NCBI GenBank assembly: GCA_963700555.1
Contig: CAVOXZ010000011.1
Coordinates: forward strand, 306,243-370,242
Reading direction: 5' to 3'
Length of the DNA: 64,000 nt
Origin: an uncultured Chloroflexia bacterium
Lineage (GTDB): Bacteria > Chloroflexota > Limnocylindria > Limnocylindrales > CSP1-4
Shown: in pieces, positions 1 through 64,000 of the stretch
Layout: each line of letters starts with the position of its first letter
How positions within the stretch are numbered: the first letter of the stretch is position 1
Made by a program: the position numbers and the translations under genes
Notes under the pieces: model-generated
The model's database searches: none
Told to the model about the DNA's origin: nothing
Seen by the model: only the letters and a program-made list of their open reading frames with translations

Positions 1-568
1 CCTTCGGCGCGGCCTTGGCTGCGGTCCTGGTCGTCGCCTTGGCCGCACTCGCCCTGGTCTTCGCGGCCGGAGCGGCCTCGACGGCCGGGGCCGCCGCGGG
101 AGTGGCCTCGGAGCGCGTGGTCTTGGAGAGCGCGGCGCGGGCCTTGCCGGCGGCGGTCTGGGCGCCCTTGGCCTTGACGGCCTTGCCGGCCGCGATCCGG
201 GCCTTGGCAGCCTTCAGGGCGGCAGCCTTGCCGGTGGACTTCGCGACGTGGGCGGCGCTCACGACGGTCGTGCCACCCATCGCGGCATTGACCTTCTTCG
301 CGAGCCGGCTCTTGCGACGCGCGGCGGCGTTCGGGTGGATGGCGCCTGACTTCGCGGCGCGGTCGAGGGCCGAGACGGCCTCGCTCAGCGTGGCGGCGAC
401 ATCGACGCCCTCGGGCTGGGCGGTGGCGACCGAGACGGCCTTGGCAACGAGGGTCTTCGCCGCGGACCGCCGGGGCTGCAGGATCGCGTGCCGGCGCTCA
501 GCCTGGCGGACGCGCTTCAGCCCGGACGGGTTGCGAGCGCCCTGCCATTTCCGGGGCGTTCTAGCCAA
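1..568 (-). CDS. rpsT: 30S ribosomal protein S20. The 3' end is partial and runs off the window. The S20 domain carries a long Ala/Lys-rich C-terminal extension
   Basis: Reverse-strand translation reads ...GLKRVRQAERRHAILQPRRSAAKTLVAKAV...LDRAAKSGAIHPNAAARRKSRLAKKVNA... This matches the S20 pattern (KKR..ERR...N....RS...T....LD.A...G.IH.N.AA..KS.L). The probable start is TTG (complement at 566-568). The A/K-rich tail continues past position 1 without a stop. Confidence 0.75.
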   Translation of the reverse strand, partial: MARTPRKWQGARNPSGLKRVRQAERRHAILQPRRSAAKTLVAKAVSVATAQPEGVDVAATLSEAVSALDRAAKSGAIHPNAAARRKSRLAKKVNAAMGGTTVVSAAHVAKSTGKAAALKAAKARIAAGKAVKAKGAQTAAGKARAALSKTTRSEATPAAAPAVEAAPAAKTRASAAKATTRTAAKAAPK

Positions 569-1072
569 GGTGGCTGATCTCCGTTCCGTGTGTGTGCGGG
601 TGATTCACGACGCGCGCGGGCGTAGCCTGCCCGAGGCGCGACGGCGAATGGTAGCAGAGCCGTTCACGAATCGGCCAGTGGGCACATCGTGGGGCGACGG
701 GGTCAACCCGCCGCCCACCCGCCGTCCCCCTGCGGGTCCGCGTCCATGCGGGTCCGCGTCCCTGGCCGCGCCTCCCAGGCGCGACAACCCAGCTTCGTTC
801 CGTTGGGACCCGCCTCCAAGGCGCGAAGCAGGACCGGATCCAGCCCAAGACATGCGGGATCGAGGCTGTGGCGCGCCTCCCAGGCGTGTTCCTTCGCGCA
901 CGAACGGGGTTTCCGCGCCTGCGAGGCGAGAACGATGCTCGCGCGAGCGATGCTCGGAAGGCTTGGCAAGCATCGCCTCGAGGGCGCCGCGAGGCCGACT
1001 CGGCGCCCACCCGCGCTGACCAACCCGTGCGGACCCGGGCTGCCGATCGGTCGGGCTGCGACGCTCGAGGCG
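569..1072. repeat. Repeat-rich non-coding leader of about 500 bp between pgi and rpsT. It holds tandem and inverted short repeats and has no convincing ORF
   Basis: Tandem gcgggtccgcgtcc x2 near 730-760. ggcgcgcctcccaggcg occurs twice, near 770 and 875. cgatgctcg occurs twice, plus the inverted repeat gatgct...agcatc near 930-990. All ORFs here translate to Arg/Pro-rich low-complexity sequence. Confidence 0.4.
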
Positions 1073-2734
1073 CTAGCCCTCCGGCCGCGTCCGACGGGCG
1101 CGGTATCGCCGGATCAGCGCTGCAGTGGAGCCGTCGTGAGCGGCCGACAGCTCCTCGACGGGGCTCGTCAGCTCACCCGCGATCCGGGTCGCGAGCACCT
1201 TGCCCAGCTCCACGCCCCACTGGTCGAACGTCCCGACGCCCCAGATCACCCCCTGGATGAACACCTTGTGCTCGTAGAGCGCGACGAGTGACCCAAGCAC
1301 CCGCGGCGTGAGCCGATCCGCGAGGATCACGGAGGTGGGCCGGTTGCCCTCGAACACCCGGGCCTCGATCTGGTGCGCCGGCACGCCGTCGGCCACGACC
1401 TCCTCGCGCGTCTTGCCGAAGGCCATCGCCTCGGCCTGCGCGAACAGGTTCGCCATCAGCAGGTCCTGGTGGTCGCCGATCTCGGTGGTCGGGTTGACGA
1501 ACCCGATCAGGTCCGCCGGCACGATCCGGGTGCCCTGGTGGAGGAGCTGGTAGTACGCGTGCTGCCCGTTGGTGCCGGCCGTGCCCCACACGATGGGCCC
1601 CGTGTCGTAGGTCACGCGGGTGCCGTCGAGCCGGACGGACTTGCCGTTGGACTCCATGTCCAGCTGCTGGAGGTAGGCCGGGAACCGGTTGAGCTCCTGC
1701 GAGTAGGGCAGCACGGCGTGGGTCTCGAACCCGAACGCGTTGCCGTACCAGATTCCCAGCAGCGCCATCAGCACCGGCAGGTTGCGCTCGAGGGGGGTAT
1801 CGAGGAAGTGCTCGTCCATCGCCCGGAACCCGGCGAGCATCTCGCGGAAGTCGTCGGGTCCGATGGCCAGCATCAGCGACAGGCCGATCGCGCTGTCCAT
1901 CGAGTACCGGCCGCCAACCCAGTCCCAGAACCCGAACATGTTGACGGTGTCGATGCCGAACTCGGCCACCTTGGCGGCGTTGGTGGACACGGCCACGAAA
2001 TGGCTCGCGACCGCGGCGTCGTCGCGGAGCGCCGAGAGCAGCCAGTCGCGCGCCGTCCGGGCGTTGGTCAGCGTCTCGAGGGTGGTGAACGTCTTGGACG
2101 CCACCACGAACAGCGTCTCGGCCGGATCGAGGTCCAGGGTCGCGTCGCGGATATCGGTGCCATCGACGTTGGACACGAACCGGAAGCGCATGGAGCGCTC
2201 GGAGTAGTGGCGCAGGGCCTCGGCGGCCATCGCCGGGCCGAGATCCGACCCGCCGATGCCGATGTTGACGACGTTGCGGATGGGCTTGCCGGTGAACCCC
2301 TTCCACTCCCCGAGGCGCACCCTGAGCGCGAAGGCCGCCATCCGGTCCAGGACCTCGTGGACGTCGGCGACGACCTCCTGGCCGTCGACCTCGAGCCGCT
2401 CGCCGGCGGGCGCACGGAGCGCGGTGTGGAGAACGGCGCGGTCCTCCGTCCGGTTGACGTGGACGCCGCCGAACATGTCCGACCGCCGGTCCTCGACGCG
2501 CGCGGCCTTGGCCACGTCGAGCAGCAGGGCCATGGTCTGGTCCGTGATCCGGTGCTTGCTGTAGTCGAGGAACAGGCCCGCGCCCTCGGCGGTCAGCCGG
2601 TCTGCCCGGCCGGGATCGCCCTCGAACAGGTCCCGCAGGTGCCGGTCGCGCAGCGTCTCGTGGTGGGCCATGACGGCCTGCCACTCGGGCAGGCGGTCGA
2701 GGGGGGCGGCAAGGGTCGGGTCGTCGGCGGTCAT
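1073..2734 (-). CDS. pgi: glucose-6-phosphate isomerase
   Basis: 553 aa with full-length PGI signatures ([46 protein letters not shown]). Confidence 0.95.
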
Positions 2735-2759
2735 GCCCGCATCGTAGTCCAGGCGTCGG

Positions 2760-5375
2760 TCAGGACGGTCGCGGGTCCGGCCGCGCGCCCCGGCGGAGCG
2801 CCTCCGCCGAGCGCAGGACGCGGTCGCGCATGGCGGCGCGGCGCTCCGGCGAACGCACGGCGGCCAGCCCGTCGAGCCACTCGGCGGTTCCCTCGATGAT
2901 CGTGGCGATGGCGGCCGCGTCGTCGGGCGAGACCAGCGGGCGTCCCGGGACCTCGACGTAGACGGGGGAGGTGTGCGAGGCCATGCTGCTGATGAACGCC
3001 GACTGGAGGTCGTGCGGGCTGCGCGAGCGGGCCGCGATCCACGCCCCCCCGTCCACCGCCACGGGCTCCGCGAGCGCGAGCCCGGTCACCCCGGCCGGCG
3101 CCTCCACGACCGCGACGACCCGGCCGTTGACCACGAGGTCCAGGGCGCTGATCACGGGCTGCGCCGCGCGAACGGAGGCACGCACCTCGAGCCGCCCGCC
3201 ACCGGCGGGCAGGGAGATGACCTCGCCCGGCTCTGCCCCCTCGACCTCGAGCGAGATCAGCGGGCCGGAGGTCGCGAACGTGCGTCCCGCCCGCACCGCC
3301 GCCGCCCAGGCGTCGGGGGTCGGATCCGCGCCGGGAGCAGCTCGCGCGTAGGTGCGCACGGCGCCCACGGGCACCTCGGAGGTCATCTTGTCGGTCCCGC
3401 CCAGGATCGGCAGCCGGTGGCCGGTGTTGAGGAAGCGGTACCACTCCAGGATGGGCGGTGAGTCCAGCCCGGGCGCGAACGTCTGCATCTCCACGCCGTC
3501 GATCAGCCCCTCCACGATGGCCGACGCGATCTCCGCGTAGGGCAGCGGGAAGTGCGCGCCGATGGTCAGCCCGCCCGCGCCGCGGCAGCGCTCGGCCCAT
3601 TCGGCGAGCAGGCTGGTGACCGCGCCTCCCAGCCCGCCCTCCGGCCCTCCTCCGGATGCCGGGGGCAGGACGGCGCGGCGCGCCCCGAGCAGCGCGAGGT
3701 GGCCAAGGACGTTCTCGCGGTTCTCCGTCCCCAGCACGACGTGGTGGGCGCCCCCCGGAGCCGCCATCGAACCCCACGCCAGGTCGGTGATGTTGGTGAA
3801 CGCGTCGGCCCACTGGGTGGCGAGCAGATGGACGACGTTGACACCCTCCGCGGCCGCCTGGAGGAGTGCCGTCGACGGGGCCAGGAAATGGACGTGGGAG
3901 TCCGAGGCGACCCAGCCCTCCGAGGCCGGATCAAGCGCCCGCTCCAGGGACAGCTCGAGCGGGCGCCCGCCGCCATCGGGGGCGACCTCCACGCGACGGC
4001 GGAGGGGCACGCAGTCGAAGCCGCGGACCACCTCCACGTCCACGGGGCCGGGTGGGAGGTCGATGTCGAAGGTGCCCGGGACATAGGCGTAGACGTCGCC
4101 GGCGAGCGCAAGATCGGCGCCGGTGTCCTCGTAGAGCCCCGGATTGACGGCGTCCCGGTGGGCGACCGGCGGCAGGTAGCGGCCATCGGCCGCCACGAAC
4201 CGGACGCGGGCCGGCGTCTCCGCGCCGTCGACCGTGACCCGGACCTGGGTGCGGATGGTCCTCGGCGCCAGGGGACGGATGGTCACCCCGCCGATCGTCG
4301 CTCCCTCGCCCACGTCGCGAGCTCGAAACACGGCGCCGCCGAAGCGCATCCGGGCATCCGGGCTGACCGTGACGTCGACGATCCGGGTGCCGTCGTCCTC
4401 GACCGCGGGGTGAGCAGGTCCCCAGCCGATCGGCCGCCCGGGCTCGGGCGACCCGACCGCGCCCCCGGTGGCCCGTACCGGGCGGCGGCTCCGGATCGCC
4501 ACGCCCAGGTCCACGTCCGGCAGGCGGTCCGGCGCGCCGGTGACCAGGAGCTCCACGCGTGGCGCAGGCGCGAGCGGGTTGGCCGTTCCAGCGAACAGCG
4601 TCATCCCCGCGACGACGACGGCCCGGCCGGGTGACGGACCGGCAAGGGGTCGGAGCTGGAGGCACACCACGTCGCCCACGCCGGCGAGCGGGATGGCGTG
4701 GAGCCAGACGGTGAGGTCGTCGTCGGGTGTCGGCAGGACGTCCGTCACGCCCGTCTGGCTCGCTCCCCACCCGCCGGGCAGCGTGGTCAGCGGGCCTGCA
4801 TGGCCCGCCGGAGCGTAGCGGCCCGGCTCCAGCCGGGGGTGAGGCCCGAGGAAGTCGAGCGGCTCGTTGCCGCGGTGACCGGTGGCGGCGAACGGGAGAT
4901 AGCCCCAGCCGGTGATCCCGTCTCCCACCTCGAACCGGCGCCGGATCGTCACCTCGCGCTCACCCTCGCGTCCGATGATCCGGTACGCCGCGAGCTCCTC
5001 TCCGATCCCGTCAACCCACCCGACCGGCGATCCAGCCGGCCGCTCGCCGGCGGCGTCGCGGCGGCTGTCGCAGAAGTGCGCCACGACCAGCCAGGTGGCT
5101 CCGGTTAAGGACGGCAGGTCCACGTCGTTGCTGCCGTCGACCACCAGCCAGCGCGGTGATCCGCGCTCCCCCAGGCTGAGCGGGAGCCCGCGCCACACCA
5201 CCGGTCCGGCTGGCAGGCGGCGAACGCCACGCTCGTACAGGGGATGGAGACGCGCGGCCAGCGCATCGTCGTCAGCGTTCCACCAGCGGCCCAGGTCGAC
5301 GGGCTGCGCGAGGTCGGTTGCCTGGCCGCCAACGATGTCCACGAGCCGTTTCTCCCCTATTGACGCTGTCGGCAA
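2760..5375 (-). CDS. Large hypothetical protein (871 aa) with a PHP/CehA-like metallo-hydrolase motif ([10 protein letters not shown])
   Basis: Long ORF with high GC3. The DSHVH motif resembles the first His motif of PHP/CehA-type metal-dependent phosphoesterases. The rest is unrecognised. No signal peptide. Confidence 0.55.
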
Positions 5376-5436
5376 TCGAATGGTACGGTCCCGCGATCAG
5401 CGAGCGCAAGCGCTTGCGCGCATCGAGGAGCGAGCG

Positions 5437-6717
5437 ATGCCCGGACCCGGGATCGAGCTGGTCGGCGCCGAGGAGATGGCCGAGGTCCTGGAGGTCATGC
5501 AGAGTGGCTTCCTGAGCCGCTACGGCCCCGCGGACAACCCCGCGTTCCTGGCCAAGACCCACCGGCTCGAGGTGGAGATGGCGGAGTACCTGGGCACCAA
5601 GCACGCCCTCGCGCTGTCGGGTGGTGGGTCCGCCGCGCTGCTGATCGCGATGCTCGCGCTGGGGATCGGGCCCGGCGACGAGGTCATCGTGCCGGGCTTC
5701 ACCTACGTCGCCTCGATCTCGTCGATCGTGTACGCGGGTGCGACCCCCGTGCTCGCCGAGATCGACGACACGTTCACCCTCGACCCGGCCGATGTCGAGG
5801 CCAGGATCACCCCGCGCACGAGGGCCATCATCGTCGTCCACATGCTCGGTGGCATCGGCCAGCTCGACGAGCTCGTCGCCATCGCCGAGCGGCACGGCAT
5901 CGCGCTCATCGAGGACTGCGCGCAGGCCTTCGGCGGGACGTACCAGGGCCAGCGCGTGGGCGGCATCGGCACCATCGGCACGTTCAGCTTCAACGAGTAC
6001 AAGACGATCACCTGTGGCGACGGCGGCATGATCGCCACGAACGACACCGAGCTCTACGAGCGGGCGTTCGCGATGCACGACCAGGGCCACGCGCCGTACC
6101 GCCTCGAGGCGAAGTACGCGCCCCGACCGTTCCTCGGTCTCAACTTCCGGACGACCGAGCTGTCGTCCGCGGTCCTGCTGGCCCAGCTCCCCAAGTCGGA
6201 CCTCATCGTGGCGCACCTGCGCGCGAACAAGGCGATCGTCAAGGACGCCCTCGCCGACATCTCGGGGATCGCCTTCCGCCAGCTGGTGGATCGGGAGGGC
6301 GATATCGCGACCCACCTCGTGGTGACCCTGCCGTCGGCCGACATCGCCCGGGACGTGGCCGTGACCCTGGGGTCCTGCCAGCTGTCCGAGTCGGGCTGGC
6401 ACACCTACAGCCACATGAACCACCTGCTGGACCAGCGCACGGCGTCCAACAAGGGCTGCCCGTTCCACTGCGGGCACACCGACCACGCCCGGCCCAGCTA
6501 CCGGCCCGGGATGCTGCCGCACACGGACGACCTGCTGGAGCGCTCGCTCAGCATCGGGATCGGGGTGCGCGACGCCAACCTCGCGCCGTACGGGCTGAGG
6601 ATGCGGAGCAGCACGGAGGAGGCCACGGAGCTGGCGACCCACGTTCGGGAGGTGATCCAGCGGCACCTGGCCGCGGCCGACGACGACCCTGGCGGGGCCT
6701 CCGGGGTGCCCCGTTGA
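5437..6717 (+). CDS. DegT/DnrJ/EryC1/StrS-family PLP-dependent aminotransferase
   Basis: ATG at 5437 with an AGGAG ribosome-binding site 6 bp upstream. The sequence shows family hallmarks: FLAKTHRLEVEMAEYLG, ALSGGGSAALLIAML, VIVPGFTYVAS, FSFNEYKTITCGDGGM. The N-terminal 175 codons of the track ORF overlap the minus-strand gene and are not coding. Confidence 0.85.
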   Translation: MPGPGIELVGAEEMAEVLEVMQSGFLSRYGPADNPAFLAKTHRLEVEMAEYLGTKHALALSGGGSAALLIAMLALGIGPGDEVIVPGFTYVASISSIVYAGATPVLAEIDDTFTLDPADVEARITPRTRAIIVVHMLGGIGQLDELVAIAERHGIALIEDCAQAFGGTYQGQRVGGIGTIGTFSFNEYKTITCGDGGMIATNDTELYERAFAMHDQGHAPYRLEAKYAPRPFLGLNFRTTELSSAVLLAQLPKSDLIVAHLRANKAIVKDALADISGIAFRQLVDREGDIATHLVVTLPSADIARDVAVTLGSCQLSESGWHTYSHMNHLLDQRTASNKGCPFHCGHTDHARPSYRPGMLPHTDDLLERSLSIGIGVRDANLAPYGLRMRSSTEEATELATHVREVIQRHLAAADDDPGGASGVPR

Positions 6718-7793
6718 CCGACCCGGTGCCCGCCATCGAGCTGCTCGACGCCACCAAGCGCTACGGGGACGCGATCGCGCTCGATCACGTGTCGCTCGAG
6801 ATCGGACAGGGGGAGTTCTTCTGCCTGCTGGGGCCGTCCGGCTGCGGCAAGACGACCACCCTCAACCTGATCGGCGGGTTCATCCCCCTCACCTCGGGCG
6901 AGCTGCGGATCGAGGGCGTGCCGGTGGGCGATCTGCCACCGCACAAGCGGAACGTCAACACGGTGTTCCAGAGCTATGCCCTGTTCCCGCACATGACGGT
7001 CGACCAGAACGTGGCGTTCGGGCTGCGCATGGAGGGCCTGCCCGCGGCCGAGGTCGCCACCCGGATCGACCAGTACCTCGAGCTGGTCGGCCTGGCCGGG
7101 CTCGGCGCCCGCCTGCCTGCCCAGCTGTCCGGCGGCCAGCAGCAGCGCGTGGCCCTGGCTCGGGCGCTGGCCAAGCGCCCCGCCGTGCTCCTGCTCGACG
7201 AGCCATTGGGAGCGCTCGACCTCAAGCTCCGCAAGCAGATGCAGGAGGAGCTGGCGCGCATCCATCGCCAGGTCGGCACCACCTTCGTGTTCGTCACCCA
7301 CGACCAGGAGGAGGCGCTGTCGATGGCGACCCGGGTCGCCATCATGGCCGAGGGCCGGGTCGCCCAGGTCGGCACGCCGCGCGAGGTCTACGAGCGGCCG
7401 GTCAACCGGTTCGTCGCGGACTTCGTGGGCGAGACCAACTTCCTCGACGGCAGCGTGCGGGCATCGGACGGCCACCCGGTCTTCGAGCCCGCCGGCAGCG
7501 GACAGGCCGTGGCGGCGCCCGGTGGAGCGCCAGCCGGCCCGGCCACGCTCATGATCCGCCCCGAGTTCCTGCGCGTCGACGCCGTGGGGGCGGCGCCGCC
7601 CGACGCCGGCCTGGTGGGGCACGTGGTGAACGTCGCGTTCCTGGGCGCGTACTCGCGCGTCTCGATCGCGACGACGGCCGGGGAGCTGGTCGCCGTGCAC
7701 TCGCACGATGGCGGCCCGGACCCCGAGGTGGCAATTGGTGAGGAGGTGTGCGTGTGGTGGCCGCCGGATCGTGCGGCCGTCCTCAGTCCGTGA
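6714..7793 (+). CDS. ABC transporter ATP-binding protein, PotA-like (spermidine/putrescine type)
   Basis: Walker A GPSGCGKTT, signature LSGGQQQRVALARAL, Walker B LLLDEPLGALD, and a C-terminal TOBE-like domain. The TTG start overlaps the upstream stop (TTGA). Confidence 0.9.
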   Translation: MTDPVPAIELLDATKRYGDAIALDHVSLEIGQGEFFCLLGPSGCGKTTTLNLIGGFIPLTSGELRIEGVPVGDLPPHKRNVNTVFQSYALFPHMTVDQNVAFGLRMEGLPAAEVATRIDQYLELVGLAGLGARLPAQLSGGQQQRVALARALAKRPAVLLLDEPLGALDLKLRKQMQEELARIHRQVGTTFVFVTHDQEEALSMATRVAIMAEGRVAQVGTPREVYERPVNRFVADFVGETNFLDGSVRASDGHPVFEPAGSGQAVAAPGGAPAGPATLMIRPEFLRVDAVGAAPPDAGLVGHVVNVAFLGAYSRVSIATTAGELVAVHSHDGGPDPEVAIGEEVCVWWPPDRAAVLSP

Positions 7794-7831
7794 GTTGACG
7801 ACAAGGGTTCCTGGAGGAGGAGGAGGTTGAC

Positions 7832-8968
7832 ATGGCAGAAGCGAACGGGATCACCCGGCGGCAGTTCCTCGCGGCGGCCGGTGCGGCCGGTGCGGTGGTC
7901 GGGCTGGGAGGGGTGCTCGCCGCGTGCGGAGGCGGCGGGGCAGCGACCGCGGCGCCGAGCACCGGCGGTGGCGGCGGTGCCACCGGCACGTTCAACTGGA
8001 TGACCTGGAGCGATCACTGGTACCAGGAGCAGCTGGACGCCATCACCGCGGCCATCAGCATCACGCCCAAGACCACCGACCTGTCCGACAACGCGGACGG
8101 GTTCTCGAAGCTCAAGGAGGGCGGCTCGTCGCTGGACCTGATCTCCGGCGACGCGCTGTGGGTGCCCCGCTACTACGAGGACGGCCTCATCGAGGCCTGG
8201 GACATCAACGAGCTCGCGGTGTCCAAGCAGCTCTACTCCATCGCGCGCGAGTTCGACATCTGGACGACACCCGCCGGCTACCTGGGCTACCCGTTCGGCT
8301 GGTCGCCGGTCCAGATCTACTACGACCCGGCCAAGGTCAGCCCCGCCCCCGACTCGTGGGAGGTGCTGTGGGATCCCAAGTACGCCAAGAAGGTCATCGT
8401 TGAGGACCAGCCGGTCGAGATCATGGCCTACATGGGCAAGGCGACCGGCGCCAAGGACCCCTACAACATGACCGACGCGGAGCTCGCGACCGCGAAGGAC
8501 GCGGCCATGAAGCTCAAGCCCAACGTCGTCAAGCTCGCACCGCAGAACACGGACACGATCTCGGCGCTGGTGAGCGGCGAGGCCTGGCTCGCCACCTCGA
8601 ACCTGGGCACCGAGGAGCGGGTCAAGGAGGCGGGTGGCCCCGAGCTCAAGGTCTTCACCCCCAAGGAGGGGACCATCGGCTGGATGGACGCCGAGATGAT
8701 CATCACGGGCGGACCCGGCAACGCCCTGATCATGCCGTTCCTCGAGGCTGCCGAGGTGGCCGAGCACATCGCGGAGAACTTCGTGCGCTACGGGCGTCCG
8801 CTGTTCAACGAGGCGGCCTACAAGGTGCTCGTGGACAACGGCCAGCAGGACCGTGCCGACCGGTTCCTGTACAACAAGCCCGAGACGGTGCTGACCATGA
8901 CCCTCAAGGGCCCCGGCAGCTCCACCGAGGGTGCCATCGAAGCGTTCAACGAGGTGTTCGGGAGCTAG
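7832..8968 (+). CDS. Extracellular solute-binding lipoprotein, PotD/PotF family, with Tat signal RRQFLAAAGAAGAVVG...AACGG
   Basis: Twin-arginine motif plus a lipobox-like LAAC. A GGAGGAGGAGG ribosome-binding site lies upstream of the ATG. The sequence looks like a periplasmic polyamine-type binding protein. Confidence 0.85.
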   Translation: MAEANGITRRQFLAAAGAAGAVVGLGGVLAACGGGGAATAAPSTGGGGGATGTFNWMTWSDHWYQEQLDAITAAISITPKTTDLSDNADGFSKLKEGGSSLDLISGDALWVPRYYEDGLIEAWDINELAVSKQLYSIAREFDIWTTPAGYLGYPFGWSPVQIYYDPAKVSPAPDSWEVLWDPKYAKKVIVEDQPVEIMAYMGKATGAKDPYNMTDAELATAKDAAMKLKPNVVKLAPQNTDTISALVSGEAWLATSNLGTEERVKEAGGPELKVFTPKEGTIGWMDAEMIITGGPGNALIMPFLEAAEVAEHIAENFVRYGRPLFNEAAYKVLVDNGQQDRADRFLYNKPETVLTMTLKGPGSSTEGAIEAFNEVFGS

Positions 8969-8994
8969 GCGCCCCGGACCCCGGGAGGCTGGTC

Positions 8995-9909
8995 ATGACC
9001 GCCGAACCCGCCGCCGGCACGGAGCTCCGGTCGGCGGCGGGTGCACGCGCACGAGGCCGGGACGTGGCGCGCCGCGGCTGGCCGCTGCTGCCCGCGCTGC
9101 TCACGCTCGGCCTGCTGTTCATCCTCCCGATGCTGTTCATGTTCATGTTCAGCCTCTGGGACACCCAGGACTTCAACCTGGTCCCGGTCTGGAACCTGGA
9201 CAACTACGTCCGGTTCTTCACGGTGGGGACGTACATCCGGACGTTCGTCAAGACGCTCCTGATGGCGGGCCTGGTGATGGTGGTGGGCATCAGCCTCGCG
9301 CTGCCGTTCGCCTTCTTCCTGGTCCGCTACACCACCCGCCGCTGGCAGCGCATCGCGCTGCTCCTCGTCATCGTGCCGTTCTGGACGAGCTACCTGCTGC
9401 GTGTCTATGCGTGGACCGCGATCCTCGGCGAGCAGGGTGCCCTGAACCAGGGCCTGCAGCTGCTGGGGATCATCAAGGAGCCGCTGCAGGTCTTCGTCTA
9501 CAACGACGCCAGCGTGTTCATCGTGCTGCTGTACCTGTACTTCCCGTTCGCCGCGCTGGCGCTCTACTCGGCGCTCGAGAAGTTCGACTTCACCCAGATC
9601 TATGCCGCCCAGGACCTGGGGGCCTCGACGTGGCGCGGCTACCGGTACATCCTGCTGCCCCAGATCCGGCCCGGCCTCATCACGGCCTGCATCTTCGTGT
9701 TCATCCCGATCATGGGCGAGTTCCTCGCGCCGACCCTGGTGGGCGGTGCGGAGGGTGGCCTGATCGCCAACCTGATCGTCCGCTTCTTCAGGGGCGCGCA
9801 GTTCGCCGAGGGCGCCGCGCTGGCCATGGTCGTGGCCGCGTTCGTGATCACGGTGCTGGTGCTGCTCCGGAAGTCGCTGCGGGTGGAGGACGTCGTCGCC
9901 CGTGGATAG
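8995..9909 (+). CDS. ABC transporter permease, PotB-like
   Basis: Six predicted TM segments and an EAA-like loop (YAAQDLGASTWRGYRYILLPQIRPG). Confidence 0.85.
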   Translation: MTAEPAAGTELRSAAGARARGRDVARRGWPLLPALLTLGLLFILPMLFMFMFSLWDTQDFNLVPVWNLDNYVRFFTVGTYIRTFVKTLLMAGLVMVVGISLALPFAFFLVRYTTRRWQRIALLLVIVPFWTSYLLRVYAWTAILGEQGALNQGLQLLGIIKEPLQVFVYNDASVFIVLLYLYFPFAALALYSALEKFDFTQIYAAQDLGASTWRGYRYILLPQIRPGLITACIFVFIPIMGEFLAPTLVGGAEGGLIANLIVRFFRGAQFAEGAALAMVVAAFVITVLVLLRKSLRVEDVVARG

Positions 9910-10744
9910 CCGCATCAACCCGATCGAGCTGATGCCAGTCAGCCGCCACGCCCGGCTGACGCGGAACCTGCTGATGCTGCTCGCCTTCGTGCTGCTGGTG
10001 TTCCTCTACGTCCCGATCGCATTCATGATCCTGTTCTCGTTCGAGACCTCCCGCACGCCGGGCCTCCCGATCACCGGCCTCACCCTGCACTGGTACGAGG
10101 TGATGGTGGGGGACAAGCTGATCCACGAGGCGGTCTTCAACTCGGTGCTGGTCGCGATCGTCGTCGCCACCCTGGCCACGGTCATCGGGACCATGGCGGC
10201 GTTTCCGCTGGTGCGGGGCCGGCTGCGGTTCGCCGACGGCTTCCGGCTGCTGTCCACCATGCCGATGATGATCCCGGGCTTCCTGCTCGGGATCGCGTTG
10301 CTCCTGTTCTTCCGGCGGGTCCTCAACGTCGACCTGTCGCTGGTGACCGTTACCGCGGGCCACCTGGTGTTCACGACCCCGTTCGTGGTCCTGCTGGTCG
10401 CCGCGCGGTTGCAGGGGTTCGACCGGAGGCTCGAGTGGGCGGCCGCCGACCTCGGGGCGGACGGACCACGTACCCTTCGCCACATCGTGCTGCCCCTGCT
10501 GTTCCCGGCGATCATGGCCGGCTTCCTGCTGTCGATCACGCTCTCGATCGACGAGTTCGTGGTGACCTTCTTCACCATCGGACCCGAGCGGACGCTGCCC
10601 CTGTTCATCTACACCCAGGTGAAGTTCGGGGTGACGCCTGAGGTCAACGCCGTGGCCACCTCGATCCTGCTCGCGAGCCTGCTCATCTTCGGCCTGGGGG
10701 GCCTGGCCCTGACCGGCTGGCAGCGGCTCGGCCGCCGCCGCTGA
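9902..10744 (+). CDS. ABC transporter permease, PotC-like
   Basis: TM-rich, with an EAA-like loop ([24 protein letters not shown]). It overlaps the upstream permease by 8 nt. Confidence 0.85.
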   Translation: MDSRINPIELMPVSRHARLTRNLLMLLAFVLLVFLYVPIAFMILFSFETSRTPGLPITGLTLHWYEVMVGDKLIHEAVFNSVLVAIVVATLATVIGTMAAFPLVRGRLRFADGFRLLSTMPMMIPGFLLGIALLLFFRRVLNVDLSLVTVTAGHLVFTTPFVVLLVAARLQGFDRRLEWAAADLGADGPRTLRHIVLPLLFPAIMAGFLLSITLSIDEFVVTFFTIGPERTLPLFIYTQVKFGVTPEVNAVATSILLASLLIFGLGGLALTGWQRLGRRR

Positions 10745-10745
10745 G

Positions 10746-11711
10746 GTGTCGCTCCGGATCGGGTTCCAGGTGTGGGGCCAGCACGTCTCCTGGGACGAGC
10801 TCATGGCGGAGGCACGATCCATCGAGGCGCTGGGGTTCGCCAGCCTGTGGTCCAACGACCACTTCTGGCCGGCGGCGGGCGCCGCAGCCCCATCGCCCGA
10901 GGGCGTCCCGGGCGGGTTCCTGGAGGGCTGGATCACCCTCGCCGGCTTCGCGGCCTCCACCCGGCGGATCCCGCTCGGGATCATGGTCTCCTGTGCGGGC
11001 TACCGCAATGTCGGGCTGCTGGTGAAGCAGGCGACCGCCCTCGACCACATGTCCGGGGGCCGCATGACGCTGGGTCTCGGCGCGGGCTGGCACGAGCGTG
11101 AGCACCGGGCCTTCGGGTTCGAGTTCCCGGGGATCGGAGACCGCATCTCGCGGCTGGAGGAGCAGGCGTCCGTCATCCGCCCGCTGCTCGACGGCGAGAC
11201 GGTCACCCGGCACGGCGCATGGGTCCACCTCGAGGGCGCCCGCAACGAGCCGGCACCCGTGGGCCCGCTGCCGCTGCTCATCGCCGGCAGTGGCGAGCGG
11301 CGGACGATCCCGGTGGTCGCCCGGTATGCCGACGCCTGGAACGGCGAAGGTGACCCGTCCTCCTACCGGCGCCGGAATGCCCTGCTGACCGAACGCTGCG
11401 AGGCGTCCGGCCGCGACCCCGCATCCATCATCCGGACCGTGGGGCTGCCGCCCCTGTGCATCCGTGAGACCCGCGCCGAGGCCGTGGGTGTCCTGGCCAG
11501 GATCCTGGAGCACAACGCGCTGGCGCCCGACGAGGCTCGTGCGATGGCCGAGGCCACGCCCCTCGTGGGCACGGAAGCCGACGTCCTCGAGGCGCTCGAG
11601 GCCTGGGCCGATGCCGGGGCGGCCGAGGCGGTCATCGACCGGCCCGCTCCCTTCGACGACGAGTCCCTGCAGCGGCTGGCGGCCGCCTGCGCGCTGCCCG
11701 CGACGTCATGA
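10746..11711 (+). CDS. LLM-class (luciferase-like) flavin/F420-dependent oxidoreductase
   Basis: IGFQVWGQHVSWDELMAEARSIEALGFASLWSNDHF ... LGLGAGWHEREHRAFGFEFP are typical LLM motifs. GTG start. Confidence 0.8.
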   Translation: MSLRIGFQVWGQHVSWDELMAEARSIEALGFASLWSNDHFWPAAGAAAPSPEGVPGGFLEGWITLAGFAASTRRIPLGIMVSCAGYRNVGLLVKQATALDHMSGGRMTLGLGAGWHEREHRAFGFEFPGIGDRISRLEEQASVIRPLLDGETVTRHGAWVHLEGARNEPAPVGPLPLLIAGSGERRTIPVVARYADAWNGEGDPSSYRRRNALLTERCEASGRDPASIIRTVGLPPLCIRETRAEAVGVLARILEHNALAPDEARAMAEATPLVGTEADVLEALEAWADAGAAEAVIDRPAPFDDESLQRLAAACALPATS

Positions 11712-12739
11712 CGGCCGACGACCCCGGCGCTCCGTCGCGCCGGGCCACCCTGCGCGAGGTCGCGGCCGCGGCCGGTGTTGCCACGTCCACGGTGTCGCGC
11801 TCGCTGCGTGACGACCCGCAGATCAGCCAGCGCACGCGCGACGCGGTCAAGCGGATCGCGGCCGAGTTCCAGTACATCCCGAACGCGTCCGCACGGACCC
11901 TCGCCGGCAGCGCGAGCCGGATGCTGGGCCTGGTGGTGCCGGACGTCACGGATCCTGTCCACGGCCAGATCGTCCACGGGTTCGAGGCCGCCGCCCGCCG
12001 GCAGGGGTACACGGTGATCATCGCGAGCTCCGGCTATGACGCCGGGCAGGAGCTCCTCGCGCTCCACGCGTTCACCGCCAACCAGGTCGAGGGCATGGCT
12101 TCCTTCGGCGGCACGCTCAGCCCGGGTGCGGTGCGGTCAGAGCCGGTCGGCAACGTCGTGTTCATGAACCCCGAGAACCTCGGCGACGCTGGTCCCCCGG
12201 CGGCGCGAGGGCTCATCACCTTCGACGACGAGGGAGGCATCGAGGAGGCCGTGAGGACCGCGGTGTCGATGGGCAACCGCCGCCTCGGGTTTCTCGTCGG
12301 CCCCCCCCGCGCGAGCGGTGTCCGGCGCCAGTCGGCCGTGCTGCGTGTCGCGGCGGAGCTGGGGCTGCCACCGGTCAGGCTGATCGAGGGCGCGGATGCC
12401 CGCCCCGACGCGGCGGGCCGGCGCATCCGGCGCGAGCGGCTGGACGTGGTGCTGTGCTACGACGACCAGCGGGCCCTCGTCCTTCTCGACGCCCTGCGCA
12501 ATGCCGACATCCGGGTCCCCGAGGATGTCGGCGTGATCGGGTTCGATGACATCCCGCAGGCCGCGATCAGCAACCCGCGGCTGACCACCGTGTCCGTGCC
12601 GCACGCCGACATCGGCATGCTCGCGGCGGAAGCCCTGATCGAGGGCCGGAGCGGGCAGCTACCGGCATCCACCCGGTTTCCGGCCCGTCTCGTGGTGCGG
12701 GAGTCGCTCGGAAGGGGTTCCCCGGCCGAGGCGCGCTAG
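11708..12739 (+). CDS. LacI-family transcriptional regulator
   Basis: N-terminal HTH ATLREVAAAAGVATSTVSRSLRDDPQISQRTRDAVKRIAAEFQYIPNASARTL, followed by a periplasmic-binding-fold effector domain. ATGA overlap with the upstream gene. Confidence 0.85.
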   Translation: MTADDPGAPSRRATLREVAAAAGVATSTVSRSLRDDPQISQRTRDAVKRIAAEFQYIPNASARTLAGSASRMLGLVVPDVTDPVHGQIVHGFEAAARRQGYTVIIASSGYDAGQELLALHAFTANQVEGMASFGGTLSPGAVRSEPVGNVVFMNPENLGDAGPPAARGLITFDDEGGIEEAVRTAVSMGNRRLGFLVGPPRASGVRRQSAVLRVAAELGLPPVRLIEGADARPDAAGRRIRRERLDVVLCYDDQRALVLLDALRNADIRVPEDVGVIGFDDIPQAAISNPRLTTVSVPHADIGMLAAEALIEGRSGQLPASTRFPARLVVRESLGRGSPAEAR

Positions 12740-12781
12740 ACCCCTCGAGGGCGAGCAGCCCGCGAGGCAGGGAGGCATCGC

Positions 12782-13414
12782 TCATCGCGGGGGACGGTGG
12801 CCGCCCGGCGCGGGCACGACCGAGAACACCCGTGCGTCCAGCCGCTCCCGGTCCTCGAGGATCGTCGTGGTGCGGACCTCGTAGCGGGCGAGCTCGACGA
12901 GGCCCCCGGCCTCCGGGTCGGGCAGGTACAGGCGGCCCGGGTCGCCGACCAGGACACGGGTGCCGGCCGCCGCGGCCGCGCTCAGCCACGGCGTGATCCG
13001 GCTCGCCAGCGGCCCCTCGTACCACGCGTCGGCGCAGAGGATGACGTCGGTCGCCGGGGGCGCCTCGTCGAGCAGGTCCCGCCCCGTGAAGGCGAGATGG
13101 ACGCCGTTCGCGCGGGCGTTGAGGCGGACGGCTGCCTCGGCGAACGGGTCGATGTCGGCCGCGGTGACCGCGTCCGCGCCCGCCTGGGCGGCTGCGATCG
13201 CCACCAGCCCGCTGCCGGTGGCGACGTCGAGCACGCGCCGCCCGCGCACCTCGTCGGGATGCTCTCCGAGGTACCGGGCGAGGGCGAGACCGCCGGCCCA
13301 CGCGAACGCCCAGAACGGGATCGGGGCGCCGTCGATCCCCAGCGCACGCTCGGTGGCCGGCCACAGCGTCTCGATCTCGTCGGCGAGGTGGAGGCGCACG
13401 CGCGTCCAGCCCAT
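12782..13414 (-). CDS. Class I SAM-dependent methyltransferase (small, PrmA/ETFB-KMT-like)
   Basis: SAM-binding motif RVLDVATGSGLVAIAAAQAGADAVTAADIDP, and acidic motif DVILCADAWY. Confidence 0.7.
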   Translation of the reverse strand: MGWTRVRLHLADEIETLWPATERALGIDGAPIPFWAFAWAGGLALARYLGEHPDEVRGRRVLDVATGSGLVAIAAAQAGADAVTAADIDPFAEAAVRLNARANGVHLAFTGRDLLDEAPPATDVILCADAWYEGPLASRITPWLSAAAAAGTRVLVGDPGRLYLPDPEAGGLVELARYEVRTTTILEDRERLDARVFSVVPAPGGHRPPR

Positions 13415-13530
13415 CGACCACGCGCAGCCGCGTGTGGCGGGTCACGAAGGACCGCCGGCCCGCCGGCGAGAGCGCGCGCGGAACCTCGCCGGCGTGCGAC
13501 GGGTCGATCCGGCCGGCCCGTCGGCGCATC

Positions 13531-15927
13531 TCAGGACGTCCGCTCACGGACGATCCTGCCCAGCTCCAGGTGGCGGACCGCCCGCATTGCCGGGACCTGG
13601 GACAGCAGCCCGGTCACGATGATCGCGAGGGACGTGAACAGCAGCGTCGTCGGCTGCATCTCGAGGTCGAAGCGGAACATGTCCGACGAGAACGAGGCCA
13701 TGAACACCGCCGACACCACGTACCCGATCACCAGCCCGGGCACCAGCCCGATCACGGTGAGCAGCAGGTTCTCGCCGGTGATCAGGCGGGAGATGGTGCT
13801 GCTCGGCATCCCCAGCGTCCGCAGCACCGCGATCTCCGTGGCCCGTTCCGAGATGCTGGCGACGAGGGTGTTGTAGATCAGCGCGAAGGCCAGGATCCCG
13901 CCCAGCACGACCATGACCCCGATGAACACGTAGAACAGGCCGAGGAACTGGGTCATCAGGTCGAACAGCCCGCGATTGTCGATCACCGCGGCCACGCCGC
14001 CGACCGCCCGCAGGTTCGCGGTGACGGTTTCGTGCTCGGCGTCCGGCTCGAACCTGACGTAGGCCACGTTGCGGAGGACCGGGGCGAGCGCGGGACCGAC
14101 GACGCTGGTGAGGTAGGGCAGCGACGCGTATGCGGATGTCCCCAGGGGCTCCTTCACGAACCCGGCGACCCTGACCTCCAGCGAGATCGACTGGCCGGCA
14201 GGACCCGCAAGCCCGGGCTGCGTGGTGAGGCTCAGCCGCACCGTGTCCCCGGCGGACACGTCGAGGCGGTCGCGGAGGGCCAGCCCCAGCAGGACGCCCG
14301 TTTCGGGCAGCCCGGTCCGATCCCCATCGGGAGCGTAGAAGCCGTGCATCGTGGTGCCCGGCTCGAACCCGACCACCTGGGTCAGGTAGCTGTCCGTCGA
14401 GGACGCGACCGCCACGCTCCACTCCGCCGCGGGCTCGGCAGCCTCGACGCCGTCCACCTCCCGGATCCGGGACAGCTGCGCGTCGGTCAGGGGCGCCGAC
14501 GGGTACACGGACGCATCCTGGCGCGCGACGTCCACGAACTGGCGGTTCAGGAGGATGTTGACGGTGTCGATCATCCCCCACGAGGCGAGGATCAGGGTAG
14601 AGGCCAGCACGACGCCGGCGATCGTGGCCAGGCTGCGCCGCGGATGCCGGGTGATGCCCCGCAGGGCCACTCGCCAGCGAACCGGCAAGCGCCGGACCGG
14701 CGGCAGCAGGCGCTCGAGGACGCTTGGGCGGCCGGTGCCGGTGGGCGAGACGCCGCGCATCGCCTCTGCGGGGCCGATCGAGGTGGCGTGGCGCGCCGGG
14801 AAGAACGCCGCGGCCACCGAGGCCAGCATGCCGATCGCGATCCCGGCGGCCACGGTCGTCGGGCGCACGTCCGTGACGCGGCTGGGGATCCCGAGCTCGC
14901 CCGTGTAGAGGGTGCTGATGATGCCGGCCAGCAGGGCTCCGAGCAGGGCGCCGAGCAGCGACCCCACGAGTCCGACCACGAGCCCATATCCCGTGTAGTG
15001 GGCGACGACCGCCCGCCGGCCCATGCCATTGGCGCGCAGCGTCCCGATGATCGCCCGCTGCGACGCGATCATCCGGCCCAGCAGCACGAAGGTCGCGAAG
15101 GCGGCGGCCCCGAGGAACATCGCCGGGAACGCGAGCGACAGCTCGCCGAACCCGCTGACATCCGCCTGGAGCGCGGCATTGGACGGCTGCTCGGCCCGGG
15201 TCATGACGTCGAGTGCGCCGGCGCCGAGCATCGCCTCGCGGATCGCGTCCGTGGCGGCCGACGCAGCGTCTGGCGGTGCGTAGGCGAGGCCCTGGTCCCG
15301 GACGGTGGCGGGCGACAGGCCCGCGACCAGCGGCTCCGGGGCGAAGATCACGCCGAAATCGTCGGGCAGGACGAACACCTCCTGGCGGCTGCGTGCCGGC
15401 CAGATGTACTCGGACGAGAACACCGTCCCGAGCACCCGGAGCGGTTGCCAGCCGCGGTCGCCGAGGATCTCGATGGTGTCGCCGGGCACGAGGCCGAAGT
15501 GGTCGGCCATGTGCCGCTCCACCAGGATCCCGTTGGGCACGGCCGCATCAAGCCGCCCGCCGGACAGGATCAGCACGTCGTCCACGGCCGCGGCGCTGCC
15601 GTCCGCGGGCATGCCGATCGCGCGACCGAACAGCTGGTGGTCTCCGACCCGGATCGGCGTGTCCGCCACGGAGCGCGTGCCGGTCGCCGTCACGCCCGGG
15701 ATGCCCGCGGCGGACTCGGCGACGGCAGCGGAGTCGCCGCCGACGGCAGTGACGGTCGCGAACCGGGTCTCCTCGTAGAGCTGCTCGTACGAGGACGTCA
15801 GGTTGAGGAAGGCGTCGTAGGAGGCCCCGAACAGCGCGACACCCAGGACGACGGTCACGATGACCGCCAGGAAGGGTCCCCGCCGGGCCCGGAGCTCCCG
15901 GAGCATGGACCGACCGAGGAGGTTCAC
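13531..15927 (-). CDS. ABC transporter permease with two FtsX domains (MacB-like efflux permease)
   Basis: About 800 aa with duplicated FtsX-type 4-TM modules. The probable GTG start is preceded by GGAGGAGG and overlaps the ATPase stop by GTGA. The upstream 70 codons of the track ORF are out-of-frame readthrough. Confidence 0.8.
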   Translation of the reverse strand: MNLLGRSMLRELRARRGPFLAVIVTVVLGVALFGASYDAFLNLTSSYEQLYEETRFATVTAVGGDSAAVAESAAGIPGVTATGTRSVADTPIRVGDHQLFGRAIGMPADGSAAAVDDVLILSGGRLDAAVPNGILVERHMADHFGLVPGDTIEILGDRGWQPLRVLGTVFSSEYIWPARSRQEVFVLPDDFGVIFAPEPLVAGLSPATVRDQGLAYAPPDAASAATDAIREAMLGAGALDVMTRAEQPSNAALQADVSGFGELSLAFPAMFLGAAAFATFVLLGRMIASQRAIIGTLRANGMGRRAVVAHYTGYGLVVGLVGSLLGALLGALLAGIISTLYTGELGIPSRVTDVRPTTVAAGIAIGMLASVAAAFFPARHATSIGPAEAMRGVSPTGTGRPSVLERLLPPVRRLPVRWRVALRGITRHPRRSLATIAGVVLASTLILASWGMIDTVNILLNRQFVDVARQDASVYPSAPLTDAQLSRIREVDGVEAAEPAAEWSVAVASSTDSYLTQVVGFEPGTTMHGFYAPDGDRTGLPETGVLLGLALRDRLDVSAGDTVRLSLTTQPGLAGPAGQSISLEVRVAGFVKEPLGTSAYASLPYLTSVVGPALAPVLRNVAYVRFEPDAEHETVTANLRAVGGVAAVIDNRGLFDLMTQFLGLFYVFIGVMVVLGGILAFALIYNTLVASISERATEIAVLRTLGMPSSTISRLITGENLLLTVIGLVPGLVIGYVVSAVFMASFSSDMFRFDLEMQPTTLLFTSLAIIVTGLLSQVPAMRAVRHLELGRIVRERTS

Positions 15928-16706
15928 CACGTCACCTCCTCCGGCCTGGCGGGCTGGGGCTGCCGGACGTCTTCCACGATCCGACCCGAGCGGAGGCGGA
16001 GCACGCGGTCGGCCATGGCGGCGATCGCGGAATTGTGGGTGGCAAGCAGGACCGTTCGGCCGCCGCTTCGGGCCAGCTCGTGCACGACGCCGAGGACGAC
16101 GCGCCCGACGTCGGCGTCGAGCGAGCCGGTCGGCTCGTCGCACAGCAGGATCTCGGGTGACTTGACCAGCGCCCGCGCGATCGCCACCCGCTGCTGCTCG
16201 CCACCCGACAGCGCGCTCGGGAAGTGATCCACGCGATCGCCCAGCCCCACGGCCTCGAGCGCGGCGTGGGCCTCGGGCTCGCCCTTGCCCACCAGCTCCG
16301 CGACGAGGGCCACGTTCTCGATCGCGGTGAGGGTCGGCACCAGGTTGAAGAACTGGAAGATGAAGCCGACATCCTCGCGGCGGTAGCCCGTCAGCGCCCG
16401 GTCATCGAGCCCGGCGAGGTCCCTGTCGCCGACCAGGACCCGGCCCGCCGTCGCCGTCTCGATCCCGCCGATGATGTTCATGAGCGTCGTCTTGCCCGAC
16501 CCGCTGGGCCCCAGGACCACGACGAACTCGCCGGGCGCGATCTCGAGGTCGAGGGCGCGAAGGGCATGGACCGCCACATCACCGGCACCGTAGGTCTTGG
16601 ACATGCCCTCGAGCCGGACGCGTGCTCCAGCCCGCGTCGGGCCGCCCGGTCCCGGCTGCGACGGCGCTGTCTCGGGCGCGAGGGCCTGGGCGGGTTCGTG
16701 GGTCAT
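15924..16706 (-). CDS. ABC transporter ATP-binding protein (MacB/LolD-like)
   Basis: Walker A GPSGSGKTT, Q-loop, signature LSGGEQQRVAIARAL, Walker B LLCDEPTGSLD, and an H-loop. Confidence 0.85.
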   Translation of the reverse strand: MTHEPAQALAPETAPSQPGPGGPTRAGARVRLEGMSKTYGAGDVAVHALRALDLEIAPGEFVVVLGPSGSGKTTLMNIIGGIETATAGRVLVGDRDLAGLDDRALTGYRREDVGFIFQFFNLVPTLTAIENVALVAELVGKGEPEAHAALEAVGLGDRVDHFPSALSGGEQQRVAIARALVKSPEILLCDEPTGSLDADVGRVVLGVVHELARSGGRTVLLATHNSAIAAMADRVLRLRSGRIVEDVRQPQPARPEEVTW

Positions 16707-17356
16707 GACGAGCCTCCTGGGGCGGCGGCAGCGGGCTCGCGGGCGAGCCGGAGCAGCAGGTCACGGACACCTGCGGAGTCGGTGGCCGGATCGACGATGC
16801 GCTGGAAGAGCAGCCCGTCGAGCGTGGCGGCGATGAGGGCTCCGGCTGCCTCCGGCGGCACGTCGGGCGCGACCTCGCCGGTGGCCGCGGCCGCGCGCAC
16901 GCGCGCCGTGACCAGGTCCCGAAACGCCCGGAGGGGTTCGACCACGGCTGCCGCGATCTGCGGGTCCCGCATCGCCCGGACCATCGCCTCGATCAGCAGG
17001 ACCGCGGACGGCGAGCCCGGGTCGAACCGCCCCACGGCGTCGATCGAACCGCGCAGCCCCGACGCGAACGTCCCCTCCGCGAACGGCCTCGCCGCAGCCG
17101 CGGTCTCCGACCCGAGGGCTGCGACGACCGCGGCCCGGAGGAGCGCGTCCATGGATTCGAAGTGGTAGTGGATCAGCGCGGGGTTGACCCCGGCTCGCGA
17201 TGCGACCACGCGGGTCGTCACCGCATCCCAGCCCAGCTCGGCGACCAGCTCCGCCGCCGCGATGGTGATCTTGAGGCGCGTCGCATGCCCACGCCCTGGG
17301 CTGCCGTTCCCGTCAATCTTGGGCATTTGCCCAATATTGTGCCACACGAGCGCCAC
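16703..17356 (-). CDS. TetR-family transcriptional regulator
   Basis: N-terminal [46 protein letters not shown]. It is the first gene of the tetR-ABC-FtsX operon, with ATGA overlap to the ATPase gene. Confidence 0.7.
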
Positions 17357-17383
17357 TCACGCGACCCGCTACACTCCCGCCTC

Positions 17384-19195
17384 GTGATCATCCCCCAGGC
17401 CCGCGTGCGGAACTTCTCGATCATCGCCCACATCGATCACGGCAAGTCCACGCTCGCGGACCGGCTGCTGGAGACGACCCACACGATCGAGGGCCGGCAG
17501 ATGATGAGCCAGGTCCTCGATTCGATGGACCTGGAGCGCGAGAAGGGAATCACGATCAAGGCCCGCGCGGTCCGCCTCGAGCACACCGCCGAGGATGGCC
17601 TGCTGTACGCCCTCAACCTGATCGACACCCCAGGCCACGTCGACTTCAGCTACGAGGTCAGCCGCAGCCTCCAGGCCTGTGAGGGCGCGATCCTCGTCGT
17701 CGACGCCGCGCAGGGAATCGAGGCCCAGACGCTGGCCAACGTCCACCTCGCCCTGCGGGAGGGGCTCACGATCATCCCGGTGCTCAACAAGATCGACCTC
17801 CCGTCGGCGCAGCCCGACGTCGTGATGGACGAGCTGGAGAACGTGCTGGCGATCCCGCGCGAGGAGGTCATCCTCGCGTCGGCCAAGGAGGGGATCGGGA
17901 TCGCCGAGATCCTCCAGGCGATCGTGGACCGGGTGCCACCGCCAGCGGGTGACCCCGCTGCCCCATTGCGCGCCCTGGTGTTCGACTCGCACTACGACGC
18001 CTACAAGGGCGTGGTCTGCTACCTGCGCCTCGCCGAGGGCACGCTCCACGACCACGACGTCATCCGCCTGATGGCGAGCGGCGCCGAGACCGAGCTGCTG
18101 GAGTTGGGGGTCTTCCGGCCGCAGCTGGTGCCGGTGAACCAGCTGGTGGCGGGCGAGGTCGGCTACGTCGCCACCGGCCTCAAGAACGTCCGCCAGGCGC
18201 AGGTCGGCGACACGGTGACCACCGTCGCCAAGCCCGCGACCGTCCCGGTGCCCGGCTACCAGGAGGCGAAGAGCCTGGTGTTTGCCGGGCTCTACCCGCT
18301 CAGCGGCCCGGACTACCCGCTGCTGCGCGACGCGCTCGAGAAGCTCCACCTCAACGACGCGAGCCTGACCTACGAGCCCGAGAGCTCGGTGGCGCTCGGC
18401 TTCGGGTTCCGGTGCGGGTTCCTCGGCCTGCTGCACATGGAGATCGTCCAGGAGCGGCTGGAACGAGAGTTCGACCTGGACCTGATCGCCAGCGCCCCGT
18501 CGGTGGAGTACCGGGTGGAGCTGACGATGAACCGGGGAGTCGTGACCGTCGACAACCCGGCCAAGTTCCCGGACGTCGGCGAGATCGAGTCCATCGAGGA
18601 GCCGTGGGTCAACCTGGGCGTCGTCACCCCGGACCGCTACATCGGCAGCCTGATGGAGCTCACCACGGGCCGCCGCGGGACGTTCAGGAACATGGAGTAC
18701 CTGGATCCCCAGCGCGTCCACATGCACTTCGAGCTGCCGCTCGCGGAGCTGATCGTGGACTACTACGACCAGCTCAAGAGCCGGAGCCAGGGCTACGCCT
18801 CGATGGACTACGAGGAGACCGGGTATCGCGCCGCGAACCTGGTCAAGCTCGACGTGCTCGTCAACGGCGAGCCCGTCGACGCCCTCAGCCTCATCGTCCA
18901 CCGCGACCGCGCGCAGACGACGGGGCGGCTGTTGACCGACAAGCTCAAGCAGCTCATCCCGCGCCAGATGTTCGAGGTCCCCGTCCAGGCCGCGATCGGC
19001 AGCCACGTCGTCGCCCGCGAGACCATCCGGGCCATGCGCAAGAACGTGCTTGCGAAGTGCTACGGTGGCGACATCAGCCGGAAGCGCAAGCTGCTCGAGA
19101 AGCAGAAGGAGGGCAAGCAGCGGATGAAGCGCGTGGGATCGGTCGAGATCCCGCAGGAGGCGTTCCTCGCGATCCTCCGCATGGGCGAGGAATGA
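17384..19195 (+). CDS. lepA: Elongation factor 4 (LepA)
   Basis: [36 protein letters not shown], and a conserved C-terminal LepA domain. The probable GTG start is at 17384. The track ORF N-terminus overlaps tetR and is not coding. Confidence 0.9.
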
Positions 19196-19225
19196 CGCCA
19201 CCCACGCCTCGCTGACGCACGCCTG

Positions 19226-20026
19226 ATGCCGGATCTGCCCTTCCCCGACCTCCTCGAGCTGCTGGACCAGGTCCCGGACACCCTCCGGGTCCTGATGGTG
19301 CTCGGGCTGGTGGGGATCCTCGTCATCCTGCGCTTCGACGCGGAGCGGTTCAACGCGGCCGAGTACGACGATGTCGACCGCTGGGGCCGCGAGCCGTCGC
19401 TCCTCCGCCGCCTGGCCTGGTACGTCCTGGGCATCGGCGGGATCCTGCTCCTGCTCGAGGTCCACCCGGCGCCAGCCGTGGAGCTCTACCTCTCGCTGGG
19501 AGACCGCCTCGGGACGGTGATCCTGGGGTTGGCGTACGGCTCGATCGGGGTGGCCGTGGCCGTCGGGATCGCGCTGTACCGGTATCGCCGGGTGCGCTTT
19601 CCGCCGGTGTCGCTGTATCCGGCCAAGCTGACCAACGCGATCGCGACCGCGTTCATCGACGAGGCCGTGTTCCGCGGGGCCGTGTTCGGGTTCCTTGTGC
19701 TCACCTCGATGGACGCGAACCTCGCGAACGTGACCCAGGCGCTGCTGTACGGGCTCGCGACCCGGCTCGGGGCGCCGGGCCGGCCCTGGTACATGCTGGT
19801 GACGGTCCTCGTGATCGGCCTCGCCGGGGGCTGGCTGACGGGGATCACGGGCGGCATCGGAGCGGCATTCCTGGGCCATGCCATCACCCGGATCGCGATC
19901 TTCCTGACCACCGGTCACGCGGCCATCCCCAAGGCTCGTGGGACGGAGGAGGAGGAGGTCGAGCGGCGGCGCCAGACCCCCGAGGGCTGGCAGGTGCTGG
20001 GTCCGGGCGAGGCAGGCGACCGCTGA
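19226..20026 (+). CDS. CPBP-family (CAAX) intramembrane metalloprotease
   Basis: Polytopic membrane protein with the EExxxR-type motif FIDEAVFRGAVFGF and a later His motif (FLGHAITRI). Confidence 0.7.
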   Translation: MPDLPFPDLLELLDQVPDTLRVLMVLGLVGILVILRFDAERFNAAEYDDVDRWGREPSLLRRLAWYVLGIGGILLLLEVHPAPAVELYLSLGDRLGTVILGLAYGSIGVAVAVGIALYRYRRVRFPPVSLYPAKLTNAIATAFIDEAVFRGAVFGFLVLTSMDANLANVTQALLYGLATRLGAPGRPWYMLVTVLVIGLAGGWLTGITGGIGAAFLGHAITRIAIFLTTGHAAIPKARGTEEEEVERRRQTPEGWQVLGPGEAGDR

Positions 20027-20127
20027 CGGCGAACGACACGGTCGCGAGCGCCAGTCCGCCAACCGAGGCGCCCGGCGACGCCCCGCTCCCGGCGGCGCCC
20101 GCGGCTCGGCCCCCCGTCGCCCTCTAC

Positions 20128-21324
20128 GTGCACGTCCCGTTCTGCGTGTCGTTGTGCCCGTACTGCGATTTCGTGGTCTACGCGGGTTCGGCTGCGCGCG
20201 GGCCGGCATCACGGGTCGCGGCGTTCACCGAGGCCCTGCTCGCCGAGGTCTCGCTCCGAGCCGACGCGGTCGAGGCGGCCTTCGGGCCGGAGCGCGCCCC
20301 GCTACGGACCGTGTACCTCGGCGGAGGCACGCCGACCCTCCTGCCCTCGGCGTCGATCTCCGCGATCCTCGACCTCGTCCGCTCGCGGTTCGGCATCGCC
20401 GCCGGGGCCGAGGTGACGATAGAGGCGAACCCCGGGCCCGACGAGCGGGGCATCGCCGGCGACCTCGTCGCGGCCGGGGTCAACCGGATCTCCCTCGGGG
20501 CGCAGTCGTTCGACCCAGTGCTGCTCCGCCGGCTGGGCAGGCGCCACCGTCCGGCGGATGTGGTGGACGCGGTTCGCGAGGCACGGAGGGCCGGGATCGC
20601 TTCCCTCTCCGTTGACCTGCTCTACGACGTGCCCGGACAGTCGATGGACGTGTGGGCCGCGAGCCTGGATGCGGCGATCGACCTCGGCGTGGACCACGTC
20701 TCGGCGTACGCGCTGACGCTGGACGACCCCGACGCCGAGGGGATCACCGGCCCGACGGGCGACCACCTGCCGACGAGCGCCGGTGCCCGGCGATGGCGGG
20801 CGGCGGCCGGCTTGGAGCAGGACGAGGATCGGGCTGCGGCGCAGTACCGGCTCGCGGTCGAGCGGCTGGGACGTGCCGGGTTCCGCGGCTACGAGATCTC
20901 CAACTGGGCGCGACCCGGGTACGAGAGCCGGCACAACCTCGCCTACTGGCACCGTGATCCGTACGAGGCCGTGGGCCCGGGAGCGCACGCGTTCGACGGG
21001 GTCACCCGGCGGTGGAACGCGGCCCGCCTGGACGGGTACCTTGCAACCCTCGCACCCGGCAGCGGGGGATCGCCGTGCCTGCCTCCGGGAGGCTCGGAGC
21101 CGGTGGATGCCGACGGGGCTGCGGCCGAGGCGGTGATCCTGGCCCTGCGACTTGACGAGGGAATGGCGTGCGACGAGGCGGCTCAAAGCCCACTCGGGCC
21201 ACACGTGGGATGGGCGATCGAGACCGGGCTCCTCGAGCGCACCGAGCGACCGGACGGCGACCACCTGCGCCTGACCACCCACGGGCGGCTGCTGTCCAAC
21301 GAGCTGTTTGCACGGCTCATCTGA
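20128..21324 (+). CDS. hemW: Radical SAM heme chaperone HemW (HemN-like)
   Basis: CxxxCxxC radical-SAM motif (LYVHVPFCVSLCPYCDF) plus a HemN C-terminal domain. GTG start. Confidence 0.85.
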   Translation: MHVPFCVSLCPYCDFVVYAGSAARGPASRVAAFTEALLAEVSLRADAVEAAFGPERAPLRTVYLGGGTPTLLPSASISAILDLVRSRFGIAAGAEVTIEANPGPDERGIAGDLVAAGVNRISLGAQSFDPVLLRRLGRRHRPADVVDAVREARRAGIASLSVDLLYDVPGQSMDVWAASLDAAIDLGVDHVSAYALTLDDPDAEGITGPTGDHLPTSAGARRWRAAAGLEQDEDRAAAQYRLAVERLGRAGFRGYEISNWARPGYESRHNLAYWHRDPYEAVGPGAHAFDGVTRRWNAARLDGYLATLAPGSGGSPCLPPGGSEPVDADGAAAEAVILALRLDEGMACDEAAQSPLGPHVGWAIETGLLERTERPDGDHLRLTTHGRLLSNELFARLI

Positions 21325-21334
21325 GGAGTTGGCA

Positions 21335-21721
21335 ATGACGACTGGATCGATCGCCGCCATCGTGTTCGCGCTGGCAACGCTCGTTGTCATCGGGTTCCAG
21401 GCGGCCCTTGCCGCGGGCGCCCCATGGGGGTCGTACGCGATGGGCGGGAGCCGTCCCGGTCAGTTTCCGCCGGCGATGCGCGCTGCGGCCGTGATCCAGG
21501 CGGTCCTGCTGGCGGTGCTCGCGATCGTCGTGCTCGACGCCGGCGCCGTCCTTGCCCTTGGCTGGACGGTGGCGATCCCGTGGCTCGCGTGGATCCCGGT
21601 GCTCGTCTCGCTCGCGAGCGCCATCGCGAACGCCGCGACGAGGAGCGTCGTGGAGCGCCGGCTGTGGCTACCGGTCGCGATCGTGATGCTGCTCTCGAGC
21701 GTCGTCGTCGCCACTCGCTAG
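21335..21721 (+). CDS. Small hypothetical membrane protein (about 128 aa, 3-4 TM)
   Basis: ATG at 21335 with a GAGGAG ribosome-binding site 6 bp upstream. The protein is hydrophobic and Ala/Val/Leu-rich. Confidence 0.5.
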   Translation: MTTGSIAAIVFALATLVVIGFQAALAAGAPWGSYAMGGSRPGQFPPAMRAAAVIQAVLLAVLAIVVLDAGAVLALGWTVAIPWLAWIPVLVSLASAIANAATRSVVERRLWLPVAIVMLLSSVVVATR

Positions 21722-21749
21722 TCGGCGGGCCGACCGGGGCGACCCGGCG

Positions 21750-21779
21750 TTGACACTCGCGACGGGCGATTGCTAGACT
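21750..21779 (+). promoter_or_regulatory. Sigma-70-type promoter for hrcA (TTGACA-18-TAGACT)
   Basis: TTGACA at 21750-21755 and TAGACT at 21774-21779. The promoter sits immediately upstream of the CIRCE operator. Confidence 0.6.
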
Positions 21780-21792
21780 TCCAGCAACACTG

Positions 21793-21819
21793 TTAGCACT
21801 CTCAAGGTGCGAGTGCTAA
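21793..21819 (+). promoter_or_regulatory. CIRCE operator (HrcA binding site), TTAGCACTC-N9-GAGTGCTAA
   Basis: Perfect match to the CIRCE consensus inverted repeat, 19 bp upstream of the hrcA start. Confidence 0.9.
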
Positions 21820-21837
21820 CCAACGCAGGAGAGCCCT

Positions 21838-22902
21838 ATGGCGCGTCGCGTGCGTCGCTCCAGCGGCCCCCTTGACCTTCGCTCCCAGGCGATCCTTCGG
21901 GCCGTCATCGAGGAATATGTCACCACCGCGCAGCCCGTGGGCAGCCATGCCCTCGTGGAGCGCTATCGGCTGGGCGTGTCCAGCGCCACCGTCCGGGCTG
22001 TCCTCGCGGAGCTCGAGGCGGCCGGGCTGCTCATGCATCCGCACACGTCGGCCGGTCGAGTCCCCACCGAGCACGGCTACCGGTACTACGTCGAGTCCAT
22101 CGTGGAGTCCGTGCCGCTGCCGCCGGTCGAGCAGCTGATGATCCGCCACCAGTTCGGGCAGATCGAGTACGCGAGCGAGCACTGGTTCCGCCTCGCGGCC
22201 ACGACCCTCGCCTCGGTGACCCGCGCGGCCGGCATCGCGACGCCCGCCAAGCCCAGCGCGGCCCACCTGCGGCGCCTGGACCTGGTGAGCATCTCCGACC
22301 GCCTCGCCAGCCTGATCCTCGTCCTGCGCGAAGGGGCGCTCAAGCAGGTCCTCGTGACGCTCGACCACCCTGCCGACCAGGATGCGCTGTCGGTGGTCGC
22401 CAACCGGCTCAACGAGCTGCTCGACGATCACACGGCCGACGAGGCCGAGCGAGTCCTCGCCTCCCTCGACGGCGAGGACCCCGCCACGGATCTGCCGCGC
22501 CGCGTCGGCGAGCGCGTCGTCCGGGCGCTCCAGGAGTTCGACGGGGCCGCGATCGAGGAGCTGTTCAGCGACGGCCTGCTCAACGTGATGGCCGCGCCCG
22601 AGTTCGCCCAGAGCGAGAAGCTTCGCCGCGTGTTCGCGGCCCTCGAGAACCGTGTCTACCTCGCGGAGCTCATCGGCGACGTGGCCGGGAGCGGCCGCGT
22701 CTGCGTCTTCATCGGCTCCGAGAACCCGGCCGAGGAGATGGCGGACGTCTCCCTGGTGCTCGCCCCCTACGGACGGCCCGGCGGCGCCGTGGGCGTGGTC
22801 GGCGTGCTGGGTCCCACCCGGATGGCCTACCCCCACGCCATCGGCACGGTCCGCTTCGTGTCCGGCCTCATGAACGAGCTCACCGAACACCTGTATGCCT
22901 GA
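21838..22902 (+). CDS. hrcA: Heat-inducible transcription repressor HrcA
   Basis: Full-length HrcA (LRAVIEEYVTTAQPVGS...), preceded by CIRCE. Confidence 0.9.
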   Translation: MARRVRRSSGPLDLRSQAILRAVIEEYVTTAQPVGSHALVERYRLGVSSATVRAVLAELEAAGLLMHPHTSAGRVPTEHGYRYYVESIVESVPLPPVEQLMIRHQFGQIEYASEHWFRLAATTLASVTRAAGIATPAKPSAAHLRRLDLVSISDRLASLILVLREGALKQVLVTLDHPADQDALSVVANRLNELLDDHTADEAERVLASLDGEDPATDLPRRVGERVVRALQEFDGAAIEELFSDGLLNVMAAPEFAQSEKLRRVFAALENRVYLAELIGDVAGSGRVCVFIGSENPAEEMADVSLVLAPYGRPGGAVGVVGVLGPTRMAYPHAIGTVRFVSGLMNELTEHLYA

Positions 22903-23503
22903 CCACCACGGCCCTGCGACCCGGAGACCCATGAACCGCAAGACCCGCGCCCAGGAGCGCATCGACGAGCTGGACACCTCACCGGCCGCCCTGCTCGAGC
23001 AGCTCGAAGCCGTCAAGGCCGAGAAGGACGAGGCGATCGCCAAGGCGGACGAGTATCTCGGCGCGCTCCAGCGCGAGCGTGCCGAGTTCACCAACTTCAA
23101 GCGTCGGACGGCCGAGGAGCGCCAGCGGGACCTGGGCCTGGCCGGCGTGGATCTCATCTCCAAGGTGATCAACCTGGCCGACGACTTCGACCGGGCGATC
23201 GAGACCCGGCCCTCCGACCTGGACGGCAGCGCCTGGGCCGATGGCGTCGCTGCCATCGACCGCAAGCTGCGCCTGCTCCTCGAGAGCGAAGGCGTCAGCG
23301 TTGTCGAGGCCTCTCCCGGCACCGCGTTCGACCCACGCGAGCACGAGGCCGTGGTGACGGTTCCCGGAACCGGCCACGCCGAGGGCGAGATCGTGGACGA
23401 GGTCCGCCGTGGCTACCGGCTCCGTGACCGGGTGATCCGCCCCGCGCTCGTCGCGGTCGCCGCGGCCGGTGACGAAGCCGCGCCGGCCGGTCCCATCAAC
23501 TAG
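22895..23503 (+). CDS. grpE: Nucleotide exchange factor GrpE
   Basis: GrpE coiled-coil plus beta-domain ([22 protein letters not shown]...DPREHEAVV). An alternative ATG lies at about 22931. Confidence 0.9.
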
Positions 23504-23556
23504 CCAACCCACCCTTCGATTTCGATCCGGACACCACGATCAGGAGACACCCACGA

Positions 23557-25494
23557 ATGGGCAAGATCATCGGCATCGACCTCGGTACGACCAACAGCGT
23601 CGTCGCGGTGATGGAGGGCGGCGAGCCCACCGTCATCCCGAGCTCCGAGGGCAATCGCACCGTCCCGTCCGTCGTCGGCTTCCCCAAGACGGGCGAGCGC
23701 GTCGTCGGTCAGCTGGCCAAGCGCCAGGCCGTCACCAACCCGACCAACACCGTCTACTCGATCAAGCGCTTCATGGGCCGTCGCTGGGACGACCCGGAGG
23801 TCCAGCGCTCGAAGGGCTTCGTCCCGTACAACGTGGAGAAGGACCCCAAGAGCGACGGCATCCGCGTCGTGGCGGGCGAGCATCACTACACGCCGCCCGA
23901 AGTCAGCGCCATGGTCCTCCAGAAGCTCAAGGCCGACGCCGAGGCCTACCTGGGCGAGAAGGTCACCGAGGCGGTGATCACCGTTCCCGCCTACTTCGAC
24001 GACACGCAGCGCCAGGCCACCAAGGACGCCGGCAGGATCGCGGGCCTCGATGTCAAGCGGATCATCAACGAGCCCACGGCGTCGGCCCTTGCCTACGGCC
24101 TGGACAAGAAGCACGACGAGAAGATCGCCGTGTACGACCTGGGTGGCGGCACGTTCGACATCTCGATCCTCGAGCTGGGCGAGGGCGTGTTCGAGGTCAA
24201 GGCGACCAACGGCGACACGCACCTCGGCGGCGACGACTTCGACCAGCGGGTCATCGACTGGCTGCTGGCCGAGTTCAAGAAGGACCAGGGCATGGACCTC
24301 TCGAAGGACCAGCAGGCCCTGCAGCGGCTCAAGGAGGCCGCCGAGAAGGCGAAGATCGAGCTGTCCTCGACGGCCACGACCGAGATCAACCTGCCGTACA
24401 TCACCGCGGACGCCACCGGACCCAAGCACCTCGTGATCAGCCTGTCACGGGCCAAGCTCGAGGACCTCGTCCGCGACCTGATCGAGAAGACCAAGAACCC
24501 CGTCCTGGCGGCGCTCAAGGATGCCGGCCTCAAGCCGGCCCAGATCGACGAGGTGATCCTCGTCGGCGGCATGACCCGCATGCCGGCCGTCCAGGAGATG
24601 GTCAAGAGCCTGTTCGGCAAGGAGCCGCACCGCGGCGTCAACCCGGACGAGGTGGTCGCCATCGGGGCCGCGATCCAGGCGGGCGTGCTGGGCGGTGAGG
24701 TCAAGGACGTCCTGCTCCTCGATGTCACGCCGCTGTCGCTGGGCATCGAGACCCTGGGCGGCGTCATGACCCGGCTCATCGATCGCAACACGACCATCCC
24801 GACCAGCAAGTCCCAGGTGTTCTCGACCGCGTCGGACAACCAGAGCCAGGTCGAGATCCACGTCCTCCAGGGCGAGCGCGACTTCGCGACCGACAACAAG
24901 ACCCTGGGCCGGTTCATCCTCGACGGCATTCCCCCCGCTCCCCGGGGCGTCCCGCAGATCGAGGTCACGTTCGACATCGACGCCAACGGCATCCTCGATG
25001 TCCGGGCCAAGGACCGTGCCACCGGCAAGGAGCAGCAGGTCCGGATCACGGCCTCGTCCATGCTCAGCAAGGACGACGTGGACAAGATGGTCCGCGACGC
25101 CGAGAGCCACGCCGACGAGGACAAGAAGCGGCGCGAGGAGGTCGAGCTCCGCAACCAGGCCGAGCAGCTGGGCTACCAGGCCGAGCGCACGCTCACCGAC
25201 CTGGGCGACAAGGTGCCGGCCGAGGACCGAGCGGAGATCGAGGCCCAGGTGTCCGCCCTGCGCGAGGCGCTCAAGGGCACTGACACCGAGCTCATCTCGG
25301 CGGGCATGGCCAAGGTCATGGAGACGCTCAACCGCGTGTCCGCGGCCGCGTACCAGGCGTCTGCGTCCGAGGCATCCGCCGGAGACGGGGACGGCACCGG
25401 GCCCGATGGCGACGGAACCTCCGACGACCGAGGGGCCGGGACCCCGGACGGCGCCGCCGATGAGACCGTCGAGGGCGAGTTCAAGGAGGTCTAG
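23557..25494 (+). CDS. dnaK: Molecular chaperone DnaK (Hsp70)
   Basis: [32 protein letters not shown], and an acidic C-terminal tail ending EEV-like (EFKEV). Confidence 0.97.
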
Positions 25495-25517
25495 CCTCCA
25501 CGTCCCGGACCCCCCGC

Positions 25518-25544
25518 CGGTCCGCCAGCCCTGCTGGCGGACCG
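25518..25544 (+). terminator. Stem-loop after dnaK (11-bp perfect stem cggtccgccag / ctggcggaccg, 5-nt loop), with no U-tract
   Basis: Perfect inverted repeat 24 bp after the dnaK stop. This fits a GC-rich I-shaped terminator. Confidence 0.45.
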
Positions 25545-25578
25545 CCTCGCGCGCGGGGACACCGCTAGACTCCGATGC

Positions 25579-27000
25579 GTGAAGCTTCAGGGCCGCCGGC
25601 CCGGTGACCTCCGCGTCCGGGTCGAGCGCGTTCGCCCGGTGTCATACCAGGCGGATCCCGTGCGGATCCGCAAGCCTCCGCCGTCGCCGCCCGTGCTCCT
25701 GGCGGCGGGCTTCGCCGTGCTCATCGCCATCGGCACCGCTCTCCTGACCCTGCCCATCTCCTCGAGGACCGGCGACTGGACCCGGCCGATCGACGCCCTG
25801 TTCACGGCCACCTCGGCTGTCTGCGTGACCGGGCTGGTGGTCATGGATACCGGGGTCTGGTGGAGCGGCTTCGGGCAGGCCGTGATCTTCGCCCTGTTCC
25901 AGCTCGGCGGCTTCGGCTTCATGGCCGGCTCGACGTTCTTCCTCCTCCTCCTCGGCGGACGGCGCGGCGGTCTGCGTGACAAGGTCGTGGCCCAGGCCAC
26001 GACCGGCGTGGCCGACCTGGGCTCCGTGATCGTCGTCCTCCGCCGGGTCGCGACCTTCGCGCTGGTGACGGAGGCCGCCGGCGCCGTGATCCTCACAGGC
26101 TGGTTCCTCGGGCAGGGACGCCCGCCGTTCGAGGCGGCCTGGTTCGGCCTGTTCCACGCGGTCAGCGCGTTCAACAACGCGGGCTTCGACCTGTTCGGCG
26201 GCTTCCGCTCGCTGACCGACCATGCCGGCGACCCGCTGCTGCTCGGGACGATCGGTGCCCTCATCATCCTCGGCGGCCTGGGCTACGTCATCGTGTGGGA
26301 CGTGATCTCGAAGCGGGGATGGAGGCGGCTGTCGCTGGAAGCCAAGCTGGTGATCCCGACGACGATCGCGCTGCTCCTGGTCGGGGCGGCCGCGATTGCC
26401 GTGTTCGAGTGGGACAACCCGGCCACGCTCGGCACGATGCCGCCCCCGCAGCGCCTGTTCAACGCCCTGTTCGAGTCCACGACGCTGCGTACCGCCGGCT
26501 TCTCCGCGCTGCCCACGGGCGAGCTCGCGGTGGCCTCGCTGTTCGTGGTGATCGTGCTGATGTTCATCGGCGGGGCGTCCGGGTCCACAGCCGGGGGGAT
26601 CAAGGTGAACACGTTCGCGCTGCTGCTTGTCGCGATCATCTCGACGACCCGCAGCCAGCCGTTCGTCGCGGCCTTCGGCCGTCGCGTGTCCAACGTTCTC
26701 GTGTACCGCGCCCTCGCCGTGGCCCTGCTGTCGGTGGCCGGCGCGATCGTGGTCGCCCTGGGCCTGGAGGTGTTGACCCAGGCGTCCTTCGTCCAGGTCC
26801 TCTTCGAGTCGATCTCCGCGATCGCGACGGTCGGCGCCTCGACGGGGATCACCAGCGACCTGCCGGACGCGGCTCGACTGTGGCTTGTCCCCGCGATGTT
26901 CGTGGGCCGGCTCGGGCCGCTCACCCTCGTCCTCGCCCTGGCCGCCCGATCCACGAGGGTGCGGTATCGGCCGGCCGAGGAGTCCATCCGCATCGGCTGA
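25579..27000 (+). CDS. trkH: TrkH/KtrB-family potassium uptake protein
   Basis: Multi-TM protein with Trk-type P-loop-like segments (TATSAVCVTGL, FQLGGFGF, GASGSTAGGIKV). Confidence 0.85.
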   Translation: MKLQGRRPGDLRVRVERVRPVSYQADPVRIRKPPPSPPVLLAAGFAVLIAIGTALLTLPISSRTGDWTRPIDALFTATSAVCVTGLVVMDTGVWWSGFGQAVIFALFQLGGFGFMAGSTFFLLLLGGRRGGLRDKVVAQATTGVADLGSVIVVLRRVATFALVTEAAGAVILTGWFLGQGRPPFEAAWFGLFHAVSAFNNAGFDLFGGFRSLTDHAGDPLLLGTIGALIILGGLGYVIVWDVISKRGWRRLSLEAKLVIPTTIALLLVGAAAIAVFEWDNPATLGTMPPPQRLFNALFESTTLRTAGFSALPTGELAVASLFVVIVLMFIGGASGSTAGGIKVNTFALLLVAIISTTRSQPFVAAFGRRVSNVLVYRALAVALLSVAGAIVVALGLEVLTQASFVQVLFESISAIATVGASTGITSDLPDAARLWLVPAMFVGRLGPLTLVLALAARSTRVRYRPAEESIRIG

Positions 27001-27015
27001 GCATGGAGGAGATCG

Positions 27016-27678
27016 ATGAAGCAAGCGGTCCTGGTGATCGGGTTGGGGCGCTTCGGCTCGGCCGCGGCGCGCGAGCTGATGCTGCTGGGCCACGAGGTCC
27101 TGGCGATCGATCGCGACGAGGTGGTCGTGAACGACATCTCCCCGGACATCACGCACGCGGTCCAGGCGGACGCGACCGACGAGGATGCCCTGCGGGCGGT
27201 GGGTGCGGGCGACTTCCAGCACGCCATCGTCGCCATCTCGGGCGAGACGGAGGCCAGCATCTTCGCCACCATGGCCCTCAAGAACCTCGGGGTCGGCAAC
27301 GTGATCGCAAAGGCGGCCACGCCGCTGCACGGTGCCATCCTTGAACGCGTGGGTGCCAGCCGGGTCGTGTATCCGGAGCGCGAGATGGGCCAGCGGGTCA
27401 GCCACTCGTTCATGATCCCGGGCGTCATCGACTACCTCGACGTCGCCCCCAAGTTCGGCATCGTGAAGATCCGGCCGCCGGCCTCGTTCGTGGGTCGCGC
27501 GATCAAGGACGTCGAGCTGCCCGTGCGCCACGGCCTGACGCCCATCGCGCTCCGGCGGGGTGGCGAGGTTGCCGTCAACCCGCACCGTGACGACATCATC
27601 AGGGAGACCGACGAGCTCATCCTCATCGGGCGTGACGACCGGATGGAGGGCCTTGCCGACGAGGTCGGACGCCGGTGA
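27016..27678 (+). CDS. trkA: TrkA/KtrA-family NAD-binding regulatory subunit
   Basis: Rossmann motif VIGLGRFGSAAARELMLLGHEVLAIDRD plus a C-terminal TrkA-C domain. Confidence 0.85.
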   Translation: MKQAVLVIGLGRFGSAAARELMLLGHEVLAIDRDEVVVNDISPDITHAVQADATDEDALRAVGAGDFQHAIVAISGETEASIFATMALKNLGVGNVIAKAATPLHGAILERVGASRVVYPEREMGQRVSHSFMIPGVIDYLDVAPKFGIVKIRPPASFVGRAIKDVELPVRHGLTPIALRRGGEVAVNPHRDDIIRETDELILIGRDDRMEGLADEVGRR

Positions 27679-27731
27679 GCCGGGTTTGGGGCGGTCGTTA
27701 GAATGGCGGCAGTCGTTCCAAGGAGCTTTCG

Positions 27732-27971
27732 ATGACCGATACGACCTGGAAGTGGGCCACCCTCGACGAGAAGGGCCTGGAGCTGGTCCAGGAGGCAGAG
27801 CGGACGATCGGCGCGGACGTCGTGCTCGTCTACGCGGCGGGCAGCCCGCGCACCGATGGCCGGACCCGCGAGGGACTGCGCCCCGCGACCCTCGATGAGT
27901 CCGCGCTCGAGTGCCTCCAGGGGATGGAGCAGCAGCTCGGAGCCGTCGCGGTCGCCTACCACCGGGCCTGA
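27732..27971 (+). CDS. Small hypothetical protein (79 aa)
   Basis: AGGAG ribosome-binding site 8 bp upstream of the ATG. GC3 is high. No recognisable domain. Confidence 0.45.
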   Translation: MTDTTWKWATLDEKGLELVQEAERTIGADVVLVYAAGSPRTDGRTREGLRPATLDESALECLQGMEQQLGAVAVAYHRA

Positions 27972-28015
27972 GCCCGAAGCGGGCAATCGCCCGAGACGGG
28001 CGAGCCGCGGGCACT

Positions 28016-28031
28016 CTGCCCGATCGGGCAG
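28016..28031. promoter_or_regulatory. 16-bp perfect palindrome ctgcccgatcgggcag. A second inverted repeat cgcccgAGAcgggcg lies at about 27988-28002
   Basis: Both lie in the 141-bp gap between the small ORF and the first DUF4157-like gene. Either could be a terminator hairpin or an operator. Confidence 0.4.
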
Positions 28032-28112
28032 CGTGTTCTGCCTGTCGACGGGTTCCTCGCGCCGGAGCGCGTGCCTACTCTCGGTCATCGAGACCCCTGA
28101 TCAGGGACGTCG

Positions 28113-28367
28113 ATGCCCGATCGTCGCTTCCAGCGCGAGCCCGACACGGCTTCGCGACCGCTCCCGGGTTCCGGGACCGTCCGCCGTGCCGGCTCGCCCC
28201 TCGTCGAGGCGGCCCTCGCCCTCCAGCGCCTGGCCGGCAACCGCTCATTCGCCGAGCTCGTCGGCCCCGGTGTCGGCGTGCAGCGCGAGCCGTGCACCGA
28301 CTGCCCCGAACCCGATCCGCTGGCGGCGCCGGACACAGCGCTCCCCGAGTCGGATACGCAGGGGTGA
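28113..28367 (+). CDS. Small protein (84 aa) carrying an N-terminal LQRLAGNRSF motif (DUF4157-like leader signature)
   Basis: ATG start, and GC3 of about 88 percent. The motif PLVEAALALQRLAGNRSFAELV matches the LQRxxGNxAV signature I recall at the N-terminus of DUF4157-family proteins. The stop TGA overlaps the next gene's GTG (GTGA). Confidence 0.5.
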   Translation: MPDRRFQREPDTASRPLPGSGTVRRAGSPLVEAALALQRLAGNRSFAELVGPGVGVQREPCTDCPEPDPLAAPDTALPESDTQG

Positions 28368-31300
28368 GCGCCCCGACCACCGTTGCGGCGCGGGCCCGGC
28401 AGACAGCCCGAGCCGACACGGCGAGCCCCGCTCGATCGCCGTCAGGTCCGGCCGAGGCAGCAGGCCCCAGCGAGGGCGCGTCGCTGCTCGCGGCGGACTT
28501 CGCGGGCCAGCGGTCGTCGGTCCAGGCGGCGGCCTGGGACCCGGGAACCGCGCTCGCGCCTCGTCCGCGAGTCCGTGCCGACGATGCGGGCGCACCTCCG
28601 CTCGCGCGGACCGGGGGCAGCGTCCGCTGGCTGTCGCAGCCGGCGGCGAACGCCAGGGGCCCATTGCTCGATCTGCAGCGGCTCGCGGGCAATGGCGCGG
28701 TCGCCCGGGCCCTGCAGCGTGGCCCGGCTGCACGTCCGCCGCGCGACACCACCCCGCGGGCCGGTCCTTCCGCGGAACCCAGCCTCCAGCGCCTGGAGAT
28801 CCCCGGACTGGGCGATGTCGACATCTCGGGCTACATCAGCCGCGCCCTCTCGATCCTCGGTCCAGCCGAGGAATCCCGGGACAAGGCCCGAACGGATGCG
28901 CGCACCCAGGCCGACGATGCCGCCCAGACAACGGATGCCGCGGTGGCCAGCGGCAACCAGCAGCTCGATGCGGGCAAGATCGCCGCCGAGCAGGCTGGCG
29001 AGACGGGGTTCACGGAGGCGCAGGCCGGGACCGATGCGGCTGCGACCGCCGGCAGGGATGAGACCGCTGCCGGCAAGGCGCACGGCGACCACGTGGCCCA
29101 GGAGATCAGCGGGATCGAGGGCTCGGTCGAGGGCATGGTCGACCCGCTCGCCAGGGAGGCGGGCTCCTCCGAGGGCGATGCCGGCCACCAGGCGATCGAC
29201 CAGGCCACCGAACACGCCGTCCAGCCGAGTGGGGCCGCCGACCACACGGCACCCCAGGAACCCGGGATCGAGACCGTTCCCGGCCAGCTGACCCCGACCG
29301 GTGCCGAGCCGGCCGTCTCCCACGGACCCGGGCCGCCCGGCCCTGAAGCCCCGACGCACAACGCCGGAGCGCCGGCGCCAGCGACGGAGCACGGCCCGGC
29401 CCAGGCGGGCGGAGGCGCGGACCACGGCGCCCCCGCACCCGAACCCGGCCAGGCGCCGGCGGCCGGGCCGTCCAGCCCGGCCCAGGCCCCAACCTCCGCG
29501 GTTCCCGGCGGCCAGTCGGCCACGCCTGCGGGCGGCGGGTCGCAACCCAAACCGGCGACGCCGTCGGGTGCCTCGCCGGCTGGTGCCCCGGGACCGAAGC
29601 TCGGCGCCGACGCTGGCGGGGTGGCGGCAGCCGGCGCCCCGACATGTGCGCTCGTCGAGGCCCTCAAGACCGTGACGGGCTGGCGAGACAAGGTGAAGAG
29701 CTTCGCAAGCGGCGTCCTCGCCGAGGTAGGCAAGACACAGATCCCGGGCCTTGGGATCACGGTGGCGGAGCTCGCCGGTAAGGCGAGGCAGGCCGCCCTG
29801 TGGGTCAAGAAGGGCGTCGATGGGATCAAGGACAAGGCCGTCGCCTGGGCCCACAAGAAGGCGGCCGGCATCAAGAAGACCATCACCGACAAGCTCGCCA
29901 CCGCGAAGCGGGTGATCGATGCCACGGTCACCGGGGTCAAGACCGCCATCAAGGGCGCCAGGGAGGTCGTCAGCGGTCTGTGGGACGCCGCGAGGGACGG
30001 CGTCAGCGCCACGATCCAGCAGATCCGGGTCGGCGCTGGGCGCCTTGTGCAGGCGGCGATCGGACGGGTCCGGAGTTTCGTGAACGGACTTCCAGGCCCG
30101 GTCAGGGGGCTTCTTGGTGCCGCGGGCAACCGGATCCGGTCCCTGGTCGGCGGCGATCCGCTGGGGGATGCCGCCGCGTACCTCAGTTCCAGGTGGCAGG
30201 CCGCCAAGGACGGCCTGCGCCGCGCAAAGGAGGGTGCCGTCAAGGTCGCGAAGGCCGTCGCCGACAGCACCGTCAAGGTCGCGGCCACCAAGGTCAAGGA
30301 GGCAACGACCATCGCGAAGGGCGTCGTCGATACCGCCAAGACGGTCGCCCCGTACGTCCTGGGTGTCGCCGCCCCGGGTGCGGTCGCGGTCGCCGGCGCG
30401 GCCAGGGCCGCGGCGGGCCAATGGGGCAAGCAGCTTCGCGACGGCGCCGACCGCGTCAAGAAGGCGATCAAGGGCGAGGCCTGTGAGGCGATCGGCGAGA
30501 CGGTGGGTCCCTGCCTGGACATGTACCTCCCCAAGCCCGACAACAAGGAAAAGGGGTTCGCCAAGCTCAGTGGACAGGCCGACGTCACCGTTCCGCTCCA
30601 CGAAGTCGGCGTCCCGTGCAACGTCAAGGTCGGGCGCGGGGCTTCGGTCTCGGTCGAGCGGACGTCGTCCGGGTACGGCGTGGCCGTCGATGGCGATGCG
30701 TTCGTCTTCGCCAACCTGGCGGCCGGCAAGCAGGGGACCAAGACGGAGGCCAAGGTCGAGCTGCCCACGGGCGGGATGGCCACCGTCTGGGAGCACCTCA
30801 GCGGCGTGCCGGCGGGTCCGCCGGCCGGCGGACCGGCACCTGCGACACCCGCCACGGGCGGCGCACCCGCGGCGCCGGCTCCGACAGGCCCCGCTGCAGG
30901 GGCCCCTGCTGCCCCCAAGCCCAGGGCACCCGGCCAGGCGCCCGGTGGCGGCGGCCCGGACGTCTCGGGCGAGGTTGAAGGTGGCGTCAAGGGCTCCGCG
31001 AACCTCAAGTTCTCCTTCCCGACCGCCGGCGCCACCACCTGCGAGGGTGCAGGGGGCGTGGCGTCGCTGCTCGGGGCGCTCGGGGTGGCGGCATCGCTTC
31101 CGGCGCCGCTCGACGTGCTCGCCAAGTCAGGCGTCGTCGGGGGCTGGGAGGGAAACCTGGTCTCGAACACGGTGACCATGGGAATCGCCGGTGGGGGACA
31201 GGTCGAGGTGTCCGAAGAGGGTCTCGGCGCGCTCAAGGCCCAGGGCCAGGGCGAGACATACATGACCACGGGCGTGGAGCGCCCCGACCAATCGACCCTC

Positions 31301-32002
31301 GGGGGCACGCCGACGCCGGCTGCGGGTGCGGACCCAGGAACGGCTGGCGGCGTCGACAAGAACCTGAGCGGGTCATACGCGAAACCAGCCACGGGATCCG
31401 ACCCCAACGCCCTTCGCCCGGTGCTCAAGATCGGCACCGCGGTCAAGGGGGAGGCGGCGGCTGAGCTGGCCGCCTCCAAGCTCATGCCGGCGAAGGCCGG
31501 CGTCTCGGGGTCTGCCCGGATCGAGGCCCTGCTGCTCTACGACAAGCCGGCCGACCGGATCATCCTGCAGTCCGTCACGGCGTCCGGTGAGCTCGGCGTG
31601 TCCGTCGGCGGGATCAACCCGGCCCTGGTGGCATCTCAGCTCGCGAGCCCGGTCGGTCCCGCGGCTGCGGCGAAGATCACGAGCCTCGGGCTTGCGCACA
31701 GCAACGGGTCGATCAAGGCGTCGGTCACCGGCAAGGCCGACAACCTGCAGAAGTACATCGACACCGTCGGCAAGTACCTGGGCGGCCCCCCGTCGGGAGT
31801 CTCGGCCTCGGGCCTGGCGTCGGCCGTCCGCGCCGTCCATGCCCCGGGGGACTTCTCGACCGCCGTGCAGGTCACGGCGACGCTCAGCGACCGGATCGGG
31901 ATGGAGGGCAAGGTCGAGCAGCTCGGGAAGTCGGGCGAGAAGCTGGGCGCGAGCGCGAAAGGCTCGCTCGAGATCGGCAAGGAGTACCAGCTCTACCCGT
32001 AG
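28364..32002 (+). CDS. Giant low-complexity protein of about 1,212 aa with a second LQRLAGNGAV motif near residue 100. It contains Ala/Lys amphipathic repeats, a Cys-containing module and a Pro-rich linker. Function is unknown
   Basis: The frame stays open for about 3.6 kb with coding-like GC3. The GTG at 28364 is translationally coupled to the upstream ORF. The track ORF start at 27911 is rejected because the first 450 nt overlap the upstream gene and the intergenic palindromes and translate to Arg/Pro-rich sequence. No HExxH motif is present. Confidence 0.6.
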   Translation: MSAPTTVAARARQTARADTASPARSPSGPAEAAGPSEGASLLAADFAGQRSSVQAAAWDPGTALAPRPRVRADDAGAPPLARTGGSVRWLSQPAANARGPLLDLQRLAGNGAVARALQRGPAARPPRDTTPRAGPSAEPSLQRLEIPGLGDVDISGYISRALSILGPAEESRDKARTDARTQADDAAQTTDAAVASGNQQLDAGKIAAEQAGETGFTEAQAGTDAAATAGRDETAAGKAHGDHVAQEISGIEGSVEGMVDPLAREAGSSEGDAGHQAIDQATEHAVQPSGAADHTAPQEPGIETVPGQLTPTGAEPAVSHGPGPPGPEAPTHNAGAPAPATEHGPAQAGGGADHGAPAPEPGQAPAAGPSSPAQAPTSAVPGGQSATPAGGGSQPKPATPSGASPAGAPGPKLGADAGGVAAAGAPTCALVEALKTVTGWRDKVKSFASGVLAEVGKTQIPGLGITVAELAGKARQAALWVKKGVDGIKDKAVAWAHKKAAGIKKTITDKLATAKRVIDATVTGVKTAIKGAREVVSGLWDAARDGVSATIQQIRVGAGRLVQAAIGRVRSFVNGLPGPVRGLLGAAGNRIRSLVGGDPLGDAAAYLSSRWQAAKDGLRRAKEGAVKVAKAVADSTVKVAATKVKEATTIAKGVVDTAKTVAPYVLGVAAPGAVAVAGAARAAAGQWGKQLRDGADRVKKAIKGEACEAIGETVGPCLDMYLPKPDNKEKGFAKLSGQADVTVPLHEVGVPCNVKVGRGASVSVERTSSGYGVAVDGDAFVFANLAAGKQGTKTEAKVELPTGGMATVWEHLSGVPAGPPAGGPAPATPATGGAPAAPAPTGPAAGAPAAPKPRAPGQAPGGGGPDVSGEVEGGVKGSANLKFSFPTAGATTCEGAGGVASLLGALGVAASLPAPLDVLAKSGVVGGWEGNLVSNTVTMGIAGGGQVEVSEEGLGALKAQGQGETYMTTGVERPDQSTLGGTPTPAAGADPGTAGGVDKNLSGSYAKPATGSDPNALRPVLKIGTAVKGEAAAELAASKLMPAKAGVSGSARIEALLLYDKPADRIILQSVTASGELGVSVGGINPALVASQLASPVGPAAAAKITSLGLAHSNGSIKASVTGKADNLQKYIDTVGKYLGGPPSGVSASGLASAVRAVHAPGDFSTAVQVTATLSDRIGMEGKVEQLGKSGEKLGASAKGSLEIGKEYQLYP

Positions 32003-32091
32003 GTGACGATCCGACCCGCATCCCGGCCTCCGCGTTGAAACTCGATACATCCAGGGCGCACGTTGTGGCGACGATCGGTGTAGGATGTCGT

Positions 32092-32115
32092 GACCGACCG
32101 ACCGGTCGGTCGGTC
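32092..32115. promoter_or_regulatory. 24-bp perfect palindrome gaccgaccgaccggtcggtcggtc, 24 bp upstream of tetR. Candidate TetR operator
   Basis: The palindrome is exact and built from gacc repeats. It lies between a possible -35 (TTGAAA at 32035) and the tetR start at 32139. Confidence 0.55.
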
Positions 32116-32138
32116 GCCCTGCGAGGACCCACCTGCCC

Positions 32139-32801
32139 ATGAGCCGCCCCGATCCCGCCGAGCAGAGCCGGAGCCGCCGCGAGCGCATCCTCGATGCCGC
32201 GTTTCATGCCTTTGCGACGCGCGGCTACCGCGAGACGGCCGTCGACGACATCGCGGGCGCGGCGGAGACCTCCAAGGGGGGGATCTACTTCCACTTCCCG
32301 ACCAAGGAGGCGATCTTCCGCGAGCTGATGGGCTCGACGGCGGACAAGCTCGTCGCCAAGGTGGAGCGGTCGGTCGCCCTTGAGACGGAGCCGGTGGCGC
32401 GCGCCGAGGCGGCGATCCGGACGGTGCTGGCCACGTTTGCCGGACATCGGACCATGGCCCGCCTGCTGTTCCTCGACACGGTCGGGGCGGGCCGGATCTT
32501 CCAGGCCGAGGCCAACGCGCTCCACGAGCGGTTCGCACGGCTCATCCAGGGGTACCTCGACGAGGCCGTGGCCGCTGGCGCTGCCCCGCCGATGGATACC
32601 CGGATCACGAGCATCGCCTGGTTCGGGGCGATCAACGAGGTGGTCGGGCGCTGGCTGCTCGCGGACAAGCCGGGCCGCCTCGAGGATGCCTACCCGGCCT
32701 TGCGGGCGGCCCTGCTCCGGTCGGCTGGCGTGCCCGCCGAGCGGATCGGCGACGTCCCTGCGCCTCGCTCGGACTGGGACTTCCCGGAGCCCCAGCCGTG
32801 A
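32139..32801 (+). CDS. TetR-family transcriptional regulator. First gene of the men operon
   Basis: HTH RRERILDAAFHAFATRGYRETAVDDIAGAAETSKGGIYFHFPTKEAIF. The stop overlaps the menF start (ATGA). Confidence 0.85.
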   Translation: MSRPDPAEQSRSRRERILDAAFHAFATRGYRETAVDDIAGAAETSKGGIYFHFPTKEAIFRELMGSTADKLVAKVERSVALETEPVARAEAAIRTVLATFAGHRTMARLLFLDTVGAGRIFQAEANALHERFARLIQGYLDEAVAAGAAPPMDTRITSIAWFGAINEVVGRWLLADKPGRLEDAYPALRAALLRSAGVPAERIGDVPAPRSDWDFPEPQP

Positions 32802-34255
32802 CAACCCTGCAGCGGCCCGCGGTCCGGCCCGAGGAGGAGGCCGCGGCCCTCGGTGAGCGGCTGGCCGGGCTGCACGACGCGGCCCCCCGGGCGTCCACGA
32901 CCTTCCTGTCCGCGACGGTTCCATCGGGCGGGGTCGATCCGATCTCGCTGGTTGCGGCCGCGATCGAGACCGATCTCGAGGTGGCGCTCTGGCTGCGCCC
33001 ATCGGAAGGCCTCGCCCTGGTGGGCGTCGGGCGGGCCTGGGCCGTGGAGCCGGCCGGCCCGGACCGGTTCCACGAGGCTGAGGCCGGCTGGCGAGCCGCC
33101 CTGGCCTCGGCGGCGATCGACCGGGGTGGTTCCGGCGTGCCGGCCGCAGGCCCGGTGCTGGTCGGTGCGCTGGGGTTCGCGGGGCGCGTGCCGGAGGCTG
33201 GCGATCCGTGGGGTCCGTTCGGCGCCAGCTCGCTCGTGCTGCCCGAGCTCATGCTCGCGGTCACACCTCACGGGGCGTTCCTGACCGGCTCGGTCGCCGG
33301 ACCGGGGACGGCCGCGGGGATCCGGGCGCTCGAGCGCCGCTGGGAGCGCCTGGCCGCACGGGCCCGAGCGCTTGCTCCGAACCCCAACGGGATGGTCGCG
33401 ATGCCCGTCTTCGCGCCGCTCACCGTTGATGGCGAGCAGCCGACGCACGAGCACTGGCGCCGCCTGGTGGGCATGTTCTCGGGCGCCGTGGGCCGCGGGC
33501 GGATCGACAAGGTGGTCCTTGCCCGCCGGGTCGACCTTCGCTCGCCGATGGCGCTTGACGTGCCGAACGCCCTCCGCCGCCTCGCCGCGAGCGCACCGGA
33601 GAGCACGACGTACGCCTTCCGGCGCGACGGCCGGATCTTCCTGGGCGCCACGCCGGAGCGGCTCGTGCAGACGGAGGGCCGCACGTTCCGGACCGTGGCG
33701 GTCGCGGGCACGATCCGGCGCGGCGCCGACGCCGGGGAGGACGAGCAGCTGGGACGGGCGCTGCTCGCGTCCGAGAAGGACCGCGAGGAGCACGCCATCG
33801 TCGTGGACTCCATCCGGGCCCTGTTGCGTCCCGTGGCGGACAGCCTCTCGGTGGCTCCGGAACCCGGGGTCATGACCCTGCGCTTCGTCCAGCACCTGGT
33901 GACCGAGATTGCCGGGACCGTGCCCGAGGGCCGCGGGCTGCTCGCGCTCGGTGAGCGGCTCCACCCGACGCCCGCGGTCGGCGGCGAGCCACGTGAGGTG
34001 GCGCTTGCCCTGCTCGATGAGCACGAGGGCTTCGACCGCGGGTGGTACGCGGGCCCCGTCGGCTGGCTCGGGGCCGATGGCGATGGCGAGCTGTGCGTCG
34101 CCCTCCGGTGCGGGATCGTGGACCGGACGCGAGCCACGCTGTTCGCCGGTTGCGGGATCGTCGCGGATTCGGATCCTGACCTCGAGTGGGAGGAGTCCCG
34201 GATCAAGCTGCGAGCGGTGATCAGCTCGCTGGGCATTCCCGGGGACGAGCGATGA
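32798..34255 (+). CDS. menF: Isochorismate synthase (menaquinone-specific)
   Basis: Chorismate-binding domain motifs (GATPERLV, SEKDREEHAIVVD, GWYAGPVGW, FAGCGIVADSDPDLEWEE). Confidence 0.85.
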   Translation: MTTLQRPAVRPEEEAAALGERLAGLHDAAPRASTTFLSATVPSGGVDPISLVAAAIETDLEVALWLRPSEGLALVGVGRAWAVEPAGPDRFHEAEAGWRAALASAAIDRGGSGVPAAGPVLVGALGFAGRVPEAGDPWGPFGASSLVLPELMLAVTPHGAFLTGSVAGPGTAAGIRALERRWERLAARARALAPNPNGMVAMPVFAPLTVDGEQPTHEHWRRLVGMFSGAVGRGRIDKVVLARRVDLRSPMALDVPNALRRLAASAPESTTYAFRRDGRIFLGATPERLVQTEGRTFRTVAVAGTIRRGADAGEDEQLGRALLASEKDREEHAIVVDSIRALLRPVADSLSVAPEPGVMTLRFVQHLVTEIAGTVPEGRGLLALGERLHPTPAVGGEPREVALALLDEHEGFDRGWYAGPVGWLGADGDGELCVALRCGIVDRTRATLFAGCGIVADSDPDLEWEESRIKLRAVISSLGIPGDER

Positions 34256-36018
34256 CGCGAGCGGACGGGCTGCTGGCCTTCACCGATGAGCTGGTGGCGG
34301 CCGGCGTCCGCGACGCGGTGGTGTGCCCGGGCTCGCGCTCGACCCCGATGGCGCTGGCCCTGCGGACGGCGCCGGGGCTCCGGGTCCGGGTGCTGTACGA
34401 CGAGCGGGCGGCGGCCTTCTTCGCGCTGGGCATGGCCCGGACCTCGAGGCGGCCCGTGGCGCTCCTGTCCACGTCGGGCACGGCCGCCGTCGAGTTCGCG
34501 CCGGCGGTCGTGGAGGCGCAGCTGTCCCGGGTGCCGATGGTGGTGCTCACCGCGGACCGGCCGCCCGAGCTGCGTGACCGCGGCGCGCCGCAGACGATCG
34601 ACCAGGTCCATCTCTACGGCCGGGCGGCCAAGTGGTTCGCGGAGCTGCCGCTGCTCGATGGGGCGGACGCGACGCTGGCCCACTGGCGCTGGGTTGCGGG
34701 CCGGGCGGTGGCCGTGGCCGCCGAGGGTCCGGCGGGACCGGTGCATGTGAACGTGCCGTTCCGGGAACCGCTGCTCCCGGACGCGTCTCTGTCCCGTGAT
34801 CGCCTGGAGCCGGCGTACCCGTTTGTAACCGTGGTTCCCGGCCGACGGACGCTGGACGGCGCTTCGCTGGACGCGCTGGTGGCTCGCCTCGCGGGGGCAC
34901 GGCGGGGCCTGATCGTCGCCGGTCCGGACGACGACCCGGTCCTTCCCGCGGCCCTGGTCTCGCTGGCGCGGGTGACCGGCTTCCCGATCCTCGCCGACCC
35001 GCTGTCCGGGCTGCGGACCGGCCCCCACGACCGATCGATGGTCATCGCCAGGGCGGACCAGCTCTGCCGCCGTGGCCCGTGGATGGACGGGCTCGCTCCG
35101 GACCTGGTGATCCGGACCGGCGCCATGCCCACGTCCAAGCCGATCCTGGAGGTGCTCGCGCGGACGCGCCCGGGACTGATCGTGCTCGATGGGGACGCAG
35201 GCTGGCGCGAGGCGGCACTGATCCCGGCCACGTTCGTCCACGCGGATGCGGCGGCGACCGTCGAGGCCCTGACCCTGCAGCTCGCGCGTCAGCCACCCGG
35301 GACGGATCCTGCGTGGGCCCGGGCCTGGCGCGCCGCCGACGACGCGGTGTCGGCGGCGATGGACGGCTGGCTGTCGGAGCTTGGCGAACCGTTCGAGGGT
35401 GCCCCCTGGCCCGCGCTGGCCGATGCGCTCCCGGACGGCGCGACGCTCTGGGCAGCGAGCTCGATGCCGGTCCGCGATCTCGACGCCTGGCTGCCGTCGA
35501 CCGACCGTGCCATCACCGTCCGGTCCAACCGTGGCGCGAACGGCATCGACGGCGTGGTGTCCACGGCGCTCGGATCGGCCGCGGTGGCGGAGGGGCCGGT
35601 CGCCGCGGTCGTGGGCGACATCGCGTTCCTCCACGACCTCAACGCCCTCGTCGCGGCGCGGCTCCACGACCTGTCGGCCACGATCCTGCTCGTGAACAAC
35701 GACGGGGGCGGGATCTTCTCGTTCCTGCCCCAGGCCCGGCCCGGGGTGCCGGTGGAGGGCTCGGGTCTGCCGGAGCACTACGAGGAGCTGTTCGGGACCC
35801 CGCACGGGATCGATGTCGGGCCGGCGGTCGAGGCGCTCGGCGGCGAGCACCGGGTCCTGGAGCCGGGCGACCTCGCCCCCGCGATCCGCGAGTCCATCGG
35901 GCGGCCGGGGATCCAGGTCCTGGAGCTGCGAACGGACCGGGCGCGGAACCTCGAGCTCCACCGCGAGGTCGCCGCCGTCGCCGCGGACGCCCTCGCTGGG
36001 CTGGGAATCCTCCCGTGA
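34252..36018 (+). CDS. menD: 2-succinyl-5-enolpyruvyl-6-hydroxy-3-cyclohexene-1-carboxylate synthase (SEPHCHC synthase)
   Basis: ThDP enzyme with N-terminal VVCPGSRSTPMALAL and a C-terminal ThDP-binding motif (GDIAFLHDLNAL...NNDGGGIFSFLP). ATGA overlap with menF. Confidence 0.9.
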   Translation: MTRADGLLAFTDELVAAGVRDAVVCPGSRSTPMALALRTAPGLRVRVLYDERAAAFFALGMARTSRRPVALLSTSGTAAVEFAPAVVEAQLSRVPMVVLTADRPPELRDRGAPQTIDQVHLYGRAAKWFAELPLLDGADATLAHWRWVAGRAVAVAAEGPAGPVHVNVPFREPLLPDASLSRDRLEPAYPFVTVVPGRRTLDGASLDALVARLAGARRGLIVAGPDDDPVLPAALVSLARVTGFPILADPLSGLRTGPHDRSMVIARADQLCRRGPWMDGLAPDLVIRTGAMPTSKPILEVLARTRPGLIVLDGDAGWREAALIPATFVHADAAATVEALTLQLARQPPGTDPAWARAWRAADDAVSAAMDGWLSELGEPFEGAPWPALADALPDGATLWAASSMPVRDLDAWLPSTDRAITVRSNRGANGIDGVVSTALGSAAVAEGPVAAVVGDIAFLHDLNALVAARLHDLSATILLVNNDGGGIFSFLPQARPGVPVEGSGLPEHYEELFGTPHGIDVGPAVEALGGEHRVLEPGDLAPAIRESIGRPGIQVLELRTDRARNLELHREVAAVAADALAGLGILP

Positions 36019-36839
36019 CGACGGTCCGGAGACCCCCGGCAACCGGATGGTCCGTCACCGAGGGTGGAGCGGGCCAGCCGCTGGTGCTCCTCCACGGCTT
36101 CACCGGGTCGGCGGCGTCCTGGGAGGAGCACTTCGACTCGTTCGCGGACCGGCATCGCGTGATCGCCCCGGATCTCCCGGGACACGGCGGGACTCCGGAG
36201 ACCAGCGCCCTCGACGGCATGACGGTCGAGGCCACCGCGGACGCCCTCGCCACGCTCCTCGCCGAGCTGGGCGCGGCCCCGGCGATCGTCCTCGGCTACT
36301 CCCTCGGGGCCCGGATCGCGCTGCGACTCGCCATCGAGCACCCGGCATCCGTCGGGCGCCTCGTGCTCGAGAGCCCGTCGGCCGGCATCGCGGACCCCGG
36401 TGATCGAGCCGCCCGCCGCGCGGCGGACGCGGCGCTTGCCGACCGCCTCGAGCGCGACGGCATCGCCGGCTTCATCTCCGCGTGGGAGCGCAGCCCGGTC
36501 TTCGCCAGCCACGCCGCCGCCAATCCGCAGCTCCTCGCCCGGCAGCGAGCGATCCGCCTGGCCTCGAACGCTGCGGGGCTCGCAGCCAGTCTCCGGGCCG
36601 CCGGCCAGGGGTCCATGGAGCCGCTCCACGACCGGCTGGGCGAGGTGACGGCGCCCACCCTCGTCATCGCCGGTGCCCTCGACGCCGTCGGCCGCCCCCG
36701 CGCGGAGGAGGTCGCGAACGGGATCCCCGGCGCCCGCCTCGAGATCCTCGACGCCACCGGCCACACCCCGCACCTCGAATCGCCCGACGCCTTCCGCCGT
36801 CTCGTGCTCGACTTCGCCCCGGAGGACCCCGCCGCATGA
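36015..36839 (+). CDS. menH: SHCHC synthase MenH (alpha/beta hydrolase)
   Basis: [10 protein letters not shown], nucleophile elbow GYSLGARIA, and a C-terminal His (ATGHTPHLE). GTGA overlap with menD. The track ORF N-terminus at 35079 is out-of-frame overlap with menD. Confidence 0.8.
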
Positions 36840-37666
36840 CCACGCCCATCACCTGGACCCCCGTCGTCGAGTACCGCGACATCCGGTACGAGCACTCCGG
36901 CACCGGCATCGCCAAGGTCACCATCAACCGCCCCGAGGTCCGCAACGCGTTCCGGCCGCAGACCGTGCGCGAGCTGATCGACGCCTTCGCCCGGATCCGG
37001 GACGACGCCTCGGTCGGCTGCGTCCTGCTCACTGGCGAGGGCGACAAGGCGTTCTGCAGCGGCGGCGACCAGACGTACAAGAGCCATGACGGCGGGTACC
37101 TCGACACGGACGGCATCGCCCGGCTCAACGTGCTCGACCTCCAGCGCCAGATCCGGAGTCTGCCGATCCCGGTGATCGCGCTCGTCAACGGCTACGCCAT
37201 CGGCGGCGGGCATGTCCTCCACATCGTGTGCGACATGTCGATCGCGTCCGACAACGCGATCTTCGGCCAGGTCGGACCGCGGGTCGGCAGCTTCGACGCC
37301 GGGTTCGGGGTAGGCCTGCTCGCGCGGCTGGTCGGCGACAAGCGGGCCAAGGAGATCTGGTTCCTGTGCCGCCAGTACACCGCGGAGGAGGCGCTGGCCA
37401 TGAACCTCGTGAACAGGGTCGTGCCGCTCCCCGATCTCGAGGCCGAGGGCGTGGCGTGGGCCGACGAGATCCTGGACATGAGCCCGACCGCGATCCGGTT
37501 CCTCAAGTCGGCGTTCCTGGTCGCCACCGACGGCCTGGCCGGGCTCCAGGAGTTCGCGGGCAACACCACGGGCCTCTACTACACGACCGACGAGGCGCAC
37601 GAGGGCTCGACGGCGTTCCTCGAGAAGCGCAAGCCGGACTACCGCAAGTACCCGCGCCGCCCGTGA
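36836..37666 (+). CDS. menB: 1,4-dihydroxy-2-naphthoyl-CoA synthase
   Basis: Crotonase fold with MenB-specific motifs (YEDIRYE-like [49 protein letters not shown]). Confidence 0.92.
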
Positions 37667-38649
37667 ACGCCGACCCCGTGCCCCCCGCCGTCCTCGGATC
37701 GCGGCCGTCCGCCGCTTCGATCTGGGTGCATGCCGCCCGCCCGCGGACGCTGCCCGCCGCGGTCGCCGGTGTGGTCGTGGGCCTCGGCGCCGGCCTGGCC
37801 ACCGGGGCTCCGTTCCGTCCCGACACGGCGATCGCGTGCGTGCTGGTCGCGCTGCTCCTCCAGGTGCTCGCGAACTTCGCCAACGACCTGTCCGACCACC
37901 GGCGGGGCGCCGACACGCCCGACCGGGCGGGCCCCGTGCGCGTCGCCGCCGCCGGGCTGGTGACCGAGCGACAGCTCGAGGTGGCGATCGGGATCACGAT
38001 CGCGCTGGCGGGCGTCGTCGGGCTGTATCTCGTCTGGGTGGGCGGCGCGGTGCTGCTCGCGCTGGGTGTGCTGGCGGTGGTCGCCGCGCTCGCGTACACG
38101 GGTGGCCCGTTCCCGTATGGCTACCGGGCGCTGGGCGAGCTGTTCGTGTTCATCTTCTTCGGCCTGGTGGCGGTGGCCGGCAGCGCGTACCTCCAGGCAC
38201 TCCGGTTCGACGGCCTGTTCCTGGTGGTCTCGGTGCCGCCGGGTGCGCTGATCACCGCGATCCTCGTCGTCAACAACCTGCGCGACATCCCGACCGACAC
38301 CGCGGCCGGCAAGCGGACCCTGGCGGTGGTCATCGGGAAGCGGCGCACCCAGGCGGAGTTCGGGGCGCTGCTCGGCGTCGCGTACTTCGTGCCCGCGATG
38401 CTGTTCCTCGCGTTCCTCGGCGGCTGGACGCCGTCGGGGGGCGAGGCGCCGCTGACCCCGTTCGTGCTGCTGCCGATCCTGACCCTGCCGATGACCTCCT
38501 CGCTGCTGGCGAGGGTGCGGGGATTCACCGAGCCCCGGGAGCTCAACCTGGTGCTGGCCGGGACGGCGAAGCTGTCGCTGGCGTTCGGGTTGCTGTTCGG
38601 GCTGGGTCTGGCGCTGGCGGGCTGGGTTCCGGCGGGGCTCGGGTCCTGA
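37663..38649 (+). CDS. menA: 1,4-dihydroxy-2-naphthoate polyprenyltransferase (UbiA family)
   Basis: Polytopic membrane protein with an Asp-rich motif [11 protein letters not shown] and a second motif [13 protein letters not shown] overlap with menB. Confidence 0.85.
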
Positions 38650-39731
38650 TGGGCACGGTCCGCTTCCACCGGGTGCGGGTCCCGTTCCGCGTCCCGTTCG
38701 CGACCGCCGCCGGGTCCTGGACGACGCGCGAATCGTGGCTGGTGCGCATCGCCGATGACGAGGGGCGTGCGGGCTGGGGGGAGGCGGTGCTCGAGGACGA
38801 GGCCGACATCCCGGTGCTCGAGGCGCTCCTCGGTGACCTGGCGGCGGTGGGCCTTGCTCCCTCACCGGCGCTCGTCTCGCGGGCCGGAGGAGCCGGCCAG
38901 GCGTTCCGGGCGGCATTCGACGGGGCGCGGCTGGACGTCCTCGCGCAGGGTCCCCAGGCGACCGCTGCCCGGCCTCCCAGCGTCGGCGTCAACGCGGTCC
39001 TCGCCGCGACCAACGTCGAGGCGGCTGCGGCGGCCGCCGCAGCGGCGGTGGACGCCGGCTTTCGCACCCTCAAGATCAAGGCCGCGCCCGGCGACACGAC
39101 CGCGACCCTGGTGGCGCGGGTGGCGGCCGTGCGGGCCGCGGCCGGGGACCAGGCCGCGATCCGGCTGGACATGAACGGCACCTGGAAGCTCGAGGCAGCG
39201 GTCGAGCGGCTGCGGGCGCTGGCCGGCTTCGACCTGGCCTACGTGGAGCAGCCCCTCCCGCCGAAGGATCTCGCCGGCGCCGCGGCACTGCGCGGGCGGA
39301 CGGGGGTCCCGGTCGCGGCGGACGAGGCGGTCGACTCGGTCGAAGGGGCCAGGGCCGTGCTTGCGGCCGGCGCGGCCGACATCCTGGTCGTCAAGCCGGC
39401 ACGGGTCGGAGGGCCGGTGCCGGTGGCGGAGATCGCCTCGCTGGCGGCGGAGCTGGACGTGCCGGTCGTGGTGAGCTCGATGTTCGAGACGGGGGTGGGC
39501 CTGGCGGTGGCGCTCGCATGTGCCTCGGTCCTTCCGGATGTGCCCGGGTGGCCGGCGATCGAGCGCGACCACGGCCTTGCCACGGCGGACCTGCTCGAGG
39601 ACGACCTCATCCTCGCGCCATTGGCCGTGACCGCCGGGCGCATGCAGGCGCCGTTCGATCCGGGCTGCGGGGGCCTGGGGGTGACGGTGGACGAGGCGGC
39701 CCTGGATCGCTACGGCGTGGACGACGAGTGA
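38649..39731 (+). CDS. menC: o-succinylbenzoate synthase (enolase superfamily)
   Basis: Enolase-superfamily barrel (KIKAAPGD, LDMNGTW, YVEQPL, VVKPARVGG). TGATG overlap with menA. Confidence 0.8.
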   Translation: MGTVRFHRVRVPFRVPFATAAGSWTTRESWLVRIADDEGRAGWGEAVLEDEADIPVLEALLGDLAAVGLAPSPALVSRAGGAGQAFRAAFDGARLDVLAQGPQATAARPPSVGVNAVLAATNVEAAAAAAAAAVDAGFRTLKIKAAPGDTTATLVARVAAVRAAAGDQAAIRLDMNGTWKLEAAVERLRALAGFDLAYVEQPLPPKDLAGAAALRGRTGVPVAADEAVDSVEGARAVLAAGAADILVVKPARVGGPVPVAEIASLAAELDVPVVVSSMFETGVGLAVALACASVLPDVPGWPAIERDHGLATADLLEDDLILAPLAVTAGRMQAPFDPGCGGLGVTVDEAALDRYGVDDE

Positions 39732-41944
39732 CGGCGTGGTTCGCTGACGAGCGTCTGGCGGCCATCGCTCGCGACGCCGGCAATTCGCCGGCGATCGTGG
39801 ACGGCAGCGACGAGCTGACGTGGCGCGAGCTCGACCGCCGGGCATCCGCGGCCGCGACCCTGGTGTCGGTGGGGGGCGTGGGCTCGGGCGAGCGCGTGGC
39901 CCTGCCGGGCGAGGCGTCGGTTGATGCCGTCGCCGCGATCCTCGGTGTCCTGCGTGCGGGGGCGGTGGCGGCGCCCGTGCCGTCGGGCCTCACCGCTCGC
40001 GAGCTGGCCGCTGCGACGAGGTCGCTCGACCCGGCGCTCGTCCTGCGCGCGGTCGACCTCGCGGGCAGGGATGCGTCCGGGGCCACGACGCCTGGGGCAG
40101 CCGGGCGTGATCCCGAGGGCCCCGCGGTGGTGGTCGGGACGTCGGGGACCACCGGCGCGCCGCGGGGCGTGGTGCTCTCGCACCGGGCGATGGCCGCGAG
40201 CGCCGACTCCTGGATGACCGTGCTGCCACCGGCCACGGGCTGGGTGCTGGCCCTCGAGCTGGCACACGTCGCCGGCCTCGGGATCCTGTGGCGGGCGCTC
40301 CGCGACGGAGTCCCGATCCGGATCGTGCCCCGCGGCGACCCGGCCGCCCTGCTCCGCGCCCTGGGGTCCGAGCCGGCTCCCAGTCACGTGTCGCTCGTGC
40401 CCGCCCAGCTCGCCCGCCTCCTCGACATCGCCCCCGGCCCGCCTCCGCGCACGCTCCGGGCGGTGCTCCTCGGCGGCGGCCCGATCCCGCCTGCGCTCGT
40501 GACCACGGCGCTCGGCGCGGGCTGGCCGATCGTGCCCACCTACGGGCTCTCGGAGGCCGCGTCCGGCGCCACTGCGCTCGACCCGGAGGAGGCCTGGGAT
40601 CACCCGGGTTCCGCCGGGCGACCGCTGCCCGGTGTCCACCTCGCCATCGCGGACGAGGGGCCGGACGGTGTCGGGGAGATCGTCCTGCAGTCCACCGCCC
40701 GCTGCTCCGGCTACCTGGGCGACGGGCCGGCGCCCGCGGCGCCCGCGGCGCCTGATGACCCAATCCGCACCGGCGACCTCGGCCGGCTCGACGGCGACGG
40801 CCGCCTGTTCGTCGTGGACCGGCGCCTCGACCGGATCGTCCGCGGCGGGGAGAACATCGCGCCGGCCGAGGTCGAGGCCGTCATCCTCGAGCACCTGGCC
40901 ATCGTCGACGCGGCCGTGGTCGCCCGGCCCGATGCGGAGCTGGGCCAGGTCCCGGTCGCGGCGATCGTGCTCCGCCCCGGCTCCCCGGACCCCGGGGACG
41001 AGGCGCTCGCCGCCCACGCCCGCACGTCGCTGGCCGGGTTCAAGGTCCCGGCAGCCTGGATCCGTCTCGACGTGCTGCCCCGGACCGCCGGCGGCAAGCT
41101 TCGCCGGGGGGCCGTCCGCGCGCTGCTCGCCGGGGAGCCCGCCGGCCAGCTGGCCAGGCCCGGCGGCGATGCGATCGGCTGGCGCGTCACGGGTACCGGA
41201 TCGCGGCACGTGCTCCTGCTGCACGGGACGCTCAGCACGGCGAAGCAGCTGGATCGACTGGCGCAGGCACTCTCGGAGCCCGGGGACATCACGGTCCACG
41301 CCCTTGACCGGCGCGGCAGCGGCTCGAGCCGCCTGTCGGCCCCTCGCCCACTCGACGTCGCCACCCATGTCGACGACGTCCGCGCCTACCTCGACGCCCG
41401 GGCCATCGATCGTGTCGACGTCGCGGGCATGAGCTTCGGGGGAGCGCTCGCGCTCGAGCTCGCGGCGCGGCTTCCGGACAGGGTGCGCGCCGTCGTCGCG
41501 TACGAGCCGCCGTATGGTCCTGCCGCCGACCCCGAGACCCTCGCCTGGTTCCAGGGCCTCGCCGCCGAGACCGCGCGCGCCCACGCCGAACGTGGCCCGG
41601 CCGGCGCGGCGGAGACGTTCCTGCGCGCGGTCGCAGGTGACGCGGCCTGGGACCGGCTCCCCGCGCGGGGTCGGCTGTTCCTCGAGGAGGAAGGCGACGG
41701 CGCCCTGGCCGACGCGGGCCTGACCGGCCTGGACCCCGACGGCCTTGGCCGGATTGCGTGCCCCGTCGCGATCCTGACCGGCGGCGCGTCGGAGCCGTTC
41801 TACGCCCCGATCGCCGATGCCCTCGCCGCGCGGATCCCGGGCGCTCGCCGCGATACCCTCGAAGGCCTCACGCATCCCGCGCCCATCACGCAGCCGGGCA
41901 TCATGGCCGCCGCCATCCGAGCCTGCCTGGAGCCTTCTGAGTGA
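39728..41944 (+). CDS. menE: o-succinylbenzoate-CoA ligase (MenE), fused to a C-terminal alpha/beta-hydrolase domain of about 290 aa
   Basis: The AMP-binding domain shows VGTSGTTGAPRGV, TYGLSEAASG, GDLGRLDGDGRLFVVDRRLDRIVRGGENI and PRTAGGKLRR. The C-terminal domain has LLLHGT, a GxSxG elbow (AGMSFGG) and a distal His (LTHPAPI). Confidence 0.8.
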   Translation: MTAWFADERLAAIARDAGNSPAIVDGSDELTWRELDRRASAAATLVSVGGVGSGERVALPGEASVDAVAAILGVLRAGAVAAPVPSGLTARELAAATRSLDPALVLRAVDLAGRDASGATTPGAAGRDPEGPAVVVGTSGTTGAPRGVVLSHRAMAASADSWMTVLPPATGWVLALELAHVAGLGILWRALRDGVPIRIVPRGDPAALLRALGSEPAPSHVSLVPAQLARLLDIAPGPPPRTLRAVLLGGGPIPPALVTTALGAGWPIVPTYGLSEAASGATALDPEEAWDHPGSAGRPLPGVHLAIADEGPDGVGEIVLQSTARCSGYLGDGPAPAAPAAPDDPIRTGDLGRLDGDGRLFVVDRRLDRIVRGGENIAPAEVEAVILEHLAIVDAAVVARPDAELGQVPVAAIVLRPGSPDPGDEALAAHARTSLAGFKVPAAWIRLDVLPRTAGGKLRRGAVRALLAGEPAGQLARPGGDAIGWRVTGTGSRHVLLLHGTLSTAKQLDRLAQALSEPGDITVHALDRRGSGSSRLSAPRPLDVATHVDDVRAYLDARAIDRVDVAGMSFGGALALELAARLPDRVRAVVAYEPPYGPAADPETLAWFQGLAAETARAHAERGPAGAAETFLRAVAGDAAWDRLPARGRLFLEEEGDGALADAGLTGLDPDGLGRIACPVAILTGGASEPFYAPIADALAARIPGARRDTLEGLTHPAPITQPGIMAAAIRACLEPSE

Positions 41945-42702
41945 CCGCCAGCCTGCCGCCCGACCACACGCCCACCGGTGCCTCCACCGGTGCCGGCAAT
42001 GCCGCCGCGCCGCCCGAGGTCCAGGTCATGTTCGACCGGATCGCACGCCGGTACGACCTGATGAACCTGCTGATCTCCGCGTTCCAGGAGCCTCGCTGGC
42101 GGCGACGCCTCGTTGCGAGGGCGGGACTCCGGCCCGGTGGCGCCGCGCTCGATGTCGCCTCCGGGACGGGCAAGGTCGCAGCCGACCTTCACGCGCAGGC
42201 CCAGCCGTTCGGGCGGGTGCTGGGCGTGGACCTGTCGCCCGGGATGACGGCCGTGGCCCAGGAGCGATACGCGAGTCGGCCCGGTCTCAGCTACGTGGTG
42301 GGGGACGCGCTCGCCCTGCCGACCGAGGACGGCACGTTCGACGCCGCCACGATCGCGTTCGGGATGCGCAACCTGCCCGACTACCGGCGCGGGTTCGCGG
42401 AGATGGCCCGCTCGGTCCGGCCGGGGGGCAAGGTGCTGTGCCTGGAGATCGCGCGTCCGAAGTCGCGCCTGGCCCGGTTCATGCGCTGGTGGTTCGACCG
42501 GGTCGTGCCCCTGATCGGGAAGGTCGCGGGGCACGGCGCCGCATACGGGTACCTGGTCAGGAGCGTGCAGGCCTATCCGGGGCCCGAACGGATCGCGGAG
42601 ATCATGGGCGAGGCCGGGCTGGTCGACGTGACCTGGCAGGGAATGACCGGCGGCATCGTCACCCTGCACGAGGGGACGGTCCCGATGGAGGCCGGTCGAT
42701 GA
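41941..42702 (+). CDS. menG: Demethylmenaquinone methyltransferase (UbiE/MenG family)
   Basis: VQVMFDRIARRYDLMNLLISAFQEPRWRRR, SAM motif LDVASGTGKVA, and an FGMRN motif. Confidence 0.85.
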   Translation: MTASLPPDHTPTGASTGAGNAAAPPEVQVMFDRIARRYDLMNLLISAFQEPRWRRRLVARAGLRPGGAALDVASGTGKVAADLHAQAQPFGRVLGVDLSPGMTAVAQERYASRPGLSYVVGDALALPTEDGTFDAATIAFGMRNLPDYRRGFAEMARSVRPGGKVLCLEIARPKSRLARFMRWWFDRVVPLIGKVAGHGAAYGYLVRSVQAYPGPERIAEIMGEAGLVDVTWQGMTGGIVTLHEGTVPMEAGR

Positions 42703-43034
42703 TCGTGTGCGTGCCGGTGGGCCCCGGAGGCGACGTGGACCCGCGATGGGGGCGGGCGTCGCGCCTGGCGGTTGCGAGGCTGGCGGGCGGGAGGATCGTC
42801 AGCTGGGAGGAGCACGACGTCGCGTGGGACGCGCTCCACGACATCGGTACCGAGGGCGGTCACCACGCCCGCGTCGCCCGGTTCCTCCACGACCACGGCG
42901 TGCAGGTGGTGGTGGCCGGCCACATGGGACCACCCATGGTGCAGATGCTGGGCAAGATGCGGATCGTCGCCAAGCTGGGTGTCGAGGGGGATGCGCGCGC
43001 GGCGGTGGAGTCGGTGGCAGCCCTGGAGAGCTAG
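42699..43034 (+). CDS. NifX/NifB-family (dinitrogenase FeMo-cofactor biosynthesis-like) small protein, terminal gene of the men operon
   Basis: 111 aa. IVCVPVG...GHHARVARFLHDHGVQVVVAGHMGPPMVQMLGKMRIVA matches the NifX/NafY/NifB-C fold pattern (VAVP..G..V..HFG....LL...gv.vvi.g.iG..a...L...GI.v). ATGA overlap with menG. Confidence 0.6.
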   Translation: MIVCVPVGPGGDVDPRWGRASRLAVARLAGGRIVSWEEHDVAWDALHDIGTEGGHHARVARFLHDHGVQVVVAGHMGPPMVQMLGKMRIVAKLGVEGDARAAVESVAALES

Positions 43035-43037
43035 CTC

Positions 43038-43058
43038 CGGCACGGGTCTCGCGTGCCG
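43038..43058 (+). terminator. Hairpin cggcacg-ggtctcg-cgtgccg, 3 bp after the men-operon terminal stop
   Basis: 7-bp perfect stem with a 7-nt loop, followed by a T-containing stretch (ataggcggttg). Confidence 0.45.
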
Positions 43059-43192
43059 ATAGGCGGTTGCGCGGTCTCCGGCCCAGCCGCGGCACCCCGC
43101 ATTTCCGGCAAGTCACCACCGACTGGCCGGGCCGACCACCACGCAGAGCTCGTCACCGCCCCGAGCGTGGGCGTGCGGCGAGCGCCAGTTCG

Positions 43193-44506
43193 ATGGTCGC
43201 GGATCCCAGTCCCACGCGACTCGGCACGTCGTATCCTGCGCCGGTGCCCAACCCCGTGACCGCCATCGCCGAGGCGATCGCACCTGCCCGCCTCGGCCCC
43301 GGCTTCCGCCGGCTGCTGCTCGCGTCCCTGATCACCAACACCGGTGACGGCATCGCGCTGGCCGCCGGGCCGCTGCTCGTCGCGTCGCAGAGCCGGGACC
43401 CGCTGCTGGTGTCGATGGCCCTGCTCGCCCAGAACGTCCCGGTGCTGCTGTTCGGCTTCGCTGCCGGCCTGGTGGCCGACCGGTTCGACCGGCGGCGGGT
43501 GATCGCGGCGGTCAACCTGGTCCGGGCCGTCGTCCTGGCGCTGCTCGCGGTCACGATCACGACCGGGGTCGTCAACATCGCCGTGGTCCTGGGGGCGCTG
43601 TTCGTGCTCGGCACCGCGGAGACCTTCGCCGACGTGGGCAGCGCGAGCATCCTGCCGCGCCTCGTCCGCCGCCAGGACCTCGGCATCGCCAACGCGCGCC
43701 TGACGGGATCGGTGCTGGTGACCAACCAGCTCCTGGCGCCGCCGATCGGGGCATTCGTGTTCGCGGTCGGGATGGCGCTGCCATTCGCCGCCGACGCGGC
43801 CTGCTTCCTCCTGGGCGCTGTGATCGTGAGCCGGCTGCAGTACTCGCAGGGCGAACGCGCCGGTCGCCCCATCTCCCGCGGATGGCGCTCGGACACGGCG
43901 GAGGGCATCCGGTGGCTGATGGCGCACCCGCCGATGCGCACGCTGCTGATCACGATCGTCGCGTTCAACGTCACCTACGGCGCGGCCTGGGGCGTGCTGG
44001 TGCTGTACGCAACCGAGCGGCTGGCGATGGACGAGGTCGGGTTCGGCCTGATCACGACCGCGATGGCGATCGGCGGGATCATCGGGACGGTCATGTACGG
44101 GCGCCTGGAGCGCCGGTTCGCGCTCGCGGACATCATGCGCGTGGGGCTGCTGATCGAGACCTTCACCCACCTGACGCTTGCGCTGACGACACAGCCCGCG
44201 GTGGCGCTGGTCACGTTCGTGGTGTTCGGTACCCATGCGTTCGTGTGGGGCACGACGGCGACGGCGGTCCGCCAGCGCGCGGTACCCGATGCGCTGCTGG
44301 GGCGCGTGACGGGCGTCTACCACGTGGGGGTGATGCTGGGGATCGTGGTCGGGACGCCGATCGGAGGGCTGCTCGCGCGCGGGTACGGGATCACCGCGCC
44401 GTTCTGGTTCGGGTTCGCGGGATCGGCGATCCTCGTGACGCTGCTGTGGCGCCAGTTCACCCACATCGTCCACGCGGGTGACGCTGGCGCGAGTGGCACC
44501 GCATGA
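43193..44506 (+). CDS. MFS transporter
   Basis: 12-TM MFS topology with MFS signature-like loops (GLVADRFDRRRV). Confidence 0.8.
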   Translation: MVADPSPTRLGTSYPAPVPNPVTAIAEAIAPARLGPGFRRLLLASLITNTGDGIALAAGPLLVASQSRDPLLVSMALLAQNVPVLLFGFAAGLVADRFDRRRVIAAVNLVRAVVLALLAVTITTGVVNIAVVLGALFVLGTAETFADVGSASILPRLVRRQDLGIANARLTGSVLVTNQLLAPPIGAFVFAVGMALPFAADAACFLLGAVIVSRLQYSQGERAGRPISRGWRSDTAEGIRWLMAHPPMRTLLITIVAFNVTYGAAWGVLVLYATERLAMDEVGFGLITTAMAIGGIIGTVMYGRLERRFALADIMRVGLLIETFTHLTLALTTQPAVALVTFVVFGTHAFVWGTTATAVRQRAVPDALLGRVTGVYHVGVMLGIVVGTPIGGLLARGYGITAPFWFGFAGSAILVTLLWRQFTHIVHAGDAGASGTA

Positions 44507-44512
44507 CACTGC

Positions 44513-44541
44513 TTGACATGTTCTGGCGCCCCCTTTATCCT
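44513..44541 (+). promoter_or_regulatory. Candidate leaderless promoter TTGACA-17-TATCCT. It ends 7 nt before the antitoxin ATG
   Basis: TTGACA at 44513-44518 and TATCCT at 44536-44541. The ATG at 44549 has no ribosome-binding site, which is consistent with a leaderless transcript. Confidence 0.45.
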
Positions 44542-44548
44542 AGCGGCG

Positions 44549-44995
44549 ATGGATGCAACGCGCTACCTGTCGGCCAAGGAAGCGGCCGAGCGCCTGGGGA
44601 TCAGCCTGCGGACGGTACGGCGGCGGATCGCGGACGGATCGCTGCCCAGCGTGAAGGTCGGCGGGGCCGTGCGAATCCCGACGTCCGCCCTGGAGCCGGC
44701 GGCTGCCGCGTCGGGATCGCACGCCGTCCGCGAGGCGGCTGCGCCATACGCCGCCGATCAGGAGTCACGCGAGGCCTACGTCCGGCGCTGGAACCGGGAC
44801 CACTGGCCGGACAGCTACGAGCGCATGCTGGAGCGTCGACGGGAAGGGTTCGAGCAGCTGGCGGAGGCGAGAAAGCGCACCAAGCCGCCGACCGGTCCGC
44901 ACGACACCGTTGACGCCATCCTCAACCAGGTCCGTGACGAGTTCGGCGCCCGCCTGCTCCAGTTCATCCCCGAGCGCAAGGAGTCCGCGGAATGA
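44549..44995 (+). CDS. Excisionase/MerR-type HTH DNA-binding protein. Probable antitoxin of the adjacent PIN toxin
   Basis: HTH LSAKEAAERLGISLRTVRRRIADGSLPSVKVGGAVRIP. A 4-nt overlap (ATGA) joins it to the downstream PIN gene. The alternative TTG start at 44513 would overlap the promoter. Confidence 0.6.
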   Translation: MDATRYLSAKEAAERLGISLRTVRRRIADGSLPSVKVGGAVRIPTSALEPAAAASGSHAVREAAAPYAADQESREAYVRRWNRDHWPDSYERMLERRREGFEQLAEARKRTKPPTGPHDTVDAILNQVRDEFGARLLQFIPERKESAE

Positions 44996-45444
44996 GCGCA
45001 GCCGTCATCGATGCGAGCGTCGTCCTCCGCTGGGCGTTCGAGGATGAGGCTGACCGCGAGGGAGCCGACCATGTCGCGGCGGCGATCGCGTCAGGTCAGC
45101 TCGATGTCGAAGGCCCGCCGAACTTCCTGCTCGAGGTCTGCGCGGCGCTCGTGATCGGGCTGCGGACGGGAAGGATCGACCGTGTCACCGCCGCTGACGT
45201 GCTCGCCGGGCTGGCCAAGGTGTCGATCCTGGAGGGTGACCCGCACGGGTTCGCCATCACCGCGTTCGAGCTTGCGCTGGACCATGGCATCCGGGTGCCG
45301 GATGCCGCGTACGTCGAGACTGCCCGGCGTTCGCGTGCCGTGCTGATCAGCGCCGACCGTGCACAGCTCCAGGCGGCGGCCGACCTCGGTGTCGCCACGG
45401 TGCCGATCGCGGAGGTCAGGTCGGGCTTTCCTGACAGCTCCTGA
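44992..45444 (+). CDS. vapC: PIN-domain ribonuclease (VapC-like toxin)
   Basis: N-terminal VIDASVVL, conserved acidic residues (E in LLEVCAAL, D in VPDAAYVETARR, D in LISAD), and a size of about 150 aa. Confidence 0.75.
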   Translation: MSAAVIDASVVLRWAFEDEADREGADHVAAAIASGQLDVEGPPNFLLEVCAALVIGLRTGRIDRVTAADVLAGLAKVSILEGDPHGFAITAFELALDHGIRVPDAAYVETARRSRAVLISADRAQLQAAADLGVATVPIAEVRSGFPDSS

Positions 45445-45473
45445 AGCGGGCGCGGCGGTACCATGCCTCACCC

Positions 45474-46418
45474 ATGCCCGATCCGACCATCACGCCCGAA
45501 CCGCTGATCCATGCCCGGAACCTGACCAAGCGGTTCGCCTCGCTCACCGCCGTCGACGGTATCGACTTCGACGTCGCTCGCGGGGAGAGCTTCGGCTTCC
45601 TGGGCCCCAACGGCGCCGGCAAGACGAGCGCGATGCGGATGATCGGATGCGTGTCCCCCGTGAGCGACGGGACCCTGACGATCCTCGGCCTGGACCCGGC
45701 CACCCACGGGCCCGAGATCCGCGCGCGGCTGGGGGTGGTGCCCCAGCAGGACACCCTCGACACGGAGCTCTCGGTCCGCGATAACCTGGTGATCTACGGC
45801 CGCTACTTCGGGCTGACGCGAGCGGAGTCGCGGGCGCGCGCGGACGACCTCCTCGACTTCGCCCAGCTGTCCGAGCGCGCGACCGACAAGGTCGAGCCCC
45901 TGTCGGGTGGCATGAAGCGCCGGCTGACCATCGCCCGGGCCCTGATCAACGAGCCGTCCATCCTCCTGCTCGATGAACCCACGACCGGCCTCGATCCCCA
46001 GGCCAGGCACCTGCTGTGGGAGCGCCTGTACCGGCTCAAGCAGCGCGGCGTGACCCTGGTCATCACGACCCACTACATGGACGAGGCCGAGCAGCTGTGC
46101 GACCGCCTCGTGGTCATGGACAAGGGGCGGATCGCCGCCGAAGGTTCGCCGCGCGACCTGATCGATCGCTACGCGACGCGGGAGGTCACCGAGCTCCGGT
46201 TCCCGGTCGGGGTCCAGGAGACCCTGGACCACCAGCTCGAGGGCCTCGGCGAGCGAGTCGAGCAGCTGCCCGACCGCATCCTCGTCTACTCGGACAACGG
46301 GGACGCGGTGGCCGCCGCCGCCGCGGAGCGCGGTCTCGCTCCCCAGGCCGTCCTCGTCCGGCGCAGCTCGCTCGAGGACGTGTTCCTGCGGCTGACCGGC
46401 CGGACGCTGGTCGACTGA
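45474..46418 (+). CDS. ABC transporter ATP-binding protein (DrrA-like, ABC-2 exporter)
   Basis: Walker A GPNGAGKTS, signature LSGGMKRRLTIARAL, and Walker B LLLDEPTTGLD. Confidence 0.9.
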   Translation: MPDPTITPEPLIHARNLTKRFASLTAVDGIDFDVARGESFGFLGPNGAGKTSAMRMIGCVSPVSDGTLTILGLDPATHGPEIRARLGVVPQQDTLDTELSVRDNLVIYGRYFGLTRAESRARADDLLDFAQLSERATDKVEPLSGGMKRRLTIARALINEPSILLLDEPTTGLDPQARHLLWERLYRLKQRGVTLVITTHYMDEAEQLCDRLVVMDKGRIAAEGSPRDLIDRYATREVTELRFPVGVQETLDHQLEGLGERVEQLPDRILVYSDNGDAVAAAAAERGLAPQAVLVRRSSLEDVFLRLTGRTLVD

Positions 46419-47248
46419 TGGCCGTCCTGGACGCGCCGATCGCGGGCAGCGGCATGCCGACCACCACGACCCGCCAGGCGCTGGTCGCCTCGTACGAGCA
46501 CCAGCTGCTCCTGTACGTCCGCACCTGGCGCGGCTCCATCTTCGCCAACTTCGCCCAGCCGGTCCTGTTCCTGGTTGCGATGGGGATGGGTCTCGGATCG
46601 TTCGTCGATCGCGGCGGCACGGGCGCGCTCGGGGGCGTGCCCTATCTCCAGTTCCTCGCCCCGGCCCTGCTCGTGTCCACGGTCATGCAGGGCTCCGTGT
46701 TCGCGGCGACCTTCCCGGTCATGGACGGCTTCCACTGGTCGCGCCGCTACCACGCCATGTATGCCGCACCCCTGTCCCCGTACGCGATCGCCTTCGGGCA
46801 GGTCGCCTGGATCGCCACCCGGGCGGCGCTGGTCGCGGTGATCTTCGTGCTCATGGTGGTGCTGCTGGGGGCCGCGGCGACGCCCGGGGTGATCCTCGCC
46901 GTGCCCGTCGGGACCCTGACCGGCCTCGCGTTCGCGGGACCGATCGCCGCCTACATGACGACGCAGCGTGACACCACCGCCTTCAACTCGATCTGGCGCT
47001 TCGGGATCACGCCGCTGTTCCTGTTCTCGGGCACGTTCTTCCCGATCACGCAGCTGCCGGACCTCCTGCAGCCGGTGGCCTGGGTGCTGCCCCTCTGGCA
47101 CGGCGTGGACCTTGCCCGCGCGGTCGCGCTGGGCACGGTGATGGACAACCCGCTGCTCCACCTCGCGCACCTGGGGATCCTCGCGACAGGCGCCATCGGC
47201 GGCACCGTAGCGACCTTCGTGATGTTCCGGCGGAGGCTGGAGCGATGA
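46418..47248 (+). CDS. ABC-2 family transporter permease
   Basis: Six-TM ABC-2 permease. ATG overlaps the upstream stop (TGATG). Confidence 0.8.
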   Translation: MAVLDAPIAGSGMPTTTTRQALVASYEHQLLLYVRTWRGSIFANFAQPVLFLVAMGMGLGSFVDRGGTGALGGVPYLQFLAPALLVSTVMQGSVFAATFPVMDGFHWSRRYHAMYAAPLSPYAIAFGQVAWIATRAALVAVIFVLMVVLLGAAATPGVILAVPVGTLTGLAFAGPIAAYMTTQRDTTAFNSIWRFGITPLFLFSGTFFPITQLPDLLQPVAWVLPLWHGVDLARAVALGTVMDNPLLHLAHLGILATGAIGGTVATFVMFRRRLER

Positions 47249-48054
47249 GCGCGCTGCTTGCCGCCGGACGCGTGCTGCCGCTCGCGATCGGCGGACGGCG
47301 CGCCCTCCTCATCATCGAGCGCAACTTCCTGCTCTTCCGCTCGGGCTGGCTGGTGATCCTGGCCGGGTTCTTCGAGCCGCTGTTCTACCTGCTCGCCATC
47401 GGCCTCGGGATCGGCGGGCTGGTGGGCGATGTGCCGGGGCCCGGTGGCGAGCTGATCCCGTACGCCCTGTTCGTGGCACCGGCGCTGCTCGCCTCGGCCT
47501 CGATGAACGGGGCCATCGCCGAGTCCACGTTCAACGTGTTCTTCAAGCTCAACTACCAGAAGACCTACGACGCGATCCTGGCCACCCCGCTGGCGCCGGG
47601 CGATGTCGCCCTGGGCGAGATCGGGTGGGCGGTCATCCGCGCGACCATGTACGCGGTCGGGTTCCTCGTGGTCGTCTTCGTGCTGGGGCTCGTTCGATCG
47701 CCGTGGGCGCTCCTTGCGATCCCTGCCGCAACCCTGCTCGCCTTCGCGTTCTCGGCCGTCGGCATGGCCGCGACCACGTTCATGCGCAGCTGGCAGGACT
47801 TCGACCTGGTGAACCTGGTCGTCCTGCCGCTGTTCCTGTTCTCGGGCACGTTCTTCCCGATCACCGCGTACCCCGAAGCGCTGCAGGGCGTGGTGATGCT
47901 CACCCCGTTGTGGCACGGCGTGGACATGATCCGGTCGCTGATCATGGGCACCGTGGACCTGTCGATCCTGTGGCACGTGGCCTACCTCGGCGCGATGGGC
48001 CTGGCGGGGCTGGCCGTCGTCGCGCGACGCCTCGACCGGATGCTGCTCAAGTAG
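47245..48054 (+). CDS. ABC-2 family transporter permease (second subunit)
   Basis: A paralogous six-TM permease. ATGA overlap. Confidence 0.8.
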   Translation: MSALLAAGRVLPLAIGGRRALLIIERNFLLFRSGWLVILAGFFEPLFYLLAIGLGIGGLVGDVPGPGGELIPYALFVAPALLASASMNGAIAESTFNVFFKLNYQKTYDAILATPLAPGDVALGEIGWAVIRATMYAVGFLVVVFVLGLVRSPWALLAIPAATLLAFAFSAVGMAATTFMRSWQDFDLVNLVVLPLFLFSGTFFPITAYPEALQGVVMLTPLWHGVDMIRSLIMGTVDLSILWHVAYLGAMGLAGLAVVARRLDRMLLK

Positions 48055-48062
48055 CCGGGCTG

Positions 48063-49406
48063 ATGACCGCCGAGCCCGCTCCGAACCCCCACTGGCGGCG
48101 TCACGTCGTGACCTTCATCGGTGGCCAGACGGTCAGCCTGTTCGGGTCGATGCTCGTCCAGTACGCCGTGTTCTGGTACCTGGCGATCGCGTTCCAGTCC
48201 GGCGTGATCATGACGCTCGCGGCCGTGTTCGGCTTTCTGCCCCAGGCCGTGGTCTCGGTGTTTGCCGGCGTATGGGCGGACAGAACCAACCGCAAGTGGC
48301 TGATCATGGGCGCCGACGCCGCGATCGCCCTGTCCACGCTCGCCCTGGCGCTGATCCTGCTCGCGGGCTACGCGGAGCCCTGGGTCATCTTCGCGACGCT
48401 CGCTGCTCGCTCAGCAGGGGCCGGGGTCCAGACGCCGGCGGTCTCATCGCTGATCCCGCAGATCACGCCCGCCAGCCAGCTGATGCGCGTCAACGGATTT
48501 CTCGGCTCGTCGCAGTCCGCGCTCGCGCTCATCGGTCCGGCCGTCGCCGGCGGGATCTACGCCTGGGCAGCGGCCGACTCCGACGGCTCGCCGCTGGCGC
48601 TGCTGCCGATCTTCGCCATCGACATCGTGACTGCGGTGACGGGGATTGCTCTGCTCGCGACGATCCCGGTCAAGGCGGTTCGCACCGCGGCCGAGGCGGC
48701 GACGGGCTACCTCGACGACCTGGTCGAGGGCGTGCGCTACGTCGCCGGCCACGGCTTCGTGCGCTGGCTGCTGATCGTGTACGCGATCGTGTTCGTGCTC
48801 GCGGTCGCGCCCTCGAACCTCACCCCGCTCATGGTGGTCCGTTCCTTCCCGTCGGACGAGCAGGGGAACGTGGTCAACCTCGCGATCCTCGAGATGGCGT
48901 TCAGTGTCGGCATGGTGGGCGGCGGGATCCTCGTGGCGACGCTGGCCGGTGGCTGGAACCGCATCGCCCTGATCGCGGGGTCGTCGCTGGTCTTCGGTGT
49001 GCTGTCGATCGGGCTGGGGCTCGCGCCGAACCTGTGGGTCTTCTTCGCGATCATGCTGCTGGTCGGGGTCGCGGTCCCGTTCTTCTCGACGCCGTCGATG
49101 ACCCTGCTCCAGGAGACCGTCGAGCCGGAGCGCCAGGGTCGGGTGTTCGGCTTCGTCGGGATCGTGATGGCGCTTGCGATGCCGATCGGGATGCTGGTCT
49201 TCGGGCCGCTGGCGGACGCGGTGCGGATCGAGACGATCCTGGTGGGCGCCGGCATCCTGATGTTCGTGGTCATCGGGCTCGCGCTGGGGCTGCCGGCGGG
49301 GCGTCGAGCCGTGGCCGCTGCCAACGCGGCATCCGCGGCGGCGATCGCGGCGACGGCGACGCCGGTGGGCGTGCCGGGGACAGATCCCGAGTCGCCGTCG
49401 GCCTAG
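48063..49406 (+). CDS. MFS transporter (drug:H+ antiporter-like)
   Basis: 12-TM MFS with GVWADRTNRKWL loop motifs. The track ORF N-terminus at 47625 is out-of-frame overlap. Confidence 0.8.
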   Translation: MTAEPAPNPHWRRHVVTFIGGQTVSLFGSMLVQYAVFWYLAIAFQSGVIMTLAAVFGFLPQAVVSVFAGVWADRTNRKWLIMGADAAIALSTLALALILLAGYAEPWVIFATLAARSAGAGVQTPAVSSLIPQITPASQLMRVNGFLGSSQSALALIGPAVAGGIYAWAAADSDGSPLALLPIFAIDIVTAVTGIALLATIPVKAVRTAAEAATGYLDDLVEGVRYVAGHGFVRWLLIVYAIVFVLAVAPSNLTPLMVVRSFPSDEQGNVVNLAILEMAFSVGMVGGGILVATLAGGWNRIALIAGSSLVFGVLSIGLGLAPNLWVFFAIMLLVGVAVPFFSTPSMTLLQETVEPERQGRVFGFVGIVMALAMPIGMLVFGPLADAVRIETILVGAGILMFVVIGLALGLPAGRRAVAAANAASAAAIAATATPVGVPGTDPESPSA

Positions 49407-49413
49407 CTGCTCC

Positions 49414-50188
49414 ATGGTGGCGGGTGCTCCAGGTGGCCGAGGCCGCTACGATCGATCCGTGCCCATCACGGACCCCGTCGGCGCCGCTCGCGCCGCGAGC
49501 GACCTGCCCGCCCTCGACGCGTCGATCGCGACCTGCTCCGCCTGCCCGCGGCTCGTCGCCTGGCGCGAGGCGCAGGCCACGGTCAAGGTCGCCCGCTTCC
49601 GCGACGAGACCTACTGGGGACGCCCGGTTCCCGGCTACGGCGACCCGCGGGCACGGATCCTGCTGGTGGGCCTGGCGCCGGCTGCCCACGGCGGCAATCG
49701 CACCGGGCGCGTGTTCACCGGCGACGCCTCCGGCGACTTCCTGTGGCGCGCCCTCCACGCCGTCGGGCTCGCGGACCGTCCCGCGAGCCGGCGCGCGGAC
49801 GACGGCCTCGAGCTCCGAGGCGTCCGTGTCGTCGCCGCCGTCCGGTGCGCCCCACCGGCCAACAAGCCGACCCCCGCTGAGCAGGCGGCCTGCCGGCCCT
49901 ACCTCGTGCGCGAGATCGAACTCCTCACGGACCTGCGGGTGATCGTCCCGCTGGGCGCCATCGCGCTGGGACGCGACGCTCCGGTCGCTCGCGGGCCTGG
50001 GGCTCGTCGTGCCCGCCCCGAAGCCGCGGTTCGCCCACGGCGCGGAGGCGGTCATCGGCCCGTACGCGCTCGTCGGGACCTACCACCCCAGCCAGCAGAA
50101 CACCTTCACCGGCCGCCTGACGCCCCCGATGATGGAAGCCGTCTTCCTGCGCGCAGCGACGCTCGCCGCGCTCGGCGCCTCCGGATAG
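49414..50188 (+). pseudogene. udg: Uracil-DNA glycosylase (family 4/5 type) with an apparent +1 frameshift near 49966
   Basis: The N-terminal part (frame 1) reads ...TCSACPRL...GYGDPRARILLVGLAPAAHGGNRTGRVFTGDASGDFL...IVPLGAIA. The C-terminal part continues in frame 2 as WDATLRSLAG...ALVGTYHPSQQN (HPS motif) up to TAG 50186-50188. A single extra nucleotide in gcgCtgg would cause this. Confidence 0.55.
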
Positions 50189-50209
50189 CCGATAGACTCA
50201 CGCTCGCCC

Positions 50210-51326
50210 ATGACCGCCGAACGCGACTTCTACGAGGTGCTGGGCGTCGAGCGCTCAGCGTCCGACGCCGAGATCAAGCGCGCCTTCCGCAAGCTCGCCC
50301 AGCAGTGGCACCCGGACGTGAACGCGGACGGCGAGGCGCAGCAGCGGTTCAAGGAGATCAACGAGGCGTACCAGGTCCTCTCCGACCCGCAGCGCCGCCA
50401 GAGCTACGACATGTTCGGGCGGGCAGGAGTCGGTGGCGGGGCCGGCGCGGATCCGTTCGGCGGCGCGGCGGGGTTCGGCGGCTTCTCGGACATCTTCGAC
50501 GCGGTGTTCGGCGGCGGGATGGCCGGTTCGGCGCGACGCGCCCGGCCGGCCCAGGGCTCCGACCTGCGCTACGACCTCCGGATCTCGTTCGAGGAGGCGG
50601 TCCTCGGCGTCGAGAAGGAGATCGAGTTCCCGGTTCTCGGCCGGTGTGACACCTGCGGCGGCTCGGGCGCGAAGGGGGACGCCGAACCGCTGCAATGCCC
50701 CCAGTGCAACGGACGCGGCGAGATCCGGTCGATCCGCCAGACGATGCTGGGCCAGATGGTCAACGTCACGGCATGCCCTCGGTGCCGGGGCGAGGGCAAG
50801 ATCGTGGAGAACCCGTGCGAGACCTGCCGGGGCGAGGGCCGCACGGAGCGTCGCCGCAGCCTGCGCGTGACGATCCCGGCGGGGATCGACGAGGGGCACC
50901 AGATCCGCCTCACCAACGAGGGCGAGGTCGGGCCGCGCGGCGGCCCGGCCGGCAGCCTGTACGTCGCCGTCCACGTCGCGCGCGCACGCGTCGCTCACGC
51001 GCGAGGGGACCGAGCTCTACTACGAGGCGGACCTCTCGATCGCCCAGGCGGCCCTCGGGACCCGGCTCAGCGTGCCGATGGTCGACGGCGAGGACGCCGA
51101 GGTCGAGATCAAGCCCGGTACCCAGCCGGGGACGGAGATCCGCCTCCGGGGCAAGGGTGTCCCGCACCTGCGCCGGCAGTCGGTTCGGGGCGACCTCCAC
51201 GTGATCGCCAACGTGGTCGTGCCCTCGAAGCTGTCGAAGAAGCAGCGCGAGCTGCTGGAGGCCTACGCGAAGGAAGCGGGCGAGACGGTCTCTGGGCCCG
51301 GGCTGCGCGAGAAGCTGGGCCTGTAG
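50210..51326 (+). CDS. dnaJ: Molecular chaperone DnaJ, with an apparent +1 frameshift near 50980 inside a gcgcgcgcacgcg run
   Basis: The J-domain (HPD: QWHPDVN), G/F region and four CxxCxGxG zinc-finger repeats read in frame 2 up to ...SLYVAVHVA. The conserved C-terminal domain ([20 protein letters not shown]...[24 protein letters not shown]) continues in frame 0 as the separate track ORF 51072-51326. Confidence 0.8.
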
Positions 51327-52360
51327 TGGGCGGGGGAGCCCCCGAGCCTTCTTCGCCGCTCGCCGGCGCCGGAGCGGTCGACGGACTGGACCTCGATGCG
51401 GCGGCCGCCACGCCCGGCGCCTGGCTGGAGCTCTCGGTGGCGGCGGACCACGAAGCGGTCGAGGCCGTGTCGGAGATCCTGTCCCGGGCCGCGCCCGGCG
51501 GCACCAGCGTGGAGCCGGCGTTCGAGCTGGTGGAGGAGGGGCTCGCGGCTCGCGTGGACCTCGCCCGGCCAGCCCTGGTGCGCGCCCACCTGCCGCTGCT
51601 CGATCTCGGAGCCATTCGCGATGCCGTCGCCCGCGTCGAGCGGGACCTGGGGCACCTGCAGGCGTTCGGGCTGCGGCCGATCGGCGACCTCTCCGCCACG
51701 ATCGTCCACGAGGCGGACTGGGCAAACGCCTGGAAGGCGCACTTCCCGGTGCTGCGAATCGGGCGCCGGATCGTGATCCGGCCGACCTGGCGTCGCCACC
51801 GACGACAGCCTGGCGACGTCGTCCTGGCGCTGGACCCGGGGATGGCGTTCGGGACAGGCCTCCATCCCACGACGCGGCTGTGCCTCGCTGCGCTCGAGGG
51901 GCTCGCGGACCGGGGGGTGCTCACGGGGGGCGCGGCCGACGGCGGGCCGACACGCGTGCTCGACGTGGGATCAGGCTCCGGGATCCTCTCGATCGCCGCG
52001 GCCAAGCTGGGCGCGCGCGGGGTCCTGGCCGTCGATGTCGATCCGATCGCGGTGGAGGCATCCGCGGCCAACGCTCGCCGGAACCGGCTGGCCCGCGTGA
52101 TCCGCGCCCGGGAAGGGAGCGCTCCGACCGGCGAGGGCCCGTTCGACGTGATCCTGGCGAACCTGATCGCGTCGCTGCTGGTCACGCTCGCCGACGGGCT
52201 CGTCGCGGATCTGCGTCCGGGTGGCGTCCTCCTCGCGTCGGGGATCTTCGCCAACCGCGAGGCCGATGTCGTGGCGGCGTTCGAGGCGCGTGGCCTGGTC
52301 ATCGACCGGCGCTGGGACGAGGGCGACTGGGTGGCGCTGGAGGCCCGCCTCAGGGCCTGA
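51326..52360 (+). CDS. prmA: Ribosomal protein L11 methyltransferase
   Basis: PrmA motifs ([37 protein letters not shown]). The GTG start overlaps the dnaJ stop by 1 nt. It occupies the downstream part of the 50210-52360 track ORF. Confidence 0.85.
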
Positions 52361-52435
52361 TCGCGTTCCTGCGCTACGATCCGTCCACCCCACGGCGGAC
52401 CCATCCCGACGCCGGGCCACCACGACCAGCAGCTG

Positions 52436-52924
52436 ATGCCTGACCTGTCCAGCCTCTTCCCGTTCATCCTCGCGACGCACATCACGCTCGCGATCGCGCT
52501 GTTCGTGCCCAGCCTCCTGCTGCCCTTCACGCTCCGCAACCGGCTGGTCAGCCCTGGCTACCAGGCGCCGGACCCGGGGCGGTTCGTCCGGTCCCTGCTG
52601 TGGGTCCAGGCGCACGGGACCATCGTGATCGGGGCCGGTCTGGCGCTGACCGGCGGCGCGATGATCGTGGTGCTCGGCCCCCGGATGCTCGAGCAGCCGT
52701 GGCTGCTGGTCTCGCTCGCCACGTACGGCGTCACCGCGGTGGTCGCGTTCGCCGTGCAGCGTCCGACCCTCCGGCGCCTGGTCCGTCGTGACCGGATCGA
52801 GAGCGACCAGGAACGGGAGGCATGGCGGGCGAAGGCCCGCCGCCAGCGATACGTCGCCTACGGGATCACCACGGCGGTTGGCCTGATCGCCTTCCTGATG
52901 TCCACGAAGCCGACGCTGTGGTGA
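52436..52924 (+). CDS. Small integral membrane protein (DUF2269-like, 4 TM)
   Basis: 162 aa and hydrophobic. No catalytic motifs. Confidence 0.55.
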   Translation: MPDLSSLFPFILATHITLAIALFVPSLLLPFTLRNRLVSPGYQAPDPGRFVRSLLWVQAHGTIVIGAGLALTGGAMIVVLGPRMLEQPWLLVSLATYGVTAVVAFAVQRPTLRRLVRRDRIESDQEREAWRAKARRQRYVAYGITTAVGLIAFLMSTKPTLW

Positions 52925-54477
52925 CCCCGGGCACGGTCGCGCGGCGGGCACCCGCTGCGGCCGCCACCACCCAGCCCACCCATCCGCGCTCGGCGGCGAT
53001 CGTCAACCTCGGCTGCAAGGTCAACCAGTCCGAGATGGAGGCGGCCTCCCGGCTGCTGCGCGAGGCCGGCATCCCGCTGGTGGATCCGGCCCGGGGCGCA
53101 GACCTCTTCCTCGTCAACACCTGCACGGTGACCGCCACCGCCGACGAGAAGTCCCGGAGTGCCGTCCGCCGTGCCCGGCGCGCGAACCCGGACGCCCATG
53201 TCGTCGTGACGGGCTGTGCGGTCCAGGTGGACCCGGAGATGTTCACATCCGTCGATGCCACCGCACGCCTGGTGCCCAACGAGGACAAGGCCGCGTTCCT
53301 GTCGGAGCTCGAGGCCCTCCTCCGTGTTGACGATCACGCAGACGACGCGCCCCACGCCCCGCTCGATGCCGCCCTGCCCACCCTGTCCGGGGTGGAGGCC
53401 GTCGTCGCCGTCTCGCTGGACGGGGCGGCCGACGACCGGGCATCGGTGGAGCGGACCCGGGCCTTCGTCAAGGTCCAGGACGGCTGCTCGTTCCACTGCA
53501 CCTACTGCATCATCCCGCGGGCCAGGGGGGCAGAGCGGAGCCTGACGCCGGAGGTCGTCCTTGCCGACGTGGGTCGCGCGCTTGCAGCCGGCCACCGTGA
53601 GATCGTGCTCACGGGGATCAACATCGGCACGTACGACGGCGGCTGGTCCGAGCGCGGCGCCCGCGGATCCCACGTGGCCAGCGCCCTGACCCTCGCCGGG
53701 CTGGTCCGGCGCATCCTCGACGAGACCGCGGTCGAGCGGATCCGCCTCAGCTCCATCGAGCCCCAGCACGTGGACGACGAGCTGCTGCGCACGTGGGTCG
53801 ACGGCGCGCCCCGCACCCTGCCGCATCTCCACCTGCCGCTCCAGAGCGGCGACGATGGCGTGCTGCGCCGGATGGGCCGCCGCTATACCGCGGACGAATA
53901 CGCGGGGATCGTGGATCGGGTCCGTGCTGCCATCCCCGGGGTCGCGGTCCATGCCGACGTCATCGCCGGCTTCCCCACCGAGGACGACGACGCCTTTGCT
54001 CGCTCGGTCGCCTTCGTCCGCGATCTCGGGCCCGCCGGGCTCCACGTGTTCCGCTATAGCCCCCGCCCCGGGACCCCGGCGACCCGGATGGCCGGCCAGG
54101 TCCCGGAGCGCACGAAGAAGCGGCGCGCCGCGGAGCTGCTCGCCCTCGGGGCCGAGACGAAGACCGCATCCGCGCGCCGCAGCCTCGGGACCACGACCCG
54201 GGTGCTCGTCGAGACCCGCCTGCCCGACGGGCGGTGGACCGGTCACGGGGAGGACCACGTGCTCGTGGCGGTGGCGGCCCGAAGCAGCGACCCGGCGGAC
54301 CTCGAGAATGCGATCCTGACCGTGCGCAGGAGCGCGATCGACGACGAGCTCGCTGAGCGCGTCACGGGCGAGATCCTCGAGATCGATCCCGCCCCGCGTG
54401 GGCTGCGGGCGCCACTGCCGGTCATGGCCGGGGCGACTGCCGCATCGATGCCGAACGGAGGGGCTCATGCCCGCTGA
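52918..54477 (+). CDS. mtaB: Radical-SAM methylthiotransferase of the MiaB/RimO/MtaB family (MtaB-like)
   Basis: N-terminal MTTase domain (IVNLGCKVNQSE...NTCTVT), radical SAM motif CSFHCTYCIIP, and a C-terminal TRAM-like domain. GTG start overlapping the upstream stop. Confidence 0.85.
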   Translation: MVTPGTVARRAPAAAATTQPTHPRSAAIVNLGCKVNQSEMEAASRLLREAGIPLVDPARGADLFLVNTCTVTATADEKSRSAVRRARRANPDAHVVVTGCAVQVDPEMFTSVDATARLVPNEDKAAFLSELEALLRVDDHADDAPHAPLDAALPTLSGVEAVVAVSLDGAADDRASVERTRAFVKVQDGCSFHCTYCIIPRARGAERSLTPEVVLADVGRALAAGHREIVLTGINIGTYDGGWSERGARGSHVASALTLAGLVRRILDETAVERIRLSSIEPQHVDDELLRTWVDGAPRTLPHLHLPLQSGDDGVLRRMGRRYTADEYAGIVDRVRAAIPGVAVHADVIAGFPTEDDDAFARSVAFVRDLGPAGLHVFRYSPRPGTPATRMAGQVPERTKKRRAAELLALGAETKTASARRSLGTTTRVLVETRLPDGRWTGHGEDHVLVAVAARSSDPADLENAILTVRRSAIDDELAERVTGEILEIDPAPRGLRAPLPVMAGATAASMPNGGAHAR

Positions 54478-54811
54478 CTGCCTGTTCTGCCGGATGGCCT
54501 CGGGGGAGATCCCCGTGGACAAGGTGCACGAGGACGACCTCGTGTTCGCGATCCGGGACATCAACCCCCAGGCCCCGACCCACGTGCTGGTCATGCCGGT
54601 GGCCCACGTCGGGTCGGCCGCCGAGCTGACCGAGACCCACGGCGCGCTGCTCGGCCGGCTGTTCGAGACGGCAGCGCGGATCGCCCGCGAGGCCGGCCTT
54701 GACGGCGGGTTCCGGCTGGTGGCCAACACCGGCCCGGACGCTGGCCAGTCGGTCCCGCACCTCCACATCCACCTGCTCGGCGGGCGGGCGATGGCCTGGC
54801 CCCCCGGATGA
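54467..54811 (+). CDS. HIT-family (histidine triad) nucleotide hydrolase
   Basis: CLFCRMASGEIP ... histidine triad VPHLHIHLLGG. A GGAGGGG ribosome-binding site lies upstream. Confidence 0.85.
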   Translation: MPADCLFCRMASGEIPVDKVHEDDLVFAIRDINPQAPTHVLVMPVAHVGSAAELTETHGALLGRLFETAARIAREAGLDGGFRLVANTGPDAGQSVPHLHIHLLGGRAMAWPPG

Positions 54812-55398
54812 CCGCCGCGCCCGAGCCGTCCTCGCCGCGCGCCGGCGAACGCCGTGGCGGCCCGCCCGCCTGGTTCACGCTGGTCGCCATCGCCAGCCTG
54901 CTGGTGGCGGTCGTGATCCTCGTCCTCGGGGTGATGGGCATCGGGGTCGGCGTCCGGGTGGCCGATGCGACGATCGCTCCAACCGGCCAGGCCACCGAGG
55001 TGACCCGGTCGCTGGTCGTGCGGGCGCTCGAGACAGCGTCCTTCCAGGTCCGTGACCCGCTCGCCGGCTATCGCCCCGGCGAGAGCCCCGACCTGGTCAG
55101 CGTCCCGCGCATGCTCGTCCAGGCCGTGCTGCCGGAGGACCCGGGCGCGGGCTATGTGGTGATCTACGAGCTGCCGAGCGCCGGCGAGGCCGACCGGGTC
55201 GGCGGCGAGTTCCTGCGCTACCTCGGTGGCGGCACCGGCGCAGTCCAATACCCCCGGGACGCGCGGTTCGTGCTCCAGCGCGCGGGCCCGACCCTCGTGT
55301 TCTTCGCCTGGTCCGTCGAGGCGTCCCCCGACGCACGCGTAGCCGAGCTCGCGGCGGCGCTGGAGACCGTCGGCACCGCAGTGAGGCCAGCGCCATGA
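54808..55398 (+). CDS. Hypothetical membrane-anchored protein (N-terminal TM helix)
   Basis: ATGA overlap with the HIT gene. A single TM (WFTLVAIASLLVAVVILVLGVMGI) precedes a soluble domain. Confidence 0.5.
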   Translation: MTAAPEPSSPRAGERRGGPPAWFTLVAIASLLVAVVILVLGVMGIGVGVRVADATIAPTGQATEVTRSLVVRALETASFQVRDPLAGYRPGESPDLVSVPRMLVQAVLPEDPGAGYVVIYELPSAGEADRVGGEFLRYLGGGTGAVQYPRDARFVLQRAGPTLVFFAWSVEASPDARVAELAAALETVGTAVRPAP

Positions 55399-55850
55399 CC
55401 CAGTCGTTCCGCGCCACCATCATCCAGACCGGCAAGACCGCGTGTGGCATCGAGGTCCCGGAGGCCGTCGTCGTGGCGCTCGGCGGGAGCAAGCGGCCGG
55501 CGGTGGTCGCCACGCTCGACGGGTACACGTATCGCAGCACCGTGGCGCCGATGGGCGGGGAGTGGTGGCTCGGGGTCAACTCGGAGCACCGCGAAGAATC
55601 GGGCCTCAAGGCGGGTGACGCCGTCCAGGTCACGCTTGCGCTCGACACCGCACCGCGCGAGCTGGAGATCCCGCCCGAGCTGGCGGCCGCGCTCGATGCC
55701 GCCCCGGACGCGAAGACGTTCTTCGACGGCCTCTCGTACAGCAACAGGCGGGTGTTCACGCTGTCGGTCGAGGGCACGAGCAACCCCGAGACCAGGGCGC
55801 GGCGCGTCGAGAAGGCAATCGCCCTGATGCGGGAGGGCCGCGTCAGGTAG
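55395..55850 (+). CDS. DUF1905 / YdeI-OmpD-associated family protein
   Basis: ATIIQTGKTACGIEVPEAVVVALGGSKRPAVVATLDGYTYRSTVAPMGGEWWLGV matches the DUF1905 N-terminal pattern, plus a YdeI-like C-terminal half. Confidence 0.6.
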   Translation: MTQSFRATIIQTGKTACGIEVPEAVVVALGGSKRPAVVATLDGYTYRSTVAPMGGEWWLGVNSEHREESGLKAGDAVQVTLALDTAPRELEIPPELAAALDAAPDAKTFFDGLSYSNRRVFTLSVEGTSNPETRARRVEKAIALMREGRVR

Positions 55851-56001
55851 CCGGCGTTGACTGCGAGTGATCGCTTTCGCCCTGGAGCCCCGCACTCGGC
55901 GGCGAACGTTCACTTACCGTCATCAACAGCGGAGCGGGAGATCGTGCCGGACCCGGCTCGCGTCCTGGACGCCGAAAGCGTTCACTTCGCGTCAACGCCG
56001 G
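55851..56001. repeat. Intergenic short repeats between convergent genes. An 11-bp inverted repeat ccggcgttgac...gtcaacgccgg spans about 130 bp, with an imperfect direct repeat cgttcactt(a/c)(c)cgtca(tc)aac(a)gc(c)gg at 55907 and 55979
   Basis: Seen by eye. Both repeat copies lie in a 194-bp convergent 3' gap. Confidence 0.35.
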
Positions 56002-56043
56002 GTGAGCAGGCCTGCCCGGATCCGCCAAGGTAGCTGCAAGCGG

Positions 56044-57744
56044 CTAACTTGAGCCAGCCTCCGGCAACCCGCCCGCGATCGGCAGCTGCGTCTCCACCGC
56101 AGCCCAGGCGCGGACCTCCGCTCGCTTCACCTTGAGCGTGTGGGTTCGCGGGAAATCCGCGTCCGGCCAGGGCCGCCAGCCGGCGATCCGCTGATTGGGC
56201 CCCAGCGACGCGTTGGCGACCTTGACCGCGGCATCGACCTGGCGGCGGAGGTCGTCGGCGGTGCCGTCCCCACCCGCCGCGGCGTCACCGCCCGGCCCAT
56301 CTCCGGATGCCTTGGGAGCACCCGCGGGCGCGACCGGGGCCAGCACGACGGCCTCGATCCGGCCCGGCCGGGTCTCGATGGCGACGGACTCCCGGATCCC
56401 GGCGACCCGGAGCGCGTTCTCGATGTCCTCGGGGTACACGTTGAACCCGTTGGGCAGGACGATGATGTCCTTCTTGCGGCCGTGGAGGTGGAGCCGGCCC
56501 CGCTCGTCGAGCCGCCCGAGGTCCCCGGACCGGTACCAGCCGTCGTCGGTGAAGGCGTCGGCCGTGGCCTGCGGGTTGCTCCAGTAGCCCTTGAACAGGG
56601 TGGGCCCCCGGAACTGGATCTCGCCGTCGTCGGCAAGGCGCATCTCGACGGGCTTCGGCGGCCAGCCCACGCAGCCAAGGGGATGGTCGGCCATCGTCGT
56701 GCATGAACCCGCGGCCGTCTCCGTGGATCCGTACCCCTGGAGGACGATGACCCCCACGTCTTCCCACGCCTGCTGGACGGCGGGCGGGAGGAAGGCGCCG
56801 GCGGTGGCGAACAGGCGCAGCCCGCCACCCAGCTTCGCGTGGACGCTCCGGAACAGCCACCGCCGGGCCCAGAAGGGGAGCCGGCGGGCGATCGAGCGCA
56901 TCCGGTTGAACAACGCGGTGCGTCCCTGCTTGTCGACCTCGCGCTCGACGGCGCTCCAGATCAGCTCCACGTACTGGGGCACCAGGAGCATCGTCGTGAC
57001 GCCGTGATCACGCAGGGCGTCGAAGATGACGCGTGGGCTCCGGCTCCGGACGTACAGGATGTCCGCTCCGACGTCCATCGCATAGAACAGGCTGACCGCC
57101 TGCTCGAAGCTGTGCGAGAGCGGCAGCAGGGACACCATCCGGTGCTCCATCGGCGTGATGATCCCGTGGAAGCTCTTCACCCCGGCCAGCGTGTTGTCAT
57201 GGGCGAGCATCACGCCCTTGGGGTTGCCGGTGGTGCCACTCGTGAACACGAGCTGGTAGATCTCGTCGGGCGCCGGGCGCTCCCACGTGTCGAGCTGCGC
57301 TTCCCAGTCCGCCGGGAACGCGTCGTCCGGATCCTCCGAGAGCGATTCGATGGTCGTCGTGGGGAACCGCTCCAGCCCGGCCTCACGGGGGTCCGGGGCG
57401 TCACGGCCCGTGCCCAGCAGCAGGCGTACCGCGCCCGAGACCGCGATGATGTTGGCGATGGCCCCGGAGCTCATCCGCGAGTCGAGCGGGACGTAGATCA
57501 GCCGCGCGATCATCGAGCCGTAGTACGCGGCCGGCAGCGCGGGCGTCGACGGCGACCAGGTCAGGACGCGATCGCCGGGCTTGAGCCCGAGGGCACGCAG
57601 GCGCCAGGCGGCCAGGCGGGCGCGGTACCGGACCGCTTCGTACGTCCAATGGGTGGTCGTGCCGTCGTCGAGCCGGAGGCCAAGCGCGTTGCGGGACCCA
57701 TACCGCCGGGCACCTTCATCCAGGAGGTCGAGCAGCGTCTCCAT
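56044..57744 (-). CDS. Long-chain fatty-acid--CoA ligase (AMP-dependent synthetase)
   Basis: AMP-binding motifs (FTSGTTGNPKGV, QGYGSTE, YRSGDLGRLDERGRLHLHGRKKD). Confidence 0.85.
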   Translation of the reverse strand: METLLDLLDEGARRYGSRNALGLRLDDGTTTHWTYEAVRYRARLAAWRLRALGLKPGDRVLTWSPSTPALPAAYYGSMIARLIYVPLDSRMSSGAIANIIAVSGAVRLLLGTGRDAPDPREAGLERFPTTTIESLSEDPDDAFPADWEAQLDTWERPAPDEIYQLVFTSGTTGNPKGVMLAHDNTLAGVKSFHGIITPMEHRMVSLLPLSHSFEQAVSLFYAMDVGADILYVRSRSPRVIFDALRDHGVTTMLLVPQYVELIWSAVEREVDKQGRTALFNRMRSIARRLPFWARRWLFRSVHAKLGGGLRLFATAGAFLPPAVQQAWEDVGVIVLQGYGSTETAAGSCTTMADHPLGCVGWPPKPVEMRLADDGEIQFRGPTLFKGYWSNPQATADAFTDDGWYRSGDLGRLDERGRLHLHGRKKDIIVLPNGFNVYPEDIENALRVAGIRESVAIETRPGRIEAVVLAPVAPAGAPKASGDGPGGDAAAGGDGTADDLRRQVDAAVKVANASLGPNQRIAGWRPWPDADFPRTHTLKVKRAEVRAWAAVETQLPIAGGLPEAGSS

Positions 57745-57912
57745 GGTGGCGAGATCCTAGTCGCTGCGGGTGTCGATGACGAGACCGGACCGTCATCCGA
57801 CCGCACCCGAATCGACGCCCGCAGCCTCCCGGCGTGGCACTTGCCTCGTTCGCGGGTGGCGGGCCGGGCAGTCCCCGATGGGCTGGCGGCATCGTCCTCA
57901 GCGCGGTCCGCG

Positions 57913-59553
57913 CTAGGTCTCCGCTCCCGCAGTTGCCGCTCCCGCAGTTGCATTTCCCGTGGCCGCCGCTCCCGTGGCCGCCGCGAGGCGGTCGGGGATC
58001 GCGGGCGGGCGCTCCGGCACGTGCAGCGCCGTGAACGCCGCCTCGAGCGCCCCGCGGACCTCGGCCGGCTGGCGGGCGTACGTCGCCCGCGACACGACGA
58101 CGATCGCGATGAACGCCGCGGGAACGCTGATCAGCGCGGGCTGATCCCACGTCCACAGGCCGGCAAGCTTGCCGATGACCACCACGGCGGCAATGCCGCC
58201 GCCCACCATCAGGCCGGCGAGGGCCCCCTGCTCGGTCATCCGGCGCCACCAGATCCCGGCCGTGAGGAGCGGGAAGAACGTGCTCGCCGCGACCGCGAAG
58301 GCCAGCCCGACCATCCAGGCGATGTTGACGCCGCGGAAGCCGAGGCCCACCGCGATGGCCAGCACGCCGAACACGACCACGGCGACCTTTGCGGCCCGCA
58401 TCTTCTGCTTCTCGCTCGCGTCCGGGCGGAGGATCGAGCCGTAGAAGTCGTGGGCGAACGCCGAGCTGAGCGCGATCAGGAGCCCGGCCACCGTCGACAG
58501 CAGCGCGGCGATCGCGCCGGCCGCCACCAGGGCGGTTGCCCACCCCCCAGCCTCGCCGCTGGTCACCAGCATCATCGAGTTGGGGTTCGGCGACCCGCCC
58601 TCCACCAGCACCGCTGCCGGTCCGAGGACCATCCGCGCGTACGTGCCCCAGATCGGGGTGACCATGTAGAAGATGCCGATGAAGATCAGGACCCAGACCG
58701 TCGACCAGCGCGCCTTGGACGCGTTCGGGTTGGTGTAGAAGCGGGCCAGGATATGCGGCAGCCCGGCCGTGCCGCATACCAGCGCCACCAGCAGCGAGAT
58801 GCTGCCCGCCAGGTCCCACTGGTTGAACGGCCGGACCCACTGGGCGCCGCTGGAGATGCGTGCCTGCTCGGCCGCCGAGAACGCCGACGCCCCCGTCACG
58901 GTCGTGCCACTGGTGTCGCTCAGCGCGTAGGAGAGCAGGTCCCCGTAGCTGTGCTGCGAGAACAGGATGACCAGGGGGACCAGGATCGCGACGAGCATGA
59001 TCCAGAACTGCAGCATCTGGGTGATCGTGACGCCGGTCATGCCGCCCAGGGCCACGTACAGGATGATCACGCCTCCCAGCAGGATCACGCCCCACGCCCA
59101 CGGGATGCCGGTCACGCTCTCCATCAGCGTCCCGACGCCGACCATCTGGGCCACGATGTAGAGCGCCGAGATGACCACCGTCCACAGGATCCCGACCCGG
59201 CGCAGGCGGATGGATCCGAACCGCCCATGGCAGAAGTCCGGGATCGTGTACTGGCCGAACCGGCGAAGCGGGCTGGCGATGAACAGGAGCAGCAGCACGT
59301 AGCCGGCCGCGAAGCCGGTCGCGTACCAGACCCCGTCGAATCCGTTCGCCCAGATGAAGGCGGCCACGCCCAGGAACGAGGCGGCGCTCAGGTAGTTGCT
59401 CGAGATCGCCGACGCGTTCGTGAACACGCCGACGGACCGGCCCGCCACCCAGAAGTCGTTGAGGGTGGTGGCCCGCCGCGATGCATACAGGCCGATCGCG
59501 ATGGTGGCGACGAGGACGACGAGGGCTGCGAGGAGGGGGAGCTGGCTAGCCAA
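57913..59553 (-). CDS. Sodium:solute symporter family transporter (ActP-like cation/acetate symporter)
   Basis: 13-14 TM SSS topology. It is preceded by a DUF485 gene, as in yjcH-actP pairs. Confidence 0.85.
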   Translation of the reverse strand: MASQLPLLAALVVLVATIAIGLYASRRATTLNDFWVAGRSVGVFTNASAISSNYLSAASFLGVAAFIWANGFDGVWYATGFAAGYVLLLLFIASPLRRFGQYTIPDFCHGRFGSIRLRRVGILWTVVISALYIVAQMVGVGTLMESVTGIPWAWGVILLGGVIILYVALGGMTGVTITQMLQFWIMLVAILVPLVILFSQHSYGDLLSYALSDTSGTTVTGASAFSAAEQARISSGAQWVRPFNQWDLAGSISLLVALVCGTAGLPHILARFYTNPNASKARWSTVWVLIFIGIFYMVTPIWGTYARMVLGPAAVLVEGGSPNPNSMMLVTSGEAGGWATALVAAGAIAALLSTVAGLLIALSSAFAHDFYGSILRPDASEKQKMRAAKVAVVVFGVLAIAVGLGFRGVNIAWMVGLAFAVAASTFFPLLTAGIWWRRMTEQGALAGLMVGGGIAAVVVIGKLAGLWTWDQPALISVPAAFIAIVVVSRATYARQPAEVRGALEAAFTALHVPERPPAIPDRLAAATGAAATGNATAGAATAGAET

Positions 59554-59797
59554 TGCCGGCCTCCCCCTGGTCCTTGAGGTTCCGCTCCCAGCGGTTGGAG
59601 AAGACCGTGTACAGGATCGCGATGGCCCAGAACTCGAGGTGGAGCCACACGCCGACGTATAGCCACACGAACGGGATCCCCAGCACCGGCGTCAGCATCG
59701 CGTCCGGGGCCAGTTGATTCAGCACCGGGATGGTGAACACGCTGACCAGGAACACGGCGGCCAGGGCCAGGCTGAGTCGCAGCTGTCTGCGCTGCAT
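59546..59797 (-). CDS. DUF485 small membrane protein (YjcH-like partner of ActP)
   Basis: 83 aa with two TM helices. It overlaps the actP start by 8 nt. The upstream 350 codons of the track ORF are non-coding or antisense. Confidence 0.7.
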   Translation of the reverse strand: MQRRQLRLSLALAAVFLVSVFTIPVLNQLAPDAMLTPVLGIPFVWLYVGVWLHLEFWAIAILYTVFSNRWERNLKDQGEAGIG

Positions 59798-60024
59798 GGT
59801 CTCGAACGTCACGGTCACGCTCCACACGTCGCTGTCATTCGTTGCGCGGGACGCCGTCTGAATGCGGTGCGCCGCGTGGACAGGTGCGGCGAGCTCCGGG
59901 GACTCCCCGAGTCTGCCAGACGCGGAGCCGCCCGGGACGGTCGGCCAGTCACCGTTCAGCGATGACCTCCGGCACGTCTCCTGCGCGTGGACCCGGTGCG
60001 GCGTCCCTCGGCGCCAGGCCGCCG

Positions 60025-61255
60025 TCAGGCCGGCGCGGGCGGCTCCGGCGACGCTGCTCCCCGCGCGCTGACGTGCCGCGTCTCGGGCAGGAGGGCGATG
60101 AAGGGCAGAGCCAGCAGCGCGACGCTCGCCCCCACGATGAGGGCGATCTGGAGCCCGACGACCTCCCCGAGGGCTCCGATCGCGACGGTGCCGAGGGCGC
60201 TGGTCATCGTGATCGCAAAGATGCTGAGCCCGACCGCGGCTCCCCGGTTGTCGGGCATCAGCTCCTGCATCAGCACCAGCTGGACAGGCCCAGCGCTGAG
60301 AAGCACCACCCCGGCCAGGCCCAGGACGGCCAGCATGAGCGGACCCACCGGCATCGCGAGCGCGAAGACCAGGAGCGGAGCTCCCAGGCCGGCGGCGATC
60401 GCGAGCATCCGTCGGCGGCCGATCCGGTCCGACAGCGTGCCCCCGGCGAACGCGCCGATCGCGCCCCCGATCTCGAACGCGGTCACCGCCGCCCCGGCGA
60501 GCACGAGCCCGGACCCGGACCGGGTCAGGTACGTGGGGATGAACACGATCAGGCCAACGGTCGCCATCGAGAGCATCCCGCTGGCCGCGGCGAGGAGCAG
60601 GAAGCCGCGGCGCGCCGAGCGCAGGGCGGCCCGGATGGAGCCTGTCGGGTGACGGGCGTGGATCATGGGGCGGCTCGCGATGCGCAGGTACAGGAGCCCG
60701 GACACGACGACCCCGGGCACGATGGCGATCCAGCTCCAGCCGAGGCCGACGACCGACAGCACCGCGGCGATGAGGATCGGCCCGATGGCGCGCCCCGATT
60801 CGCCGCCCGCCATGAAGATGGAGGTCCCGCGGCCCCACCGGGTCCCGGACGAGCGGGTGACGAGGGCCGCCGCGGCCGGATGGAACACGGACGAGCTGAT
60901 GCCGGCAAGCACCAGCAGCAGCCCGGCGGCGACGACCCCGGGCGCGACCCCGAGCAGGCTGACGGCGATCGCGGTGGTGGTGGGGGCGAGGATGATCCAG
61001 TACCGGGTGTCGGCCCGGTCCGCCAGGTGACCGAGGATCGGCTGGACGGCCGTTGCCAGCCGGAACGAGGCCGCCAGCAGCCCGGCGACGGCGAGGCTGA
61101 TCCCGAGCTTGGGGATCAGCAGCGGCAGCAGGACGCCCACGAACGCGGGGTAGGCATCGTGGACGAGGTGGGCGGCAGACAGCGACAGGATCGTCGGGGT
61201 GTCGAATGGCGGGGCGGTGGGCGTGCGCGGCTCGTCGATGTCGGGAGGGGTCATG
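60025..61255 (-). CDS. MFS transporter
   Basis: 12-TM MFS. ATG at 61255 (MTPPDIDEPRTP...). The track ORF upstream extension is Arg/Gly-rich. Confidence 0.8.
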
Positions 61256-61336
61256 GAGCGCCTATTGTCGCCGGTTCGACCCTCGCCATGGCGGGAACGC
61301 CCCGCCAATCCGCGGACCTCCCATCCCGCGAGGCGT

Positions 61337-61365
61337 TTGACCACCCCTTGGTGCCCGCGTACACT
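61337..61365 (+). promoter_or_regulatory. Sigma-70-type promoter TTGACC-17-TACACT upstream of rpsU, followed by a structured leader of about 120 nt that contains the palindrome gcctgccggcaggc
   Basis: Near-consensus hexamers with 17-bp spacing. Confidence 0.55.
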
Positions 61366-61490
61366 CCGGCGGCCTGCCGGCAGGCTTGGCGTGCCTCGTG
61401 CGCGCACGGCCTCCGGGACGCCCTCTGCGCCGTCGGGCATCGCGCGCGGGAGGCGGGTACGAGACCCCTGCCCGAGGAGGTGAACCGGAT

Positions 61491-61676
61491 TTGGCCGAAG
61501 TCCGAGTGGGTGAGAACGAGACGTTCGAGAGCGCCCTCCGCCGCTTCAACAAGAAGATCCAGCAGAGCGGGATCCTTGCCGAGGCTCGTCGTCGTGAGCA
61601 CTACGAGAAGCCGTCGGTGAAGCGCAAGCGGAAGGAAGCGAAGCGCAAGAAGAACGCGCGCGCGAGCCAGGGCTGA
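61491..61676 (+). CDS. rpsU: 30S ribosomal protein S21
   Basis: TTG start with a GAGGAGG ribosome-binding site. [54 protein letters not shown] is a classic S21 sequence. Confidence 0.85.
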
Positions 61677-61848
61677 GCCTCCCGGGCGCCGCGGCGGGTC
61701 GGATGACGATGATGCCGCCGCGGTCCCCATGGCCCACCCGAAGCGTCGGATCGGGGACCCGTCCCGGAACCCACCATCGGCGCAGCTCGCCGGCACGGAA
61801 CGACGTCGGGGCACAACGACGACGCCGTGACGCCCGAGGAGCCATCCG

Positions 61849-62325
61849 GTGACCCTTCGCGAACGACTGCATGACGACACGATCGCCGCGATGCGATCGG
61901 GTGACGCGCTGCGCCGCGACGTGCTGCGGATGGTGCAGAACGCGATCTACAACGTCGAGAAGAGCAAGCGGATCACCCTCTCCGACGAGGATCTGCTCGC
62001 CGTGCTCACGCGTGAGACCAAGACGCGCCGGGAGAGCGTCGAGGCCTTCCGCGGCGGAGGCCGCGAGGACCTGGTGGCGAAGGAGGAGGCGGAGATCGCC
62101 ATCCTCGCCGAGTACCTCCCCCAGCCCCTCACCGATGTCGAGCTGCGCGCCCTGGTGGAGCAGGGCGTGGCCGAGACAGGCGCCGCCTCGGCGCGGGACC
62201 TGGGCAAGGTGATGGGCTGGCTGTCGCCGCGGACCCGTGGCCGGGCCGATGGCAAGGTCGTGGCCGGCCTCGTGGCGCAGGCGCTCGCCAGCTCGGACCT
62301 GGCCGCACACGACACGGAGCATTGA
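61849..62325 (+). CDS. yqeY: GatB/YqeY domain protein
   Basis: LRERLHDDTIAAMRSGDALRRDVLRMV...EAEIAILAEYLPQPL is a typical YqeY sequence. It follows rpsU, as in Firmicutes. Confidence 0.85.
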   Translation: MTLRERLHDDTIAAMRSGDALRRDVLRMVQNAIYNVEKSKRITLSDEDLLAVLTRETKTRRESVEAFRGGGREDLVAKEEAEIAILAEYLPQPLTDVELRALVEQGVAETGAASARDLGKVMGWLSPRTRGRADGKVVAGLVAQALASSDLAAHDTEH

Positions 62326-62344
62326 CCTCCTGCGTCGGAGGGGC

Positions 62345-64000
62345 ATGACCATGCTCTCCAGATCTGCGGAGCACAGCAACCGCTTCACCCGCCGCGATTT
62401 CCTGCGCCTGATCCTGGCGTCCGTCCTGCTGGTCGCCGCGATGTCGCTCATCCTGGGCCTGGACTTCCTGCCCGCCCAGTCGCAGCTCGAGGTTGACAAG
62501 CCCGCACCGGCCAACGTCCAGGCGCCACGGGCGGGCCAGTACACGAGCATCATCCTCACCGGACAGGAGCGCCAGGCGGCCCGCGATGCCGTCGAGCCCC
62601 AGTACGACTACACGATCGAGCGGGGCGCGACGGTGGCCGCGGCGCAGCTGCGGGAGTTCGAGCGCAAGCTCAGCCCCATCGATGCCGCGTTCCGGCCGGA
62701 GGTCAACGCCGACGACCGCTCCCTGATCCTGAACGCGGTCCAGGTGAGCGGGCTGAGCGATGACGATCGGGCCACCCTGGTCGACCTGTCCGCCACGCGA
62801 TGGGAGGCTGTCCGCGCCGAGGCCTCCAGGGTGCTCGACACGGCCGAACGCTCCGAGCTCCGCGACACGGAGGTCGCGATGATGCGCGACGGCCTCGAGA
62901 GCCGGTTCGCGGGCGACCTCTCGACCGCCGAGGTGTCGCTGGGCGCCTCGCTCATCCGCCCGCTCGTCGTCCCCAACTCGTCGTTCTCCGAGGAGCTCAC
63001 GGCGCAGGCACGCGATCGGGCCGCCGAAGGCGTTGCGGACGTCGTCAGGACGTGGCAGCGCGGCGAGACCATCGTCCGCAGCGGCGACCGCGTGGACACG
63101 GTCGCGTTCGAGGCCATTGAGCACTTCAACCTCAACGAGGGTGGCCTCGACGTCGCCCGCCTCGGCGGCTTCGTGGTGCTCTCGCTGCTGGTCGTCGGCC
63201 TGATGCTCACCTGGCTCTGGCGGTTCCGGCGCGAGTTCTGGCATCGCAACAACGTCCTCCTCCTGCTGAGCCTGCTGCTGCTGGTCGCGGTGTTCGCCCT
63301 CAAGCTGACTGCCGGCCGAGCCTGGATGCCGTACGCGCTGCCGCTGGCGGCGGTGGGCATGCTGGTCACCGTCCTGCTCGATGCGGGCGTCGCGATGGTG
63401 CTCACGGCCCTGGTCGCGATCCTCGCCGCCACCGTCAACGGCGTGGCCGGGGGCAGCGCCGCGGGGCTCGAGCTGGCGGCGTACACGATGCTCGGTGGGG
63501 TGGCCGGGATCGTGGGCGTCCGTCGGGGTGACCGCCTCGCGGTGTTCGTGCAGGCGGGCGTCGGCGTGTTCGCCGTCCAGGCCCTGACGGTGGGCGTCTT
63601 CGCGCTGCTGGGCGACCAGGACATCCGGGGGATCCTGGAGCTCGCCGGGGCGGCCGCGGTGTCGGCAGGCGGCTCCGCCGTGGCGGCTGTCGGGTCGTTC
63701 GCCGTCATCGGATCCCTGTTCGGGATCGTGACCGTGTTCCAGCTCCTGGAGCTGGCCAACCCGTCGCAGCCGCTCCTCCGACGACTGCTGGTGGAGACGC
63801 CCGGGACGTATCACCACAGCCTGATGGTGGGCAACCTGGCCGAGCGGGCCACCGAGGTCATCGGCGGCGATCCGCTCCTCGCCCGCGTGGCGGCGTACTA
63901 CCACGACGTCGGCAAGCTCTCCAATCCGGCGGCATTCATCGAGAACCAGGCCGGTGGCGACAACGTGCATGACGAGCTGGACCCCGAGACCTCCGCGCAG
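62345..64000 (+). CDS. 7TM-receptor with HD/HDIG phosphohydrolase domain (YqfF/PgpH-like). The 3' end is partial at the window edge
   Basis: The ORF is open from ATG 62345 to the window end, so it is absent from the ORF track. It has an extracellular N-terminal domain, a 7-TM block and an HD motif (TYHHSLMVGNLAERA...AAYYHDVGK). Confidence 0.8.
   Translation, partial: MTMLSRSAEHSNRFTRRDFLRLILASVLLVAAMSLILGLDFLPAQSQLEVDKPAPANVQAPRAGQYTSIILTGQERQAARDAVEPQYDYTIERGATVAAAQLREFERKLSPIDAAFRPEVNADDRSLILNAVQVSGLSDDDRATLVDLSATRWEAVRAEASRVLDTAERSELRDTEVAMMRDGLESRFAGDLSTAEVSLGASLIRPLVVPNSSFSEELTAQARDRAAEGVADVVRTWQRGETIVRSGDRVDTVAFEAIEHFNLNEGGLDVARLGGFVVLSLLVVGLMLTWLWRFRREFWHRNNVLLLLSLLLLVAVFALKLTAGRAWMPYALPLAAVGMLVTVLLDAGVAMVLTALVAILAATVNGVAGGSAAGLELAAYTMLGGVAGIVGVRRGDRLAVFVQAGVGVFAVQALTVGVFALLGDQDIRGILELAGAAAVSAGGSAVAAVGSFAVIGSLFGIVTVFQLLELANPSQPLLRRLLVETPGTYHHSLMVGNLAERATEVIGGDPLLARVAAYYHDVGKLSNPAAFIENQAGGDNVHDELDPETSAQ

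Follow-up and report, generated by a model that had tools for sequence, protein, structure and literature searches.

In the 64-kb stretch of DNA analysed here (the window), a small gene and the giant gene that follows it form what appears, from the comparison of related loci, to be a self-contained module of two genes, conserved as such, in an uncultured lineage of Chloroflexia. Both proteins carry the same leader box of about 30 residues, [VLI]L[AD]LQRxAGNxAVxxLLxR, or in a looser form [VLI]L[AD]LQRxAGNxxVxxL. We tentatively read the pair as an orphan module, an adaptor plus an effector, that would serve a contractile injection system with its genes elsewhere, a reading that we regard as possible rather than probable. 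The coordinates of the features are given in Table 1.

Table 1. Features of the two-gene module in the window
Feature	Position (nt)	Strand	Residues	Description and basis
Conserved upstream element	28017-28043	+		Perfect 14-nt palindrome TGCCCGATCGGGCA (28017-28030), then TCTGCCT (28037-28043); invariant columns in a 9-locus alignment
Promoter-like pair	28053-28081	+		-35-like TTCCTC (28053-28058), 17-nt spacer, -10-like TACTCT (28076-28081)
Small gene	28113-28367	+	84 aa	Stand-alone "leader" protein; translation, coding frame
Leader box of small protein	28209-28262	+	33-50	ALALQRLAGNRSFAELV; invariant L35, L37, Q38, R39, G42, N43, R44, S45, L49
Second box of small protein	28278-28310	+		VQREPCTDCPE (V-Q-R, then CxxC); invariant V56, Q57, R58, P60, C61, D63, C64, P65
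Start/stop overlap	28364-28367	+		GTGA, 4 nt; GTG 28364-28366, TGA 28365-28367; local sequence CAG GGG TGA
Giant gene	28364-32002	+	1212 aa	GTG start; translation, coding frame
N-terminal module of giant	28364-28792	+	1-143	A/P/R/S-rich stretch, ASLLAADFA box, leader box, closing invariant QR (142-143)
Leader box of giant	28664-28702	+	101-113	LLDLQRLAGNGAV; invariant columns; wider stretch LLDLQRLAGNGAVARALQRG is residues 101-120 from GTG
Ala/Val/Lys-rich helical region	29645-30463	+	428-700	Charge +27; hydrophobic segment 660-685 at its end; hydropathy, charge, AlphaFold2
C-terminal β-rich region	30464-31999	+	701-1212	Predicted ~12-stranded β-barrel broken by Pro/Ala/Gly linkers

The presence of LQRLAGN in both open reading frames and their GTGA overlap, pointed out by the first-pass annotation, were confirmed from the sequence and the translations. 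Translated in six frames, the window contains the pattern LQR..GN two times, against a mean of 0.02-0.03 in shuffle controls, none of which gave two occurrences (0/400; 200 mononucleotide and 200 codon-block shuffles). Third-position GC is in favour of both frames being coding, and NCBI/ENA hold proteins with exactly the same boundaries (P0001, 1212 aa, for the giant and P0027, 84 aa, for the small protein). Since the TGA of the small gene overlaps the GTG of the giant, the two are probably translationally coupled.

The same annotation had considered that the two frames might be a single gene broken by a -1 frameshift, which would stem from a sequencing or assembly indel or from pseudogenization. 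The assembly of the window does show apparent frameshifts elsewhere (dnaJ is split over two frames near 50.9 kb), in L002 the small gene carries a 1-nt indel close to the start and the related genomes are metagenome-assembled. Against this explanation, a stop codon ends the small frame in 8/8 loci, and the position of one gene relative to the other varies, with spacers from -4 to about +88 nt and a frame offset of 2 in the window and L001 and of 1 in L003-L006; in L003 and L006 part of the interval between the genes is open in neither frame. Besides, the annotated start of the giant coincides with that of its conserved N-terminus, M[ST]A..., and about 30 independent database entries of 84-125 aa are free-standing. 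The single-gene idea is thus refuted, its residual probability being close to nil, and the comparison of loci indicates that the small and the giant are two genes.

The small gene lies upstream of the giant in 8/8 Chloroflexia loci that carry a full-length giant. The equivalent junctions are ATGA in L001 and TTGA in L002 and in the remaining five loci the two genes are about 16-88 nt apart, so that the tight linkage is conserved and the overlap itself is not. In 8-9 related loci the leader boxes of both proteins are invariant or nearly so, and their conserved residues display synonymous codon variation among loci (nine loci in the case of the small gene), which indicates that selection acts on the protein. 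In the nearest relatives (L001-L003) identity is 69-74% for the giant and 37-65% for the small protein, in contrast to the 89-96% of the flanking hrcA, dnaK and tetR, a sign of fast evolution of the pair. The two genes were found together in three housekeeping contexts that are unrelated to each other, and in most relatives the pair is vertically inherited within a stable dnaK-men locus. The tetR gene and a 79-aa upstream frame were rejected as parts of the module because both are absent from the alternative contexts, the gene downstream of the giant in the window being a conserved TetR regulator of the men locus. Nothing downstream of the pair is conserved across contexts (the gene that comes next in L014 codes for a 68-aa product faintly matching DUF6487), and no immunity-like gene is evident downstream of the pair.

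Upstream of the module, the columns of the palindrome and of TCTGCCT are invariant even in unrelated genomic contexts (L004, L007 and L014), and the palindrome has a single occurrence in the window, which makes this element a candidate regulator-binding site of the module. It is followed by a pair of hexamers whose counterparts in relatives read TTGnCC at -35 and an invariant TAnnnT at -10 (columns T104, C126/T127/A128/T132). A strict sigma-70 consensus scan gave no match at these positions, and we call them promoter-like by column conservation only.

The small protein, which contains PLVEAALALQRLAGNRSFAELV, is laid out as an N-terminal MPDRRFQRE, the leader box and the Cys-containing second box, after which the tail past the CxxC motif is poorly conserved. 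Chloroflexota-type metagenomes are the source of its whole family, which has about 30 free-standing members of 84-125 aa, one of them (P0027) identical; of the 31 family matches at E <= 1e-3, precomputed Pfam domains are found on P0047 alone, the weakest (E = 2.8e-4), and these are of glutathione-S-transferase. Comparison of the small and giant proteins of the window by BLASTP gave E = 0.003, and hhalign aligned the small family with the giant N-termini along 31 columns with the box at their centre (probability 90.6%, E = 1.3e-6). The stretch of VQR plus Cys-rich residues after the leader box is also seen in P0061 and P0016. Of the roles suggested earlier for the small protein, that of a leader paralogue or adaptor gains from this alignment and from the presence of a leader box, VQR box and Cys motif as in the N-termini of DUF4157 proteins; the small protein is essentially a free-standing copy of an effector-type N-terminal region. 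It was also claimed that both genes open with the motif, and this holds for the small protein, where it starts at residue 37, near the general median offset of 36. In the giant it lies unusually deep, at residue 104: among 136 motif-bearing proteins the box is within the first 60 residues in 127 and at residue 100 or beyond in only four.

A conserved N-terminal "leader" followed by a C-terminal PCxDCP motif would also be expected of a RiPP-type precursor, with a leader and a Cys-containing core, that has no relation to the giant. We hold this to be extremely unlikely, given that no modification enzyme, peptidase-transporter or cyclase is conserved beside the pair in any context, that the tail after CxxC is poorly conserved and that the box is also found on proteins of up to about 1000 aa, some of them with enzymatic domains.

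The homologues of the giant (n=15, 1050-1312 aa) share the conserved M[ST]A... start and none has a precomputed Pfam domain (0/15). The first 100 residues of the giant consist of 27% Ala, 12% Pro, 11% Arg and 10% Ser and are poorly conserved except for short boxes; with this composition the stretch may be disordered. An acidic low-complexity stretch is also present. No Sec signal peptide is evident in the giant, whose N-terminus, MSAPTTVAARARQTARADTASP..., lacks a hydrophobic core, and Kyte-Doolittle values exceed 1.4 only in the hydropathy windows starting at residues 660 and 895. AlphaFold2 predicts helices of up to 100 residues in the helical region, with low pLDDT. Residues ~430-665 match five tail tape-measure families of PHROG (E = 4.3e-7 to 1.1e-3); P0006, P0010 and P0016 also match tape-measure PHROGs (3e-4 to 1e-3) and P0014 matches none. 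The region thus appears weakly tape-measure-like, and the matches could mirror an Ala/Lys-rich coiled-coil composition. In the case of the C-terminal region, the assignment as a β-barrel is tentative, because both structure models, built from only 15 sequences, are of low confidence (pLDDT 44 and 51). A Foldseek search against viral structures returned nothing significant, and enzymatic toxin domains are absent from the giant.

One related locus, L014, has a small homologue followed by a 516-aa protein (P0068) that shares only the N-terminal module of the giant (BLASTP aligns its residues 37-174 with residues 20-143 of the giant) and then continues into HEFGHAIGIDH, a metzincin-like sequence. 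A constant N-terminal region joined to unrelated C-terminal domains, by which polymorphic toxins are recognized (Zhang et al. 2012), is therefore found here through P0068, and the C-terminal cargo appears to be exchangeable as in those toxins while the N-terminal module and the small partner are constant. In P0016, a distant giant-like protein, a small-type leader (LQRLAGNRSV...VQRCGEGCGCCG) is fused at its own N-terminus. The swapping of C-termini, the tight linkage, the probable co-translation and the rapid co-evolution of the pair could all suit a toxin-immunity pair, in which the small protein would be an immunity protein, antitoxin or inhibitor of a toxic giant. However, the small gene keeps with the N-terminal module when the cargo changes completely (P0068 in L014), unlike an immunity protein, which should track the toxin domain; furthermore it lies upstream and not downstream, it shares a trafficking-type box with the giant, and it has the fused counterpart of P0016. 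We therefore consider this alternative very unlikely.

The leader box extends well beyond this family. At least 1329 protein clusters (50% identity) were matched at E <= 1e-3 in an exhaustive HMM search, where a word-index search with the 44-column box alignment had produced just 206 candidates and two short matches. The 138 best matches to the box profile outside the small/giant family include eight proteins with eCIS_core, ten with T6SS_HCP, three with PG_binding_1, one with Tox-HNH-HHH and one with VanY. Among the top leader-bearing proteins, about 85% are free of any Pfam domain and most are without DUF4157. P0073 was set aside as an apparent false positive of the profile, its repeated IALQRPAGNTIANGG lying inside Ig-like repeats. 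The box profile had no match in a PDB sequence search; a literature search for the box motif strings found no paper, and the DUF4157 literature cited here is silent on it.

DUF4157 (PF13699) is now named eCIS_core, with the alias "PVC-metallopeptidase", and has been reported as a highly specific marker of extracellular contractile injection systems, with an odds ratio of 2614 (PMC8213781). The first-pass annotation had named LQRxxGNxAV as the signature at the start of DUF4157 proteins. The link to these effectors stands, as 8/138 matches carry PF13699; the box itself is outside the Pfam model, 20-200 residues upstream of HExxH in those eight proteins. A Streptomyces plasmid protein annotated as DUF4157 domain-containing (RefSeq WP_329418089) starts with MSPRQALTLQRLAGNTAVARTL, including LQRLAGN, and a Caballeronia plasmid DUF4157 protein is without the box even upstream of its annotated start. 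The box thus seems to be frequent in DUF4157 proteins but is neither universal nor defining. The domain itself was found in neither frame: Pfam gave no match at E <= 1 and NCBIfam none, the DUF4157 profile reached only 0.1% hhalign probability against the giant family and 0.3% against the small family, and the zinc-binding signature HExxH(xxQ...E) is absent from both proteins. We do not claim a degenerate DUF4157 relic at residues 195-303 of the giant, the best alignment, which is non-significant at that 0.1% probability.

The box does meet an injection machine in L010, at the end of an eCIS operon, where an eCIS-type AAA+ ATPase is directly followed by two proteins with both box and DUF4157. 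Filamentous Chloroflexi contain class IId eCIS (PMC10020575), and in AlgoCIS a disordered N-terminal region is required for loading while DUF4157 is dispensable, a cargo of 1228 residues being loaded; the loading sequences are not conserved between systems (bioRxiv 10.64898/2026.05.27.728243). Counting against cargo of an injection system are this stated lack of conservation, the lack of a nearby machine, the lack of DUF4157, the position of the giant box at ~104 and not ~36, the weak tape-measure matches, the low-confidence models of the barrel and the lack of an evident immunity-like gene downstream. The window and the ±10 kb around L011 and L012 hold housekeeping genes only, with no eCIS or injection-system genes in the 64 kb or within 10 kb in three other contexts. 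Leader-bearing genes lie in housekeeping neighbourhoods too (L008, L018 and L016), among them leader-Hcp genes and one orphan DUF4157 gene; in L008 a leader-Hcp protein is followed by a leader-bearing protein of 442 aa, and in L018 a second leader-like protein lies 2 kb from the leader-Hcp protein. Together with the scarcity of DUF4157 among the top matches, these neighbourhoods suggest that the tag may serve another pathway.

Accordingly, the box could mark a role apart from injection, either as a site that a trans-acting protease recognises or cleaves, or as a signal for another Sec-independent export route of high-GC bacteria, the pair being an envelope or pore protein with a dedicated small chaperone, independent of any contractile injection system. 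The isolation of the pair and of the leader-Hcp and orphan DUF4157 genes, the domain-free majority of leader-bearing proteins and the mostly vertical inheritance in the dnaK-men locus are consistent with such a role; a predicted β-barrel with no enzymatic toxin domain would fit a structural pore, and a second invariant QR box marks the exact boundary of the module and could be where processing occurs. On the other hand, the sole machine-linked context of the box is the end of an eCIS operon, eCIS_core and Hcp are the only recurrent annotated domains on box proteins, and the HNH toxin, VanY and metzincin-like protease look effector-like and not envelope-like. Moreover, there is no evident Sec signal and no alternative exporter candidate conserved beside the pair. 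On balance we find this role somewhat unlikely. Less likely still, in our estimate, is that the box is a previously undescribed, widespread N-terminal sorting or recognition signal, independent of DUF4157 and of injection loci, which tags Hcp-like, hydrolase, nuclease, metalloprotease and giant pore-like proteins; the pair would then be a two-partner system whose free-standing leader drives the export or delivery of a channel-forming giant by another route.

Under the adaptor-plus-effector reading, the module would be expressed from elements of its own, the conserved palindrome and the promoter-like pair upstream, with the small gene translated first and the giant coupled to it through the stop/start overlap. 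Through the leader box, both proteins would be directed to an injection machine of the phage-tail-like kind whose genes lie in another part of the genome. The small protein would be either co-cargo or an adaptor that serves the giant's N-terminal module, and the giant may be a membrane-active, channel-forming effector. The recognition and loading of cargo is a key problem in the study of contractile injection systems, and one that holds back their use as engineered delivery tools; published loading regions are described as disordered and not conserved between systems. A sharply conserved short box, found in more than 1000 clusters at a fixed N-terminal distance and with or without DUF4157, is a concrete and mutable candidate for the recognition signal. 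The Chloroflexia pair offers a natural dissection of it, with a free-standing leader, a giant cargo lacking the peptidase domain and a sister locus bearing another cargo on the same module; the box would also flag many "orphan" effectors far from injection loci that neighbourhood-based predictors miss.

Compared with transmembrane β-barrels (autotransporter β-domains, CymA, OmpG and FadL), the giant shows 5-8% identity, a resemblance of fold at most and not family membership; it has no Sec signal peptide, and its predicted strands of 15-24 residues are interrupted by long Pro/Ala/Gly insertions. In Chloroflexia an outer membrane is generally considered to be absent. Small partners of large polymorphic toxins are known from other secretion systems, such as the Lap partners of T7SS LXG toxins and the Hcp or adaptor proteins of T6SS effectors. 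As in those arrangements, swapping of the cargo leaves the upstream small gene paired with the conserved N-terminal trafficking domain, and pairs of leader-Hcp and leader-effector genes exist. The analogy is organisational only: the sequences are unrelated, no WXG/LXG, PAAR or MIX motif was recognised, Pfam finding no domain in either protein, and T6SS or T7SS genes are absent from the neighbourhood.

The pair resembles DUF4157/eCIS_core effectors (AlgoCIS Cgo1/Cgo2, EAT toxins) in having an N-terminus, putatively disordered in the giant, with an LxLQRxAGNxAV box, often with VQR plus a Cys-rich stretch, in tandem arrays of box-bearing genes, and in size, the 1212 residues of the giant being similar to the 1228 of AlgoCIS Cgo2. 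A constant N-terminus with variable C-terminal cargo and, apparently, the frequent lack of an adjacent immunity gene are also common to both (PMC3482391). Unlike these effectors, the pair lacks DUF4157 and HExxH, has a giant box at residue ~104 in place of ~36 and includes a dedicated leader-only small partner, none being described for them; nor does it lie within about 10 genes of an eCIS operon as do the EATs of Geller 2021 and Danov 2024. Like the Streptomyces CIS effectors Tme (PMC11126660) and Sle1, the giant is large and probably mostly disordered or coiled-coil, with hydrophobic segments and a weak, possibly compositional, tape-measure similarity. The genes of these Streptomyces effectors lie beside sheath and baseplate genes, whereas the pair described here is an orphan, and their C-terminal domains are a nuclease or a helical membrane hairpin as opposed to the predicted β-barrel of the giant. 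Sle1 is also encoded in tandem with a small protein, SLIV_17110, which in S. lividans binds the N-terminal region of the effector and the spike complex (bioRxiv 10.1101/2025.11.06.686954); SLIV_17110 is a DUF4157 protein, whereas the small partner of the Chloroflexia module consists of the leader region only.

Both reading frames of the gene pair are backed by third-position GC in a window of 72% G+C, and NCBI/ENA hold the two proteins with identical boundaries (P0027 for the small protein, P0001 for the giant). The TGA of the small ORF (28365-28367) overlaps the GTG start of the giant gene, and residues 101-120 of the giant read LLDLQRLAGNGAVARALQRG. Translated in six frames, the window has two occurrences of the pattern LQR..GN; shuffled sequences average 0.02-0.03, and 0 of 400 reached two. 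What the first-pass annotation had described, adjoining ORFs with a start/stop overlap and LQRLAGN in each, is confirmed by the translations, the coding signal, the database records and the shuffles.

Features of the gene pair, its upstream element and the split dnaJ gene (window coordinates, or residues of the giant protein)
Feature	Position	Strand	Description	Basis
Element 5' of small gene	28017-28081		perfect palindrome TGCCCGATCGGGCA, then TCTGCCT, then -35/-10-like pair	
Small ORF	28113-28367	+	84 aa, translation MPDRRFQREPDTASRPLPGSGTVRRAGSPLVEAALALQRLAGNRSFAELVGPGVGVQREPCTDCPEPDPLAAPDTALPESDTQG	
Giant ORF	GTG 28364-28366 to 32002	+	1212 aa	
Giant	residues 1-100		Ala/Pro/Arg/Ser-rich	composition
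Giant	residues 101-113		leader box	alignment of homologues
Giant	residues 141-170		conserved QRLEIPGLG... box	alignment of homologues
Giant	residues 171-300		acidic, net -16	composition
Giant	residues 301-427		Ala/Pro/Gly linker	composition
Giant	residues 428-700		basic, net +27; very long helices predicted; hydrophobic segment at 660-685 ends region	
Giant	residues 701-1212		about 12 predicted long strands, most clearly amphipathic, Pro/Ala/Gly insertions	
dnaJ frame 1	50210-50950		DnaJ, Cys-rich domain, DnaJ_C positions 1-62	
dnaJ frame 2	50871-51326		DnaJ_C positions 72-152	

Because frameshifts do occur in the assembly (dnaJ), it was worthwhile to check the alternative, raised by the same annotation, that the two ORFs are one broken gene. 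A small-family ORF lies directly 5' of the giant gene in all seven related loci compared, from uncultured Chloroflexia MAGs (in L007 it reads LQK where the others read LQR). Besides the window's own 529-kb contig, the pair is carried by the assemblies with CAWHXD01, CAVQSY01, CAWBGT01, CAWKHN01, CAWJDE01, CAVUJW01 and CAVXLA01. The two genes overlap by GTGA in the window, by ATGA in L001 and by TTGA in L002; in the remaining five loci about 16-88 nt separate them. Their relative frame is not constant, and L003 and L006 have an intergenic stretch that is open in neither frame. The small proteins form a family of about 30 members (84-125 aa) with invariant residues L35, L37, Q38, R39, G42, N43, R44, S45, L49, V56, Q57, R58, P60, C61, D63, C64 and P65, and synonymous codon variation among loci at these positions indicates that selection acts on the small protein. 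The existence of a separate small family, the variable spacing and frame, the closed intergenic stretch and the codon variation refute a single frameshifted gene; homologous loci keep two ORFs.

Two apparent frameshifts were seen alongside. A 1-nt indel a few codons past the small-gene ATG of L002 (about 5735-5765; ATGCCCGGTCATCGATTCAG...) leaves the conserved frame of that gene without a start codon and is either a sequencing error or recent decay. In the window, dnaJ is split over two frames (50210-51326), probably by an assembly indel, or else as a pseudogene, and because its first frame stays open into prmA, a 716-aa DnaJ-PrmA 'fusion' ORF results, which is spurious.

The pair is preceded in the window by lepA, hemN, hrcA, grpE, dnaK, trkH and trkA and followed by tetR, menaquinone genes, transporters, a toxin-antitoxin pair, dnaJ and prmA; its neighbours are housekeeping genes, and no injection-system genes were found in the window. 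The dnaK...pair...tetR-men arrangement is kept in five relatives, while the pair lies between ABC-transporter and sigma-factor genes in one other and between ilv/leu genes and an MMPL transporter in another, differing contexts which imply that the two genes move together as one unit. Identity to L001-L003, the closest relatives, is 69-74% for the giant and 37-65% for the small protein, against 89-96% for the flanking hrcA, dnaK and tetR; by this comparison the pair is evidently evolving quickly. The upstream palindrome, TCTGCCT and -35/-10-like pair are kept in 9 of 9 aligned loci (window, L001-L007 and L014) whatever the genomic context, which suggests that the module carries its own putative control region. 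One half of the palindrome recurs in the window at the opening codons of the small gene (ATGCCCGATCG); in L001-L003 the repeat is imperfect (ATGCCCGGTC).

Elsewhere in the window, hrcA-grpE-dnaK (21838-25494) lies about 25 kb from dnaJ-prmA (50210-52360), with trkHA, the pair, tetR, the menaquinone genes, transporters and the toxin-antitoxin pair between them. The last is VapBC-like, an HTH_17 (excisionase-type helix-turn-helix) gene and a PIN-domain gene with a 4-nt overlap (44549-45444). The men cluster includes a 738-aa ORF (39728-41944) in which a MenE-like, AMP-binding enzyme is joined to an alpha/beta-hydrolase domain at the C-terminus. A stop-to-stop ORF of 878-879 aa that looks coding lies on the minus strand (2760-5396) and matches nothing in Pfam at E <= 1e-4.

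The first-pass annotation had also tied LQRxxGNxAV to DUF4157 (PF13699, now eCIS_core) and eCIS effectors. Neither translation has a DUF4157 or any other match in Pfam (E <= 1) or NCBIfam, neither contains HExxH, and a DUF4157 profile built from our own search matches gave no alignment with either family (0.1% and 0.3% probability). The small family and the giant N-termini match each other in profile-profile comparison (90.6% probability, E = 1.3e-6), confined to 31 columns with the box at their centre. A 44-column HMM profile of the box, searched exhaustively against 1.84 billion representative proteins, matched at least 1329 clusters at E <= 1e-3. Among the 138 matches listed outside the pair's own families, 136 bear the motif, with the consensus [VLI]-L-[AD]-L-Q-R-x-A-G-N-[RAQ]-A-V-x-x-[LM]-L-x-R; the box lies at median residue 36, within the first 60 residues in 127 of the 136, and occurs in more than one copy in 23. 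Pfam domains in the 138 are T6SS_HCP (10), eCIS_core (8), PG_binding_1 (3), Tox-HNH-HHH (1) and VanY (1), most having none.

In the eCIS_core proteins the box stands 20-200 residues upstream of HExxH, and in many cases a VQR box and a Cys-rich stretch come after it, the same layout as in the small protein. A RefSeq 'DUF4157 domain-containing protein' from a Streptomyces plasmid begins MSPRQALTLQRLAGNTAVARTL, and the locus L010 has a winged-helix AAA+ ATPase of the type found in eCIS operons ahead of two box-plus-eCIS_core proteins. The association with DUF4157 was therefore rightly recognized; the box is not part of the Pfam domain, and some DUF4157 proteins are without it. One L010 protein (P0066, 975 aa; region 8372-12928, also in L009), encoded after the AAA+ ATPase and a 483-aa leader-plus-eCIS_core-plus-Tlde1-like protein, has two complete leader-box-plus-HExxH units (boxes at residues ~39 and ~317), its whole N-terminal leader-plus-domain unit having been duplicated internally in tandem. 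In the metagenomic P0073 (1498 aa) the profile matches six repeats of IALQRPAGNTIANGG inside Ig-like/CARDB repeats; these probably resemble the box by chance and are no leader.

In L014 and L015 the small-family gene (P0043) is followed by the 516-aa P0068 instead of a giant. Residues 37-174 of P0068 match giant residues 20-143, the N-terminal module being all that the two have in common; past the second invariant QR box comes an unrelated C-terminus with HEFGHAIGIDH and a weak Reprolysin_4 match. The distant giant-like protein P0016 itself carries, fused to its N-terminus, a leader of the small type (LQRLAGNRSV...VQRCGEGCGCCG), L008 has a leader-Hcp gene followed by a gene for a leader-bearing 442-aa protein, and L018 is a second case of two leader-bearing genes close together. 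The swap, the fusion and the paired leader genes identify the small partner and the N-terminal module as the constant unit, on which the cargo is exchangeable. A constant unit with exchangeable cargo is a hallmark of polymorphic toxin/effector systems (PMC3482391). In L008 (10001-11887 of a 74% G+C metagenomic contig) the Hcp-like protein has 184 aa and both proteins carry the box at residue ~35; GerE-type regulators adjoin the genes, the 442-aa protein has no Pfam domain, and injection-system genes were not found within 10 kb.

Five tail tape-measure PHROGs match giant residues ~430-665 (E = 4.3e-7 to 1.1e-3) and three other giant-family members also match tape-measure PHROGs (3e-4 to 1e-3), although composition may contribute in both cases. 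Streptomyces CIS employ tape-measure-like effectors, one of which has a small partner bridging to the spike (PMC11126660; bioRxiv 10.1101/2025.11.06.686954). AlgoCIS loads a cargo of 1228 residues; loading there takes place via an AAA+ protein and requires a disordered N-terminal region but not DUF4157 (bioRxiv 10.64898/2026.05.27.728243).

Both genes are conserved, tightly linked and fast-evolving, the box in their products is likewise a mark of N-terminal regions in eCIS effectors, and the N-terminal module and small partner are reused with a different cargo. We tentatively propose, at slightly less than an even chance, that the pair is an orphan set in which the small protein would act as adaptor or co-cargo and the giant as a channel-forming effector, for an injection system that would be encoded elsewhere. 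As a marker of eCIS, DUF4157 is highly specific (PMC8213781), and class IId eCIS are found in filamentous Chloroflexi (PMC10020575). The main rival, that the box belongs to a different pathway, of recognition or export, draws on the absence of machine genes near the pair, on the lack of DUF4157 in most box-bearing proteins and on the several that are encoded among housekeeping genes; we consider it rather unlikely. Strings of the box motif were not found in the literature searched, and CIS loading regions are described there as disordered, not conserved; the general reach of the box is a more interesting by-product than the pair itself. Returning to the injection-system reading, among known systems the pair is best filed as a polymorphic effector of the eCIS/PVC type that lacks the peptidase domain, has a partner consisting of the leader only and lies in an orphan locus.

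Follow-up and report, generated by a model that had tools for sequence, protein, structure and literature searches.

A modular protein of a Chloroflexia bacterium combining hendecad helices with a predicted beta-barrel

The DUF4157 domain (PF13699, eCIS_core) is strongly specific to eCIS, and linkers exceeding 1,000 amino acids, left unexplained, have been noted between it and toxin domains (Geller et al. 2021, PMC8213781). No conserved sequence motif has been reported for eCIS signal peptides (PMC11297309). A second group of large CIS cargo proteins is that of the tape-measure-related effectors Tme (BN159_7576), Sle1 and Sle2 of Streptomyces (PMC11126660; 10.1101/2025.11.06.686954). Here I describe a gene pair from an uncultured Chloroflexia bacterium, located in a window of 64,000 nucleotides (the whole stretch of DNA that was analysed). 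The initial annotation had reported a modular protein of about 1,200 amino acids in an accessory-like block. Its open reading frame, modules and composition largely hold, but its splitting of the C-terminal domain and its accessory setting do not.

Organization of the large gene and its small partner

The identified features are as follows, with residue numbers referring to the large protein.

28113..28367, + strand: small partner gene, 84 amino acids, coding according to the frame plot; stop codon and large-gene GTG overlap as GTGA
28364..32002, + strand: large gene, GTG start, 1,212 amino acids plus stop codon (dN/dS, GC3 frame plot)
28364..28618, + strand: variable N-terminal region, residues 1–85, Ala/Pro/Arg-rich (alignment, composition)
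28619..28717, + strand: leader, residues 86–118, with LLDLQRLAGN (homologue alignment)
28784..28918, + strand: second conserved motif, residues 141–185, (V/L)QR-IEIPGLGxIDISGY...SILGPAE.SRD (alignment)
28919..29299, + strand: acidic Ala/Gln/Asp/Glu segment, residues 186–312, net charge −17 (alignment, composition)
29300..29635, + strand: first Pro/Ala/Gly linker, residues 313–424, length-variable (alignment, composition)
29636..30448, + strand: basic amphipathic helical region, residues 425–695, net charge +25, 11-residue periodicity
30341..30415, + strand: hydrophobic Ala/Val/Gly segment TVAPYVLGVAAPGAVAVAGAARAAA, residues 660–684, within the helical region (Kyte-Doolittle)
30449..30808, + strand: predicted barrel part 1, residues 696–815, one helix and four long amphipathic strands (AF2 model)
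30809..30955, + strand: second Pro/Ala/Gly stretch, residues 816–864, a loop inside the predicted barrel fold (pLDDT, alignment)
30956..31999, + strand: predicted barrel part 2, residues 865–1212, nine long strands and small Ala/Gly-rich helices

The large open reading frame is confirmed by its GTG start, by a GC3 frame plot that backs the frame along its entire length, and by an identical 1,212-residue protein in NCBI/ENA (P0001). Close full-length homologues number 16, and 15 of these have an intact reading frame of 1,050–1,312 amino acids, the exception (P0005) having a divergent, apparently frameshifted C-terminus. Compared with L003 and L005, dN/dS is 0.14–0.19 in the barrel and 0.26–0.31 in the remainder of the gene; because of these values, the large gene is considered to be under purifying selection and functional. 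All the modules initially listed exist, including the acidic segment, both linkers and the basic helices. The composition was described as rich in Ala, Gly, Lys and Pro, which is correct for alanine (19%), glycine (14%) and proline (8%), but lysine amounts to 5.4% overall and reaches 10% solely in the helical part. As initially noted, there is no HExxH in the whole protein (motif scan), no hydrophobic N-terminal signal of the Sec/Tat type (N-terminal hydrophobicity) and no recognisable domain: neither the whole protein nor any single module, each searched separately as had been proposed, has a Pfam or NCBIfam match even at E ≤ 10.

Ala, Pro, Arg and Ser are abundant in the first 120 residues, where there is no hydrophobic core, and SLLAAxFA is the single conserved island in residues 1–85. 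In the leader that follows, LLDLQRLAGN is identical across all 16 close homologues, and the motif Q-x-x-x-G-N-x-x-V occurs in about 45 family members, 35–120 residues from the N-terminus. A DUF4157-like leader had been proposed; two Streptomyces proteins do have the motif LLDLQRLAGNxAV upstream of their DUF4157 domain, and one of them is encoded near a DUF4255 gene, but the domain itself (PF13699, ∼79 residues) was not detected in the large protein, searched whole or as its N-terminal 180 amino acids (Pfam, E ≤ 10). Of nine plasmid-encoded DUF4157 proteins that were sampled, seven have no such leader. Further downstream, the second motif has the counterpart VQRLSxxDVIPD in distant members, the acidic segment is probably disordered, and the first linker opens with the conserved island EPAVSHGPGPP.

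The small partner, which was overlooked in the initial annotation, has a leader of its own, ALALQRLAGNRSF, together with an invariant VQREPCxDCP motif. It has no Pfam match, and the leader and CxxC motif are the only features seen. An identical 84-residue protein is annotated in NCBI/ENA as P0041, and its family is narrow (∼28 proteins). In 8 of 8 related loci, including those with differing neighbourhoods, a small open reading frame (84–125 amino acids) immediately precedes the large gene.

The helical region starts with a conserved cysteine, in the context PTCAL, or WxCD in distant members. Its hydrophobic period is 3.7 residues, with a power of 109 compared to 75 for the 95th percentile of shuffled sequences, and above all shuffles; autocorrelation is strongest at lags of 22, 11 and 44, in agreement with the 11-mer helical repeats proposed at the outset. 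In the AF2 model the region is all-helical, with low confidence. The family profile A8, compared to PDB sequences, matches tape measure proteins (9d93, 9.2e-6; 8v3w, CD1366, 5.9e-5; FtbJ, 6.8e-5), as well as apolipoprotein A-IV (1e-4) and apolipophorin III, in the range E 1e-4 to 1e-3. Since apolipoproteins and designed helical bundles reach comparable scores, the tape-measure matches may be driven by composition, and both sets of matches are in part compositional. The apolipoprotein- and LEA-like character initially noted therefore applies to the periodicity but not to family membership, as relatives score 15–20 bits against Pfam Apolipoprotein (PF01442), whose cut-off is 90 bits, and the large protein has no match. 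The segment at residues 660–684 has a Kyte-Doolittle score of 1.67 (19-residue window), is kept in distant members as LP..vKG.l.GAAAalaGP..LA, and possibly inserts into the membrane.

The remainder of the protein had been divided into a short Cys-containing module and a Gly/Ala/Ser-rich C-terminal domain. This division is not supported: structure prediction with AF2, suggested as a check at the time, gave low-confidence helices followed by a fold at residues 696–1212 that is not low-complexity, and in which residues 696–815 and 865–1212 together are predicted to form one 12–13-stranded beta-barrel. Part 1 is modeled with a pLDDT of 80–94 and has a hydrophobic period of 2.1 residues; its helix bears C707 and C717 (GEACxxxGxxxGPC), and C707, G715, P716 and C717 are invariant in the alignment of close homologues. 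The 49 residues between the two parts have a pLDDT below 50 and vary in length between homologues, and are modeled as a disordered loop inserted into the predicted barrel. Part 2 contains TCxGxGGxxALLxxxGxAAxLPxPF (residues 893–917), which is better conserved than any other element of the family, and ends in ...EYQLYP. A Gly/Ala helical hairpin in the predicted barrel is strictly conserved and charge-free. With an aromatic content of 3% and hydrophobic stripes up to 20 residues long, the predicted barrel would be atypical of those in outer membranes. No C-terminal toxin-like fold, which the initial annotation had suggested looking for, is present: the large protein and all 16 close homologues stop 0–1 residue past the barrel.

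Family members and genomic neighbourhood

With the barrel profile as query, exhaustive HMMER searching retrieved 64 cluster representatives, 43 of them with E < 1e-30, and every module is found in distant members, in unchanged order. Judging from sequence comparison, the large protein belongs to a previously undescribed modular family of about 1,000–1,900 amino acids, whose plan is a disordered leader with LQRxxGNxxV (replaced in some members by DUF4157/eCIS_core), an acidic spacer, basic hendecad helices of tape-measure- or apolipoprotein-like character that include a hydrophobic segment, the predicted barrel and an optional, variable C-terminal toxin. PF13699 takes the place of the leader in four homologues (L023, L027, P0070 and P0082), with 78 bits in the L023 and L027 members compared to a cut-off of 22. 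In L023, the one of these two inspected residue by residue, it is placed directly ahead of the VQRLSxxDVIPD motif. Tails of 230–508 amino acids extend beyond the barrel in at least ten members. That of P0068 matches RelA_SpoT (29.1 bits, Pfam cut-off 27) and is followed by an overlapping HD_4 gene (2.8e-23), while an LRR_6 gene comes after P0086; both downstream genes fit immunity roles and are candidates for such.

The gene for the distant homologue P0061 adjoins Pvc16_N, Phage_sheath_1 and two Phage_T4_gp19 genes, and a second leader-bearing protein is encoded between the CIS genes of this locus. Such adjacency was seen in 1 of ∼25 loci with usable flanks. Even members with DUF4157 are found in unrelated neighbourhoods, and L021 has four leader-bearing open reading frames and zero CIS genes within 10 kb. 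No CIS gene was found among the 31 of ∼60 called window genes that were scanned (10.7–55.9 kb), and tblastn with the sheath, tube and Pvc16 sequences of L014 gave no match in the window, in related Chloroflexia loci, or in any of the other ∼35 loci. Among the loci with usable flanks, the co-occurrence with injection-system genes that had been suggested as a check is limited to that of P0061. The initial proposal of a novel secreted or injected effector, or a surface protein, is partly supported: the leader and relatives with eCIS_core, one CIS neighbourhood and toxin-like tails speak for it, but the large gene itself has no DUF4157 domain, toxin tail or CIS neighbour in the window genes scanned.

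The order hrcA-grpE-dnaK-(variable slot)-small ORF-large ORF-tetR-menF-menD is shared by six related species-level loci, including this window. The locus is therefore syntenic and housekeeping-like rather than accessory, contrary to the initial description, and the large gene is vertically inherited. The adjoining Trk genes are present as described, but they fill the variable slot only in this window and in L004; L005 has a short fragment of trkA. In L010 the chaperone synteny is broken, and the small-large gene pair is intact. The next gene downstream of the large gene is a TetR regulator heading the men operon, and no candidate immunity gene was identified. Vertical inheritance and a housekeeping neighbourhood are unusual for an arms-race effector.

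Possible roles

The reading I favour, with about an even chance of being correct, is that the product of the large gene is a toxin-less member of a modular family related to injection-system effectors. The leader would take the protein to a machine for export or loading, most likely a phage-tail-like CIS whose genes lie elsewhere in the genome, and the co-translated small partner, with the same leader, possibly assists it. The extended basic helices would move inside or along the tube, like those of tape-measure-related effectors, and would attach to anionic membranes, after which the hydrophobic segment and barrel module would act on a membrane. In relatives, the barrel module would carry the C-terminal toxin across; in the Chloroflexia clade, whose proteins stop exactly at the barrel, this membrane-active module would itself be the function.

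It is unlikely, in my view, that this family operates independently of CIS, with LQRxxGNxxV being a signal for another secretion route, or the protein being released by lysis to act as a toxin or translocator that inserts itself into membranes. Such a route would suit the lack of a nearby CIS gene in about 24 of 25 loci, the four leader-bearing ORFs of L021 with no CIS gene within 10 kb, and the absence of any reported conserved motif in eCIS signal peptides (PMC11297309). However, the strongly eCIS-specific PF13699 (PMC8213781) is exchangeable with the leader. The sole CIS-adjacent locus also encodes two leader-bearing proteins. In other injection systems, moreover, orphan effector genes far from the machine are common. 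A domesticated, cell-autonomous role is likewise doubtful; here the toxin-less version would act on the membrane or envelope of its producer (stress response, regulated lysis or cell death, lipid handling), with no delivery involved. The hrcA-grpE-dnaK synteny, vertical inheritance and purifying selection are consistent with this, as are the loss of both DUF4157 and toxin tail, the apolipoprotein-like periodicity of the basic helices, and the fact that the Streptomyces CIS and its effector Sle1 act within the producer; in the model, the long hydrophobic strand faces and charge-free inner helices would be compatible with a barrel that is soluble and hydrophobic inside. Nevertheless there is no direct evidence for such a role, the gene pair is intact in L010 despite the loss of chaperone synteny, and the invariance of the leader argues for continued recognition by some machine.

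The modeled order of helices followed by a barrel resembles the linker helix and beta-domain of autotransporters, and would be expected of a true outer-membrane or envelope barrel, either autotransporter-like or an OmpM/SlpA-like anchor with a helical stalk. This is nonetheless highly improbable, as there is no Sec/Tat signal, no sequence similarity to any solved barrel, no Pfam autotransporter or OMP match and no terminal aromatic beta-signal; aromatics are at 3% and the hydrophobic stripes are longer than a bilayer would accommodate. Relatives with DUF4157, cytoplasm-acting toxin tails and candidate immunity genes do not fit it either, and an outer membrane is generally taken to be absent from Chloroflexia. 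Finally, the absence of the toxin tail and DUF4157 domain of relatives could indicate a decaying toxin-gene remnant with no present function, but this is barely credible: it is largely refuted by the selection data (dN/dS 0.14–0.31), and the frame is intact in 15 of 16 close homologues (1,050–1,312 amino acids), with clade-wide invariant motifs and a conserved partner gene.

Comparison with known systems

As a putative toxin-less relative of injection-system effectors, the large protein can be set against several described families. With exchangeable apolipoproteins, perilipins and LEA 11-mers it shares a hydrophobic period of 3.67 residues and self-similarity at 11, 22 and 44 residues, a likeness of periodicity and composition that does not imply common descent (Pfam Apolipoprotein at most 20 bits, cut-off 90). 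Autotransporter beta-domains (Hbp 3aeh, BrkA 3qq2, EspP, AIDA-I, NalP) show 4–8% identity and no profile match to the predicted barrel, and unlike these proteins, the large protein has no signal peptide, few aromatics and no terminal aromatic residue; its barrel has 13 predicted strands and an inserted 49-residue disordered loop, and in relatives the extra domains come after the barrel, not before. As in polymorphic toxin systems, the family trunk is conserved, the C-terminal tails are unrelated and the downstream genes are immunity-like, but the clade of the large protein has neither tail nor candidate immunity gene, and the trunk is unrelated to those of Rhs, CdiA, LXG and PAAR (no Pfam match).

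Compared by description, Tme, Sle1 and Sle2 are similar in having a long ORF, extensive disorder, helical or coiled regions with remote tape-measure similarity, hydrophobic membrane-targeting segments, and a small conserved partner gene beside the large one; Sle1 also has no classical toxin, and affects its producer's own physiology. In contrast, these effectors are encoded inside CIS clusters, with DUF4157 on the partner or N-terminus, whereas here the partner has no more than a leader and a CxxC motif. The C-terminal parts differ as well: Tme has a nuclease there and Sle1 a helical globule bearing a transmembrane hairpin, as opposed to the predicted beta-barrel here.

The DUF4157 eCIS-associated toxins (PMC8213781) are likewise large, with a disordered N-terminus and a ∼1,000-residue region, and relatives of the large protein have a C-terminal toxin. 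Loading of such toxins involves a hydrophilic, disordered signal at the N-terminus, which the AAA+ ATPase of the CIS recognises. Four homologues have PF13699 at the equivalent position, and the leader stands upstream of DUF4157 in two Streptomyces proteins. The large protein differs from these toxins in having no PF13699, HExxH, toxin domain or nearby eCIS operon. No description of a hendecad-helix and barrel module as the linker of DUF4157 toxins was found in the literature searched. In this family, the "linker" is a conserved structured module, composed of hendecad helices and a predicted beta-barrel.

Coding status, content and surroundings of the gene pair

In the window, where G+C is ~72%, third-codon-position G+C in a frame plot marks a + strand gene running in frame from the GTG at 28364 through the stop codon at 32002. 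Its 1,212-residue product is matched residue for residue in NCBI/ENA by P0001, encoded on a 529-kb contig. Against the two closest related loci, L003 and L005, dN/dS is 0.14–0.19 for the C-terminal barrel (residues 696–1212) and 0.26–0.31 for the helical and N-terminal parts. The frame plot, the identical public annotation and these ratios rule out an assembly artefact or a non-coding ORF, and the gene is maintained, not a remnant. It evolves faster than its neighbours: relative to a further related locus, L001, DnaK is 89% identical and MenF 72%, and the large protein 51%.

The protein is rich in Ala (19%), Gly (14%) and Pro (8%), with Lys at 5.4% overall and 10% in the helical part. It contains all the modules listed in the initial annotation and, as stated there, lacks an HExxH motif anywhere and a hydrophobic signal sequence. 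The per-module HMM searches that it proposed, run against Pfam and NCBIfam with the whole protein and six separate modules at E ≤ 10, returned only chance-level matches (Gp58, PE and Perilipin). Membership of the DUF4157 family was also tested, and the target falls outside it.

The large gene is preceded by a small partner, whose end forms a GTGA overlap with its start. The leader occurs a second time in the partner (ALALQRLAGNRSF), together with an invariant VQREPCxDCP motif, and an ORF of 84–125 residues with leader and Cys motif lies upstream of the large gene in every related locus. These ORFs constitute a narrow family of ~28 proteins, of which one is annotated and identical. Because distant relatives of the large protein have an equivalent Cys motif (QRCxGRACDCP) within the large protein itself, directly after the leader, the small gene looks like a duplicated leader cassette. 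A promoter and terminator scan around the pair found nothing exceeding shuffled sequences.

Upstream of the pair lie, in order, lepA, a CAAX protease gene, hemW, hrcA, grpE, dnaK, trkH, trkA and a 79-residue ORF. Downstream are a TetR regulator gene and a classical menaquinone operon (menF, D, H, B, A, C, E, ubiE), and beyond it transporters, an HTH/PIN pair and dnaJ-prmA.

Features of the window, and contents of the slot between dnaK and the pair in related loci
Window 25579–27678: trkH/trkA, occupying the variable slot
Window 27732–27971 (+): 79-residue ORF between trkA and the small partner, 84–91% identical in L003 and L004, no family match
Window 28113–28367 (+): small partner, 84 residues
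Window 28364–32002 (+): large gene, 1,212 residues
Window 39728–41944 (+): MenE (AMP-binding) fused to a C-terminal alpha/beta-hydrolase domain, 738 residues; fusion also in L001 (748 residues) and L011 (753 residues)
Window 44513–45444 (+): HTH_17 gene then PIN-domain gene, toxin-antitoxin-like, beyond the men operon
Window 50210–52360 (+): single ORF of 716 residues with DnaJ domains (6–265) and a full PrmA methyltransferase domain (405–713), which appears to be a DnaJ-PrmA fusion
L004, slot: trkH/trkA
L005, slot: trkA fragment
L001, slot, 8121–9317: ftsZ-like gene, opposite strand
L011, slot, 7736–9298: IS transposase

The closest relatives all come from metagenome-assembled genomes labeled 'uncultured Chloroflexia bacterium'. 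Six species-level loci, the window included, retain the order hrcA-grpE-dnaK-[variable slot]-small ORF-large ORF-tetR-menF-menD. Since the slot contents differ between species while the flanking order is kept, the adjacency to Trk is incidental and the block is not accessory, contrary to the initial description of an accessory-like block beside Trk. Functional coupling to Trk is ruled out, as most related loci have no Trk genes in this slot. In locus L010 the pair occurs in another neighbourhood, still together. Secretion loci, which had been suggested as a check, were not found: no CIS (contractile injection system), T7SS or other secretion-machine gene is present among the 31 window genes scanned, covering 10.7–55.9 kb.

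At 17285–55850, the common string lepA-hemW-hrcA-grpE-dnaK-dnaJ-prmA-...-mtaB is split between dnaK and dnaJ by ~25 kb, which holds trk, the gene pair, tetR, the men operon, MFS genes, the HTH/PIN pair and an ABC-2 transporter.

Family members, their leaders and tails

A first search gave 16 homologues of 1,050–1,312 residues. Their alignment shows an invariant LLDLQRLAGN leader and, as second motif, (V/L)QR-IEIPGLG..., with Cys conserved at positions 428, 707, 717 and 893. Conservation is high over the last ~520 residues, and the linkers vary. One close homologue, P0005 (1,124 residues), is wholly divergent in its C-terminal third from about alignment column 1,090, which looks like a frameshift in the assembly.

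A word-indexed search with the C-terminal profile had been swamped by low-complexity words, yielding two fragments only, and was replaced by an exhaustive HMMER search of the profile of residues 695–1212 against 1.84 billion cluster representatives. It retrieved 64 representatives, of which 43 have E < 1e-30. The distant members (25–30% identity) follow the same plan end to end. In ~45 members a Q-x-x-x-G-N-x-x-V leader lies 35–120 residues from the N-terminus, and in L023, L027, P0070 and P0082 a DUF4157 domain stands in its place (PF13699, eCIS_core; 78 bits in L023 and L027 against a Pfam cut-off of 22). In L023 the family motif VQRLS directly follows this domain.

At least ten members extend 230–508 residues past the barrel; the target clade ends at ...QLYP. 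The tail of P0068 is RelA_SpoT, above the Pfam threshold, and the end of its gene is overlapped by an HD_4 hydrolase gene (L013 10542–11480 (+), 2.8e-23), a candidate immunity protein. Known alarmone-synthetase toxins are paired in a similar way with hydrolase antitoxins. Another candidate immunity protein is encoded by an LRR_6 gene (L016 6098–6946 (+)) overlapping the stop codon of P0086. PDB sequence searches with two toxin-like tails gave no match. Because relatives have varied tails and candidate immunity genes, the family behaves like a polymorphic toxin trunk. No relative was found in the IMG/VR viral contigs scanned.

The gene for one member, P0061 (1,856 residues, E 1e-52), adjoins a divergently transcribed cluster of Pvc16_N, Phage_sheath_1 and two Phage_T4_gp19 genes. 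At this locus (L014) an 858-residue protein with leader ATVLRLQHSAGNAAVARVLQR and a Lys/Ala-rich helical region is encoded at 7227–9803 (+), between the sheath/tube cluster and P0061, and a 77-residue ORF directly follows P0061. A tblastn search with the sheath, tube and Pvc16 proteins of L014 found no match in any other locus. Around the family gene, the soil loci L029, L030, L032 and L035 have a common gene order with matching gene sizes; Pfam identifies the neighbourhood in L035 as housekeeping (purL-purF-purN-purH ... recJ-cobQ-dnaJ). The DUF4157-bearing P0082 is flanked by RND pump and VWA/AAA genes. Since DUF4157 or the leader is shared, but among ~25 loci with usable flanks that of P0061 alone adjoins a CIS cluster, the association with CIS is real at the domain level and rare at the gene-neighbourhood level.

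Two Streptomyces proteins carry the leader ahead of DUF4157 (LLALQSTAGNAAVVQML...VQRS...), one near a DUF4255 gene; seven other sampled DUF4157 proteins are without the leader, and L041 has a partial GNRA...QRSC version. On a soil contig (L021, Ga0187893_10000040), four LQRxxGNxxV ORFs begin at 466, 10187, 16831 and 17453, within 23 kb. Two leader ORFs of this locus (1,152 and 1,175 residues) have neither a Pfam match nor the barrel core, so the leader marks other large proteins too. Searched alone on plasmids by tblastn, the leader gave no match.

Helical region and predicted barrel

Between residues 426 and 660 the hydrophobicity has a period of 3.7 residues, stronger than in all 200 shuffles, and self-similarity peaks at lags of 22, 11 and 44, bearing out the 11-mer repeats proposed initially. 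Built from nine members, a profile of the helical region matches phage and tailocin tape measure proteins, namely 9d93 (9e-6), diffocin CD1366 (8v3w, 6e-5) and FtbJ (7e-5), the monocin tape measure (PMC11830787). It also matches apolipoprotein A-IV and apolipophorin III (1e-4 to 1e-3) and designed helical bundles, the scores being partly compositional.

With 15 sequences, AlphaFold2 modeled residues 425–1212 at low confidence (pLDDT 44), as long helices followed by long hairpins. With 59 sequences, residues 695–1212 reached a pLDDT of 78.9 and a pTM of 0.75; pLDDT was under 50 in just two places, the Pro-rich stretch and one loop. Besides a helix with C707 and C717, this model has 13 strands of 9–24 residues, alongside several short helices rich in Ala and Gly. 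It unites in a single predicted fold the Cys module and the C-terminal domain, which the initial annotation listed as separate units.

Foldseek matches of the model to FadL, NalP and CymA are consistent with a barrel. Against viral structures there was no significant match, the best being an autotransporter beta-domain (E 2.5e-3), and a PDB search with the barrel profile revealed no sequence-level relation to any solved structure. Across the family one face of each strand is hydrophobic (mean Kyte-Doolittle +1.3 to +2.1; 0–20% charged, and at most 13% in all but one strand) and the other polar (20–44% charged). The hydrophobic stripes run up to 11 alternate positions, only 3% of residues are aromatic, and conservation in the family peaks in a charge-free helix-turn-helix, TCxGxGGxxALLxxxGxAAxLPxPF. 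Because all three are unusual in a barrel embedded in a bilayer, the model can be read equally well as a soluble barrel whose interior is hydrophobic.

Interpretation and comparison with known effectors

The analysis shows homology, a shared architecture and, for relatives, the evidence from domains and gene context. On balance, I give an even chance to the reading that the target is a toxin-less, vertically inherited member of a leader/DUF4157-helical-barrel(-toxin) family, which is kin in kind to DUF4157-type and tape-measure-related CIS effectors, and that its helices and barrel would form a membrane-active module. For the target itself I infer export, roles for the leader and the partner, and membrane action.

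Members of the same family may instead be exported by another route, which is unlikely; the DUF4157 domain of some members and the single CIS-adjacent member speak against it. A domesticated, cell-autonomous function of the target is similarly unlikely: its toxin-less ending and conserved gene order speak for it, its invariant leader against. That the target is a true envelope barrel protein is very improbable: the stripes and conserved helices are unusual for such a protein, and Chloroflexia are not known to have an outer membrane. A decaying remnant is scarcely credible against dN/dS of 0.14–0.31 relative to L003 and L005.

A bolder version of the toxin-less membrane-active module, which I consider improbable, is that the conserved 'linker' is a self-contained delivery device, and that the Chloroflexia clade lost the toxin and kept, by vertical inheritance, a pair of genes that serves a function in its own right. 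A monomeric autotransporter-like beta-barrel would shield the charge-free Gly/Ala helical hairpin and be coupled to the basic lipid-binding helices; after ejection, the device would insert in the target membrane and the C-terminal toxin would pass through. If so, the cargo of CIS or polymorphic toxins would be translocated on a new principle.

Surveys of extracellular CIS (eCIS) report that many DUF4157 toxins have unexplained ~1,000-residue 'linkers' (PMC8213781), and no conserved loading motif is known in the eCIS literature (PMC11297309). The family recasts such a linker as a conserved structured module of hendecad helices and a predicted beta-barrel, with a short conserved leader (LQRxxGNxxV) that takes the position of DUF4157 and alternates with it. 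Were the barrel to serve for translocation or as a pore, this would account for the passage of the toxin ends of very large effectors across the target membrane, and engineered delivery systems would gain a portable part. The Chloroflexia version, syntenic and without a toxin tail, is a natural case in which to study the module's activity by itself. Should the link to injection systems fail, the family would still be an uncharacterised, selectively maintained class of 1,000-residue proteins, found only in uncultured, mostly soil, bacteria.

In the papers searched and read I found no mention of the leader motif and no description of the conserved helical-plus-barrel trunk, of a conserved leader alternating with DUF4157, or of a toxin-less two-gene form fixed in a Chloroflexia clade. 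The known kind comprises large effectors that combine DUF4157 with a long linker, and CIS effectors related to tape measure proteins; for two of the latter, the Streptomyces CIS effectors Tme/Sle1, a remote tape-measure similarity has been reported (PMC11126660; 10.1101/2025.11.06.686954), which the helical profile of the family parallels.

Follow-up and report, generated by a model that had tools for sequence, protein, structure and literature searches.

A conserved palindrome at the head of the menaquinone operon in Limnocylindrales and other Chloroflexota is very probably the operator of the adjacent TetR-type repressor

Very probably, the perfect palindrome at positions 32092-32115 of the window (the whole 64-kb stretch of DNA analysed here) is bound by the TetR-type repressor whose gene follows it. 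The menaquinone operons of many Chloroflexota start with this same repressor and site. Computation established the presence and position of the site, how it is conserved, that it is linked to tetR and to the menaquinone genes and that it is identical to proven operators of related TetRs. There is strong support for an autoregulated TetR switch of the PaaR/PfmR kind that would act on menaquinone synthesis, binding and repression being predicted from the sequence. The explanation as a whole, which comprises the operator, autorepression, control of the men mRNA and release by a ligand, is one that we regard as likely.

The initial annotation had placed an exact 24-bp palindrome 24 bp upstream of a TetR gene and had taken it for the operator of that regulator. 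The palindrome, GACCGACCGACCGGTCGGTCGGTC with arms GACCGACCGACC and GGTCGGTCGGTC, was confirmed and does lie upstream of tetR, but 23 nt and not 24 bp separate its end from the ATG at 32139. The features of this region are as follows.

32082-32087, + strand: -10-like hexamer TAGGAT, from cross-species alignment
32092-32115, no strand: predicted operator (GACC)3(GGTC)3, from its sequence, uniqueness and conservation
32123-32128, + strand: likely ribosome-binding site GAGGAC, read from the sequence, 10 nt before the ATG
32139-32801, + strand: tetR, 220 aa, N-terminal HTH and TetR_C_24 ligand domain

Comparable purine-rich motifs lie ahead of the TetR start in relatives. The palindrome is the longest perfect one in the window and the sole match to its sequence there, even when 3 mismatches are tolerated, and none of 100 shuffles held it. 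A perfect palindrome whose arms were 12 nt or longer was found in 5% of 300 first-order Markov shuffles of the window, which is 72% GC. The bare palindrome, conservation aside, is only moderately improbable, and because shuffling gives comparable palindromes at this rate, the weight of the evidence lies in the conservation and not in the palindrome itself.

The TetR gene heads a tightly packed operon, tetR-menF-D-H-B-A-C-E-G, which is complete for the classical (o-succinylbenzoate) pathway. The MenF, MenD, MenH, MenB, MenA, MenC, MenE and MenG domains were found in order over 32798-42702.

32798-34255, + strand: menF, isochorismate synthase (PF00425, 256.6 bits)
34252-36018, + strand: menD, SEPHCHC synthase, a ThDP enzyme (TPP_enzyme_N, TPP_enzyme_C; ATGA overlap with menF)
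36015-36839, + strand: menH-like alpha/beta hydrolase (Pfam; the orthologous position in Thermomicrobium roseum is annotated menH)
36836-37666, + strand: menB, DHNA-CoA synthase, crotonase fold (ECH_1, 241 bits)
37663-38649, + strand: menA, UbiA-family prenyltransferase (Pfam, conserved in the loci)
38649-39731, + strand: menC, o-succinylbenzoate synthase, enolase superfamily (MR_MLE_C)
39728-41944, + strand: menE, OSB-CoA ligase with a C-terminal alpha/beta-hydrolase (AMP-binding, AMP-binding_C and Abhydrolase_1 in one ORF)
41941-42702, + strand: menG/ubiE, demethylmenaquinone methyltransferase family (PF01209, 183.9 bits; 4-nt overlap with menE)

Adjoining genes overlap by 4 nt at every junction except menA/menC, where the overlap is 1 nt. 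The TGA of tetR overlaps the GTG start of menF (GTGA, 32798-32801), and menG/ubiE is the last clearly coupled gene. The menE product scored 281.6 bits against TIGR01923, under the cut-off of 330, and no separate DHNA-CoA thioesterase was identified among the operon genes at 32798-42702. In T. roseum the orthologues carry the annotations isochorismate synthase, menD and menH.

The comparison set consisted of 80 species-level (GTDB) Limnocylindrales genomes, taken as 12-kb loci with ~958 kb of neighbourhood in all. The gene order tetR-menF-menD-menH-menB-menA was kept in 80/80 of the species loci reaching far enough, menB was 79-95% identical across the loci, and an xTGA overlap between the tetR stop and the menF start was present in all 81 loci. 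The gene upstream of tetR varied from locus to locus. With synteny and overlap kept on the downstream side and no conserved neighbour on the other, tetR is part of the men operon. The initial annotation had described the TetR gene as the first, translationally coupled gene of a complete men operon and had called such an arrangement uncommon. The former is borne out by synteny and coupling in 81/81 loci. The latter holds in comparison with model organisms but not within the Chloroflexota, where the arrangement is the rule across several classes.

It had also been suggested at the outset that the palindrome be looked for in related genomes, and a 22-bp site was found at the same promoter in 80/80 species. 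When the 80 loci were aligned, the conserved footprint was AACCGACCGAC-yr-GTCGGTCGGTT, with sharp edges, corresponding to 32093-32114 of the window. Positions -11 to +11 each carry ~2 bits of information, the flanks ~0. Within the footprint the invariant core is ACCGACCGGTCGGT (32097-32110), the form ACCGACyrGTCGGT being present in 79 of the 80 loci and in the window. The footprint is invariant while the linked proteins are 68-96% identical and the flanks are random.

There is a negligible chance that the palindrome is fortuitous or is a dispersed repeat (REP- or MITE-like) with no regulatory role. Besides the frequency among the Markov shuffles, such a reading can draw on a 14-nt piece of the right arm that occurs again within tetR at 32367-32380. 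That 14-mer codes for ERSVA in the window only, and 73 of the 80 tetR orthologues have no GTCGGT/ACCGAC half-site within ~30 nt of the equivalent position, which makes the recurrence a coding coincidence; a second half-operator inside tetR was rejected. A repeated element, which the initial annotation had named as a finding that would undo its proposal, was also rejected. The site is a single copy at a fixed promoter position, no further exact copies of the core being found in the ~958 kb of related neighbourhoods or elsewhere in the window, and all 80 species, as well as members of three other classes, carry it at this promoter.

The palindrome might alternatively act as a hairpin, either in the men mRNA, as a stabilising or attenuating stem-loop of the 5' UTR, or in the DNA, as a cruciform. 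If wholly transcribed, the whole palindrome would fold as a 12-bp stem, and the 73-nt leader has an MFE of -29.1 kcal/mol (z = -2.1). Despite this stable predicted stem, an RNA hairpin was rejected because covariation is absent: the 11 conserved pairs showed 0 compensatory double changes, and changes at -8/-9 break the pairing in 23-26 of 75 distinct sequences and are uncompensated. Furthermore, the stem sequence itself is invariant between random flanks, the left arm starts 2-4 nt past the -10 in many loci and hence would lie upstream of the transcript start, and PaaR and PfmR are proven to use this sequence as their operator. We consider a hairpin function very improbable and return to the site as an operator.

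This putative operator follows a -10-like hexamer throughout. Each of the 80 aligned loci has a TAnnnT hexamer that precedes operator position -11 by 2-12 nt, the commonest hexamers being TAGGAT, TACGAT and TAGCAT, and in the window the palindrome starts 4 nt past the -10-like hexamer. Near-consensus promoters precede the site in Kallotenue (TTGACG-17-TATACT), locus L099 (TTGACC-17-TAAACT), Ca. Lucifugimonas (TTGATT...TAGAAT) and Thermus pfmR (TTGACG...TAAGGT). In the window a convincing -35 is not visible; a consensus promoter and terminator scan of 31500-33000 gave no match and no sigma-70-like promoter, and the -10-like hexamer was recognised by cross-species alignment alone.

This location bears on the sign of the regulation. 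The adjacent TetR could be an activator or dual regulator in the manner of FasR, or its ligand could be a co-repressor. FasR, a fold neighbour of the window TetR, is an activator, FabR and DesT use their ligand as a co-repressor, and for a biosynthetic operon co-repression by the end product would give homeostasis. However, in all lineages the site lies downstream of the -10 and over the expected start, which is the position of a repressor, and the relatives that share the operator, PaaR and PfmR, are repressors, PaaR being freed by its ligand. Activation or co-repression thus appears improbable, and repression relieved by a ligand is preferred.

A scan of metagenomes with the 22-mer gave 120 matches. 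Gene calling at these loci was GC3-based, and spurious high-GC ORFs in L107 and L114 were left out. A TetR gene and men genes followed in 51 matches, TetR and MqnP/UbiX/UbiD in 10, and TetR and then the contig end in 36; the remainder were at a contig end (13), had men genes without TetR (3) or had other neighbours (7). A TetR gene stood beside the 22-mer in at least 99 of the 120 matches, and the context was quinone biosynthesis in 64 of the 71 informative ones. Apart from the Limnocylindrales loci, the site was found at the same promoter in three classes, the cultured carriers being Thermomicrobium roseum DSM 5159, Kallotenue papyrolyticum and Ca. Lucifugimonas marina. The T. roseum locus, TRD_RS10405-menF-menD-menH with ATCCGACTGACGCGTCGGTCGGAT after TACACT, was found by tblastn of plasmids, where the other matches were mostly irrelevant RND-efflux TetRs. 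The T. roseum TetR has the accession WP_012643125.1. K. papyrolyticum has tetR-menFDHBCE with the site ahead of the orthologous TetR. In Ca. L. marina, a member of the SAR202 Dehalococcoidia, the same site precedes tetR-UbiA-UbiX-UbiD-rSAM-VitK2_biosynth-rSAM and so heads a futalosine-pathway menaquinone operon. The original proposal, by which the adjacent TetR has the palindrome as its operator, is supported by the synteny in 81/81 loci, by the footprint following a -10-like hexamer in 80/80, by the co-occurrence of the 22-mer with TetR genes and by a core that is identical in the proven operators of PaaR and PfmR.

The site could be a genuine TetR operator and yet be bound mainly, or also, by a paralogous TetR_C_24 protein (PaaR/PfmR-like) encoded elsewhere, in which case the adjacent TetR would recognise another site or be a co-regulator only. 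The identical 22-mer does occur beside TetR_C_24 genes whose products are 26-32% identical to the window TetR (loci L140, L147, L149, L157 and L172) and whose neighbours are oxygenase and beta-oxidation-like genes, and at L096, L112 and L168 the site stands before men genes without an intervening TetR. PfmR and SbtR, both TetRs of Thermus, use common sites (PMC7022988). Against this, a TetR of orthologous type starts within ~200 nt of the site and is oriented away from it in at least 97 of the 120 metagenome matches. The HTH, SKGGxYFHFPxK, is invariant among men- and mqn-linked orthologues that are 36-96% identical, exactly where the operator is invariant, and PfmR is a proven case of a first gene that regulates its own operon. 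We give binding chiefly by a paralogue a small chance and retain the adjacent TetR as the probable repressor.

Membership of the TetR family was evident from the PF00440 HTH (58.5 bits, cut-off 24) and an all-helical C-terminal domain, PF17932 TetR_C_24 (31.2 bits, cut-off 26.4), and 1363 homologues of the window TetR, named Ca. Limnocylindrales, were found. An AF2 model (pLDDT 83) has nine to ten helices in the TetR fold, and a fold search with it gave 549 PDB TetR-fold matches at E<=0.001. FadR of Bacillus subtilis was the best PDB match both by sequence (E 8.5e-13, residues 8-178, identity 22-24%) and by fold, with or without stearoyl-CoA (TM 0.75 on the query, 0.87-0.89 on the target). Other neighbours by sequence or fold were B. 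halodurans FadR, PfmR, FasR and MbdR. By this fold and family likeness, which is only a resemblance, the protein would fall in the acyl-CoA-responsive TetR_C_24/TetR_C_4 clade, and the likeness points to ligands of the acyl-CoA type rather than to the quinone or naphthoate ligand suggested in the initial annotation. Assignment as a Bacillus-type FadR is not indicated, as the FadR equivalog NF053878 gave 70.2 bits against a cut-off of 200 and the neighbouring genes are those of menaquinone synthesis. Given the 28% identity to PfmR and the failure to reach the FadR equivalog cut-off, transfer of a ligand by homology is unsafe. Residues of the ligand domain are only moderately conserved between men- and mqn-linked orthologues, and the shared positions are scattered, so that the pocket residues do not point to a ligand. 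QsrR and YodB are thiol-based quinone sensors; sensing of this type was rejected for the window TetR, which contains no cysteine.

We propose that one or two TetR homodimers would bind the 22-24-bp site via the HTH. As the site begins a few bases past the -10, it would cover the expected transcription start, and bound TetR would block initiation or promoter escape. The repressed unit would be one polycistronic, translationally coupled mRNA, tetR-menFDHBACE-menG. By position and conservation the palindromic site lies in the TetR's own promoter, and through this putative binding the repressor would limit its own synthesis. A small molecule in the C-terminal FadR/PaaR-like (TetR_C_24) domain would free the repressor and turn menaquinone synthesis on. 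The candidate ligands rank, first, as a metabolite of both the classical and the futalosine routes (chorismate, polyprenyl diphosphate or demethyl-/menaquinone), second, as the aromatic CoA thioesters OSB-CoA or DHNA-CoA, which would apply to the men-linked branch only, and third, as a long-chain acyl-CoA. The presence of the same module on futalosine operons argues for a ligand common to both pathways.

If the ligand were the product of the operon and simply lifted repression, the outcome would be positive feedback, a point against the simple version of such a model.

A broader proposal, which we hold only tentatively and think rather unlikely, is that the TetR regulates the menaquinone pool throughout the phylum, whichever pathway is used, and that it senses a molecule common to both routes and binds as two cooperating dimers. 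Because the same TetR/operator pair heads classical operons (in Limnocylindria, Thermomicrobiales and Kallotenue) and futalosine operons (in SAR202/Dehalococcoidia), a shared metabolite and not a route-specific intermediate would be sensed. As with QacR, two dimers would be recruited, here by the 4-nt register that is duplicated in the 24-bp site. A single dimer with extended contacts and two dimers of the QacR kind appear equally possible, the single-dimer option standing because the outer left register is degenerate in more distant loci (AACAAACCGAC).

A search of the open-access full-text literature for a dedicated regulator or repressor of the men operon and for work on menaquinone in Limnocylindria gave nothing relevant. 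To our knowledge, what is otherwise known of control in the menaquinone pathway concerns mainly its enzymes. One TetR/operator pair has been kept across at least four Chloroflexota lineages, including the abundant soil Limnocylindria and marine SAR202, and is attached to both non-homologous menaquinone pathways. It offers a testable handle on respiratory-quinone supply in a large and mostly uncultured phylum. If it exists, a pathway-independent TetR would be the first transcriptional sensor dedicated to the control of menaquinone synthesis. The repressor and operator could be used as a part and the ligand, once found, could lead to a biosensor for vitamin-K2 pathway engineering. The operator 'word' ACCGACCGGTCGGT would be an ancient one, reused by TetR paralogues in phenylacetate, fatty-acid and quinone metabolism.

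Several known systems can be compared with this one. With BioQ (biotin; Corynebacterium and Mycobacterium) and MftR (mycofactocin), a TetR repressor and a palindromic operator govern a cofactor cluster and the repressor's own gene. They differ from the window TetR in subfamily, operator and pathway, and neither concerns quinones. FadR/YsiA of B. subtilis (PDB 1vi0, 3whb, 3whc) has a C-terminal domain of the same family (TetR_C_24; TetR_C_4 in relatives), and T. thermophilus FadR, FasR, MbdR and KstR2 are grouped with it as acyl-CoA-sensing TetRs. The B. subtilis protein has a different operator sequence and regulates beta-oxidation. QacR places two dimers on one long operator (PMC2770484, PMC7022988). 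The window site is likewise a long palindrome (22-24 bp); it has two nested registers of the ACCGAC half-site per arm and covers the expected +1.

An operator of the PaaR/PfmR type (ACCGACCGGTCGGT(T) or TACCGACCGNTNGGTN) was found at 32097-32110. The operator of PaaR (BCAL0210) from Burkholderia cenocepacia, ACCGACCGGTCGGTT, is supported by mutagenesis, by EMSA and by release of this TetR-type repressor with an aromatic acyl-CoA, phenylacetyl-CoA, and is described as a dual overlapping inverted repeat in the core promoter (PMC2770484, PMC9493321). When PaaR was compared by its operator and published description, an operator core of 14-15 bp was found to be identical to that of the window. Unlike the window TetR, PaaR belongs to a proteobacterium, serves catabolic paa clusters from a separate transcription unit, and its sites lie between the -35 and -10 whereas the window site is downstream of the -10. 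Neither in the window nor in any of the 80 loci do paa genes adjoin the site, its neighbours being men genes. Because the regulated genes are men and not paa, the window TetR would work like PaaR but is not classed as PaaR.

PfmR (TTHB023, PDB 3vpr) of Thermus thermophilus HB8 binds TACCGACCGNTNGGTN with nM affinity and represses in vitro, and its binding sites span +1 (PMC7022988). The pfmR locus was located on pTT27 through a BLAST match of the operator, and there pfmR opens its own operon, TACCGACCGGTCGGTG standing directly behind the -10 and ahead of the start codon. PfmR differs from the window TetR in sequence (28% identity) and in its targets, which are acyl-CoA dehydrogenase, thioesterase and phenylacetate/fatty-acid genes and not quinone synthesis, and its site is a 16-mer whereas the Chloroflexota site is 22-24 bp with a duplicated 4-nt register. 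The predicted arrangement in the window is nevertheless that of PfmR: a TetR-family repressor encoded by the first gene of the operon, an operator right after the -10 and an operator core identical to 32097-32110.

The 24-bp sequence GACCGACCGACCGGTCGGTCGGTC at window positions 32092-32115 is a perfect palindrome composed of (GACC)3(GGTC)3. No perfect palindrome of the 64-kb window is longer, and the 24-bp sequence has a single match there even when up to three mismatches are tolerated. Perfect palindromes with arms of at least 12 nt arose in 5% of 300 first-order Markov shuffles of the 72%-GC window; taken by itself, the 24-bp palindrome is only moderately unlikely to occur by chance. The second-longest perfect palindrome, GATGGCGACCCGGGTCGCCATC (22 bp, 7322-7343), lies near the border of two minus-strand ORFs, and two 20-bp palindromes (30815-30834 and 39024-39043) are both within coding sequence. 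The genes around the 24-bp palindrome are as follows.

27911-32002: 1363-aa ORF, directly 5' of the promoter
32139-32801: tetR, TetR-family protein with TetR_N and TetR_C_24 domains
Overlapping the tetR TGA with its GTG start (GTGA): isochorismate synthase ORF
Then, in order: menD, menH-like hydrolase, menB, menA, menC, menE, menG/ubiE
42707-44506: MFS_3 (EntS-like) transporter gene, 4-nt gap after menG
44503-44913: short ORF, just 5' of the PIN-domain gene
44992-45444: PIN-domain gene, 3' of the transporter

All eight junctions from tetR to menG (32798-42702) overlap, seven by 4 nt and menA/menC by 1 nt, making this an unusually tight, nine-gene translationally coupled operon. The initial annotation had placed an exact 24-bp palindrome ahead of a TetR gene that is the first, translationally coupled gene of a men operon, and the domains, the GTGA overlap and the gene order all agree with this; only the distance from palindrome to start codon, given as 24 bp, was one base off, the spacing to the ATG at 32139 being 23 nt. 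In menE (39728-41944; OSB-CoA ligase) the AMP-binding and AMP-binding_C domains share their ORF with a C-terminal alpha/beta-hydrolase domain; the menH-like hydrolase nearer the start of the operon is a separate gene. The hydrolase domain fused to menE might supply the DHNA-CoA thioesterase step, for which no other candidate was found. The short ORF at 44503-44913 has no family match, and its pairing with the PIN-domain gene as a toxin-antitoxin system is only a guess.

The protein collection contained 1363 homologues of the TetR protein, of which the best 120 were 77-97% identical to it and, where named, bore the name Candidatus Limnocylindrales (phylum Chloroflexota). Scanning one genome per GTDB species gave 570 relatives, and the best 80 loci, all from Limnocylindrales or Chloroflexota MAGs, were taken with their flanks. 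The order and orientation tetR-menF-menD-menH-menB-menA was the same in every sufficiently long locus among these 80, and the 4-nt overlap of the tetR stop with the menF start was present in 81 of 81 sequences. The 1363-aa upstream ORF, which gave zero Pfam or NCBIfam matches, was kept among the 80 loci only in the closest relative, L001 (69% identity). Given the synteny, the invariant overlap and the unconserved upstream gene, the regulator gene belongs to the men operon proper, as its first cistron, and is no chance neighbour.

Conservation of the palindrome in related genomes, a check proposed in the initial annotation, was pronounced. The core ACCGAC-NN-GTCGGT, with at most one mismatch, was found upstream of the gene in the window and in 79 of the 80 loci, and no second exact core occurred in the ∼958 kb of the 80-locus neighbourhoods. 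In centre-aligned loci the information content was ∼2 bits at positions -11 to +11 and ∼0 beyond, with the footprint consensus AACCGACCGAC-yr-GTCGGTCGGTT. Distant loci change the outer left register to AACAAACCGAC or the outer right register to GTCGGTTTGTT and retain the terminal AAC/GTT and the inner ACCGAC/GTCGGT. The sole exception, L074, has the same half-sites (AACCGAC and GTCGGTT) ∼40-60 nt upstream of its TetR start at 6001, separated by a 6-nt spacer (TAGCGA) instead of 2 nt, and is a natural spacing variant of the predicted operator. In 80 of 80 sequences position -11 is preceded, at a distance of 2-12 nt, by a TAnnnT hexamer (TAGGAT 29 times, TACGAT 14, TAGCAT 12, and others). Where a canonical -35 is missing, in the closest relatives, a short conserved CACGTT(G/T) motif is found ∼13-15 nt upstream of this -10-like hexamer (window 32058-32064; equivalents in L001, L006-L008, L012, L016, L018 and L024); in the more distant loci TTGACN takes its place, normally spaced. 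Possibly the motif is an atypical -35 or is bound by a second factor.

A palindrome could also act as a transcribed RNA stem instead of a protein site, and a strong stem is indeed predicted if it is transcribed whole. However, no compensatory double change was found at the 11 conserved pairs among 75 distinct sequences, and substitutions at -8 and -9 broke pairing in 23-26 of the 75 with the opposite arm uncompensated. Moreover, in many loci only 2-4 nt separate the left arm from the -10, so that the arm begins before transcription is likely to start. Selection therefore acts on the two arm sequences themselves, the pattern that recognition by a protein would give.

Public metagenome contigs were scanned for the conserved 22-mer ACCGACCGACNNGTCGGTCGGT, which gave at least 120 stretches.

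Contexts of the 22-mer among the matches listed
Adjoining a TetR gene start, then classical men genes: 51
TetR, then UbiA-like, UbiX and UbiD genes: 10
TetR, then contig end: 36
22-mer too near the contig end for judging: 13
22-mer before men genes with no TetR between: 3
Other contexts: 7

The initial annotation had raised the possibility of a repeated genomic element unrelated to the regulator; it does not apply here: among the matches listed, 64 of the 71 informative cases were in quinone-biosynthesis contexts. The men cases lacking a TetR were L096, L112 and L168. In L096 the 22-mer (602-623) has menF-menD on one side and a divergent ubiE/menG-type methyltransferase gene on the other, which suggests regulation in trans and a regulon beyond one operon. 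At least five of the seven other contexts (L114, L154, L111, L134 and L172) had another TetR-type gene beside or near the 22-mer. The same 22-mer stands beside other TetR_C_24 paralogues (L111 3343-3364; L157 455-476; L172 5641-5662; L145 8478-8499), whose neighbours include genes for an AurF-like diiron protein, a 2Fe-2S/FAD (ferredoxin) reductase, 3-hydroxyacyl-CoA dehydrogenase, enoyl-CoA hydratases or an APH-type kinase. These loci are probably acyl-CoA catabolic regulons sharing the operator word.

The module is carried by four further lineages. On the Thermomicrobium roseum DSM 5159 megaplasmid, TetR TRD_RS10405 (44% identical to the window TetR) shares a 4-nt overlap with an annotated isochorismate synthase, with menD and menH next, and ATCCGACTGACGCGTCGGTCGGAT stands directly after TACACT, 12 nt before the ATG. 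For the Thermomicrobiales and Chloroflexia, metagenome TetRs from Nitrolancea, Sphaerobacter, Thermomicrobiaceae and Chloroflexia were 44-57% identical. Kallotenue papyrolyticum has TTGACG-17 nt-TATACT-6 nt-AACCGACGCGTCGGTCGGTT-GAGGAG-ATG followed by tetR-menF-D-H-B-C-E. TetRs of Dehalococcoidia/SAR202 were 38-41% identical; in the complete genome of Ca. Lucifugimonas marina, with CAAACCGACTGGTCGGTCGGT 9 nt after TAGAAT, tetR heads UbiA-UbiX-UbiD-radical SAM(CofH_C)-VitK2_biosynth(PF02621)-radical SAM, a futalosine-pathway menaquinone operon. For the metagenome versions the best-scoring models were MqnP and an SCO4490-type decarboxylase, below curated cut-offs. In all orthologues compared the HTH segment SKGGxYFHFPxK was invariant and the ligand domain moderately conserved. 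The predicted pair of regulator and site is conserved across several Chloroflexota classes and both menaquinone pathways. MFS_3 genes near the Lucifugimonas tetR-mqn (L203 486-3142) and Kallotenue tetR-men (L206 3495-4769) operons make a recurring association of this transporter with tetR-quinone operons possible.

Computation established the site, where it stands against the promoter elements, how well it is conserved, how it is linked to both regulator and pathway, and that it is identical with proven operators; from these we infer binding by the window TetR, the sign of regulation and the ligand. The best-supported model for the window tetR-men operon is a classical autoregulated TetR switch. 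One or more TetR dimers would sit on the 22-24-bp site, covering the transcription start, and keep the single translationally coupled tetR-men mRNA repressed until a ligand in the C-terminal domain releases them. The nested registers would allow two dimers; the alternative is a single dimer with extended contacts. By sequence and AF2-predicted fold (pLDDT 83), the nearest solved structures were B. subtilis FadR with and without stearoyl-CoA, B. halodurans FadR, MbdR, PfmR, FasR and T. thermophilus FadR, largely acyl-CoA-responsive TetRs; the window TetR falls below the NCBIfam FadR equivalog threshold. This family resemblance suggests a CoA thioester as ligand, OSB-CoA and DHNA-CoA being the candidates from the classical pathway. 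That the orthologous module heads futalosine operons, which are without CoA intermediates, favours a shared metabolite: chorismate, a polyprenyl diphosphate or demethyl-/menaquinone. Both options stand because ligand domains diverge between orthologues. The window TetR has no cysteine, and covalent quinone sensing is therefore ruled out.

In the open-access literature searched, neither a dedicated transcriptional control of the menaquinone pathway nor a TetR protein regulating a men operon was described, and no work on Limnocylindria menaquinone turned up. The core itself, searched for in full texts, did appear in two experimental systems, PaaR and PfmR. In Burkholderia cenocepacia a core-containing site is required for negative control by the TetR-type PaaR, for which EMSA binding and release by phenylacetyl-CoA were later reported (PMC2770484, PMC9493321). 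For PfmR/TTHB023 of Thermus thermophilus, nM-affinity binding to TACCGACCGNTNGGTN-like sites that cover the -10/+1 region is reported, together with repression of transcription in vitro (PMC7022988). Synteny, footprint, metagenome linkage and these proven operators with the same core all support the palindrome as the predicted operator of the TetR heading the men operon, as the initial annotation proposed. No new mechanism is involved; what results is a regulon prediction that is well supported and, within the literature searched, new, and three cultured organisms are available for testing it. In pTT27 the pfmR promoter reads TTGACG...TAAGGT-gaacc-TACCGACCGGTCGGTG-ggct-ATG, with pfmR leading an operon in which it overlaps an acyl-CoA dehydrogenase gene. 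The window tetR has the same architecture. PfmR and the window TetR are 28% identical. The two nested ACCGAC registers on each arm of the window palindrome recall the 'dual overlapping inverted repeat' described for PaaR and the parallel with QacR drawn for PfmR. The evidence supports a PaaR/PfmR-like TetR repressor and operator pair tied to a new target, menaquinone biosynthesis.
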